A stretch of 32,000 bases of DNA, from the NCBI RefSeq assembly GCF_000146505.1, contig NC_017448.1, forward strand, positions 1,410,001 through 1,442,000, in the 5' to 3' direction. The stretch comes from Fibrobacter succinogenes subsp. succinogenes S85. Its GTDB lineage: Bacteria > Fibrobacterota > Fibrobacteria > Fibrobacterales > Fibrobacteraceae. Every line of letters starts with the position of its first letter. Positions within the stretch are counted from its first letter, which is position 1. Below the pieces are notes generated by a model that worked only from the letters and a program-made list of their open reading frames with translations, was not told the origin of the DNA and did no database searches. Shown piece after piece: positions 1 to 32,000 of this stretch. The position numbers and the translations under genes are program-made.

Positions 1-519
1 GCTAAAAGCGATATCAACGGACGCAGGCTTTTCCACACTCATAAATTCATAGTCAAAACCATTTACGCCATCAACCGCATTAAAACGCGCCTTGCCGCAA
101 ATAGAACCACCACAAAGTTCAATCACATCGCTCATGGCCAAAGAATCGTAATCTTGTCGAGCAGTTCCCGTCCATAAAACACTTGGAATCAGAACTTCGT
201 TTGTATCCAACGTCCAATACCAAATGCCAGACGTATTCGTTCCGTTATCAAAACCAGTATGGACGCGGTTTCCAGATTCCGGATTCCACATTTCAGCAAA
301 CCAGTCGCAACCGGCAGGCGCATTTTCCATTTCAGACACGCGACATAGTCTTGGTTGACCATCCCTCGGGAAAGTCCCGCTGCTCGACGAATAACTTGAC
401 GAGCTAAGCGCAATCGTATTCGGTTCCACCGATGTCCCAGAGACACTATCATCCGAACAGGCGGTAGCCCACAACGCTAGCGCCACAGCACCGCACGCCG
501 CATAAAGTTTATTCTCCAT
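1..519 (-). CDS. putative lipoprotein, N-terminal 173 codons (C-terminus lies beyond the window start)
   Basis: The frame is open from the ATG at 519-517 to position 1; it is absent from the ORF track because it runs off the edge. It translates as MENKLYAACGAVALALWATAC/SDDSVSGTSVEPN..., i.e. a signal peptide with a lipobox Cys followed by a Ser-rich linker. An AGAGGAGG RBS lies 6 nt upstream. The start is 1 nt after the stop of the upstream gene (521-523). Confidence 0.7.
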   Translation of the reverse strand, partial: MENKLYAACGAVALALWATACSDDSVSGTSVEPNTIALSSSSYSSSSGTFPRDGQPRLCRVSEMENAPAGCDWFAEMWNPESGNRVHTGFDNGTNTSGIWYWTLDTNEVLIPSVLWTGTARQDYDSLAMSDVIELCGGSICGKARFNAVDGVNGFDYEFMSVEKPASVDIAFS

Positions 520-520
520 T

Positions 521-1354
521 TTACGCCTCCTCTTTTTTCACAATTTCCTTTGACAGCGGAAACAGCTGTAAATTCAACCTGTAAACTTGCGTGATATCGC
601 TACATTCATTTGCAATTTCAGTAATCTTTTTGCGGCACTCGTCAAGTACTGCGACAATTTTTTCGTACGCCTCACGATTCACGCCCATCGTAATTCCCGT
701 AACGTTTCGCACGTCCGGCGCAAAGCGGTTCAGAGAATCTACCGCCAAATTTCCCATGGCACGATGCATGGAGCGGATGGCAAGCGGCAATCCTTCCTTG
801 GAGCCCTCCACAGACTTTTCAGTTTGTTCGTAAACATTCTCGCGGACTTGTTTCAGGAATCCTGCACGTTCCAGGAAAGAGAGCGACTTGCGGACATCTA
901 GCGCTGAAACATCTTGCGCACAGGCTTTTGCAATATCGCCCGGCATCGCTCCCGGCATCAAAGGCGCCAACTCTCGCACCACCGGATTTTTCCAGGTATC
1001 GTAATACTCAAACGCATCTTTATCTACAATGCGGACCTTATGAGACAAAGCCATTGAATTCATTTGTTCCAAGAACTTTTTCTTTTGTTCGTCATTCTTG
1101 GCATTACCAAACTGCACCATCGTTTCAAAATATTCGACCTCGTAACCCACAAGCCCAATCGCCTGGGCCACACGACCCATGGTCACCTTGCTCAAATTCG
1201 TCTTGCCTTCGCAAACCATCTTGAGATACGACGGCGAGACAAAACCCGCAATTTTGGCAAACTCGCGCCACGAGAACGCAGAAGTTCTCTTGCGCTCTTC
1301 GTAGTAGTCGCTCAAAAAAGCGTGGTAGTCCTGATATTCAACAATCGGCTTCAT
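521..1354 (-). CDS. TIGR02147-like (DUF4423-type) protein with an XRE-type HTH-like N-terminus
   Basis: 277-aa ORF. The segment FSWREFAKIAGFVSPSYLKMVCEGKTNLS resembles an XRE helix-turn-helix. A full-length paralogue of identical length lies at 16311-17141, with roughly half the positions identical by eye. The family name is recalled from memory, not searched. Confidence 0.8.
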   Translation of the reverse strand: MKPIVEYQDYHAFLSDYYEERKRTSAFSWREFAKIAGFVSPSYLKMVCEGKTNLSKVTMGRVAQAIGLVGYEVEYFETMVQFGNAKNDEQKKKFLEQMNSMALSHKVRIVDKDAFEYYDTWKNPVVRELAPLMPGAMPGDIAKACAQDVSALDVRKSLSFLERAGFLKQVRENVYEQTEKSVEGSKEGLPLAIRSMHRAMGNLAVDSLNRFAPDVRNVTGITMGVNREAYEKIVAVLDECRKKITEIANECSDITQVYRLNLQLFPLSKEIVKKEEA

Positions 1355-1490
1355 ACTTATAAATATACCTTTCCGACTATTTCCACGTCAATATTTTATA
1401 GTACAATTTCTTTAAAATTCCTCAATTTTAAGCAATTTTATTTAATATAAAAACACAATTTTATACTATATAGTACATCCCGTACTGTAT

Positions 1491-1525
1491 ACGAAAATCG
1501 CCGCAGTTTTACCTGCGGCGACTTT
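1491..1525 (-). terminator. rho-independent terminator downstream of maeB
   Basis: 9-bp perfect stem tcgccgcag/ctgcggcga (1498-1506 / 1513-1521) with a 6-nt loop, followed on the minus strand by TTTTCGT. Confidence 0.6.
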
Positions 1526-1563
1526 TAAAAAGCAACTAGAATCGCGGGCGCGAAATGCGCTGA

Positions 1564-3885
1564 TTACCAGATCTTGTCGAACTTCTTCTTGTTCTTTTCT
1601 TCGTCCTTCTTTTCCTGAACGATGGCGTCGATGACGGCGGCCACCGTCAGGTTGAAGATATCGTGGACAGAAGCGTCGGAGTCGGTGAAGTGCACCGGCT
1701 TGTTCAAGCCCATCTGAACAGGACCGATGGATTCGCCAACGCCCATTTCCAAAAGCATCTTGCAAGTGGTATTTGCAGAAGAGAGGCACGGGAAGATGAG
1801 CGTGTTCACGGTCTGGCCCTTGATCTTGTTGAACGGATACTTCGTGTCACGAAGGTCCTTGTCAAGCGCCACGTTCACCTGCATTTCACCATCGAGAACA
1901 TAATCCGGATACTGTTCGTGAATCGTCTTCACGGCTTCGCGGACCTTGTTCACGGTGCCACGAGCAGCTTCCTTGTCGCTACCGAAGTTTGCGTAGCTGA
2001 GCATAGCCATCACCGGTTCGTGAGCGAAGAAGCGGACAGCGTCGTGCGTGAGCTTCACGATATCAACGAGCGTTTCGGCATCGGGGTCGCGGTTCACAAG
2101 CGTATCGGCCAAGAAGAACGTACCCTTCTTAGTGCTGAGGATATGCATAGCGCCGAAGTGCTTGTATTCCGGACGAATACCGATAATTTCCTTGGCGAGT
2201 TCAATCGTTTCGGAGTACTTGGAATAGCCACCGGAAATGAGAGCATCGGCATCGCCGACCTTCACCATCATCATACCGAAGTGGTTCGGTTCGAACATGT
2301 CGTCACGTGCTTCTTCGAAGGTCACGCCATTGCGGCCGTTTTCTTCGGCGTAGATAGCGGCGTAGTTGCGGCGGCGTTCGAATTCTTCCGGAGAACGCGG
2401 GTTCACAATCTTGATGCCCGTGAGGTCGAGCTGTTCGCGCTGGGCAATCATCTGGATGCGTTCCGGGTTACCAAGCATAATCGGGTGTGCAATGCCTTCG
2501 GCCTGAGCCTGGACAGCGGCCTTGAGCATGTTGAGGTTGCTTTCGGCAAACACGACGCGCTTCGGGTTGCTGCGAGCGGTATCGCTGAACTGACGGATGA
2601 GCTTGTTGTCATAACCCATCATGTCGCGGAGGCGATCGTAGTAAGCGTCCCAATCGGTAATCGGCTTGCGGGCCACGCCACTTTCAATAGCAGCCTTGGC
2701 AACAGCGATAGAAACTTCCGTGAGGAGGCGCGGATCGAGCGGCTTCGGAATCAAGTATTCCTTGCCAAACGTGAAGCGCTGTGAGTTGTATGCAATGTTC
2801 ACCACATCCGGAACCGGCTTGTGAGCGAGAGCGGCAATCGCGCGGACAGCAGCGTGCTTCATGTGTTCGTTAATCGTCGTTGCACGCACGTCGAGAGCGC
2901 CACGGAAGATGTACGGGAAACCGATAACATTGTTCACCTGGTTCGGATAGTCGCTACGGCCCGTTGCAAAGATGAGGTCGCCACGGCTTGCCATAGCTTC
3001 TTCGTAGCTGATTTCCGGAGTCGGGTTTGCAAGCGCAAAGACAATCGGCTGGTCGGCCATGCTGCGGACCATTTCGCGAGTAAGGATGTTACCCTTGGAG
3101 AGGCCGACGAACACGTCTGCGCCCTTCATGGCATCTTCGAGCGTTTCGATATCGGTGCGTTCCGTTGCAAAGAATGCCTTTGCTTCGGTGAGGCCCTTGC
3201 GGTCCTTGCGGATAACGCCCTTGCTATCGCACATCACAAGATTTTCCTTCTTGAGACCGAGAGACAAGTAGAGGCGTGTGCAAGCACAAGCGGCAGCGCC
3301 AGCGCCGTTCACAACCATCTTCACGTTGCGAATGCTCTTGCCAGCAACTTCGATTGCGTTCAAGAGGCCTGCGGAAGAAATGATTGCCGTACCGTGCTGG
3401 TCATCGTGCATCACCGGAATATCGAGTTCAGCCTTGAGCGTGTCTTCGATTTCGAAGCATTCCGGAGCCTTGATGTCTTCGAGGTTGATGCCGCCGAACG
3501 TTGGGGCAATACCCTTCACGATTTCGATAAACTTCTTCGGATCCTTTTCGTTGATTTCGATGTCGAACACGTCAATGCCCGCATAAATCTTGAAAAGCAA
3601 AGCCTTGCCTTCCATCACCGGCTTACCAGCGAGTGCGCCAATATCGCCGAGACCAAGCACAGCCGTACCGTTACTGATCACAGCGACGAGGTTACCCTTG
3701 CCCGTGTATTCGTAAGCGAGGTTCTGGTCTTTTTCGATTTCAAGACACGGTGAAGCCACGCCCGGCGTGTATGCAAGGCCCAAGTCCGTCTGCGTGCTGT
3801 GCGGCTTGGTAGGCACGATTTCGATCTTGCCCGGCTTGCCCATGGAATGGTATTGGAGAGCCATTTCCTTTAAGTCTTTTCCCAT
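1564..3885 (-). CDS. maeB: NADP-dependent malic enzyme (malic-enzyme domain + phosphate-acetyltransferase-like C-terminal domain)
   Basis: The translation has the malic-enzyme N-terminus ([29 protein letters not shown] Rossmann motif) and a long PTA-like C-terminal half. I place the start at ATG 3885 ([13 protein letters not shown]) because AGGAGA lies 5 nt upstream. The 49 codons further upstream in the track ORF look non-coding. Confidence 0.93.
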
Positions 3886-4053
3886 TTCGTTCTCCTGTGA
3901 GTCATAACTTTTTTCAAGCGCAAATTTAGAAAAATTTACACAACAATAAAAGGGTGCCAAAAATGTGTTTTTTGTTACATTTTTACCCAAAATTGCTATA
4001 GTTAAGCCGCAAATAAGACTTTTAGCTCCCATACGACGCGCGTATTACAAAAA

Positions 4054-5325
4054 ATGAAACAAAACATCAAACAGACAGTCCTCGAAAACGGAATTACCAT
4101 TTTAACAGATTACATGCCGCACGCCTATTCTGCAGCCGTCGGCGTTTGGGTCCCGCGTGGGAGTCGCCACGAAGCAAGCGATGAATTCGGGCTCAGCCAT
4201 TTTTACGAGCACCTCGTTTTCAAGGGAACCGAGAACCGCACCGCACTTGAAATTGCGCATGCAATCGAAGACCGCGGCGGGAATCTCGAAGCGTACACGA
4301 CACGCCAAGAAACAGGCTTTTACGCGCAAGTTGAAAGCAGCGATATGCCGCTTGCCATCGACGTGATTTCGGACATGCTCATGCACCCGCGCTTCGACAA
4401 GAAAGAAATGGAAAAGGAGCGCCACGTCATCATCGAGGAAGTCCACAGCTACGACGACATCCCCGAAGAACTCGTGGGCGACATCTTCAATGCGATTCAT
4501 TTCAAGGGTTGTGGTCTTGCACATTCCATCACCGGAAACGTGAAGCAAGTTCAAGCTCTTACGCGCAAGCAAATGCTCAAGTACGGGCATCAAGTCACCG
4601 ACGAAATCCCGCTTTACGTTTGCGCTTCGGGTAAAGTCAAGCACGAAGAACTCGTAGAACTTTGTGCTAAAAAATTCGAACAAAAAAAGATTAACGGAAT
4701 AACACCCGAAGACATCTACACGCCAAATCAAGGCATCAAGATTGTACAGAAAAGCGACATTACGCAATCGAACCTTTTCTGGGGTTTAAGCTTTGACCGT
4801 TCGCAGATGAGCGACCGTGACCGCAGCGCGTTTTCGCTTTTCAATGTGGCTATGGGCGCAGGCATGGCATCGCGCTTGTTCCAAAAAATCCGCGAAGACA
4901 AAGGTCTTGCCTACTCCGTGTACTCTACCGCAGACCTTTACAAGGACTGCGTGGACTGGGGCATTTCGCTTGCGACCGAGCCGCACCAGCTCAAGACCGC
5001 CCTTGCGCTTTCCATCGCCGAAGTCAAGAAGTTCCTGCGTCACGGGTTCATCAAGGATGAACTCGAACGCACCAAGACGAATATCCTCGGCGGACTCCAC
5101 CTCGGTGCAGACAGTCCCGAAAAGCGCGTAATCCGCATGGCGGAACAGACGCTCCACCTCGGCGAGTTCCACACCATGGAATACGCCGAAAAGCAAATAC
5201 GTTCCATCACCGAAGACGAAGTCCTCGCAACCGTCAACCGTTTGCTCAGCACGGCAAAATATTCCATCGCCGTCGTCGAACCCAAGAGCAAAAAGAAGAC
5301 CGTCCTCGACGTGGATTTGTTCTAG
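4054..5325 (+). CDS. M16-family (pitrilysin/insulinase-like) zinc peptidase
   Basis: 423 aa with an inverted zinc motif HxxEH (HFYEH) near the N-terminus followed by ...LEAYT..E; the length fits M16 + M16_C domains. Confidence 0.88.
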   Translation: MKQNIKQTVLENGITILTDYMPHAYSAAVGVWVPRGSRHEASDEFGLSHFYEHLVFKGTENRTALEIAHAIEDRGGNLEAYTTRQETGFYAQVESSDMPLAIDVISDMLMHPRFDKKEMEKERHVIIEEVHSYDDIPEELVGDIFNAIHFKGCGLAHSITGNVKQVQALTRKQMLKYGHQVTDEIPLYVCASGKVKHEELVELCAKKFEQKKINGITPEDIYTPNQGIKIVQKSDITQSNLFWGLSFDRSQMSDRDRSAFSLFNVAMGAGMASRLFQKIREDKGLAYSVYSTADLYKDCVDWGISLATEPHQLKTALALSIAEVKKFLRHGFIKDELERTKTNILGGLHLGADSPEKRVIRMAEQTLHLGEFHTMEYAEKQIRSITEDEVLATVNRLLSTAKYSIAVVEPKSKKKTVLDVDLF

Positions 5326-5381
5326 CACGTGTCACCCCGGACTCCGTTCCGGGAACGGTATTTTCAACGCAAATACAAAAA

Positions 5382-5407
5382 GTACCCCGCCTTTTCGGGC
5401 GGGGTAC
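5382..5407 (-). terminator. strong hairpin terminator (functional direction minus; may also stop the convergent M16 gene)
   Basis: 10-bp GC-rich stem gtaccccgcc/ggcggggtac with loop ttttcg, followed on the minus strand by TTTTTG. Confidence 0.65.
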
Positions 5408-5493
5408 AATTTCTCGCGTTTTCGCTAAGTCAGGACTTAAGCAGCCTTCACGATTTCGACGACCTTAGCAAATGCTGCCGGATCGGCGACGGC
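5408..5493. repeat. orphan copy of the rplT 3' end (86-bp direct repeat, copy 1)
   Basis: Identical to 5644-5729 except one position (g at 5433 vs a at 5669). It contains the last 18 codons, the stop and 29 nt of 3' UTR of rplT. Confidence 0.9.
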
Positions 5494-5643
5494 GGAACAC
5501 GACCGCATGCTCATTGATCAAAAAACGAGACTCCGACTATTCGCATGCTCTCGCCTACATCGCCAGCTTACGCCTGGCGACTCCAGCTCACACTTGGCCA
5601 TCGCCTTAAATGTAAAAACGCCCCACTCGCAAGGAGCAGGGCG

Positions 5644-5729
5644 AATTTCTCGCGTTTTCGCTAAGTCAGAACTTAAGCAGCCTTCACGATTTCGACGACC
5701 TTAGCAAATGCTGCCGGATCGGCGACGGC
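5644..5729. repeat. 86-bp direct repeat, copy 2 (authentic rplT 3' end)
   Basis: Same as above; this copy is contiguous with the full rplT reading frame. Confidence 0.9.
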
Positions 5730-6023
5730 CAAGTCAGCGAGAACCTTGCGGTTCATGTTGATGTTAGCCTTGGAAAGCTTGTAAATGAACTGGCTATAGC
5801 TGATGCCGAATTCACGAACAGCAGCGTTCAAGCGAGTGATCCACAGAGAGCGGAAATCACCCTTCTTGTCGCGGCGGTGTGCATAGGCATACTGACCAGC
5901 GTGGGCAACGGCGTCAATAGCAAGGCGAAGGTTCGACTTGCGGCGGCCATAGTAACCCTTGGCGGCCTTGAGGATTTTTTTGCGGCGTTCGCGGGAAGGA
6001 ACTCTAGTTTTTGCGCGTGGCAT
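5673..6023 (-). CDS. rplT: 50S ribosomal protein L20
   Basis: 116 aa, [28 protein letters not shown]..., a typical L20. Confidence 0.96.
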
Positions 6024-6034
6024 TCTTACTCTCC

Positions 6035-6232
6035 TTATGCTACGACAAGCAGACGCTTGACATGATAGGTATCGACTTTCTTAACGAGAGCGCCCTTACG
6101 AAGGTTACGCTTACGCTTAGTGTTCATCTTAGCTTGAATGTGGCGCATACCAGCGCGCTTGAACTTGACATGGCCGGAACCAGTCACGCGGAAGCGCTTC
6201 TTAGCACCGCTGTGAGTTTTCATCTTAGGCAT
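6035..6232 (-). CDS. rpmI: 50S ribosomal protein L35
   Basis: 65 aa, [20 protein letters not shown]..., a typical L35, in conserved infC-rpmI-rplT order. Confidence 0.96.
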
Positions 6233-6253
6233 TTTTACCTCGTAGGTTAATAG

Positions 6254-6865
6254 TTAAGCCTCACCTGCTGCCTTTGGCTCGGTTACGGGCTTCGGTGCCT
6301 GGTCTTGTTTCTTACCGGCACCACGTTTTGGACCGTAGATAGAAAGCATTGTGTTGCCTTCCACCCGCGAATCCATTTCCAAATCGCCAAACGGAGCCAA
6401 GTCTTCCTTGGCGCGTTCCATAAGGCGCTTGCCGTAGTCCATGTGCGCCATTTCGCGTCCACGGAACTGCATGATAAGTTTCACCTTCATACCGTCCTGC
6501 AAGAACTCGCCAGCCTGCTTGATGCGGTACTGGTAGTCGTTCTCGGCAGTCTTCGGATGCATCTTGATTTCCTTGAGCTTCACCACGTGCTGCTTGGCCT
6601 TTGCAGCCTTAGCCTTCTTCAGTTGTTCGAACTTGTACTTGCCGTAGTTGATGATGCGGCAGACAGGCGGCTTAGCATTCGGGGAGACTTCCACAAGGTC
6701 CAGTCCGGCGTCTTTCGCCATCTGCAATGCCTTGCTCGTCTCGATGATGATAGCTTCGCCATCTTCTTTCACGAGACGAATCGGAGAGATATGGATATCT
6801 TCGTTGATACGGGTCCCATCGCTGGGACGGTTGGGCATGCGACGATCGCGCGGATTAGGGAACAA
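6254..6865 (-). CDS. infC: translation initiation factor IF-3
   Basis: RINEDIHISPIRLV...VCRIINYGKYKFEQ...FRGREMAH are IF-3 N- and C-domain signatures. The longest frame starts at TTG 6865 with AGAGG 8 nt upstream. The first ATG is at 6838 with no RBS, so the start codon is uncertain. Confidence 0.9.
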   Translation of the reverse strand: MFPNPRDRRMPNRPSDGTRINEDIHISPIRLVKEDGEAIIIETSKALQMAKDAGLDLVEVSPNAKPPVCRIINYGKYKFEQLKKAKAAKAKQHVVKLKEIKMHPKTAENDYQYRIKQAGEFLQDGMKVKLIMQFRGREMAHMDYGKRLMERAKEDLAPFGDLEMDSRVEGNTMLSIYGPKRGAGKKQDQAPKPVTEPKAAGEA

Positions 6866-6978
6866 GTATGCTACCTCTGATATGATTGTTTTGTTATTGC
6901 GAGCGTAAATTTAGAATTTTTTTCATATTTTTCCAACAACTTTTTTTAAGAACCCCTTTAAAAAGCGCAATATTTTTG

Positions 6979-6984
6979 TATAAT
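6979..6984 (+). promoter_or_regulatory. candidate -10 box (TATAAT) for tRNA-Gly
   Basis: A perfect TATAAT lies 12 nt upstream of the mature tRNA 5' end. I see no convincing -35, and Fibrobacter promoter rules are poorly known. Confidence 0.3.
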
Positions 6985-6995
6985 TGTCCATGCTC

Positions 6996-7067
6996 GCGGC
7001 GGTAGCTCAATGGTAGAGCCTTAGCCTTCCAAGCTAATGGTTGCCGGTTCGATCCCGGTCCGCCGCT
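6996..7067 (+). tRNA. tRNA-Gly (anticodon UCC)
   Basis: Hand-folded cloverleaf. Acceptor stem GCGGCGG/CCGCCGC; D arm GCTC-AATGGTA-GAGC; anticodon arm TTAGC-CTTCCAA-GCTAA with anticodon TCC at 7028-7030; variable loop TGGTT; T arm GCCGG-TTCGATC-CCGGT; discriminator T. No CCA is encoded. Confidence 0.92.
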
Positions 7068-7070
7068 CTT

Positions 7071-7099
7071 AGACCTCTTTTTCGAGAGGTCTTTTTTTA
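7071..7099 (+). terminator. rho-independent terminator after tRNA-Gly
   Basis: 8-bp perfect stem agacctct/agaggtct, loop ttttcg, then T7. Confidence 0.8.
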
Positions 7100-7136
7100 T
7101 TCAACGGGATGCCGGGGTTGCCATACACGCGGACTT

Positions 7137-7352
7137 TCACTTCCACGAGATTTTCAACTTGCGTTTGGCGTTCGCGCAATCCGTCAAATAAGAATCCATC
7201 AGTACCTGATACGGAATGCCAAGTTCCTCGGCCATATTCTTGAAATAGTCGATAGTTTCAACATTCAGCCTGATTGTAATTTGCTTCTTGAGAACTTTGG
7301 CATACGGGTTCTTCACCGCCTTCATTTTTGAAAAATCATATTCTTTCTTCAT
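7137..7352 (-). CDS. brnA: BrnA-family antitoxin (type II TA)
   Basis: MKKEYDFSKMKAVKNPYAKVLKKQITIRL..IDYFK..GIPYQVLMDSYL matches the BrnA pattern. I chose ATG 7352 because AAGGAG lies 7 nt upstream and it forms an ATGA overlap with the brnT stop. Confidence 0.85.
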   Translation of the reverse strand: MKKEYDFSKMKAVKNPYAKVLKKQITIRLNVETIDYFKNMAEELGIPYQVLMDSYLTDCANAKRKLKISWK

Positions 7353-7663
7353 AAGCATTCTCCTTTTCTCGCGTTCCAATAATATTGAAATTCCTTCTTT
7401 GTAGCTTTCCGAGCACTGATTATACGATTAACCAAAACATTGGGATTCAAACCATTCCATTCAGTAAAGATGACAACTAGAGTTCTTAAACAAGACGACA
7501 GCCCTATAAGAATAGACCTATCTTCCTGTGCTGAATGTTCCACATCAAAGAACACCCTCGCATATTCATCTTCAAAGCAAGTTTTAGCCTCCTCAAATGA
7601 AACATCATGCTTCTTTTGATTAATCGCATTTTTCTTTTCATCCCACGCGAATTCTATTTGCAT
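7349..7663 (-). CDS. brnT: BrnT-family toxin (DUF497 ribonuclease toxin)
   Basis: FAWDEKKNAINQKKHDVSFEEAK....RIISARKATKKE is the DUF497/BrnT signature. The gene lies upstream of and overlaps brnA. Confidence 0.87.
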   Translation of the reverse strand: MQIEFAWDEKKNAINQKKHDVSFEEAKTCFEDEYARVFFDVEHSAQEDRSILIGLSSCLRTLVVIFTEWNGLNPNVLVNRIISARKATKKEFQYYWNARKGECL

Positions 7664-7678
7664 ACAGCACTCCGCGTC

Positions 7679-7697
7679 ATAATTATAATATAATTAT
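7679..7697. promoter_or_regulatory. perfect 9-1-9 inverted repeat, candidate brnTA operator/promoter
   Basis: ATAATTATA-a-TATAATTAT lies 16 bp upstream of the brnT ATG and contains TATAAT on both strands. Confidence 0.45.
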
Positions 7698-7870
7698 TAA
7701 ATTTAAAACAAGCAACTTTAGCTTTATCACAAGTACAAACTTTAATCATTATAAAGTTCCCTTTTTACGGACCGCGCCGTAACGCAGCAGAGAATCAAAC
7801 CCCTACCATACTATATACACGCTTTTTTGAGCTATTTGACCCACTATTTTTTTGTAAAATTTTTCACAAC

Positions 7871-7902
7871 AAAAAAAACTCCAGCTTTACAAGCCAGAGT
7901 TT
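7871..7902 (-). terminator. terminator of the three-gene lipoprotein operon
   Basis: On the minus strand AACUCUGGC-UUGUAAA-GCUGGAGUU forms a 9-bp stem (two G-U pairs) followed by U8. It lies 20 nt after the stop at 7922. Confidence 0.5.
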
Positions 7903-7921
7903 TTCAATCCAACAGTATTTT

Positions 7922-8737
7922 TTACAAATCACTTTTTTGAGGGTTTCCTACACCTTTCAAAATCTCAAGCACTCCTCTTGAATATGGTGTTGCAGGAGCC
8001 GCCTCCAGCGCATTCCCTGGAGTGCAAGAACACCTCTTGTGTTTTTTAAGTTCGTCTTGAGAAGGCATTTCCAAACCCACGGCATCGTACATATCCTTGG
8101 ACAGTTTCGCCCAATCGCCATAACTAGAATCCGCGTCATTCATCAATCCAAAAGAGAAAAACGAAAAGCCAGCATTTTTAGCCGCTTGCACTAACGGCTT
8201 ATAAGAACGAAGCTGCTGGAGAAATTCTTCGCGGGTTCCATTCGGCTCCAGCACAAAAAGAATATCATTCGTATCAAGGCGGTCTTCGGCCTGCTTGCGC
8301 AATTCAACCAAATTCCAGGCAACTTCATCAAGAGCAGACAACGGAGCCACAACAACATTGTCGCTACGGAGTTTCAACTTTTTCTTCAACGGTGGCGGCA
8401 TTATTCCACCTTCTCCAAGCCCAACAGCATTATACATCTTATGGTTCTTATCAACGATTACGCTATCAAGCACACCATTCTTTTCAGAGTACAACGCCCA
8501 CATAATGCGTCCAGGATCATCAGCGCTTTCGCAATGGAGCGTCACATAGCGCTTTCCATATCGGTCAGACAATGTTGTATAAAAAATATTAGGCGAGAAA
8601 CCGCCCTTAGCGCCAACGACCATAAAATCCTTTGCAATCATTACAGAAAGATCAAGGGTATGGCAGTCCGCCCAACAAAGTGTCGAACAAGCCATAACCA
8701 ACGCCATTAGGACTTTTGAAATTTTTCGCAACACCAT
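7922..8737 (-). CDS. hypothetical secreted protein / lipoprotein
   Basis: The ATG at 8737 overlaps the upstream TGA (TGATG coupling). The N-terminus MVLRKISKVLMALVMAC is signal-peptide/lipobox-like. I recognise no domain. Confidence 0.6.
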   Translation of the reverse strand: MVLRKISKVLMALVMACSTLCWADCHTLDLSVMIAKDFMVVGAKGGFSPNIFYTTLSDRYGKRYVTLHCESADDPGRIMWALYSEKNGVLDSVIVDKNHKMYNAVGLGEGGIMPPPLKKKLKLRSDNVVVAPLSALDEVAWNLVELRKQAEDRLDTNDILFVLEPNGTREEFLQQLRSYKPLVQAAKNAGFSFFSFGLMNDADSSYGDWAKLSKDMYDAVGLEMPSQDELKKHKRCSCTPGNALEAAPATPYSRGVLEILKGVGNPQKSDL

Positions 8738-9144
8738 CAAGAGCACACTTTCGTCTTCCTGTCGTTGCCGCCACCGTCCCTGCAGGTGGCTTTCGCCGCA
8801 CTATAAGCCATCTCCACTCCGACTTCAGATTCCATATTGTACATGGAATAAGTCTTGGTATCGGTTGAACCATGAGCGTCCTTGATGGTCACAATCAGAT
8901 TTCGGCCATCAGCCTTGTAGGTGTATTCGGCATCGTCACCGAACGCGTCCTTACGCACAAAGTGCCAAGTGCTCACGTCGGACTTGACCATAGCATCGCA
9001 AGCCGGCAGTTCAATGCAAGTTTTAGCAACACCCTCTGTTTCTAGCGACGGCGAAGCTTCATCTGCCTGAGTGGCAGAATTACCATCATCGCAAGCTACA
9101 AAGACCAACGCCAAAGAAACAACAGACAAACTAAAATAATTCAT
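8737..9144 (-). CDS. small lipoprotein
   Basis: MNYFSLSVVSLALVFVAC/DDG is a signal peptide with lipobox; AAGGAG lies 4 nt upstream of the ATG. Confidence 0.65.
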   Translation of the reverse strand: MNYFSLSVVSLALVFVACDDGNSATQADEASPSLETEGVAKTCIELPACDAMVKSDVSTWHFVRKDAFGDDAEYTYKADGRNLIVTIKDAHGSTDTKTYSMYNMESEVGVEMAYSAAKATCRDGGGNDRKTKVCS

Positions 9145-9158
9145 ACTACTCCTTTTGA

Positions 9159-9707
9159 TTAATACCAGCCCTGGCTAGCGCCATACCACGCATCTTCGGC
9201 CGGCCCCAGATTGGCAGGGCCTTTTTTCGCAGGTTTTCCATCATCGGCAAACGTAAACGGAATCGTAACGGTACAATTCTTATAATCCCCCGCATCAAAT
9301 TTCCACTGCAAAATATCATTCAGCACGGCCTTTTCAAATTCAGGAAAATTCGTGGTTGCACTGACAATTTCTCCCGTTTCTATATTGCCATCCGGGAGTA
9401 TTTTAAACTTCACCGTAATCTTGCCTTCAAAACCTGGATTTGTCCGCAAGAAATTATTGTACAAAGGTTTCAGACGATTCGGGGTATTAGCCCTGACAAC
9501 CTCCATGATCTTTTCGGAGGAACGTCCTTGAGCACTCGATGTATCCTTTGGAGCTTCAGCCACCTTACTTTCAGAAGCAGACTCATCATGCGGCGTTGCA
9601 GTCGTTGGTACAGGTTCACTTACTGGTTGCTGCGAATTACCGGCACAAGCCGCAAGGATACCAGCGACAATAATTACGGCAAATTTCAAGAAAAAAGGCG
9701 TTTTCAT
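9159..9707 (-). CDS. lipoprotein with a TonB/AgmX-type C-terminal domain
   Basis: ATG 9707 has GGAGA 5 nt upstream. The lipobox is GILAAC. The C-terminus LYNNFLRTNPGFEGKITVKFKILPDGNIETGEIV...AVLNDILQWKF matches the TonB C-terminal beta-alpha-beta pattern. Confidence 0.7.
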   Translation of the reverse strand: MKTPFFLKFAVIIVAGILAACAGNSQQPVSEPVPTTATPHDESASESKVAEAPKDTSSAQGRSSEKIMEVVRANTPNRLKPLYNNFLRTNPGFEGKITVKFKILPDGNIETGEIVSATTNFPEFEKAVLNDILQWKFDAGDYKNCTVTIPFTFADDGKPAKKGPANLGPAEDAWYGASQGWY

Positions 9708-9822
9708 AAGATTCTCCAACTCATTTTATGCCAAAATTTTTGGGCTACCAGTAGATAATATAAATATCCACTTTAAACTTTCCGGGAACTTTTTAAATTT
9801 GAGGTTAGAAAAAGAGGATTTC

Positions 9823-10983
9823 ATGTTTTTTGAACAAGCAATAGCCCATAACCTCCCGAATTATACGAAGGAATCGGATTCCGCCTACGGCGAGACCCTC
9901 GCTCCGCTCGATTACAAGGACGAACTTAAGGTCAAGAACGAAGCCATCCGCGAATTTTGGGAAGTCAACCGCCTTGCACGCGGTCCGCAGCCGATTGTGG
10001 CAAGCCCCATGCCGCGCAATTACCGCACGACGTCCAAGCGCCAAGTCGAAATGAAGCCGGGCGACCTCCGCTTTAACGAATACGACAGCATCTTGGAGCC
10101 CGAAGAACACAACGCCATTTACCGTCTGCTGTTCGACAAGCTCATCACGCCGGCATACAAGCCGCTCGCTTACGCGCTCAACTGGCTCATCATCCGCGGC
10201 ACGTACAAGTACCGCATCGTGATTTTCAACGTGAAAAAGCTGGACGCAAGTATCGTGCGCAAGCTCAAGCAGATTTCCGAAGTCTTGCAGCAGAGCCCGT
10301 ACCACGTGACCGCAGCACATGCCTACGTGGACCCGACTGGTTCCAACTACTATCTCGAAGCAAAGCGCCCGACAGACACGCTCAACTTCAAGCAGCTTTA
10401 CGGCCCGCGCGAACTATCGCTCGACCTCGGCCATTTCAGGCTCAAATACCCGGTGACGGGCTTCAGCCAGATTAACGAAAGCCAAATTCACAACCTCATC
10501 AAGTCCGCAAGCCGCTTGCTCGGTCTCGAAAAGGGCGACCATTTCTTGGATCTTTACTGCGGTTACGGTCTCTTCAGCTTTGCTCTCGGTGAAGCCGCCA
10601 AGTCCGTGCTCGGTGTGGAATGGGAAGGTCCGTCCATCGACTGTGCGAAGGCTTCTGCAAGATTCTTGAAGAAAAACTACAAGTTCATCGCAGGCAAGAT
10701 TGACGAGACGTTTGTGCAAATGAGACTTCCGCGGCCGATCCCTGGCGAACCGGAACGCATTTTGTTGGACCCGCCGCGCAAGGGAACTGAACCGGGCGTC
10801 ATCCGGGCTCTCGCGATGCGCAAGCCCGTTCGCGTACTTCACATTTTCTGCGGCACCGATGAAATCCCAGCAGCTCTCGCCGAATGGGAACGCTACGGCT
10901 ACCGCGTCAAGGAAGTGTTGCCGATGGACTTGTTTCCCGGCACGCCGCACCTCGAAACGCTTGTCGCACTTGAGAAAAAGTAA
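9823..10983 (+). CDS. class I SAM-dependent RNA (uracil-5)-methyltransferase-like protein (TrmA/RlmD family)
   Basis: SAM motif I FLDLYCGYGLFS and motif IV ILLDPPRKG. I prefer ATG 9823 (AAGAGGA 4 nt upstream) to the TTG at 9799. Confidence 0.78.
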   Translation: MFFEQAIAHNLPNYTKESDSAYGETLAPLDYKDELKVKNEAIREFWEVNRLARGPQPIVASPMPRNYRTTSKRQVEMKPGDLRFNEYDSILEPEEHNAIYRLLFDKLITPAYKPLAYALNWLIIRGTYKYRIVIFNVKKLDASIVRKLKQISEVLQQSPYHVTAAHAYVDPTGSNYYLEAKRPTDTLNFKQLYGPRELSLDLGHFRLKYPVTGFSQINESQIHNLIKSASRLLGLEKGDHFLDLYCGYGLFSFALGEAAKSVLGVEWEGPSIDCAKASARFLKKNYKFIAGKIDETFVQMRLPRPIPGEPERILLDPPRKGTEPGVIRALAMRKPVRVLHIFCGTDEIPAALAEWERYGYRVKEVLPMDLFPGTPHLETLVALEKK

Positions 10984-10996
10984 TAGGTACCGCGTC

Positions 10997-13738
10997 CTAT
11001 TTCAATTTCTTCAGGAAGGCATCGAGCCTTACACAGAACTGAGCCGCCCCTAGATAGCTCACATGATTCGGATTATTGGCCATCTCGTCTGAATAGTCGT
11101 GATGGCCATCTTTATATTCATCAAAAATTTCGATGCCCATATTTTTCACCGCATCAATAATCTTATGCGCATCATCCCAACTCGGGCCATACGGGTCAAA
11201 CGCTTCCGTATCCTTGTAACCCGGGTTGCGTGGCGGAATCGCGGCAATCAGCTTGACGCCCTTCGAATCTGTAAACTTTTTCAGCGCCTTAATCTTTTCC
11301 AAGTTCTCTTGCAAGGACTGCGAATCGAACGGCAACAGAGAAAGATCCACATTCACAATCGGCACACCCCATTCACCTACAGGCAAAAGGAATGTTCCTT
11401 CTAAATACTGCTGTCCAAGCAACACCTGCGGGAATTGCTGTTCCTGGCTGAGCGCCGCAATTTCATTTTTCGTAGCGTTCGACAAATAATTTTCGTCATA
11501 GCGGATGCCCGGAGAATTTTCAAGAACCGGCCCAGTCATTTCATTGTAGGTCCTGTAAAGGAATCCCGGCGAAAGTTCAATCACGACGTACTTGAGTTTC
11601 GGTGCATACGGGATTGCATAATTACGAATCAGGTAATCAAACAGGTGGATATCAGACAAAGTCACACCCATGTTAATCGCCTTGTAAGACTTGATGGAAT
11701 CTTCAATCACGGCATTCAAAAGCATCGAGCTACCGAAAGTCGCAACTTCAATTTTGTCGCTCTGATTCCAGAACGACTGCAATCTCATGCCCAGTTCAAC
11801 CACCGCAAACGGGTACGGGCTCGGCGCATTGTTGTCATAATACGCACCAGCACTATCCACATCCACGGTCGGCTTCGGGTGGTCTTCACCATCTTGCCAA
11901 ACCCACAAGCACGGGTGCCAAAGTTCCTCGCCTTCCACAAGCGGAGTCACGTCACCATTGTCCAAGTTCACAAGCGCCAGCTGGCGATGCGCCCCATTGT
12001 AATCCGTAAGGCTTGCGACAATCAAATTGCTCGGTTCACCGTTCAACATACCTACAACCCATTCGGTATGGTCAAACGTGTATTTCGCAGGAGACGCCAC
12101 CGTGCGCACCAAATGCCCCGTGCTATCCGCTACGAGAATTCGTTCGTGAACGCCATAATTCACGCCCACAAAATCGCGTCCACGCGTACCACCAAAATCA
12201 AGGAACAGCGTACGCTTCGTTCCGTCCTTCGTCAGAGACGCGTTGCACGCCTGTTCGCCATTGTACCAAATCACATCGGTACCCGTAAGCACATCGGTCA
12301 AATGCGCACGCAACAACGTCGAAGAAGAAATTCCAAAGCTATTATCCTTTTCAACACCGCCATGGTAAGCGCCGTCAAAAAGCTTTTGCGGCGTCCCAAA
12401 TTTTCCTTTTGCAAACTTGACCTGCCACGTGCTCTCCTTCATAAATTCTTCACTTTTGTTATTCCTTGCCGAGCTCACGTACACAATCACGGTATCGCCA
12501 TTCGGGTTCACGCGCCAACGTGGAATCGCCGCATTTTCTACTGGCAACTTTACCAGGTTGCTTCCCGATTCATTCAAGTCGCGGACATAGACTTCAGATT
12601 CCTTCAGCACGCCTTCCATCGACGTGCAAAAGGCTACATGCCTACCGTCCGGAGAGATATCCGGGTGATAGACATCTATCTTATCTTCAATTTCAACAAT
12701 CTTCGCCGTTTTGGCAAAGTCTACATAAGCCAAGTTCCCGCTTATGTCATTTCGGAACGCAAGTTTTGCATTATATGAACTTGTAAGCTGTCGCAGTTCA
12801 GACGGCTGGATCAGCGGCGTAATCGGAGCAGACACGGTGCTTCCGTTATCCGTAAACCACGTTGCATCAGGAATAGCACCACACACCAGGCGGAACCCGA
12901 TGTAATCACCCTTTGTCGAACTCAAGATAGGATAAGTATCTCCCCTGCTATACAAATACATCGCCGTCGGGGAGCTCAAGTAGCTACCGCCCTTCACCAC
13001 GCAAGAACCAATCGCATCGCCATCAATCGAGCCCACAAAATTGGATACTGTCGTATCCCTAAAAGAGGCATAACGGTCGTTCACGAGTTCAAGAATATTC
13101 CCCGCCATGTCGCAGATATTCCCTGCGTTCTTGGAAGTACATACCTGATGCGCTGCCGAACCCGAGTTAGCCCCATTCCAGCTTTGTTCCGTTTTCCAGT
13201 TTTTCGACGCAACAAAAATCCATTCCGCTTCGGTCGGCAATCTAAAGCCTTTCTTCTGCGGATTGAACTTGTAGCCTTTCATCTTGACACAATGCTTTTC
13301 GGAATCAAATTCGGCACTCGTATAATCATATGCCGTATCAAGCCCATGTTTTTTGCTCAATGCATTTGCATACAAGACGGCATCGTAAAACGTCACGTTT
13401 GCAGCAGGCAAAGAATCCTGTTTGCAAGAGAGCTTCACGCCCGTTTCTTTGCGCATCAAGTCATTAAAGTCTTTACAGATAACTTCGTGACGGCCGATAT
13501 AAAAATCATAGGTAAACTCGGCAGTCATTTTCGGACGTTCCAACGTTTTAGCAGAAACGTCATCCGTCCCAAGCGTCGTCTTTTTGCCCTTAGCCTGCAC
13601 ATAGACAAAGCCGTCGACGTTCAGTTCGTCTTGCTCCGGCGCCACAGAATTGTCACCGGAATGGCTATCGTCCGAACAGGATGTAGCAACTGCAATTGTC
13701 AAAAAAGACAACATTAAAATTCGAATAATTTTCTCCAT
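10997..13738 (-). CDS. 913-aa lipoprotein: FGE-sulfatase (SUMF1) domain + TolB-like beta-propeller region + C-terminal domain (TIGR02171-like)
   Basis: The lipobox is AVATSC. The FGE-sulfatase pattern is RHEV..DF......PAANVTFYDAVLYANALS..FRLPTEAEW......GNILELV...VKGGSY....GFRLVCG. DISPDGRHVAF is a TolB-type blade motif. Length and organisation match my recollection of the ~900-aa Fibrobacter paralogous family TIGR02171. Confidence 0.78.
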   Translation of the reverse strand: MEKIIRILMLSFLTIAVATSCSDDSHSGDNSVAPEQDELNVDGFVYVQAKGKKTTLGTDDVSAKTLERPKMTAEFTYDFYIGRHEVICKDFNDLMRKETGVKLSCKQDSLPAANVTFYDAVLYANALSKKHGLDTAYDYTSAEFDSEKHCVKMKGYKFNPQKKGFRLPTEAEWIFVASKNWKTEQSWNGANSGSAAHQVCTSKNAGNICDMAGNILELVNDRYASFRDTTVSNFVGSIDGDAIGSCVVKGGSYLSSPTAMYLYSRGDTYPILSSTKGDYIGFRLVCGAIPDATWFTDNGSTVSAPITPLIQPSELRQLTSSYNAKLAFRNDISGNLAYVDFAKTAKIVEIEDKIDVYHPDISPDGRHVAFCTSMEGVLKESEVYVRDLNESGSNLVKLPVENAAIPRWRVNPNGDTVIVYVSSARNNKSEEFMKESTWQVKFAKGKFGTPQKLFDGAYHGGVEKDNSFGISSSTLLRAHLTDVLTGTDVIWYNGEQACNASLTKDGTKRTLFLDFGGTRGRDFVGVNYGVHERILVADSTGHLVRTVASPAKYTFDHTEWVVGMLNGEPSNLIVASLTDYNGAHRQLALVNLDNGDVTPLVEGEELWHPCLWVWQDGEDHPKPTVDVDSAGAYYDNNAPSPYPFAVVELGMRLQSFWNQSDKIEVATFGSSMLLNAVIEDSIKSYKAINMGVTLSDIHLFDYLIRNYAIPYAPKLKYVVIELSPGFLYRTYNEMTGPVLENSPGIRYDENYLSNATKNEIAALSQEQQFPQVLLGQQYLEGTFLLPVGEWGVPIVNVDLSLLPFDSQSLQENLEKIKALKKFTDSKGVKLIAAIPPRNPGYKDTEAFDPYGPSWDDAHKIIDAVKNMGIEIFDEYKDGHHDYSDEMANNPNHVSYLGAAQFCVRLDAFLKKLK

Positions 13739-13765
13739 ACCCTCAATATACTATTTTTTGCTTAC

Positions 13766-14956
13766 ATGGTAACAAAATCCAACACGCCCGACAATACACT
13801 TTGGACCCGCACGTTCATTACCGTCGCTGCGGCGAACTTTTTGCTGTTCTTTAGCTTTTACCAGCTATTGCCGATTTTGCCGTTGTACATCATCGACAAA
13901 TTCCAGACAGACAACGCAACCGCAGGGTTCATCATTTCGCTCTACACGATTGGAGCGCTTGCCTGCAGGCCTTTTGCGGGGTTCCTCGTCGATACGTTCA
14001 GCCGAAAGCCGCTATACTTTTGGACATTTTTCGCATTTACACTCTGCTTTTTAGGCTACAAGACAGTCGGGCTGTTGCCGATTCTAGCGGTCGTGCGTTT
14101 TGCACACGGGCTGTTCTTTGGCATTTCGAGTACCGCAAGTAATACGGTGGCTATTGATGCACTGCCCGCAAGTCGCCGAGGCGAAGGCATCGGGTATTTC
14201 GGGATTAGCGTGAACTTAGCCTTCGCCACCGGTCCCATGACCGGAATGTTTCTTTACGAAGCATTCGGCGACGGGATTGTTTTTGCAATTTCTACAATCC
14301 TTTGCGTGATTGGACTTGTGCTTGTGCAGACGCTCAAGGTAAAGCCCCGCGAAAAGAAGGTCTGCGCCCCGCTTTCGCTCGACCGATTCTTCCTCACTCG
14401 CGCCGTTCCGCAATTTGCAAACTTCATCTTCGTCGGATTTGCGTACGGCCCGGTCACAAACTATATCGCCATTTACGCAAACGAACTTGGCATCGGTGGC
14501 ACAGGATGGTTCTACGCGCTCATCGCTTCGGGCCTCATCTTGAACCGCATCATGACAGGCCGCCTGATTGACCGCGGTTACCTGATTCATCTTGTGGGTT
14601 CCGGCATGACTTTGATCGTCGTCGCTTACTTCATCCTCGCCTTTAGCCACAGCCCCATTACATTCTTCTTATCCGCATTCCTTATCGGAACAAGCCTCGG
14701 GCTTATCTTCCCTGGCTACCAGACCATGTGCGTGAACCTCGCTCGCCACGACCAACGCGGAACAGCAAACAGTACATACCTAAGCGGCTGGGACATCGGC
14801 ATTGGAGCCGGAATTCTCGTAGGAGGCGCCATGGCAAACCACTTCGGGATGCACCAGCAAGTGTTCTTCGTCTGCGGCATAGCACTCGCCATCGCCGACA
14901 TCATGTTCCTCGCCTACACATCAAGGCATTACTTGAAAAACAAGCTTGAGGGATAA
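13766..14956 (+). CDS. MFS transporter
   Basis: 396 aa with about 12 hydrophobic segments and the MFS loop motif GFLVDTFSRKP (G-x-x-x-D-x-x-x-R-K) between TM2 and TM3. Confidence 0.85.
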   Translation: MVTKSNTPDNTLWTRTFITVAAANFLLFFSFYQLLPILPLYIIDKFQTDNATAGFIISLYTIGALACRPFAGFLVDTFSRKPLYFWTFFAFTLCFLGYKTVGLLPILAVVRFAHGLFFGISSTASNTVAIDALPASRRGEGIGYFGISVNLAFATGPMTGMFLYEAFGDGIVFAISTILCVIGLVLVQTLKVKPREKKVCAPLSLDRFFLTRAVPQFANFIFVGFAYGPVTNYIAIYANELGIGGTGWFYALIASGLILNRIMTGRLIDRGYLIHLVGSGMTLIVVAYFILAFSHSPITFFLSAFLIGTSLGLIFPGYQTMCVNLARHDQRGTANSTYLSGWDIGIGAGILVGGAMANHFGMHQQVFFVCGIALAIADIMFLAYTSRHYLKNKLEG

Positions 14957-14958
14957 GA

Positions 14959-15426
14959 CTACGCCAAGCGCTTGTCTTCGTACATTCTCTTGTCGGCGTT
15001 GATCATGCTTTCCTTGAAGCTTTCGGGATTTCCATCCCAGCGGGCAAAGCCCATGCTCGCCTCAATCTTATAGGAGCGTGACACGCTCTTCGCGACTTCT
15101 TCTTGCAAGCAATTGCGGACTTCCTTAACCACATCGTCCGGGACTTCAGTCTGCGCAATCATCAAAAACTCGTCGCCACCGTAACGGCAGAGGAACATCG
15201 AAGACCCCAAGCGTTCACAAGCCTTCTTGAGCGCCTGCGAAACGATAATGAGCGCACGGTCTCCTTCGGCATGGCCGTAAGTATCGTTAATTTGCTTAAA
15301 GTGGTCCACGTCCACCATAATCACAAAAGAATCTTTTTCTTCGCGCGGCTGATGCAAATAGTCATGCAGACGGTTACGGTTATTGAGCATCGTCAATGAA
15401 TCCGTCGAAATCAACTGGTTTTGCAT
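14959..15426 (-). CDS. GGDEF (diguanylate cyclase) domain, C-terminal fragment of a split gene
   Basis: DSLTMLNNRNRL...VDVDHFKQINDTYGH..GD...RYGGDEFLM has an intact GGDEF active site. It is in the same frame as 15430-16089 and separated from it only by TAG-CAT. Confidence 0.8.
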   Translation of the reverse strand: MQNQLISTDSLTMLNNRNRLHDYLHQPREEKDSFVIMVDVDHFKQINDTYGHAEGDRALIIVSQALKKACERLGSSMFLCRYGGDEFLMIAQTEVPDDVVKEVRNCLQEEVAKSVSRSYKIEASMGFARWDGNPESFKESMINADKRMYEDKRLA

Positions 15427-15429
15427 ATG

Positions 15430-16089
15430 CTAATACGCAAACAAAATAATAGCGGTACACCAGAAGCAGAAAATTGGAGTCGTCAATGCAAAGAGAATCT
15501 GCGCACCGCCCGCCACCAACACACCCGGCGTATAGCTAGCCACAATCAGATACGTTCCAAGATTAGCCCTATTCAGCATGGTTCGCGTACGGAGCAATCC
15601 GCGAACTGTTCCCGCCATCCAATAAATTAACGGCAAGAATGCTAAGATGAAATAATAAAAGCCAATGGGTTCTAGCCGGTCATCAAGCCAAAAGTCGGGA
15701 GCAATCCAAAAAGAAATGAGCAACGCCACAAACTGCACGATAATCGGGATGCGTAATTTAAATTGAAGCGTTTCAATCTGCTTACGAGTCATTTCCGGGC
15801 GTGTACTGATTTCAGCAAACATAAAACAGTTATACGCGACAACCGGCATAATAATGGCATTGAAATAATTCACCGCCAAAACAGTAAACGTATTTTTCGG
15901 GAAAGTCGCATCGTTCACAAGCGCCCAAACAGAGTCACTTATGAAATAGACAATATGCCAAAGCACAAGCGTCTGGAAAAGTTCATACTTGACCTGCGGA
16001 GTCGGGAGTCTCTTGATACTGTACAAAAGCAGCAGCAGTATCACGATGCATCCCGCATTGACTTCGACATAAAATCCAAAAACGCTCAT
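15430..16089 (-). CDS. polytopic membrane sensor-like domain, N-terminal fragment of the split diguanylate cyclase
   Basis: 219 aa with about 6-7 TM helices. It ends ...IILFAY-TAG immediately before the GGDEF linker. Confidence 0.7.
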   Translation of the reverse strand: MSVFGFYVEVNAGCIVILLLLLYSIKRLPTPQVKYELFQTLVLWHIVYFISDSVWALVNDATFPKNTFTVLAVNYFNAIIMPVVAYNCFMFAEISTRPEMTRKQIETLQFKLRIPIIVQFVALLISFWIAPDFWLDDRLEPIGFYYFILAFLPLIYWMAGTVRGLLRTRTMLNRANLGTYLIVASYTPGVLVAGGAQILFALTTPIFCFWCTAIILFAY

Positions 16090-16223
16090 AGTTACAAAAA
16101 TACTCTATTTCTATTACATTAGGACAAAAATCCCTGTTTATTCTCAAAAAATAATCTCCATCACAAAGCGTATCCGAAAGGCACAAACGTTGCATATATA
16201 ATACAGGTACATAAATTTTCAAT

Positions 16224-16240
16224 CAAAAACGCCGTTTTTG
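16224..16240. promoter_or_regulatory. perfect 8-1-8 palindrome upstream of the second TIGR02147-like gene
   Basis: caaaaacg-c-cgtttttg lies ~70 bp upstream of ATG 16311. It could be an operator; function unknown. Confidence 0.25.
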
Positions 16241-16310
16241 CTCATTTTTGCAAATTTCCGTTTTATAGAAACATTGCTTTTCCGTAAAATTCAATTTATA
16301 TTTAGGAGTG

Positions 16311-17141
16311 ATGAAAGCGATTATCGAATACTCCAACTTCCGACAGTACATGCGCGACTTTTACGAAGAGCGTAAGCTCCGCCATGTTTTCTCGTGGCGA
16401 GAATTTTCCAAGGCCGCAGGCTTTACCTCATCTTCGTACATGAAGGTCGTCTGTGACGGGAAAAGCAATTTGAGCCGTATCGGTGTCGAACGCACCGGGC
16501 AAGCCATGGGACTTGTCGGATTCGAAATGGACTACTTCAGGGCGATGGTCAACTTCGGCCAAGAAACAGACGAAGCAAAAAAGAAGGCTGCCTACGAAGA
16601 AATGCTCGAAATTGCGAGAGTCCACAAAGTCAGAGTTGTCGAAGGCGACCTGTTTGAATTTTACGAAAGCTGGCGAAACCCAGTCTTACGAGAACTCGCC
16701 CCGCTCATGCCAGGCGCCACTCCGGGTGAACTCGCCAAGATGTGCTACACGGACGTTTCCGCCGCAGACATCAAGCAGTCCCTTGATTTTTTGGTCAAGG
16801 CAGGGTTCCTCAAAAAAGAGGGAGAAAACACATACTCCCAGACAGAAACATCCATCAAGGGCTCCCCCGAAGCAACCAAGCTCGCCATCCGCGACATGCA
16901 CCGCGAAATGGCCAAAATTGCAGCAAATTCGCTGGATCTCGCCCGTACCGAGCGCAACTTTACCGGCGTCACCATGGGCATTTCCAAGGACTCTTACGAA
17001 CAAATCGTCAAGGAGCTTGACGAATGCCGCCGCAAAATCGTGAGCATTGCCGCAGGCGACAAAAACATCGATCAAGTTTATAGATTAAATTTACAGTTAT
17101 TCCCTCTCACAAGAAAGGCGAAGGAGAATGGCAATGACTAA
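16311..17141 (+). CDS. TIGR02147-like (DUF4423-type) HTH-like protein, paralogue 2
   Basis: MKAIIEYSNF... aligns end to end with 521-1354 (shared FSWREF, RELAPLMPGA, VYRLNLQLFPL). I took the ATG at 16311 rather than the GTG at 16308. Confidence 0.82.
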   Translation: MKAIIEYSNFRQYMRDFYEERKLRHVFSWREFSKAAGFTSSSYMKVVCDGKSNLSRIGVERTGQAMGLVGFEMDYFRAMVNFGQETDEAKKKAAYEEMLEIARVHKVRVVEGDLFEFYESWRNPVLRELAPLMPGATPGELAKMCYTDVSAADIKQSLDFLVKAGFLKKEGENTYSQTETSIKGSPEATKLAIRDMHREMAKIAANSLDLARTERNFTGVTMGISKDSYEQIVKELDECRRKIVSIAAGDKNIDQVYRLNLQLFPLTRKAKENGND

Positions 17142-18123
17142 GTTGTTCAATAAATTCTTGACTATATGCGTCGCGGCATTCTCCGCATTTAGCCTCTCGG
17201 CCTGTTCTGACAAAATAGCAGGAACTGCCGAAGAACCAAACCAGTTCGCCTATGGGACGCAGTCTAGCAGTTCCATAGACCGCTCCATCGTATCGGATTC
17301 CGGCAAATCTCTAGAAACACCAAACGATTTTCCTATTATCACAAGCAGCGCCACATCAGTCCCGTCACCAACCACAAATAATTCATCGTCGTCCCAATCG
17401 GAATACGACGGTTTTGTGCCAATCACGATAGACCCGACTCCATCCTTACCCGATTCCGTTCCCGGAAATAGCGGAGCCGGCAGCAGTGGCGGCGCACCTA
17501 GTTTCGGCAACCCCGATTGTCATTGCCAAGGCGACGCAAAATGCTATTGCGGTTCAGACGGTGCGTCTGCATACACACTTGATGATTATCTCAAAAATTA
17601 CAATATCACCGATGTCTCTTACGACGACAACGTCCTTGCCTTTAACAAGACTTACGATGGTCAGCTCGAAGACGTCTACAACTCTGCGAAAGTAAATACA
17701 TCACAGCTGAGATCCATCGGCCTGCATAAGATTACCAGTGAAAACGCCAGCGCATTAAGCATACTGTTTTTAAGGACTACAATGAACATGGGCGGAATGC
17801 TCTACGAAAAAGACGGAGTCGTTTCTAGAACGCAAGGCGGTTGCCAACTTTACGTGCTGAACGTCTATGACACATCGCCCGTCATCCACGTGCTTACCGA
17901 GATTTCAAAGGATACTATCAAAATCACAGACGTCCATGACAACTGCGATTACGAGCCGCGCCCATTCGATATGCATGTCGGATTCCTGTTCGAATACTGC
18001 GGCGAGCTTTCTGAAAGTCCCAAAATTGACATAACATTCAAGCTCAACGAATCCATGAAGTGCGGTACAGTCGACTACGACGAGTACATCAGTAAAAAAC
18101 TCAGGGACTCCTCCGGCCAGTAA
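17134..18123 (+). CDS. lipoprotein (Ser/Pro-rich linker + Cys-rich C-terminal domain)
   Basis: MTKLFNKFLTICVAAFSAFSLSAC/SDKIAGTAEEPN. AAGGAGA lies 7 nt upstream of ATG 17134. There is an 8-nt overlap with the upstream stop (17139-17141). Confidence 0.7.
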   Translation: MTKLFNKFLTICVAAFSAFSLSACSDKIAGTAEEPNQFAYGTQSSSSIDRSIVSDSGKSLETPNDFPIITSSATSVPSPTTNNSSSSQSEYDGFVPITIDPTPSLPDSVPGNSGAGSSGGAPSFGNPDCHCQGDAKCYCGSDGASAYTLDDYLKNYNITDVSYDDNVLAFNKTYDGQLEDVYNSAKVNTSQLRSIGLHKITSENASALSILFLRTTMNMGGMLYEKDGVVSRTQGGCQLYVLNVYDTSPVIHVLTEISKDTIKITDVHDNCDYEPRPFDMHVGFLFEYCGELSESPKIDITFKLNESMKCGTVDYDEYISKKLRDSSGQ

Positions 18124-18316
18124 AAGGCAACCTCACATTTGCGCCACATTGGGATACGGCAATATTTGTCGCATCCCAAATCTATATTGTAGCCATAAAA
18201 AAATTACGGTCAAAAAAAACACCTCATTTCGTTTTACAGATTCAATAGAGAAAACGATATATAATTGCGGTTTTAGGTGTTTGCTATGAGAAAATTTGCC
18301 GTTTAAAGGAGGTTTT

Positions 18317-20650
18317 ATGAGAGAAAATTACTTCGGTCGCGTATTAAATTCCCTGAATACAGAATGCACCCGCAAAAATTATGAGCTCGATTTCGTAACG
18401 CTCAAGAGCTACGAATACTGGATTCGCATGATGCGGATTTGCAAAAGCTATCCCGATGCCGACGACTGCATTGCAATCATCTCCAAAGAACGCGCCTCCC
18501 GCGTGCTGAAAGACCTCTCGGAACATTTCGAAAAGCTCAACGCCGAAGAAGACCGCCTCCCGCTTCATGCAAAAAAGCGCTTTATCAAGGAATCGAACGG
18601 GAATTATGCCGGCAAGAGGCTCCGCTGCAACGAAGAGAGCGAAGAAATGAGCGTTGCCTACCAGCGCCGCCAAATGGCTGTCGTGCGTTTCAACGACGTC
18701 ATTGACCGTTCCTGCTCTGTCCGCGAAATTACGGATTTCGTGCGCAATTACCTGTGCGGTGAAGGCATTTTTGACCAGCAGTCGCAAAAGGTTTTCTACG
18801 ATAGCATTGTCCGTGAACTGCTCGGTTTTCTGGAAGAGAACAGAGACGTGCATGACGCCTATTACAAACGCCTTGAAATCGTGCAGAAATCGTTCAACCT
18901 GACCGATGACGAAATGGAAATCATGATGTTCTCGTGGATTTTCTTCAACAAGGAACAGTGCAGTTCGCTTTTGGAAATGATCGGTTCCCGCAGATTCAGA
19001 GGGGCCGTGCTTCCGGATATTTTTCCGCAGCTTTATCCGGACGTTGATTTCGAAAACGCCGTTTCGAACAAGGGGACGCTCAAACAGATGGGCATCCTTG
19101 ACGAAGACCTCGACATTTCCAAGCGCATCGGGATGTTCCTGGACGGTCATTCCGGCAACGATCTGGACAGCCTCTATTTTAGAGTCTATGAAGGTGACTC
19201 CGTTCCGTTCAAGAAGCTCTGCAACAACAACCCGAAAGTGGAATTGGCGTTCAACATGATCAAGCACGCCAAAGTTGGCGAAGGCTTGAACCTTTTCTTC
19301 TACGGTGTTGAAGGTACCGGCAAAACCGAACTCGCCAAAGCGATTGCAAAAAAGCTCAACCGCCCGCTCGTGCTCACAAACATCAGCATTGTCGGCGAAC
19401 ACCGCGAAAGCAAGGAAAACTCAGTCGTTCGCAGCCGCATGGGGAGCATCCTTTATGCCGCCACAAAGTTCCAGAAAAAGAAGGCGATTCTCCTCGTCGA
19501 CGAATCCGACGTCATTCTCAACTGTTGCGAAAAAGGAAGTCTCAACTTCTTCCTTGAACAGATCAAGGTTCCCGTCATCTGGATTTCGAATACCACGCGC
19601 TGGATTGAAAACAGCACGCTCCGCCGTTTCAATTACTCCATCCATTTCGACCGCCCCGATGCCGAAAAGCGTTTGCAAGTCTGGGAATCCGTTGTCAGCG
19701 AACATAGCGCATCGTCCATTATCCCGCAAGAAGTCGTGAAGCGATTCTCCGAAGAATTGCAAATTACCGCAGGCGGCATCACGCAAGCTATCGTCGGCGC
19801 CAAAAAGCTCGTGGAGTCCGGTTGCAAAATTGACCCCATCAAGGCCATCCGCACCATCGCCGAAGCGCAATCGGAACTTTTGGACTTGGACATGGTTTAT
19901 GCCAACCGCGACAAGGAAAGCCGTTCGCCCACGTACCTGCTTGACGCGCTGAACATCGATGCCGACATGAAAAACGTACTGAAAGTCATGAGCGCATTTG
20001 ACGAAAAGTGGAAACAGATGCAAGACGGCGACCGCCCGGATAGCCTCAACATGCTCCTCTACGGCGCCCCCGGCACCGGCAAGACGGAATTCGCCAAGCA
20101 CATTGCACGCACGCTCGGCCGCAAGCTCATCATCAAGCGCACAAGCGACTTGCTGAATAGCTACGTCGGTGAAACCGAAAAGGCCATCCGCAAGATGTTC
20201 AAGGAAGCCGAAGAAGCCAAGGCAATCCTCTTCCTTGATGAAGCCGACAGTTTGATCCGTGACCGCAACGGAGCCTCGCACAACTGGGAAGTAACCCAGG
20301 TGAACGAAATGCTCACGCAGATGGAAAACTTCAAGGGCATCTTCATTGCAGCCACCAACTTCGAAGGCGAACTCGACACAGCATCGCGCAGACGCTTTGC
20401 GCTCAAAGTCAAATTCGGTTACCTCAAGCCGGAAGGCATTGAATCGCTGTGGCACGGATTCTTCCCGAACGTGCAAATGCCCGAAGCCGTGAAGAACCTC
20501 CGCATGCTCACCCCGGGCGACTTCAACGCTGTCTACAGCACGCTCCGATTCTACGACGCAAGCGAGCTCACCGCCGACCGCATCATGAACGCGCTCAAGT
20601 CCGAAATCGCCTACAAGGACAGCCGCGAAGGAAGAACCATGGGACTGTAG
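18317..20650 (+). CDS. double AAA+ ATPase with a ~330-aa N-terminal domain of unknown function
   Basis: AAA-1 has Walker A GVEGTGKT and Walker B ILLVDESD. AAA-2 has Walker A GAPGTGKT, Walker B ILFLDEADSL, sensor-1 AATNF and an Arg finger in SRRRF (classic-clade, SpoVK/Vps4/CDC48-like). ATG 18317 has AAAGGAGG 4 nt upstream. Confidence 0.85.
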   Translation: MRENYFGRVLNSLNTECTRKNYELDFVTLKSYEYWIRMMRICKSYPDADDCIAIISKERASRVLKDLSEHFEKLNAEEDRLPLHAKKRFIKESNGNYAGKRLRCNEESEEMSVAYQRRQMAVVRFNDVIDRSCSVREITDFVRNYLCGEGIFDQQSQKVFYDSIVRELLGFLEENRDVHDAYYKRLEIVQKSFNLTDDEMEIMMFSWIFFNKEQCSSLLEMIGSRRFRGAVLPDIFPQLYPDVDFENAVSNKGTLKQMGILDEDLDISKRIGMFLDGHSGNDLDSLYFRVYEGDSVPFKKLCNNNPKVELAFNMIKHAKVGEGLNLFFYGVEGTGKTELAKAIAKKLNRPLVLTNISIVGEHRESKENSVVRSRMGSILYAATKFQKKKAILLVDESDVILNCCEKGSLNFFLEQIKVPVIWISNTTRWIENSTLRRFNYSIHFDRPDAEKRLQVWESVVSEHSASSIIPQEVVKRFSEELQITAGGITQAIVGAKKLVESGCKIDPIKAIRTIAEAQSELLDLDMVYANRDKESRSPTYLLDALNIDADMKNVLKVMSAFDEKWKQMQDGDRPDSLNMLLYGAPGTGKTEFAKHIARTLGRKLIIKRTSDLLNSYVGETEKAIRKMFKEAEEAKAILFLDEADSLIRDRNGASHNWEVTQVNEMLTQMENFKGIFIAATNFEGELDTASRRRFALKVKFGYLKPEGIESLWHGFFPNVQMPEAVKNLRMLTPGDFNAVYSTLRFYDASELTADRIMNALKSEIAYKDSREGRTMGL

Positions 20651-20662
20651 AGAAGGGCGTTC

Positions 20663-20709
20663 CCGCGCATATACAAAAAAGGCCGCAGCATTTTATTGCT
20701 ACGGTCTTT
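20663..20709. repeat. ~45-bp direct repeat, copy A (terminator-like hairpin)
   Basis: cat-atacaaaaaaggCCGCAGCATTTTATTGCTACGGTCTTT shares a 27-bp identical core plus similar flanks with 26186-26232. Confidence 0.85.
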
Positions 20710-20775
20710 GAACCATTTGGAAAAGGTTATATTAACTTTACAACCACTGGCTCATTACTTTTAAAGGAACAGACG

Positions 20776-21555
20776 ATGCTCAAACCCGCAAATAAAGAAG
20801 AACTGCAGAAAATCATTGAGAACCGCATTCAGACCGAGGGTCCCGAATGCAACCTGAACGACATCGATGTTTCGGACATCACCGACATGAGCGACTTATT
20901 CAAAGGAAGCGAATTCAATGGTGACATCAGCAAGTGGGATGTATCCAACGTGACGGATATGAGCGATATGTTCAGTGGCACACAATTCAACGGTGACATC
21001 AGCAGATGGAATGTGTCCAATGTGACGAATATGAGAAGTATGTTCTTCATGAGCAAATTCAATGGCGGCATCAGCGAGTGGAAAGTGTCCAAAGTGATCG
21101 ATATGAGTAGTATGTTCTCCATGAGCAAATTCAACGGCGACATCAGTAGGTGGGATGTGTCCAATGTGACGAATATGAGTAATATGTTCTTCTTTAGCCA
21201 TTTCAACGACAACATCAGCAACTGGGATGTGTCTAAAGTGACGAATATGGGCGGGATGTTTAGTGGCACACAATTCAACGGTGACATCAGCAGATGGAAT
21301 GTGTCCAACGTGACTAATATGGACGCGATGTTCTCCGATAGCCAGTTCAACAGCGACATCAGCAAGTGGAACGTGTCTAAAGTGACGAATATGTGTAATA
21401 TGTTCTCCGATAGCCAGTTCAACGGTGACATCAGCGAGTGGAAAGTGTCCAATGAGACTAACATAGCCGGTATATTCGGTGGTAGAAGTCAGTTCAAAGG
21501 CGACATTAGCAAGTGGAACATACGCGCCACCATGAAGAACTTGATCTATTTATAG
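20776..21555 (+). CDS. DUF285/BspA-type leucine-rich-repeat-like protein (259 aa, no signal peptide)
   Basis: The header MLKPANKEELQKIIENRIQTEGPECNLNDIDVSDITDM is followed by about nine 24-aa repeats of the form sxMFxxSxFNGDISxWDVSNVTnM. AAGGA lies 7 nt upstream of ATG 20776. The track's upstream extension overlaps the AAA+ gene and is rejected. Confidence 0.85.
   Translation: MLKPANKEELQKIIENRIQTEGPECNLNDIDVSDITDMSDLFKGSEFNGDISKWDVSNVTDMSDMFSGTQFNGDISRWNVSNVTNMRSMFFMSKFNGGISEWKVSKVIDMSSMFSMSKFNGDISRWDVSNVTNMSNMFFFSHFNDNISNWDVSKVTNMGGMFSGTQFNGDISRWNVSNVTNMDAMFSDSQFNSDISKWNVSKVTNMCNMFSDSQFNGDISEWKVSNETNIAGIFGGRSQFKGDISKWNIRATMKNLIYL
20890..21526 (+). repeat. tandem 72-bp (24-codon) coding repeats
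   Basis: Regular 72-bp periodicity of ...ttcaacggtgacatcagcagatggaatgtgtccaatgtgac... units. Similar arrays occur at about 21840-22110, 22670-23200 and 23400-23950. Confidence 0.9.
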
Positions 21556-21604
21556 TTGCAAATAAAAACGCCTAGCTTTTGTAGAGCTACCATCCTTAAC
21601 ATTC

Positions 21605-21646
21605 AAAGCCTTGATGCGGATCTGCACAAGGCTTTTTACTTTTTTG
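21605..21646 (+). terminator. rho-independent terminator after BspA-like gene 1
   Basis: aaagccttg/caaggcttt 9-bp stem followed by a T-run. The whole ~85-bp 3' UTR is repeated after gene 2. Confidence 0.7.
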
Positions 21647-21722
21647 CCATTTTTTCACATTTTTGTATTTAAATTTATTGACGATTAAAATTGCATTTGC
21701 ATTACTTTTAAAGGAACAGACG

Positions 21723-24017
21723 ATGCTCAAACCCGCAAATAAAGAAGAATTGAAAAAAATCATCGAGAACCGCATTCAGACCGAGGGTCCCGAATGCGAC
21801 TTGAACGACATCAATGTTTCGGCCATCACCGATATGAGCGAATTGTTCAAAGAAAGCAAATTCAATGGCTACATTAGCAAGTGGAACGTGTCCAACGTGA
21901 CCGACATGAGCAGGATGTTCCTTGGTAGCCAATTCGACGGCGACATCAGTAGGTGGGACGTGTCAAACGTGATCAATATGAGCGAGATGTTCCGTGAAAG
22001 CAACTTCAACGGCGACATCAGCAATTGGAACGTATCCAACATGATGAACAAGAAAAGTATGCTTGAAGGAAGCTCATTCAATGGTGACATCAGTAGATGG
22101 GGCCATTCCAAAGTAACTTCGGAAAAGTCGGAGAATAACTTTGTTCTTGACGACTATTTGGAGTTGCTGGATGATGAATTTTTGAATCCAGAGACCTATT
22201 TGGATTTATCTGATAAGAGCCTACATGACGGTGTCGATGGTGGTCCTGATGATGCTTTGTTTAACGATGATGATAGTACCTTCAAAAGCAGTTCTGTATC
22301 AGCATCTAGAGATCCATCTGCGTTAGCGGAAGAGGAAAACCAGAAAGCGAAGGCAATCGGCTCTGTGTTTGAAGGACGCCCATTCATCGGCGACATTCAC
22401 GAGTGGGATGTATCCGAAGAAATTTCAAATCAGGATAGCTATGTTCCTTGTAATTACTTAAAAAAAAAGACGATGCTCAAACCCGCAAATAAAGAAGAAC
22501 TGAAGAAAATCATTGAGAATCGCATTCAGACCGAGGGACTCAAATGCGACCTGAACGACATCGATGTTTCTGGCATTACCGATATGAGCGGGTTGTTTGA
22601 AGGTGACGAATTTTTTGATGTTGACATAGATGACATTCTAGGTAGGTGGCTCCCGTCTATTGGCGACTTTAATGGTGACATCAGTAGGTGGGACGTGTCC
22701 AATGTAACGAATATGAGTAGTATGTTCTCCTGTAGCCAATTCAACGGTGACATCAGTAGGTGGAACTTGTCCAATGTGACCGATATGAGCGGAATGTTCT
22801 CCGACAGTCAATTCAACGGCGACATCAGTAGGTGGAACTTGTCCAATGTGACCGGCATGCACGAAATGTTCTCCCGTAGCCAATTCAACGGTGACATTAG
22901 TAGGTGGGACGTGTCCAAAGTGACCGATATGAGCAGAATATTTTCTGACAGTCAATTTGACGGAGACATCAGCAAGTGGAAAGTGTCCAACGTAACCAAC
23001 ATGAGCGGGATGTTTGAAAGAAGCTCGTTCAATGGTGTCATTAGCAAGTGGGACGTGTCCAATGTAACGAATATGAGTAGTATGTTCTCCCGTAGCCAAT
23101 TCAACGGTGACATTAGTAGGTGGAACGTGTCCAATGTTACCGATATGAACGGGATGTTTTCTGATAGTTCGTTCAACGGCGACATCATTAGGTGGGATGT
23201 TTCCGAAGAAATTTCAAATCAGGATAGCTTGGTTCGTTGTAATTACTTAAAAAAACAGTTTTTAACAACAACCGCTCCCAATAAAAAAGAAATTTTGAGA
23301 AATCTTATTAAAGAAAGAATTAAGCGGTTTGGACACAAATGCAACCTGAACGACATCGATGTTTCGGACATCACCGATATGAGCGGGTTGTTTGAAATAC
23401 TCGGATTCAACGGCGACATTAGCGAATGGGACGTGTCAAACGTGACCGACATGAGCAGGATGTTCTATGGCAGCCAATTTAACGGCGACATCAGCAAGTG
23501 GAACGTATCTAAAGTAACTAACATGAGCCACATGTTTGAAGGCGCTTATAGGTATATTGGGGATTACGAACACAAACGAATAGTAGACAATCCGTTTACA
23601 GGTAATATCAGTAGGTGGGATGTATCTAATGTGACTGACATGAGTTATATGTTCCGCTGGAGCGAATTCAACGGCGACATTAGCAATTGGAACGTGTCTA
23701 AAGTAACTAATATGAGCCACATGTTTGAAAGTTATAAGAATATTCGGAATTTTTGGAAATGCAAATTATATGGCTTAGAAAATAACAATCTGTTTATTGG
23801 CGACATCGGCAAGTGGGATGTATCCAATGTGACCGACATGAGTTGTATGTTCTACTGGAGCAAATTCAACGGCGACATCAGTAGGTGGAATGTATCCAAT
23901 GTGACCGACATGCACGAAATGTTCTCCCATAGCAAATTCAACGAATTCAATATCCGCAATTGGAACATCCGTCCCGACTGTGACACCACGAACATGTTTA
24001 AAAAAGATCATAAATAA
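21723..24017 (+). CDS. DUF285/BspA-type repeat protein, 764 aa, built from three fused gene-like modules
   Basis: The same header as gene 1 occurs at 21723 and, in frame, at ATG 22473. A degenerate third header (APNKKEILRNLIKERIKRFGHKCNLNDIDVSDITDM) starts near 23270. Modules 1 and 2 each end in the same tail, WDVSEEISNQDSxVxCNYLKK. An acidic low-complexity linker lies at about 22120-22370. Confidence 0.85.
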   Translation: MLKPANKEELKKIIENRIQTEGPECDLNDINVSAITDMSELFKESKFNGYISKWNVSNVTDMSRMFLGSQFDGDISRWDVSNVINMSEMFRESNFNGDISNWNVSNMMNKKSMLEGSSFNGDISRWGHSKVTSEKSENNFVLDDYLELLDDEFLNPETYLDLSDKSLHDGVDGGPDDALFNDDDSTFKSSSVSASRDPSALAEEENQKAKAIGSVFEGRPFIGDIHEWDVSEEISNQDSYVPCNYLKKKTMLKPANKEELKKIIENRIQTEGLKCDLNDIDVSGITDMSGLFEGDEFFDVDIDDILGRWLPSIGDFNGDISRWDVSNVTNMSSMFSCSQFNGDISRWNLSNVTDMSGMFSDSQFNGDISRWNLSNVTGMHEMFSRSQFNGDISRWDVSKVTDMSRIFSDSQFDGDISKWKVSNVTNMSGMFERSSFNGVISKWDVSNVTNMSSMFSRSQFNGDISRWNVSNVTDMNGMFSDSSFNGDIIRWDVSEEISNQDSLVRCNYLKKQFLTTTAPNKKEILRNLIKERIKRFGHKCNLNDIDVSDITDMSGLFEILGFNGDISEWDVSNVTDMSRMFYGSQFNGDISKWNVSKVTNMSHMFEGAYRYIGDYEHKRIVDNPFTGNISRWDVSNVTDMSYMFRWSEFNGDISNWNVSKVTNMSHMFESYKNIRNFWKCKLYGLENNNLFIGDIGKWDVSNVTDMSCMFYWSKFNGDISRWNVSNVTDMHEMFSHSKFNEFNIRNWNIRPDCDTTNMFKKDHK

Positions 24018-24056
24018 AAACGCCCAACTTTTGTAGAGCGACCATCCTAAACATTC

Positions 24057-24096
24057 AAAGCCTTGATGCGGATTTGCACAAGGCTTTTTATTTTTT
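24057..24096 (+). terminator. rho-independent terminator after BspA-like gene 2
   Basis: Same aaagccttg/caaggcttt hairpin plus T-run as at 21605-21646. Confidence 0.7.
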
Positions 24097-24186
24097 GCGT
24101 TTGCAAATTTTTTTACGGACTTGCTTTACATTGGCGGGACAGCCTACGATAATTATACAGAGAATACAACCAACGAAGGCATAACC

Positions 24187-24423
24187 ATGTTTGACTTCAT
24201 CAGCAACATTCTAGAACGCATAACGTATTTCTTCACACAGGTGGTCTTGCTCATCATCATCGTTCTTGCAGTCGTCCTGCTTTTCCTCGCAACTAACAGG
24301 CACAACAAGAACCCCTATGTGGATCACTCGCAAGAAATCCAGAAACAGAAAATCGAGGCCGAACGAGATGCTCAATACAAGGAGGCTTTGCAACGCCTCT
24401 ATGACGAACAATATGGAAAATAA
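24187..24423 (+). CDS. small single-pass membrane protein (78 aa) with a charged coiled C-terminus
   Basis: MFDFISNILERITYFFTQVVLLIIIVLAVVLLFLATNRH has one TM helix, followed by a KQKIEAERDAQYKEALQRLY tail. ATG 24187 is preceded by GAAGG. Confidence 0.6.
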   Translation: MFDFISNILERITYFFTQVVLLIIIVLAVVLLFLATNRHNKNPYVDHSQEIQKQKIEAERDAQYKEALQRLYDEQYGK

Positions 24424-24444
24424 ACCAACAACGGAGGCGTCACC

Positions 24445-25026
24445 ATGGGGTGTCTTGGCAACCTAATCAAAATCTTCCTCGGCATAATCATGATTATCAT
24501 CATGCTTATCGTTGGTTACAAGCTCATCTTCGATCCGTATCGGCCCGAGTCTCCTAACAGCTGTTGGTCCCATAGACCTGTAGCAGAAGAGACTTATTCG
24601 AAGTCAGATGATGGTGAATACAAGGCCAAAGAAGAAAACTATGACTTCCGTACCAATGTCCCTGTCCAGGTGGGTGAAAACCATGACTACATTATGGAGA
24701 ACACTTTCCAGAAGCCAGGCGTTGTCATGGAGCTTACCCCGAACCTTGAAAGCGGCCTCATCTATGTAATCAAGGTGTTCAAGAGCCAGCTCGGGGAAGA
24801 TTTCGCACCTACCATCACATCAGCTCACGACTCCTTCGATAAACATGACAGATGGTCTAAACATAGGACAGGACGAGCTGTCGATATCAGACTCAATGAC
24901 CTACCACTCAAAGAGAAAAGACGAGTCGTCAAAATCCTACAAGGAACCCTGCCCAAGGAATATAAGGTAGAATGGGAAAGCCAGGGAACCGTGAACGAAC
25001 ATCTCCACTTCCAATCTCGACATTAA
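24445..25026 (+). CDS. membrane-anchored LAS/M15-type zinc peptidase-like protein (peptidoglycan DD/LD-peptidase fold)
   Basis: An N-terminal TM anchor (LIKIFLGIIMIIIMLIVGY) is followed by ITSAHDS..SKHRTGRAVDI (the S-x-H-x-x-G-x-A-x-D zinc motif) and a C-terminal EHLHF (second His ligand). ACGGAGG RBS. Confidence 0.68.
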   Translation: MGCLGNLIKIFLGIIMIIIMLIVGYKLIFDPYRPESPNSCWSHRPVAEETYSKSDDGEYKAKEENYDFRTNVPVQVGENHDYIMENTFQKPGVVMELTPNLESGLIYVIKVFKSQLGEDFAPTITSAHDSFDKHDRWSKHRTGRAVDIRLNDLPLKEKRRVVKILQGTLPKEYKVEWESQGTVNEHLHFQSRH

Positions 25027-25069
25027 TCCAAACATCTTATAGGGGCTTTTTATTAGCCAAGGAAAAAAC

Positions 25070-26176
25070 ATGGCAATTTTTGAAACGCTTTTTATCTTGA
25101 CCGGACTTCTCATGGGCTATGTGTCACGGGGCGGAATGTACCTATTCTTGCTTCCGCTTGCCGTAGTGGCGTTCGTGCTCGCCATTATGAACAGGCCGAG
25201 CCCAACGGGTTCCAGGACAAAAAAAATCGTAAGCTCAATTTTATCGGCAGCTTACCTTGTCACGGTATTTGTCGGCTCACTTACTGCCATATCCCCCAAA
25301 AAGGAACCGACAGTTGCATTTCAGGCTCAGGATTGCAAGGACTTGTCCGGCATGGCAGATCTGGAGCGCGTCAAGGCGGAGATCGCCTTACATGACGACG
25401 AATTAATTGAGTGCGACCCTACAAAAGAGAAGGGCTGCATGGAATTCACCAATTATGGGACAAGAAGCGACAGCAACAGGTTTTACACGGTTTCCTTGCA
25501 CTGGAAATTGCCGAGATTCCAGGTTTATCCTAAAGGGATCCACCGGAAAATCATCAAGGGGCTGTTGGGTGAGGACTTGACCGATGCCGACACGATCCTT
25601 GATTCTGAACATCTAGGAGAAATTCATAAAAAAGCCGTTTACCATCAGGCGGAAAATTACAAGAGAAGCATTGAGTTCGAACTCAGGAATTATCCCAATG
25701 ACTGGTACTTTGACAGCGCCCATACAGAAGTCGCCGCCACCCTCCATTACGAACGCCAGGACAGTATAGATGTTGCGATTGATTCACTGCTGTGGACGAC
25801 TTATTATATTTCAAATGCTGGGTACAATGCCGGTGCCGCCGGAGGTTACTTTTACGAGTATCATCGGACCTTCTCAAAGAAAGACGGGTCGTTGGTTGAT
25901 TCCACTATTTTCAATCCAAATGAAAAGAAGTCAATTGTATCGCTTCTTCGCAAATATGCGGAAAAATACGATGCCAGGGCTGATGCCATCGGCATGAATT
26001 TCCAGCTGGAGCCCTCTTTTTTGAAGGACGGTATCGGTTTTGACGGTTTGTCTTTCGACATCGGCTGGCATACCCACGGTAGTGTGATGATTGTGGTGCC
26101 TTACAAGGAAATTCTACCCTATATGGAAACTTGGGCTCGCCAAAAATTCGGTTTTACAGAAGGTGGAGATCCATAA
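25070..26176 (+). CDS. membrane protein, ~3 N-terminal TM helices + ~290-aa extracytoplasmic domain
   Basis: Hydrophobic N-terminus and AAGGAAA RBS. The extracytoplasmic part has only a faint resemblance to DUF3298/RsiV-type domains (..NAGAAGGYFYEYHRTFSKKDGSLVD..), which I do not consider established. Confidence 0.6.
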   Translation: MAIFETLFILTGLLMGYVSRGGMYLFLLPLAVVAFVLAIMNRPSPTGSRTKKIVSSILSAAYLVTVFVGSLTAISPKKEPTVAFQAQDCKDLSGMADLERVKAEIALHDDELIECDPTKEKGCMEFTNYGTRSDSNRFYTVSLHWKLPRFQVYPKGIHRKIIKGLLGEDLTDADTILDSEHLGEIHKKAVYHQAENYKRSIEFELRNYPNDWYFDSAHTEVAATLHYERQDSIDVAIDSLLWTTYYISNAGYNAGAAGGYFYEYHRTFSKKDGSLVDSTIFNPNEKKSIVSLLRKYAEKYDARADAIGMNFQLEPSFLKDGIGFDGLSFDIGWHTHGSVMIVVPYKEILPYMETWARQKFGFTEGGDP

Positions 26177-26185
26177 TATAGTCCC

Positions 26186-26232
26186 CCGCCATACGCAAAA
26201 AAGACCGCAGCATTTTATTGCTACGGTCTTTA
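26186..26232. repeat. ~45-bp direct repeat, copy B = bidirectional terminator of carB
   Basis: On the minus strand GACCGUAGC-AAUAAAAU-GCUGCGGUC + U6 lies ~55 nt after the carB stop. It is near-identical to 20663-20709. Confidence 0.85.
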
Positions 26233-26284
26233 ATGTTTTTGGATCCCCTCCCGCGCTACGCTTGGTCGAGGATGACTTTAGGCA

Positions 26285-28969
26285 TTACACCTCTTCAATG
26301 CTTGCGTGATATTCCTGAAGAGATTTAACAGCGCCGTGTCCGTTCCTTGCAGCGGCAATACCCTTCACGGTGTTGTAGGCACCGGCGAGGGTTGTGATGT
26401 ACGGAACCTTGTACTTGATGGCGGCCTTACGGATAGCGCTTTCGTCCTTGATGGCGTCGCGCTTTGCCCACGGCGTGTTGATGATGAGGTTCACCTGCTT
26501 GTTCAGGATGATATCGAGAACGTTCGGGCGGCCTTCAGCAATCTTGTTCACCACTTCGCACTTGACACCGGCGGCTTCGTAGAACTTGGCGGTACCTTCG
26601 GTAGCGTAAATCTTGAAGCCGAGCTTCTGGAATTCCTTACCGATTTCAATCGCCTGTTCGGAGAGGTTCACCTTGTCAGAAAGGCTGATGAGCACAGCGC
26701 CTTCGGACGGGAGGAAGGAACCTGCAGCTTCCTGGCTCTTGTAGTAAGCGAGGGCGTAGTCGTCGGAAAGGCCGAGGACTTCACCAGTGGAGCGCATTTC
26801 GGGGCCGAGAACCGGGTCCACCTTCGGGAACTTGTCGAACGGGAACACAGCTTCCTTGGCACCGTGGTGGTTGAACTTCTTGTCCTTGAGCTTGAGGTCT
26901 TCGAGCTTGGCACCGAGCATCAAGCGGGTCGCGAGGCGAGCCATCTGCGTGTTACAGACCTTGGAGACCAGAGGCACCGTGCGGGAGGCACGCGGGTTGG
27001 CTTCGAGGACGAACACCTTGCCGTCTTCGATAGCGTACTGCATGTTCATGAGGCCGCAAACGTGGAGGGCTTCTGCAATCTTGCGCGTGTAATCCTTGAT
27101 GGTTGCGAGGTTTTCCTTCGTGATGGTCACCGGCGGGATAATGCAAGCGGAGTCACCGGAGTGGACACCGGCAAGTTCGACGTGTTCCATCACGGACGGG
27201 ATGTAAACGTGTTCGCCGTCGGAGAGGGCGTCGGCTTCGCATTCCAAAGCGTTGTGGAGGAAGCGGTCGATGAGGAGCGGACGATCCGGAGTCACGCCCA
27301 CGGCCTTCGCCACGTATTCGCGGAGCATGTTTTCATCGTAAATGACTTCCATGCCGCGGCCGCCAAGCACGAAGCTCGGGCGGATCATCACCGGGTAGCC
27401 GCCAATCTGCTTGACGCAAGCGAGGGCTTCGTCGATGTTCGTGGCCATGCCGCTTTCCGGCATCGGGATGCCGAGCTGGTCCATCATCTTGCGGAACAGG
27501 TCGCGGTCTTCGGCGATGTCGATGGAGTCGATGCTCGTGCCGAGAATCTTCACGCCTTCGTCGGAGAGCGCGCGGGCAATGTTCAGCGGAGTCTGGCCAC
27601 CGAACTGCACGATGACGCCAGCCGGCTTTTCCTTATGATAAATCTGGAGAACGTCTTCGAGGCTGACCGGTTCGAAGTACAGCTTGTCGGAAGTATCGTA
27701 GTCGGTAGAAACCGTTTCGGGGTTGCAGTTCACCATGATGGTTTCGTAACCCATTTCGCGGAGAGCCATGGCAGCGTGGCAGCAGCAGTAGTCGAATTCG
27801 ATACCCTGACCGATTCTGTTCGGGCCACCGCCGAGGATCATGATCTTCTTCGGGTTGTTGGAAGCGGTAGATTCGTCCTTGCAGTTGTAGGTGCTGTAGT
27901 AGTAGTACTGGTCCTTCACACCGCTCACCGGCACTGCGCACCAGCCTTCGACCACGCCGAGTTCCGTACGCTTCTTGCGCACGTCCTTTTCGCGGATGCC
28001 GAGGATCTTGGCGATGTACTTGTCGCTGAAGCCGTCCTTCTTGGCCTTGATGAGGAGTTCATCGGCCGGGAGACGGCCCGGAGTCTTGAGCATTTCTTCT
28101 TCGAGTTCCACGAGTTCGCGCATCTGCTGCACGAAGTAGGCCTTTTCGTAGGTGGCGGCGAAGATTTCTTCGTCGGTTGCGCCCTTACGGATAGCTTCGT
28201 ACATCTGGAAGTGGCGTTCGGAAGAAGCGGTCTTCATCATTTCAAGGAGTTCTTCCTTGCTCTTCTTGTTGAAGTCCTTCGCAAAGCCGAGGCCGGAACG
28301 ACCGTTTTCGAGGCCGCGAATAGCCTTCTGGAGGGTTTCCTTGTAGGTCTTGCCAATAGCCATGACTTCGCCCACAGCCTTCATCTGGGTGCCGAGGCAG
28401 TCATCGACGCCGCGGAACTTTTCGAATGCCCAGCGGGCGAACTTGAGCACCACGTAGTCACCGCTCGGGGTGTACTTTTCGAGGCTTCCATCGCGCCAGT
28501 ACGGAATCTGGTCGAGGGTAAGGCCTGCGGCGAGCTTTGCAGAAATGAGGGCGATCGGGAAGCCGGTAGCCTTGGAAGCAAGGGCGGAGGAGCGGCTGGT
28601 ACGCGGGTTGATTTCGATAATCACCACGCGGCCGGTCTTCGGGTCATGAGCGAACTGCACGTTGGTACCGCCAATCACGCCGATGGATTCCACAATCTTG
28701 AAGGCCTTTTCCTTCAGTTCTTTTTCGAGCTTCTTGTCGATGGTGAGGAACGGGGCTGCGCAGAAGGAGTCGCCGGTATGCACGCCCACCGGGTCGATGT
28801 TTTCGATGAAGCAGATGGCGATCATCTGGTTCTTGGAGTCACGCACGACTTCGACTTCGAGTTCTTCCCAACCGAGGATGGATTCTTCGATGAGGCACTG
28901 GTGCGTCATCGAGAGTTCAAGACCGTTACTGCAAATGGTGCGGAGTTCTTCCACGTTGTAGCAGAAGAT
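26285..28969 (-). CDS. carB: carbamoyl-phosphate synthase large subunit, 5'-truncated (lacks ~180 N-terminal codons)
   Basis: It is collinear with CarB from the ...YN-x-EE-L/F...GL-x-LS region to the C-terminal MGS-like domain (IENIDPVGVHTGDS, NPRTSRSSALASKATG, GGGPNRIGQGIEFDYCC, NPRASRTVP). The in-frame sequence upstream reads TAA-IFCYN-VEELRT. The stop at 28970-28972 ends the homology, and no frame further upstream resembles the CarB N-terminus. Confidence 0.88.
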   Translation of the reverse strand: MFCYNVEELRTICSNGLELSMTHQCLIEESILGWEELEVEVVRDSKNQMIAICFIENIDPVGVHTGDSFCAAPFLTIDKKLEKELKEKAFKIVESIGVIGGTNVQFAHDPKTGRVVIIEINPRTSRSSALASKATGFPIALISAKLAAGLTLDQIPYWRDGSLEKYTPSGDYVVLKFARWAFEKFRGVDDCLGTQMKAVGEVMAIGKTYKETLQKAIRGLENGRSGLGFAKDFNKKSKEELLEMMKTASSERHFQMYEAIRKGATDEEIFAATYEKAYFVQQMRELVELEEEMLKTPGRLPADELLIKAKKDGFSDKYIAKILGIREKDVRKKRTELGVVEGWCAVPVSGVKDQYYYYSTYNCKDESTASNNPKKIMILGGGPNRIGQGIEFDYCCCHAAMALREMGYETIMVNCNPETVSTDYDTSDKLYFEPVSLEDVLQIYHKEKPAGVIVQFGGQTPLNIARALSDEGVKILGTSIDSIDIAEDRDLFRKMMDQLGIPMPESGMATNIDEALACVKQIGGYPVMIRPSFVLGGRGMEVIYDENMLREYVAKAVGVTPDRPLLIDRFLHNALECEADALSDGEHVYIPSVMEHVELAGVHSGDSACIIPPVTITKENLATIKDYTRKIAEALHVCGLMNMQYAIEDGKVFVLEANPRASRTVPLVSKVCNTQMARLATRLMLGAKLEDLKLKDKKFNHHGAKEAVFPFDKFPKVDPVLGPEMRSTGEVLGLSDDYALAYYKSQEAAGSFLPSEGAVLISLSDKVNLSEQAIEIGKEFQKLGFKIYATEGTAKFYEAAGVKCEVVNKIAEGRPNVLDIILNKQVNLIINTPWAKRDAIKDESAIRKAAIKYKVPYITTLAGAYNTVKGIAAARNGHGAVKSLQEYHASIEEV

Positions 28970-28972
28970 TTA

Positions 28973-29105
28973 TTCGGGCGTTCCCCACTGGCGTGGGTCG
29001 GGCTATATTTTAGGGGCAGTTGCCGTCGCTTCGCTCGTCACCCGCCTCCTAAAACGGCACCACAGTGCCGCCCCAAGGGGTCACTATCCCTAACGCATTT
29101 TCAAC
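28973..29105. other. GC-rich hairpin-rich element of unknown nature at the carB/island junction
   Basis: Local stems are cccac-tggc-gtggg, ttttagggg...cctcctaaaa (9 bp enclosing ~30 nt) and cggcac-caca-gtgccg. No coding frame is open. The composition is unlike the AT-rich DNA that follows. Confidence 0.4.
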
Positions 29106-29125
29106 CACCTTAACTCGAATAGTTA

Positions 29126-29134
29126 TGATATAAT
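29126..29134 (+). promoter_or_regulatory. extended -10 box (TGATATAAT) upstream of the DprA-like gene
   Basis: A TGnTATAAT match lies ~145 nt upstream of ATG 29278; putative only. Confidence 0.3.
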
Positions 29135-29277
29135 GGAATTCATCAGAAGACAAACGATGAAGTTTTTTTTGCAATATCTGCGCCATAGTCTTTTTCTTTT
29201 TTTCTTACGATTTTTGTACGAAAAAAGATATATTTGTTTTTAGAAACCATAAGCCACATTTGCAACGGATTTTTTAC

Positions 29278-30126
29278 ATGAACACAAAAGAATACAAAGA
29301 ACTTTTGGCTTATGAATTTTTATGGAGCAAAGAGAATTCCACATTAAAAAAAATGTCTCTAACCCTCAACAACGGTTCACTTCTAGCTTCTGAAAAACTA
29401 AAAGAGGAAATGTTTTTTGATGATGCCGAATTATATGAAATTGATAATGCATTGAAAGAACGATCTAAAGCATTCTCCGTTCTCTTCAAAAACGATGAAC
29501 GTTTTCCTAAAGGTTTACTTAATGTCAAATACCCCTTAGGAATGTTCTATTACAAAGGAAACCTCGATCTCTTAAAAAATGTATGTGTATCAGTAGTCGG
29601 ATCAAGGCACGTGAGTCCTAAAGGAAAAATTAGAACCGAAAAACTTATTAAAGAACTTCATTCAAATACCACCATTGTTTCAGGTTTAGCAAAAGGTGTA
29701 GATACCGCGGCCTTAACTACAGCAATCAGCCTTGGGAAAAAAGTTATAGGAGTTATTGGAACCCCTATTGACCATTATTATCCAAAAGAGAATAAAGAAC
29801 TCCAAGATGAAATTGCAACCAATCATCTGCTCATCAGCCAAGTTCCCCTTTACAAATACGACAAGCAATCTTTTGTGACAAAAAAAATGTATTTCCCAGA
29901 ACGTAATGTTGTTATGGCTGCAATCTCAGATGCAACTATAATTGTAGAAGCGTCGGAAACAAGCGGAACACATTCCCAAGCGAAAGCCTGTTTTGACTTG
30001 GGAAAAAAATTGTTCATCCTCAATTCATGTTTTGAAAACCATGAAATTACTTGGCCAACAAAGTATCTAGAAAAAGGTGCAGTAAGGGTAAGGGCTATAA
30101 CTGATATAAAAATTCTTAAGGACTAG
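29278..30126 (+). CDS. DprA/Smf-like (SLOG/Rossmann-fold) protein
   Basis: VSVVGSRHVSPKG, VSGLAKGVDTAA, GTPIDHYYPKEN, FPERNVVMAAIS and VEASETSGTHSQA reproduce the DprA DNA_processg_A motif series. I took ATG 29278 rather than the TTG at 29260. Confidence 0.83.
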   Translation: MNTKEYKELLAYEFLWSKENSTLKKMSLTLNNGSLLASEKLKEEMFFDDAELYEIDNALKERSKAFSVLFKNDERFPKGLLNVKYPLGMFYYKGNLDLLKNVCVSVVGSRHVSPKGKIRTEKLIKELHSNTTIVSGLAKGVDTAALTTAISLGKKVIGVIGTPIDHYYPKENKELQDEIATNHLLISQVPLYKYDKQSFVTKKMYFPERNVVMAAISDATIIVEASETSGTHSQAKACFDLGKKLFILNSCFENHEITWPTKYLEKGAVRVRAITDIKILKD

Positions 30127-30132
30127 GGGGTT

Positions 30133-30756
30133 ATGCATATGGCGTGGGAAAAATTAAGCGGGACTTCAGTCGGTTTAGAAGATACAGATGAGATTTGGAG
30201 ATACGAAATATATTGCCCTGAAGAACGGGACGATTATTTCAGCGATTTACACAATTTAAAAAAATCTACCGATAAAAAAGAAAAATATGAGTGGCGCTAT
30301 AAAACAGAAGCAATTGCTAAATGTAGTGGATTCTTAAAAGAATTCCGATTTCAAGCGGAAAACCCTTTTATTATTCCGATGCCCCCGTCAAAGAAAAAAG
30401 GAACCCCAGAATATGACAATCGATTAGTGCAGATAATCAAAAAAGTGACAAATGTAACTTGTCTAGATATTTTTGATGTAAAGGAGAGCGTCGAAAGCAC
30501 TCACAAGCCAGAACAAACTAAAGATCTAATCGCAATACAGAACAATCTTGTGATGTCAACAACTGAAAAAATAGAAATACTGGATTTAGTGTATGTGCTA
30601 GATGATGTACTTACAACAGGAACTCATTTTAAAGCTATAAAAAATAAAATTTTGGAAATAAACCCGGACATCCGTGTTATTGGGTTATTTTTTTACAAAC
30701 CCGAAGGTCCCCTAGACTACTATAAATACCTTCGAGAAAACAATAAGAACGGGTAA
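30133..30756 (+). CDS. phosphoribosyltransferase (PRTase)-fold protein
   Basis: The PRPP-binding loop VYVLDDVLTTGTHF is near the C-terminus. The gene starts 6 nt after the DprA-like stop (alternative ATG at 30139). There is no ComFC-type CxxC zinc finger in the N-terminal half. Confidence 0.78.
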   Translation: MHMAWEKLSGTSVGLEDTDEIWRYEIYCPEERDDYFSDLHNLKKSTDKKEKYEWRYKTEAIAKCSGFLKEFRFQAENPFIIPMPPSKKKGTPEYDNRLVQIIKKVTNVTCLDIFDVKESVESTHKPEQTKDLIAIQNNLVMSTTEKIEILDLVYVLDDVLTTGTHFKAIKNKILEINPDIRVIGLFFYKPEGPLDYYKYLRENNKNG

Positions 30757-30912
30757 AGAAAGGCTGGTTTCATTACTGCACTGAAAGTGCAAGGATTTAA
30801 CCATTTATTGGACAATAAACTTATTTTTTTAGATTTTTGGCATTACCTTTCTGATCATTTCTTTTATAATATTTATCAATTTATTTATAGCATTTTCAAT
30901 TTCTTTATAGGA

Positions 30913-31506
30913 TTATTCTTTCGGGATTGGCATTGTAAGAACGGAGACTTCTATTCGATTCTTGTTAGAAAAAACGTTCACTCCCAAAACGATAATTTTT
31001 TCTTCAGTAATAAACAAACGTTCATCCGAAAAGAAAACAGGAATTTTTTCATTATGCCATTTTTTTCCACGATCTATACTGAAATACAAATAATGAAGTA
31101 ACGTAGAACCAGTCATTTGGAAATCGAAAATACCTACAATCAAACTATCCTTAACAAAAAAATCAGATGGTTTCATATATCTAGAGCGCCATAAGTGCCA
31201 CTTATTCGGAATAGAACAATATTTTTCATACTCATCTCCTGATTTATACAAAATTCGAACCTCATGCGTTGAAGTAGTTGTTTCATCATAACCGCAAACA
31301 ATCCAATTCCTATTATTTTGAGCATATCTTCTTTTAGGCCCACAAAGTCCACCAAAGTCTTCTGACGGAACGCTTTCTTTTTTTATTTGTCCTTTATTTT
31401 TCAAGTATTCTTTTCCTATTAAATAATCGGGAATGTACGAATCACTCTTCATATTAATATTAGTATATGTCATGTTCCATGTTTTGCCACCATCTTCAGT
31501 CCACAA
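30913..31506 (-). CDS. BNR/Asp-box repeat protein, C-terminal part of a frameshifted gene
   Basis: Asp-box motifs are TEDGGKTW and SIDRGKKW. There is no ATG start (the track uses TTG). The frame stays open upstream to 31539 and would join 31509-31823 after +1 nt in the A8 run. Confidence 0.6.
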   Translation of the reverse strand: MWTEDGGKTWNMTYTNINMKSDSYIPDYLIGKEYLKNKGQIKKESVPSEDFGGLCGPKRRYAQNNRNWIVCGYDETTTSTHEVRILYKSGDEYEKYCSIPNKWHLWRSRYMKPSDFFVKDSLIVGIFDFQMTGSTLLHYLYFSIDRGKKWHNEKIPVFFSDERLFITEEKIIVLGVNVFSNKNRIEVSVLTMPIPKE

Positions 31507-31508
31507 TG

Positions 31509-31802
31509 CTACAGGATCACCTTTTTTTTCAAGCTAGATTTTAAACTGGTAAATATAGCGAATGAACTTTCATTTTCTATTACAACTTTTCCAATATTTT
31601 CAAACACCCCACTAAAAACAAAGTCTTTTTTTTCAAAGGAACTCGAAAAACCTTCAGAAATCCATTCATCATCAAATTCTCCAAGTTTAAGCAAGCCCCA
31701 TAAAAGCAATGGACTAAAAAAAACTATAACAATAGGAATAAAACAACCGATTGTATAAAAAACACCAAATTTAGTAAATACAATTTTAAACAACTTATGC
31801 AT
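31509..31802 (-). CDS. membrane-anchored N-terminal part of the same split gene
   Basis: MHKLFKIVFTKFGVFYTIGCFIPIVIVFFSPLLLWGLL is a signal anchor. It ends ...SLKKKVIL* just after the A8 tract (T8 on the plus strand, 31522-31529). Confidence 0.5.
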   Translation of the reverse strand: MHKLFKIVFTKFGVFYTIGCFIPIVIVFFSPLLLWGLLKLGEFDDEWISEGFSSSFEKKDFVFSGVFENIGKVVIENESSFAIFTSLKSSLKKKVIL

Positions 31803-31838
31803 ATTAATTTCTGACACAAACAAAGTCTCAGCAAAAAA

Positions 31839-32000
31839 TCATCTCCCAAACATCCTTAATTGTGTTTTCACCTGCCGCGAAATAGCATCTTGTAAGAAAT
31901 TATCATACATTCCTTTAATCTCCCTCGCATAAGAATCAACATAACATTCCTTAATTACTGATAGAGCCTGCTCTCTGCCTTCCCAAAGGTCAGGTTTATC
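31839..32000 (-). CDS. hypothetical protein, C-terminal 53 codons (N-terminus beyond the window end)
   Basis: The minus-strand frame is open from 32000 to TGA at 31839-31841 (..DKPDLWEGREQALSVIKECYVDSYAREIKGMYDNFLQDAISRQVKTQLRMFGR*). I recognise no domain. Confidence 0.35.
   Translation of the reverse strand, partial: DKPDLWEGREQALSVIKECYVDSYAREIKGMYDNFLQDAISRQVKTQLRMFGR

What the first reader, a model, noticed from the sequence alone, without database searches (positions are those of the whole stretch)
28940..29110. carB homology ends abruptly ~180 codons short of its N-terminus at an island boundary
CarB-like translation is continuous from the C-terminus up to ...IFCYNVEELRT, which corresponds to roughly residue 180 of E. 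coli CarB (GGGIAYNREEF). An in-frame TAA at 28970-28972 precedes it, and none of the three minus frames upstream encodes the missing first ATP-grasp A/B subdomains (the GAGPIVIGQACEFDYSG region). The break coincides with a change of composition and with foreign-looking genes on the opposite strand. So either an essential pyrimidine/arginine gene was disrupted by an insertion whose other end lies beyond the window, or the assembly is chimeric at this point.
Basis: partly seen in the sequence, partly recalled or inferred. Interest (0 to 1): 0.62.

Follow-up and report, generated by a model that had tools for sequence, protein, structure and literature searches.

The report
Displaced carB end beside an island
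The truncated carB is a left-over 3' copy pushed aside when about 45 kb of foreign DNA carrying its own replacement carB end entered the gene; an intact carB sits at the far end of the island, and the same scar, capped by a conserved structured ~130-nt element, recurs at other essential genes across the Fibrobacter family.

Summary
Window 26285-28969 (minus strand) encodes CarB from about residue 180 to the C-terminus. An in-frame TAA lies at 28970-28972, and no N-terminal part lies upstream.

The gene is not lost and the assembly is not chimeric.
- A full-length carB lies 44.7 kb further on, at genome 1480992-1484210, beyond the window's end.
- The two copies form a 2.68-kb direct repeat, 95.9% identical in DNA and 99.8% in protein (dN/dS 0.03).
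- They are therefore alleles from different lineages brought together by transfer, not an in-place duplication.
- A 626-bp tract of perfect identity shows that homologous recombination has acted between them.

Between the copies lie about 42 kb of cargo and no integrase. The cargo includes a ShosTA defence pair and a TcA plus two TcB/TcC-like toxin-complex genes.

The break is capped by a 126-nt GC-rich element, "E", at window 28972-29097. E has a conserved multi-hairpin structure with strong covariation and no Rfam match. It occurs in 96 of 101 Fibrobacter genomes searched. E caps displaced 3' fragments of carB, ileS, valS, leuS, thrS, PFOR and V-ATPase subunit I, and a displaced whole-gene copy of frdB.

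Best reading: integration anchored on gene homology, regenerating the target gene. E's role is unknown. Earlier scan notes flagged individual E copies in this genome but did not connect them.

The parts
26285..28969 (-). Displaced 3' portion of carB (codons ~180-1072 plus the TAA stop); 894 codons, still an open frame
   Evidence: ORF list and translation. TIGR01369 positions 180-1050 and NF003671 positions 181-1058. It forms a 2681-bp direct repeat with the intact carB at genome 1480993-1483673: 95.9% nt identity, no gaps; 2 aa differences, dN/dS 0.03.
28970..28972 (-). In-frame TAA immediately 5' of the last carB codon, at the breakpoint
   Evidence: Read directly from the sequence. Homology with the intact copy ends at 28966.
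28972..29097 (+). Element E: a GC-rich multi-hairpin element (covariance-model match 28967-29101). It is antisense to the carB fragment and caps the break.
   Evidence: nhmmer and covariance-model hits. 19 of 40 pairs show compensatory changes; 95.9% of cells are paired against 86% in shuffles and 38-50% in slid controls. No Rfam match. Seven copies in this genome; found in 96 of 101 Fibrobacter genomes.
29098..29259 (.). AT-rich spacer between E and the first cargo gene
   Evidence: Sequence and composition.
29260..30126 (+). First cargo gene: ShosA, the DprA/SLOG-like partner of the ShosTA defence pair
   Evidence: PADLOC ShosA 3.3e-78; Pfam DNA_processg_A 9.6e-51.
30133..30756 (+). ShosT, the phosphoribosyltransferase-like partner
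   Evidence: PADLOC ShosT 3.1e-27.
31839..32000 (-). C-terminal tip of a 2237-aa TcB/TcC-like (SpvB, TcdB_mid, RHS repeat) protein that runs on beyond the window
   Evidence: ORF lists; Pfam SpvB, TcdB_toxin_midN, RHS_repeat.
26181..26243 (-). carB terminator region, copy B. It is a direct repeat of 20659-20721.
   Evidence: the repeat finder family D7: 63 nt, 81% identity.
20659..20721 (-). carB terminator copy A. With copy B it brackets a 5.5-kb DUF285 module, an older insertion downstream of carB.
   Evidence: A relative (G018) resumes synteny at window 20656 only 1.4 kb after its carB. DUF285 3.5e-148.

Best explanation
The carB fragment is the resident 3' end of carB. It was displaced when about 44.7 kb of foreign DNA recombined into the gene. 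That DNA comprised element E, about 42 kb of cargo, and a replacement carB 3' portion of 2.68 kb running from about codon 180 to the stop.

The product reads, in gene sense: intact carB (resident 5' end joined to imported 3' end), then cargo, then E, then the displaced resident 3' fragment, then the native terminator.

Integration most likely used the cell's own homologous recombination, with the conserved gene as the anchor. Two routes give this topology:
- a single (Campbell-type) crossover of a circular unit;
- homology-facilitated illegitimate recombination of linear DNA whose non-homologous end lay at E.

The essential gene is regenerated, so the insertion is tolerated. The fragment is a recent, non-functional remnant.

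Shown: the topology, the divergence pattern, the recombination tract, the recurrence, and the lack of an island integrase. Inferred: the recombination route and any role of E.
For: **Topology**
- An intact carB lies 44.7 kb away as a direct repeat.
- Its upstream flank, and the fragment's downstream flank (window 20656 and below), are syntenic with relative G018. There carB and that flank are only 1.4 kb apart.

**Imported allele**
- There are 110 nt differences but only 2 aa differences, with dS 0.18 and dN/dS 0.03.
- Homology stops exactly at the stop codon, which is TAA in one copy and TAG in the other.
- The fragment's 3'-most 130 nt match the alleles of relatives that share its downstream flank. 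The intact copy matches other lineages there.

**Homologous recombination has acted**
- A 626-bp tract is perfectly identical inside otherwise 4-6% diverged repeats.

**No dedicated recombinase**
- No integrase domain was found in the island ORFs scanned (three island ORFs and the 5.5-kb module's short ORFs were not scanned).
- The genome holds only three tyrosine recombinases, none of them in the island.
- The genome has no serine recombinase, IS110, IS200 or TnpB.
- The one spare tyrosine recombinase does not track the presence of E across genomes.

**Recurrence**
- The same repeat-plus-E layout occurs at ileS, frdB and PFOR in this genome.
- It also occurs at carB, valS, leuS, thrS and V-ATPase subunit I in relatives.
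- Some relatives carry serial arrays of fragments.
- The same PFOR junction holds different cargo in different species.
Against: - The invariable presence and fixed orientation of E at the break is not required by plain homologous recombination. It hints at a specific step acting there, such as a cut, an end or a recombinase site.
- The 63-nt terminator repeats flanking the neighbouring 5.5-kb module are short for RecA-dependent integration.
- Which carB copy is resident over most of its length could not be settled. Polymorphisms are shared mosaically across the genus.
- No circular form, empty site in a same-species strain, or read evidence was obtained.
- An unrecognised recombinase family cannot be excluded.
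Confidence: 0.62

Rival explanations
1. Site-specific or structure-guided integration. E would be the recognition site, as folded DNA or as an RNA guide or scaffold, for a recombinase or nuclease acting in trans. That enzyme would join the unit to the target gene at the E boundary, while the unit-borne gene 3' part restores the gene, as with tRNA-targeting islands.
For: - E lies at every break, always antisense to the fragment, with core-like GC (52%) on its 5' side and low GC (39%) on its 3' side in 43 loci.
- E has a conserved structure with covariation plus invariant sequence blocks.
- It is multi-copy and confined to one bacterial family.
- The cargo units carry no recombinase of their own, like integron cassettes.
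Against: - No candidate enzyme was found. The genome has only Xer-like recombinases and one small tyrosine recombinase, whose presence does not correlate with E. It has no serine recombinase, IS110, IS200 or TnpB.
- Break positions in carB differ widely: 701, 1307, 1369 and 2681 nt from the stop. Targets are many unrelated genes, with no common sequence at the breaks.
- The stem order GTT...AAC is the reverse of the integron attC core sites; this comparison rests on sequence inspection and recalled consensus.
Confidence: 0.25
2. In-place segmental duplication of carB followed by deletion of the 5' end of one copy and later insertion of cargo, with no import of a carB allele.
For: Direct repeats of a gene can arise by duplication. 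Both copies lie in the same orientation.
Against: - A decaying redundant copy should collect mostly non-synonymous changes, frameshifts and stops. Instead 108 of 110 differences leave the protein unchanged and the frame is intact.
- Homology ends exactly at the stop codon, and the stop codons differ.
- Allele affinities differ between the copies.
- The same layout occurs at many genes and in many genomes.
Confidence: 0.04
3. Assembly artefact: a chimeric join or mis-placed repeat at 28.97 kb.
For: The break is abrupt and coincides with a change in composition. Reads could not be checked.
Against: - The genome is a finished single contig of 3.84 Mb, 99.99% complete.
- The repeat copies are 4% diverged, so they cannot be a collapsed or duplicated repeat.
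- An identical junction type is seen in more than ten independent assemblies and at three other loci here.
Confidence: 0.03
4. The truncated CarB is expressed and functional, for example as a stand-alone second synthetase half or a regulatory subunit, and is kept by selection.
For: The 894-codon frame is intact, with a GTG at 28954, and dN/dS against the intact copy is low.
Against: - It lacks most of the first ATP-grasp module needed for carboxyphosphate formation; this rests on established knowledge of CarB together with the model coverage.
- Fragments at the same place in relatives are much shorter (150-450 codons), carry internal deletions and are interrupted by small repeat elements.
- The low dN/dS is explained by divergence before the two copies were joined.
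Confidence: 0.04

Closest known systems
Integrase-borne genomic islands and prophages that split a tRNA or protein gene and restore it (Islander-type islands, PMC4383910; dusA-targeting islands, PMC4482086)
   Same: The island's endpoints are marked by a regenerated target gene at one end and its displaced fragment at the other. The target stays functional.
   Different: - No integrase is present in the island.
- The repeat is 2.68 kb and 4% diverged, not a short identical core.
- Break points vary within one gene and targets are many genes.
- A conserved structured element caps the displaced fragment.
Homology-facilitated illegitimate recombination and Campbell-type single-crossover integration (PMC3240628; the model in PMC5361080)
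   Same: One conserved stretch anchors the incoming DNA and the other end joins non-homologously. Alternatively a circle with a 3' gene fragment integrates and leaves one intact and one truncated copy. The product topology is identical to what is seen here.
   Different: - Those events are rare and sporadic in experiments.
- Here the outcome is recurrent across a bacterial family.
- It is aimed at essential genes.
- It is always associated with the same ~130-170-nt element.
Orphan 3' modules of rhs, cdiA and T6SS effector loci (PMC5361080 and the references it cites)
   Same: Serial arrays of displaced 3' gene pieces lie downstream of the full-length gene, created as new 3' ends arrive by transfer. 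Arrays of 2-3 fragments are seen at carB in relatives.
   Different: In those loci the variable 3' tip is itself the payload. Here the 3' part is a conserved housekeeping sequence, and the payload is unrelated cargo inserted directly after the stop codon.
Integron cassettes with attC sites, including Vibrio VCR repeats (comparison from memory)
   Same: Recombinase-less gene units are bounded by a ~60-140-nt repeat that is conserved mainly in structure.
   Different: - No IntI-like integrase, no attI and no cassette array.
- One E per island rather than one per gene.
- The stem sequence order is the opposite of the attC R''/R' cores.
- Gene fragments flank the units.

Membership tests
Carbamoyl-phosphate synthase large subunit (CarB) | Full-length match to the equivalog models (two ATP-grasp halves, oligomerisation domain and MGS-like domain) | tested here: not met
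   The fragment covers only model positions 180/181 to the end. The distal copy covers positions 4-1050/1058 and meets the feature.
Integrase-mediated gene-targeting genomic island | Island-encoded tyrosine or serine integrase next to an attachment site | tested here: not met
   - Pfam scans of 19 of the 22 island ORFs listed found no integrase; three were not scanned (o10, o19 and a second copy of the toxin-complex gene).
- The genome-wide PF00589 search found 3 hits, none between 1.436 and 1.485 Mb.
- PF00239 gave no hits.
Integrase-mediated gene-targeting genomic island | Regenerated target gene and displaced fragment as direct repeats at the two ends | tested here: met
   2681-bp direct repeat between 1436286-1438966 and 1480993-1483673.
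Integrase-mediated gene-targeting genomic island | Short identical crossover core at a fixed position in the target | tested here: not met
   The repeat is long and 4% diverged. Breaks lie at 701, 1307, 1369 and 2681 nt from the stop in different units.
Integron cassette / attC | IntI-type integrase and attI, with attC carrying R''(RYYYAAC)...R'(GTTRRRY) cores | tested here: not met
   Only Xer-like recombinases and one 278-aa tyrosine recombinase are present, and the latter is uncorrelated with E. E's closing stem reads GCGTT...AACGC, the reverse order. The attC consensus is recalled from memory.
Known RNA families (Rfam 15) | Covariance-model match | tested here: not met
   No family matched E at E-value up to 1 over window 26000-32000, both strands.
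Campbell-type or homology-facilitated recombination product | One intact and one 5'-truncated gene copy in direct orientation flanking the insert, with evidence of homologous exchange between the copies | tested here: met
   Topology; a 626-bp identical tract within diverged repeats.
Campbell-type or homology-facilitated recombination product | recA dependence; a circular or linear intermediate | not testable with these tools
   Needs genetics, or PCR for circle junctions.
ShosTA defence system (cargo) | Adjacent ShosA (DprA-like) and ShosT (PRTase-like) genes | tested here: met
   PADLOC ShosA 3.3e-78 and ShosT 3.1e-27; the genes lie 6 nt apart.

The most novel reading that the evidence does not exclude
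Element E defines an undescribed class of integrase-less mobile cargo units in Fibrobacteraceae. Each unit would be E, then cargo, then a copy of the 3' part of an essential gene (carB, aminoacyl-tRNA synthetase genes, PFOR, frdB). The unit would insert so that the gene is rebuilt and the old 3' end displaced. E would be the active signal: a folded DNA or RNA that sets the end of the transferred molecule, or that guides a still-unknown enzyme to make the junction.
Probability: 0.25. Interest if true: 0.85.

Novelty: new variant of a known kind. Interest (0 to 1): 0.58.

Why it matters
For annotation, this carB should be labelled a displaced remnant, not a broken essential gene. The strain keeps a complete carB and a paralogue.

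More broadly, the locus exposes a family-wide way in which Fibrobacter genomes take up defence and toxin cargo directly after the stop codons of their most conserved genes, apparently without the usual integrases. These genomes are almost free of classical mobile-element enzymes.

The conserved structured element at every junction is a concrete, testable handle. If it is an active signal, it would point to a new mechanism for inserting DNA at essential genes without harming them. If it is passive, these loci are still a clean natural example of homology-anchored island capture and cassette turnover.

Tried and rejected
- **Rfam.** A scan of the junction on both strands at E-value up to 1 gave only a chance snoRNA-like hit elsewhere. 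ARAGORN called no tRNA or tmRNA at E.
- **Protein next to E.** Clustering ORFs from 47 E loci found no recurrent recombinase. The only recurrent families were antisense artefacts and a lipoprotein family.
- **Spare tyrosine recombinase.** The 278-aa recombinase at 3167996-3168832 was tested as a trans-acting partner. It is present in E-free genomes and absent from some E-bearing ones, so it was rejected.
- **Single conserved master copy of E.** Genomes with only one or two copies carry E in different contexts, so this was rejected.
- **Second small element ("E2").** An element of 64-100 bp often lies 27-100 bp from E. It was considered as the other end of the unit or as flanking a guide-like spacer. 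It turned out to be a dispersed REP/MITE-like family with 47 hits genome-wide, in either orientation and at variable distance, so it is probably a secondary insertion.
- **Strand of a putative E RNA from G-U versus A-C counts.** Ambiguous: one invariant G-U on the plus strand, but 44 A-C against 15 other G-U cells.
- **Which carB copy is resident.** Window-wise nearest relatives and site patterns are informative only for the 3'-most 130 nt.
- **Junction in public contigs.** Exact searches of metagenome and genome contigs found nothing.
- **Literature.** Searches found no description of this element or architecture in Fibrobacter.
Full report
**Observation**

The window is bases 1410001-1442000 of a finished single-contig genome of 3,843,004 bp. 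On the minus strand an open frame runs from 28969 down to a stop at 26285-26287, 894 codons beginning IFCYNVEELRT. It matches the CarB equivalog models only from position 180/181 to the end:
- TIGR01369 positions 180-1050, 1031 bits;
- NF003671 positions 181-1058, 1162 bits.

The next codon upstream is an in-frame TAA at 28970-28972. Upstream of the break lie a GC-rich non-coding stretch and then AT-rich DNA with plus-strand genes. GC drops from about 0.57 to 0.32-0.37.

**Where the rest of carB is**

A search of the whole genome finds three CarB-like loci:
- the fragment;
- a complete 1072-aa carB at 1480992-1484210 (minus strand), 44.7 kb beyond the fragment;
- a 48%-identical paralogue at 226574-229753.

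The fragment and the 3' 2681 bp of the complete gene are a direct repeat with 110 mismatches and no gaps, 95.9% identity. They differ at only two amino acids, with dS 0.18 and dN/dS 0.03.

A redundant copy decaying in place would collect mainly amino-acid changes. The two sequences must therefore have diverged as working genes in different lineages and been joined recently. Homology stops exactly at the stop codon, and the stop codons themselves differ, TAA against TAG. Within the repeat, nucleotides 121-746 from the stop are perfectly identical, while the flanks are 4-6% diverged. That is the mark of homologous exchange or gene conversion between the copies.

**Ancestral layout**

In relative G018, carB is followed after 1.4 kb by DNA collinear with window 20656 down to 10000 at 94% identity. 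The upstream flank of the intact G000 carB is also collinear with relatives. About 50 kb has therefore been added downstream of carB in this genome, in at least two events:
- A 5.5-kb DUF285 module is bracketed by 63-nt direct repeats of the carB terminator, at 20659-20721 and 26181-26243.
- The 44.7-kb unit is bracketed by the 2.68-kb carB repeats.

In the 3'-most 130 nt, the fragment carries the alleles of relatives that share its downstream flank (G018, G059, G037). The intact copy carries those of other lineages. This fits the fragment being the resident 3' end and the intact gene's 3' end being imported. Over the rest of the repeat the polymorphisms are shared mosaically across the genus, and no assignment is possible.

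**Cargo**

Reading from the break, the cargo holds:
- a ShosTA defence pair (PADLOC ShosA 3.3e-78, ShosT 3.1e-27);
- small ORFs;
- two roughly 2200-aa TcB/TcC-like proteins (SpvB, TcdB_mid, RHS repeat) inside a 5.9-kb internal repeat;
- a glycosyltransferase;
- a 3318-aa TcA-like protein (TcA_TcB_BD 1e-99);
- a second block with an amine oxidase-like flavoprotein, GtrA, an S8 peptidase and DUF4423.

No integrase, transposase or conjugation domain was found in the ORFs scanned (19 of the 22 island ORFs). Genome-wide there are only three tyrosine recombinases: two Xer-like and one of 278 aa at 3.168 Mb. There is no serine recombinase, IS110, IS200/Y1 or TnpB, and there is one reverse transcriptase elsewhere.

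**The element at the break**

Window 28972-29097 (plus strand; element E) has six other copies in this genome. The copies lie as follows:
- The copy at 2683 kb sits beside a displaced 3' gene fragment of ileS. Its intact counterpart lies 3.4 kb away at 86% identity.
- The copy at 3542 kb sits beside a displaced whole-gene copy of frdB. Its counterpart lies 8.6 kb away at 98% identity.
- The copy at 152 kb sits beside a displaced 3' fragment of pyruvate:ferredoxin oxidoreductase. Its counterpart lies 4.2 kb away at 95.5% identity.
- The other three copies showed no flanking gene repeat. Two gave no repeat at all, and the copy at 1611 kb is flanked only by short 147-bp repeats.

In relatives, intact carB is often followed by one to three displaced carB 3' fragments of different lengths. 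Every one of the eight examined is capped by E in the same relative orientation.

Across 44 further E loci from about 35 genomes:
- 20 show the repeat within 6 kb;
- 19 of the 40 from other genomes abut an internal break in a long core gene, including valS, leuS, thrS and V-ATPase subunit I;
- GC averages 52% on E's 5' side and 39% on its 3' side.

The left edge of the repeat falls within a few nucleotides of the target gene's stop codon in at least eleven loci. At the PFOR locus several species share the same junction but hold different cargo.

**Is E structured?**

An alignment of 52 distinct copies gives:
- 95.9% paired cells, against 86% in column shuffles and 38-50% when partners are slid;
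- 19 of 40 pairs with compensatory double changes.

Two hairpins vary in length and sequence while keeping their pairing. Several blocks are invariant in sequence. No Rfam family matches.

E occurs in 96 of 101 Fibrobacter genomes searched, at 1-18 copies each. It occurs in 43 of 52 Fibrobacteraceae genomes, with only one weak hit elsewhere in the phylum. Genomes with only one or two copies carry it at different loci, so it is not a fixed housekeeping RNA gene. Which strand is functional, and whether it acts as RNA or as DNA, could not be resolved. RNA data were unavailable.

**Mechanism**

The topology is exactly what two routes would produce:
- A circle carrying a 3' gene fragment integrates by a single homologous crossover.
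- Linear DNA anchors by homology in the gene and joins illegitimately at its other end. This is homology-facilitated illegitimate recombination (PMC3240628), which has been proposed for serial displacement at T6SS and Rhs loci (PMC5361080).

In favour of a homology-based route:
- there is no dedicated recombinase;
- the repeats are long and diverged;
- the break points vary;
- the identical tract shows exchange between the copies;
- the targets are the most conserved genes in the genome.

I give this route about 0.6. It leaves E's constant presence and orientation unexplained. A site- or structure-directed step at E by an unknown factor therefore remains a serious rival, at about 0.25. In-place duplication, assembly error and a functional truncated CarB are each contradicted by specific results (see the rival explanations).

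**Comparison with known systems**

The outcome, a regenerated target plus a displaced fragment at the island ends, is the classical signature of gene-targeting islands (PMC4383910). The defining integrase and short fixed core are absent, so I do not file it there. It resembles Rhs/CdiA/T6SS orphan arrays in forming serial displaced 3' pieces, but its payload is unrelated cargo. It resembles integron cassettes in having recombinase-less units bounded by a structured repeat, but it fails the attC and IntI features.

**Verdict**

The specific finding is explained. It is a displaced carB remnant at the edge of a 42-kb cargo island, with the functional gene intact at the other end. What is new is the family-wide pattern and the uncatalogued structured element at every such junction.

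**Limits**
- There is only one genome per species for comparison.
- No experiment bears on the recombination route.

Noticed in passing
window 29260-30756: The first two cargo genes are a ShosTA defence pair: a DprA-like ShosA (PADLOC 3.3e-78) and a PRTase-like ShosT (3.1e-27). This settles the earlier 'DprA-PRTase' note.
   Followed up: yes
genome 1441839-1469483 (window 31839 onward, beyond the window end): A Tc/ABC toxin-complex-like locus: a 3318-aa TcA-like protein and two ~2200-aa TcB/TcC-like proteins with different C-terminal tips, inside a 5.9-kb direct repeat (96% identity). Each is followed by small unannotated ORFs. Described by domain hits only.
   Followed up: partly
genome 1480946-1480989; also 2683645-2683708 and about 45 other places: A dispersed family of 64-100-bp palindromic REP/MITE-like elements (ends CAAATGC...GCATTTG), with 47 hits in this genome. 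One lies directly after the intact carB stop codon. Others are inserted in displaced gene fragments 27-100 bp from E, in one case with a 7-bp target duplication.
   Followed up: partly
window 20659-26243: A 5.5-kb module (two DUF285/BspA-type repeat proteins plus small membrane and peptidase-like ORFs) is bracketed by 63-nt direct repeats of the carB terminator. It is a second, older insertion downstream of carB, without element E.
   Followed up: yes
genome 226574-229753: A second, full-length CarB paralogue, 48% identical and with the highest TIGR01369 score in the genome. About 150 bp downstream of it resembles the stretch downstream of the intact carB (74% identity).
   Followed up: no
genome 2680318-2684490: The ileS locus has two successive displaced ileS 3' fragments after a 3.4-kb islet that contains a GIY-YIG-type ORF. 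The first fragment is capped by E.
   Followed up: partly
genome 3533760-3543165: A whole frdB gene, starting just after the frdA stop, is duplicated at 98% identity across an 8.6-kb islet. The islet holds restriction and methylase-like genes, with E at the junction. This explains the 'orphan frdB' noted earlier.
   Followed up: partly
genome 1611604-1614488 and 1810508-1810677: An E copy is followed by three ~147-bp repeats (92-97% identical) with a fourth copy 200 kb away. The nature of the repeated unit was not determined.
   Followed up: no
whole genome: The genome is strikingly poor in classical mobile-element enzymes. It has three tyrosine recombinases and one reverse transcriptase (838-aa ORF at 2050 kb), and no serine recombinase, IS110, IS200/Y1 or TnpB hits.
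   Followed up: partly

Follow-up and report, generated by a model that had tools for sequence, protein, structure and literature searches.

A probable short-subtype ShosTA toxin–antitoxin cassette in a low-GC block of Fibrobacter succinogenes S85

The window (the whole 32,000-nucleotide stretch of DNA analysed here) carries near its right end the genes Fisuc_0814 and Fisuc_0815 of Fibrobacter succinogenes S85. The two genes share one strand and are separated by a gap of exactly 6 nt. They lie in a 3.2-kb low-GC block, which also holds a 301-aa gene and the AT-rich 3′ tip of an Rhs toxin gene. The GC content is 0.54–0.61 across carB and drops to 0.30–0.38 from ~29.0–29.1 kb to the window end; its mean is 0.352 for the gene pair, 0.569 for carB, and 0.474 for the entire window. 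An earlier note on this DNA had described an abrupt switch to AT-rich composition at ~29.1 kb, two co-directional genes 6 nt apart, and no other competence genes nearby. The base composition and the ORFs agree with this description, and there are no competence genes within the window. The features of the region, in window coordinates, are:

26285..28954, minus strand: carB, 5′-truncated, 889 aa; left flank of the low-GC block
29110..32000, no strand: low-GC block, GC 0.29–0.38; extends past the window to ~32.3 kb
29225..29277, plus strand: conserved leader 5′ of shosA; left edge of the putative mobile cassette
29260..30126, plus strand: first ORF, 288 aa with a TTG start; the 288-aa form is annotated as ADL26793.1
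29278..30126, plus strand: shosA, predicted DprA-like antitoxin, 282 aa; Fisuc_0814, WP_015731830.1
30133..30756, plus strand: shosT, predicted PRTase-only toxin of the short subtype, 207 aa; Fisuc_0815, ACX74425.1
30589..30630, plus strand: PRPP loop VYVLDDVLTTGTHF, ShosT residues 153–166
30913..31818, minus strand: 301-aa gene, next to the Rhs toxin gene on its 3′ side
31840..32000, minus strand: 3′ end of the gene of a 2237-aa SpvB/TcdB/FG-GAP/RHS polymorphic toxin (Rhs toxin), which runs off the window

Judged by their Pfam and PADLOC scores and by the thousands of homologues of their proteins, Fisuc_0814 and Fisuc_0815 are real genes and not chance ORFs. The ATG at 29278, which gives the 282-aa form of ShosA, is the start chosen in CP001792 and in homologues. 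The leader at 29225..29277 probably carries a promoter; a promoter and terminator scan of positions 28900–31000 gave nothing beyond the shuffled expectation and no promoter-like site above chance. Rfam and tRNA scans at the island edge found no integration-site RNA.

The pair is flanked by truncated carB and the Rhs toxin cassette. The homology of the carB product to E. coli CarB begins at ~residue 183, and the missing N-terminal part is absent from the window and from locus L001. The Rhs toxin gene, located at 11708..18421 in locus L001, has Pfam matches to SpvB (5.1e-41), TcdB_toxin_midN (5.8e-24), and RHS_repeat. The GC content of its core is 0.59–0.64 and that of its tip ~0.33. The 301-aa gene probably encodes the immunity protein of the Rhs toxin; a family search returned nothing but a sub-threshold BNR match. 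In the window, this gene is broken into ORFs of 197 and 104 aa by a T8/T9 homopolymer difference at 31522–31529. The other ORFs of the window encode malic enzyme/PTA, an M16 peptidase, a tRNA methyltransferase, an MFS transporter, an AAA ATPase, and DUF285 proteins, in addition to carB. The AAA ATPase (18296..20650) was considered as an IetA defence gene and rejected, because it matches IetA via its generic AAA domain only and has no partner protease.

By its sequence, the product of Fisuc_0814 is a DprA-fold protein that retains the basic residues of ssDNA binding. The PADLOC ShosA profile PDLC03961 matches it at 3.3e-78 (261 bits), spanning residues 9–282 of the 288-aa ORF and profile positions 12–287 of 303. 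Pfam PF02481 (DNA_processg_A) matches at 9.6e-51, and the motifs VVGSR, SGLAKGVD, ERN, and SGT are present. The protein scores 142.7 bits with the NCBIfam dprA equivalog TIGR00732, under its cut-off of 191.15, and 100.4 bits with NF008007, the cut-off of which is 495. Its best PDB sequence match is Streptococcus pneumoniae DprA 3uqz (3e-32); E. coli ShosA structures 9vzo and 8zva rank behind it (~5e-16). Residues R110, R209, and K236 align with the ssDNA-binding residues R139, R234, and R261 of E. coli ShosA, and R110 and R209 are invariant across the ShosA family.

The DprA domain of ShosA is preceded by an N-terminal extension of ~65–70 residues, conserved within the family. The Pfam DprA match begins at residue 70 of the 288-aa ORF; in the profile comparison with S. 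pneumoniae DprA, the aligned part begins at ShosA residue 67 and DprA residue 62. The extension occupies the position of the SAM domain of DprA and E. coli ShosA, and profile comparison found no sequence match of the N-terminal ~65 residues to a SAM domain. The AF2 model of ShosA, computed from the single sequence rather than an alignment, has a pLDDT of 33.7, too low for use. At the C-terminal side, the alignment to E. coli ShosA stops at residue 271 of 327, and Fisuc_0814 has 36 residues beyond this point.

The AF2 model of the 207-aa ShosT (pLDDT 86) is formed by a single PRTase-type domain, and on this model the protein is a phosphoribosyltransferase fold of the PRPP-binding type. The PADLOC ShosT profile PDLC03962 matches at 3.1e-27 (94 bits), spanning residues 16–198 and profile positions 18–223 of 237, and Pfam gave no match. 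The best PDB fold match of the model in Foldseek is Helicobacter pylori ComFC 7p0h (E 7.3e-6, TMq 0.51), followed by E. coli ShosT 8zvb/c/d (E 2–7e-4, TMq 0.39–0.46). Compared with PDB sequences, the short ShosT profile had no match to E. coli ShosT or ComFC, and only the generic PRPP loop of OPRT/APRT was detected (E≥0.015). Clustered at 50% identity, the ShosT family comprises 669 groups that score E≤1e-30; most of the 150 top-scoring members listed are 200–230 aa long.

All three PRPP-contacting regions are kept throughout the ShosT family: a P-x-P-P-S-K...D-x-R loop, a flexible loop bearing an invariant histidine (H124), and the DDV-TTG loop. Among 94 family members, D157, D158, and T161 show no variation, and V159, T162, and G163 almost none; D157 and D158 correspond to D331 and D332 of E. 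coli ShosT. The S85 protein contains only three cysteines (C28, C64, and C110) and no CxxC pairs, and therefore lacks a Cys4 zinc finger. The DprA motif series of the first protein and the combination of the PRPP loop VYVLDDVLTTGTHF with a missing zinc finger in the second had been recognized in the earlier note, which however put the N-terminal extension of the DprA-like protein at ~100 aa, longer than the ~65–70 aa delimited by the Pfam match.

The pair of Fibrobacter sp. UWCM is 98–99% identical to that of S85. The UWCM genome is listed with a ShosTA entry in Table S10 of Millman 2022, and this pair is very probably that entry. In 69 of the 72 testable viral and metagenome loci, the gene immediately 5′ of the ShosT homologue is DprA-like and has the same orientation. 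The antitoxin–toxin order also occurs in the P2-like Burkholderia phage Mana, near the integrase and cos site, and on the E. coli plasmid CP010208. The Sulfurimonas pair adjoins two integrases, and transposases, a PLD nuclease, and an Endonuclease_NS gene accompany another related pair.

DNA homology to the nearest relatives (loci L124, L118, and L121) is limited to ~29225–30760. Read from 100-column alignment bins, the identity rises from 37–49% to 78–85% in the bin starting at 29225 and returns to 43–45% in the bin starting at 30718. These relatives occupy three unrelated contexts, none beside carB, and adjoin a DpnII restriction-modification system or SecA-like genes. The pair behaves as a mobile cassette of ~1.5 kb, to judge from homology that ends at the gene borders, from the unrelated contexts, and from the related pairs found on a P2-like phage, on plasmids, and beside integrases. 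Anchor synteny in GTDB, based on the 368-aa neighbour at 25070..26176, retrieved 10 Fibrobacter/Hallerella loci with homologues 73–84% identical; none of these homologues adjoins carB, so the comparison says nothing about the carB junction.

We propose, with a probability of roughly 0.68, that the pair is a horizontally acquired ShosTA of the short subtype, a two-gene toxin–antitoxin cassette of the abortive-infection type. The adjacent co-directional genes match the ShosA and ShosT profiles, as the PADLOC/Millman definition of the system specifies, and the functional residues are kept, namely the acidic pair in the PRPP loop of the toxin and the ssDNA-binding basic residues of the antitoxin. 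[quoted passage not shown] The earlier note had taken the genes for a defence module of a DprA-like protein and a PRTase and not for competence genes, and had proposed comparing both with PADLOC and searching for the pair in variable islands. Its view is upheld by the two PADLOC matches (ShosA 3.3e-78, ShosT 3.1e-27), by the dprA score of 142.7 against 191.15, and by an AT-rich cassette that appears to move between unrelated contexts. The name it used, "DprA-PRTase", points to the correct system but to the other subtype: "DprA + PRTase" (Rst_DprA-PRTase; Rousset pFR105, E. coli APEC O1) is ShosTA of the long subtype, whereas the window holds the short one.

The long subtype comes from the E. 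coli P2 hotspot of strains APEC O1 and KTE181 (PDB 8zva–8zvd, 9vzo). The S85 pair shares with it the antitoxin-then-toxin operon, a DprA-fold antitoxin with ssDNA-binding arginines, a PRTase-fold toxin with a DD-TTG PRPP loop, carriage on mobile elements, and a single PADLOC system name for both subtypes. However, E. coli ShosT is a 424-aa protein composed of an HAD/PPase domain (residues 1–164) and a PRTase domain, whereas the 207-aa S85 toxin consists of the PRTase only. The two toxins have no detectable sequence similarity outside the PRPP loop, and their fold similarity is moderate. The S85 antitoxin has 282 aa as against 327–331 aa in E. coli ShosA, shows only 29% identity to it across the Rossmann domain, and has neither its helix α14 nor its disordered C-terminal tail. 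The short ShosTA of PADLOC-DB v2 (PDLC03961/PDLC03962; UWCM, phage Mana, CP010208) has the same families, order, and sizes as the S85 pair and differs in nothing essential, apart from the position of the S85 copy between truncated carB and the Rhs-CT/immunity cassette.

The S85 antitoxin also resembles S. pneumoniae DprA (3uqz), its best PDB sequence match, in length and domain order, but falls under the equivalog cut-off for canonical DprA. The S85 toxin model resembles H. pylori ComFC (7p0h), its top fold match, in the PRT fold and the three PRPP-binding loops, but lacks the N-terminal Cys4 zinc finger and any match to the ComF sequence family. Unlike DprA and ComFC, the S85 pair constitutes a mobile AT-rich cassette outside any competence regulon. 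The PsyrTA/RqlHI system likewise combines a DprA-like antitoxin with a PRTase-containing toxin; however, the PsyrA match of the S85 antitoxin is partial (1.9e-22) and far weaker than that of ShosA, and the S85 toxin has no PsyrT match.

The earlier note regarded the mechanism of the system as unknown, which is out of date, since the long subtype has been the subject of two structural and mechanistic papers, PMC11961720 (2025) and PMC12961424 (2026). E. coli ShosT kills on its own, without ShosA, and its D331A/D332A mutant is no longer toxic (PMC11961720, PMC12961424). E. coli ShosA does not bind ShosT and acts through binding of ssDNA and RecA; its antitoxin function requires ssDNA binding, dimerisation, and RecA binding (PMC11961720, PMC12961424). 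Residues R139, R234, and R261 are required for ssDNA binding, and R139 and R234 also for antitoxin activity. The PPase domain of E. coli ShosT boosts the toxin, and the C-terminal helix and disordered tail of ShosA have been implicated in its instability. No purine was found to serve as the acceptor of E. coli ShosT. The long-subtype system protects against T7 and lambda.

By analogy with the E. coli long subtype, the S85 pair is likely to comprise a PRPP-dependent toxin that is held in check indirectly by an ssDNA- and RecA-binding antitoxin and released on infection. The PRPP-dependent activity of ShosT would make it toxic by disturbing nucleotide (purine) metabolism and by damaging or stalling DNA replication. 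ShosA would be a type IV antitoxin, neutralizing the toxin indirectly by binding ssDNA and RecA and promoting recombinational repair. Infection might release the toxin when host expression is shut off and the labile antitoxin is lost; it is also possible that phage ssDNA floods the cell and titrates ShosA off RecA. In the end state, replication of the cell would stop and the phage would fail. The S85 proteins contain neither the PPase domain nor the C-terminal helix and tail of ShosA, which may give the S85 system another trigger and other kinetics than the E. coli one.

The same genes could form a plain addiction or stabilisation toxin–antitoxin pair without an anti-phage role, one that persists because its loss kills the cell and that helps to retain the adjacent, horizontally acquired Rhs-CT/immunity cassette. 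Speaking for this are the 3.2-kb low-GC block that the pair shares with the Rhs toxin tip and the putative immunity gene, the fact that no other recognised defence system adjoins it, the homologues on plasmids, and the literature, in which we found no phage test of the short subtype. We nevertheless consider it unlikely: close relatives adjoin the DpnII restriction-modification system, others reside in P2-like phages close to cos and the integrase, a region in which Rousset located defence hotspots, the long subtype protects against phages, and the cassette lacks Rhs genes in all other contexts examined. The fold match to ComFC raises a further alternative, in which short ShosT is a descendant of ComFC that lacks the zinc finger and is toxic by binding or acting on ssDNA or replication intermediates, PRPP or a nucleotide serving as its cofactor or ligand, and in which the DprA-like antitoxin works against it on that ssDNA substrate. 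ComFC 7p0h outranks E. coli ShosT as the structural match, the PRPP loops are nearly alike (DDVLTTGTHF in S85, DDIITTGTTL in ComFC), ComFC binds ssDNA and in two other species interacts with DprA, and E. coli ShosT yielded no purine acceptor. Set against these points, the ComF models of Pfam and NCBIfam do not match ShosT at E≤1, the TM-score reaches only 0.51, and ComFC itself has no known toxicity. The zinc finger is also absent, and covering that of ComFC in a crystallisation fusion coincided with a loss of DNA binding. This account is distinctly improbable in our view. We regard it as doubtful that short ShosT is a separate PRTase lineage derived from ComFC; if it is, the cassette would be a domesticated ComFC–DprA pair acting on ssDNA or replication intermediates and not by poisoning the nucleotide pool. 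Our search for literature linking ShosTA with ComF, or on dprA in F. succinogenes, found nothing useful.

Another reading, offered by the earlier note, has the DprA/SLOG protein sense a nucleotide-derived small molecule that is produced or removed by the PRTase. The SLOG superfamily includes DprA, and no ShosT product has been named so far; the matches of ShosA to the ligand-binding SLOG families of Pfam are weak and sub-threshold (cpYpsA 20.7 against 26.2 bits, LDcluster4 17.9 against 26.3). The antitoxin function of E. coli ShosA, however, depends on ssDNA, dimerisation, and RecA, and the ssDNA-binding residues are conserved in S85 ShosA. Furthermore, the toxin is lethal without ShosA and is therefore itself the effector rather than the source of a signal for a SLOG effector. 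The small-molecule reading is thus unsupported and very improbable. Hardly credible at all is that the genes are the competence dprA and comFC of F. succinogenes, as the labelling of Fisuc_0814 in RefSeq ("DNA-processing protein DprA" or "SMF family protein") and its closest solved structure by sequence, S. pneumoniae DprA, might imply. ShosA falls under the NCBIfam dprA equivalog cut-off, its partner has neither the zinc finger nor a ComF family match, the GC content of the pair is 0.35, the nearest relatives carry the cassette at different loci, phages and plasmids carry homologous pairs, and the window contains no competence genes.

As a short-subtype ShosTA, the S85 pair is a Fibrobacterota example of a defence family that existing software already detects, and its RefSeq labels, "DNA-processing protein DprA" and "hypothetical protein", are to be corrected to ShosA and ShosT. 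The short, PRTase-only form is no less widespread than the long one, with ~670 clusters (50% identity, E≤1e-30) across phyla, phages, and plasmids. Mechanistic work has so far dealt with the long, PPase-fused E. coli toxin. We found no experiments on the short form; Rousset, Millman, Pu, and Yang each worked with the long one from the E. coli P2 hotspot. A comparison of the two forms could reveal the essential part of the ShosT mechanism and show whether the toxin truly acts via PRPP and purine metabolism.

One ShosT homologue carries an in-frame stop within an invariant motif, as is expected of a toxic gene. The N-terminal third of ShosT evolves fast, with a dN/dS 2–4 times that of the antitoxin. 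In one near-identical strain pair, all 12 nucleotide differences in the toxin gene are nonsynonymous, 10 of them in codons 4–89. Among close S85-like strains (within 90% clusters), the variation of ShosT is not clearly above that of ShosA, so only comparisons over larger distances carry the signal of diversifying selection. The rapidly changing N-terminal third may be the surface with which ShosT contacts phage proteins.

The pair consists of shosA (Fisuc_0814), coding for the putative DprA-like antitoxin ShosA, and shosT (Fisuc_0815), coding for the putative PRTase toxin ShosT. The genes that make up its setting are as follows.

26285-28972, minus strand: carB, 5'-truncated, with homology to E. 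coli CarB from about residue 183
29260/29278..30126, plus strand: shosA, an ORF of 288 aa from TTG or 282 aa from ATG
30133..30756, plus strand: shosT, an ORF of 207 aa starting 6 nt after shosA
30913..31818, minus strand: 301-aa gene, convergent with shosT and downstream of the Rhs toxin gene
30913-32000 (10781-18421 in L001, the S85 region running past the window), minus strand: 2237-aa SpvB/TcdB/FG-GAP/RHS polymorphic toxin together with the 301-aa gene

Over carB the GC content is 0.54-0.61, and past about 29.0-29.1 kb it drops to 0.30-0.38 (pair 0.352, carB 0.569, whole window 0.474). The ORF and GC analysis bears out the switch to AT-rich sequence at about 29.1 kb and the two closely spaced co-directional genes described in the earlier note, and the DprA motifs and PRPP loop that it quoted are present in the two proteins. 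The window matches CP001792.1 (about 983-1004 kb) except for one homopolymer base. Public annotation lists Fisuc_0814 as 'SMF family protein / DNA-processing protein DprA' and Fisuc_0815 as 'hypothetical protein'. The remaining genes of the window are ordinary metabolic and hypothetical ones; no competence genes were found among them, and ShosT has no Cys4 zinc finger, both as the earlier note had it. ShosT contains three scattered cysteines. The N-terminus ahead of the ShosA DprA domain, estimated there at about 100 aa, measures about 65-70 aa and is conserved across the family.

The first protein matches the PADLOC-DB ShosA profile PDLC03961 over its full length (3.3e-78), and the second the ShosT profile PDLC03962 (3.1e-27), which upholds the core of the original proposal of a DprA and PRTase defence-type module. 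Fibrobacter sp. UWCM carries a pair 98-99% identical to that of the window, very probably the single ShosTA entry that Millman et al. 2022 list for the UWCM genome (Table S10). The module therefore falls in a family already recognised by current defence-annotation resources, and we consider its membership of the ShosTA family highly likely. A Pfam search identified a DprA domain in ShosA (9.6e-51) and returned no match for ShosT. ShosA scores 142.7 bits against the NCBIfam dprA equivalog, under the cut-off of 191.15, and it is very unlikely indeed, the least probable of the readings considered, that the pair represents housekeeping competence genes.

What is new here is a member of the known ShosTA family that belongs to its short subtype, with a PRTase-only toxin. 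The 'DprA + PRTase' system that Rousset took from E. coli APEC O1 (construct pFR105) is the same as ShosTA of Millman (E. coli KTE181) and as the system crystallised by Pu et al. 2025 (PMC11961720) and Yang et al. 2026 (PMC12961424). The earlier note, which named that system, was right about the family; the named system is of the long subtype, whereas the window pair is of the short one and distinct from it. Long-subtype ShosT is a 424-aa fusion of an N-terminal HAD/pyrophosphatase domain with the PRTase, in contrast to the 207-aa single-domain toxin here, which lacks the PPase domain that pulls the reaction forward in E. coli. Long-subtype ShosA is formed by 327-331 aa and includes helix alpha14 and a disordered tail, both absent from the window protein. 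We found no experimental test of the short subtype in the literature.

The ShosA family profile is nearer to S. pneumoniae DprA (1.3e-43) than to E. coli ShosA (7e-28), with which the window protein shares 29% identity across the Rossmann domain. In the alignment, R110, R209 and K236 of ShosA correspond to R139, R234 and R261 of E. coli ShosA, all required for ssDNA binding and two of the three also for antitoxin activity. Clustered at 50% identity, the short ShosT family comprises about 670 clusters with E<=1e-30, or about 1500 with E<=1e-10; most of its 150 best-scoring members have a length of 200-230 aa. Searched against PDB sequences, its profile did not match E. coli ShosT and found only the generic PRPP loop of OPRT/APRT. 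The AF2 model of ShosT is confident (pLDDT 86). Its best fold match is H. pylori ComFC (7p0h, E 7.3e-6, TMq 0.51), followed by E. coli ShosT (8zvb/c/d, E 2-7e-4, TMq 0.39-0.46) and then by ordinary purine PRTases. Family-invariant residues occupy three PRPP-contacting regions: P82/P84/S86...D95/R97, H124, and D157/D158/T161. H124 lies in a flexible loop modelled with low confidence.

The mechanism, described as unknown in the earlier note, has since been reported for the long subtype (PMC11961720, PMC12961424). E. coli ShosT is toxic alone, requires PRPP binding, and causes perturbed purine metabolism, DNA duplications, filamentation and death. E. coli ShosA does not bind ShosT and instead counteracts the damage through ssDNA binding, dimerisation and RecA binding, all of which are needed; the system is therefore a type IV toxin-antitoxin system. 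The trigger is host shutoff mediated by T7 Gp0.7. Phage ssDNA handling is also implicated, since the T7 escape mutations that both papers cite from an earlier study map to the genes for SSB and primase-helicase. The features read here are a PRTase fold with a PRPP loop and a DprA fold that retains its ssDNA-binding residues, the two always being encoded together. By analogy, we propose that short ShosT would be toxic alone through a PRPP-dependent action that disturbs purine metabolism, and that short ShosA would offset the damage via ssDNA and RecA, without binding ShosT, as in a type IV system. Infection may act as the trigger through host shutoff and possibly phage ssDNA handling. We give this E. 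coli-like working of a short ShosTA a probability of roughly 0.68; the missing PPase domain and antitoxin tail are reservations about the analogy.

There is a small chance that the pair is purely an addiction module. Still less likely is a ComFC-like toxin centred on ssDNA, to which the first rank of ComFC among the folds resembling the predicted model and the already known ComFC-DprA partnership point, but which lacks sequence support. The ligand model of the earlier note, in which the SLOG protein senses a nucleotide made or destroyed by the PRTase, appears highly improbable, as it conflicts with the known action of ShosA and with a toxin that is lethal alone.

The pair is a linked, mobile module. 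Searches of IMG/VR and JGI metagenomes with the ShosT profile yielded 72 loci with enough upstream sequence, and in 69 of them a DprA-like gene lies directly upstream of the ShosT homologue on the same strand. The same gene order is found in Mana, a P2-like Burkholderia phage, where the genes are flanked by the integrase and the cos region, on an E. coli plasmid, beside two integrases in a Sulfurimonas genome, and in a locus that also holds transposases and genes of the PLD family and the Endonuclease_NS type. The closest relatives (ShosA 88-92% and ShosT 63-66% identical) stand in contexts that differ from the window, some adjoining a DpnII restriction-modification system and others SecA-like and giant genes. 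DNA homology to them extends from about 29225, which precedes the start of shosA by some 50 bp, to the shosT stop; the mobile unit is therefore a 1.5-kb two-gene cassette. Conserved synteny, which the earlier note held would speak against its proposal, was examined for these closest relatives, and the pair is not syntenic there. A Lachnoclostridium MAG carries an intact ShosA upstream of a ShosT homologue (L010, 5914-6546) whose invariant N-x-K-K motif is interrupted by an in-frame stop, as if the toxin had been inactivated.

Among the close relatives compared, which are a small sample, the toxin has evolved far more rapidly than the antitoxin (dN/dS 0.20-0.30 for ShosT versus 0.07-0.11 for ShosA). 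Between the near-identical strains L118 (1647-2243) and L121 (6529-7125), ShosT has 12 nucleotide differences, all nonsynonymous and 10 of them in codons 4-89, and ShosA has four. Over distant loci, ShosT has a median identity of 31% and ShosA one of 43%; variation within 90% clusters did not show the skew. The rate gap fits a type IV system, whose partners are under no necessity to co-evolve, and may result from selection on the N-terminal region of the toxin.

In S85, shosA and shosT share a low-GC block (about 29.1-32.3 kb) with the 301-aa gene and the tip of the Rhs toxin. The 301-aa gene probably encodes the immunity protein of this toxin. A T8 run at 31522-31529, which is T9 in CP001792.1 and several Logan contigs, splits it into ORFs of 197 and 104 aa in the window, the cause being an error in the assembly or else a frameshift in the strain. 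The Rhs gene has a core of 0.6 GC and about 140 AT-rich last codons. A near-identical wild strain (L002) departs from S85 just before this tip, at 420 bp into the gene's 3' end, and continues with small ORFs and an IS3 transposase, a pattern typical of exchangeable Rhs C-terminal toxin/immunity cassettes. At its opposite end the low-GC block borders on carB, which is truncated at the block's edge, with a TAA stop 15 nt upstream of its GTG start; its N-terminal part was not found in the window or the next 8.6 kb. The junction is common to both S85 assemblies (including CP001792.1) and a 99.7% identical metagenome contig. A GC-rich non-coding stretch of about 140 bp (28973-29110), without a match in Rfam and tRNA scans, separates carB from the AT-rich block. 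With the truncated carB and the exchangeable Rhs tip beside it, the pair thus sits within a patch that has been rearranged and acquired horizontally. No classical multi-system defence island was found around it in the window.

A 784-aa double-AAA ATPase (18296-20650, plus strand) matches PADLOC IetA models with its second AAA domain (1.4e-49); no IetS-like partner was seen in the window, and the hit probably reflects no more than the general likeness of AAA domains. The 368-aa hypothetical protein adjoining carB (25070-26176, plus strand) has homologues of 73-84% identity in ten other Fibrobacter/Hallerella MAGs (L014-L023), none adjacent to carB; in L018, a short carB-like fragment lies 5 kb away. 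The stretch at 20.6-26.2 kb has a GC content of 0.40-0.50, encodes DUF285 repeat proteins, and may also be variable.
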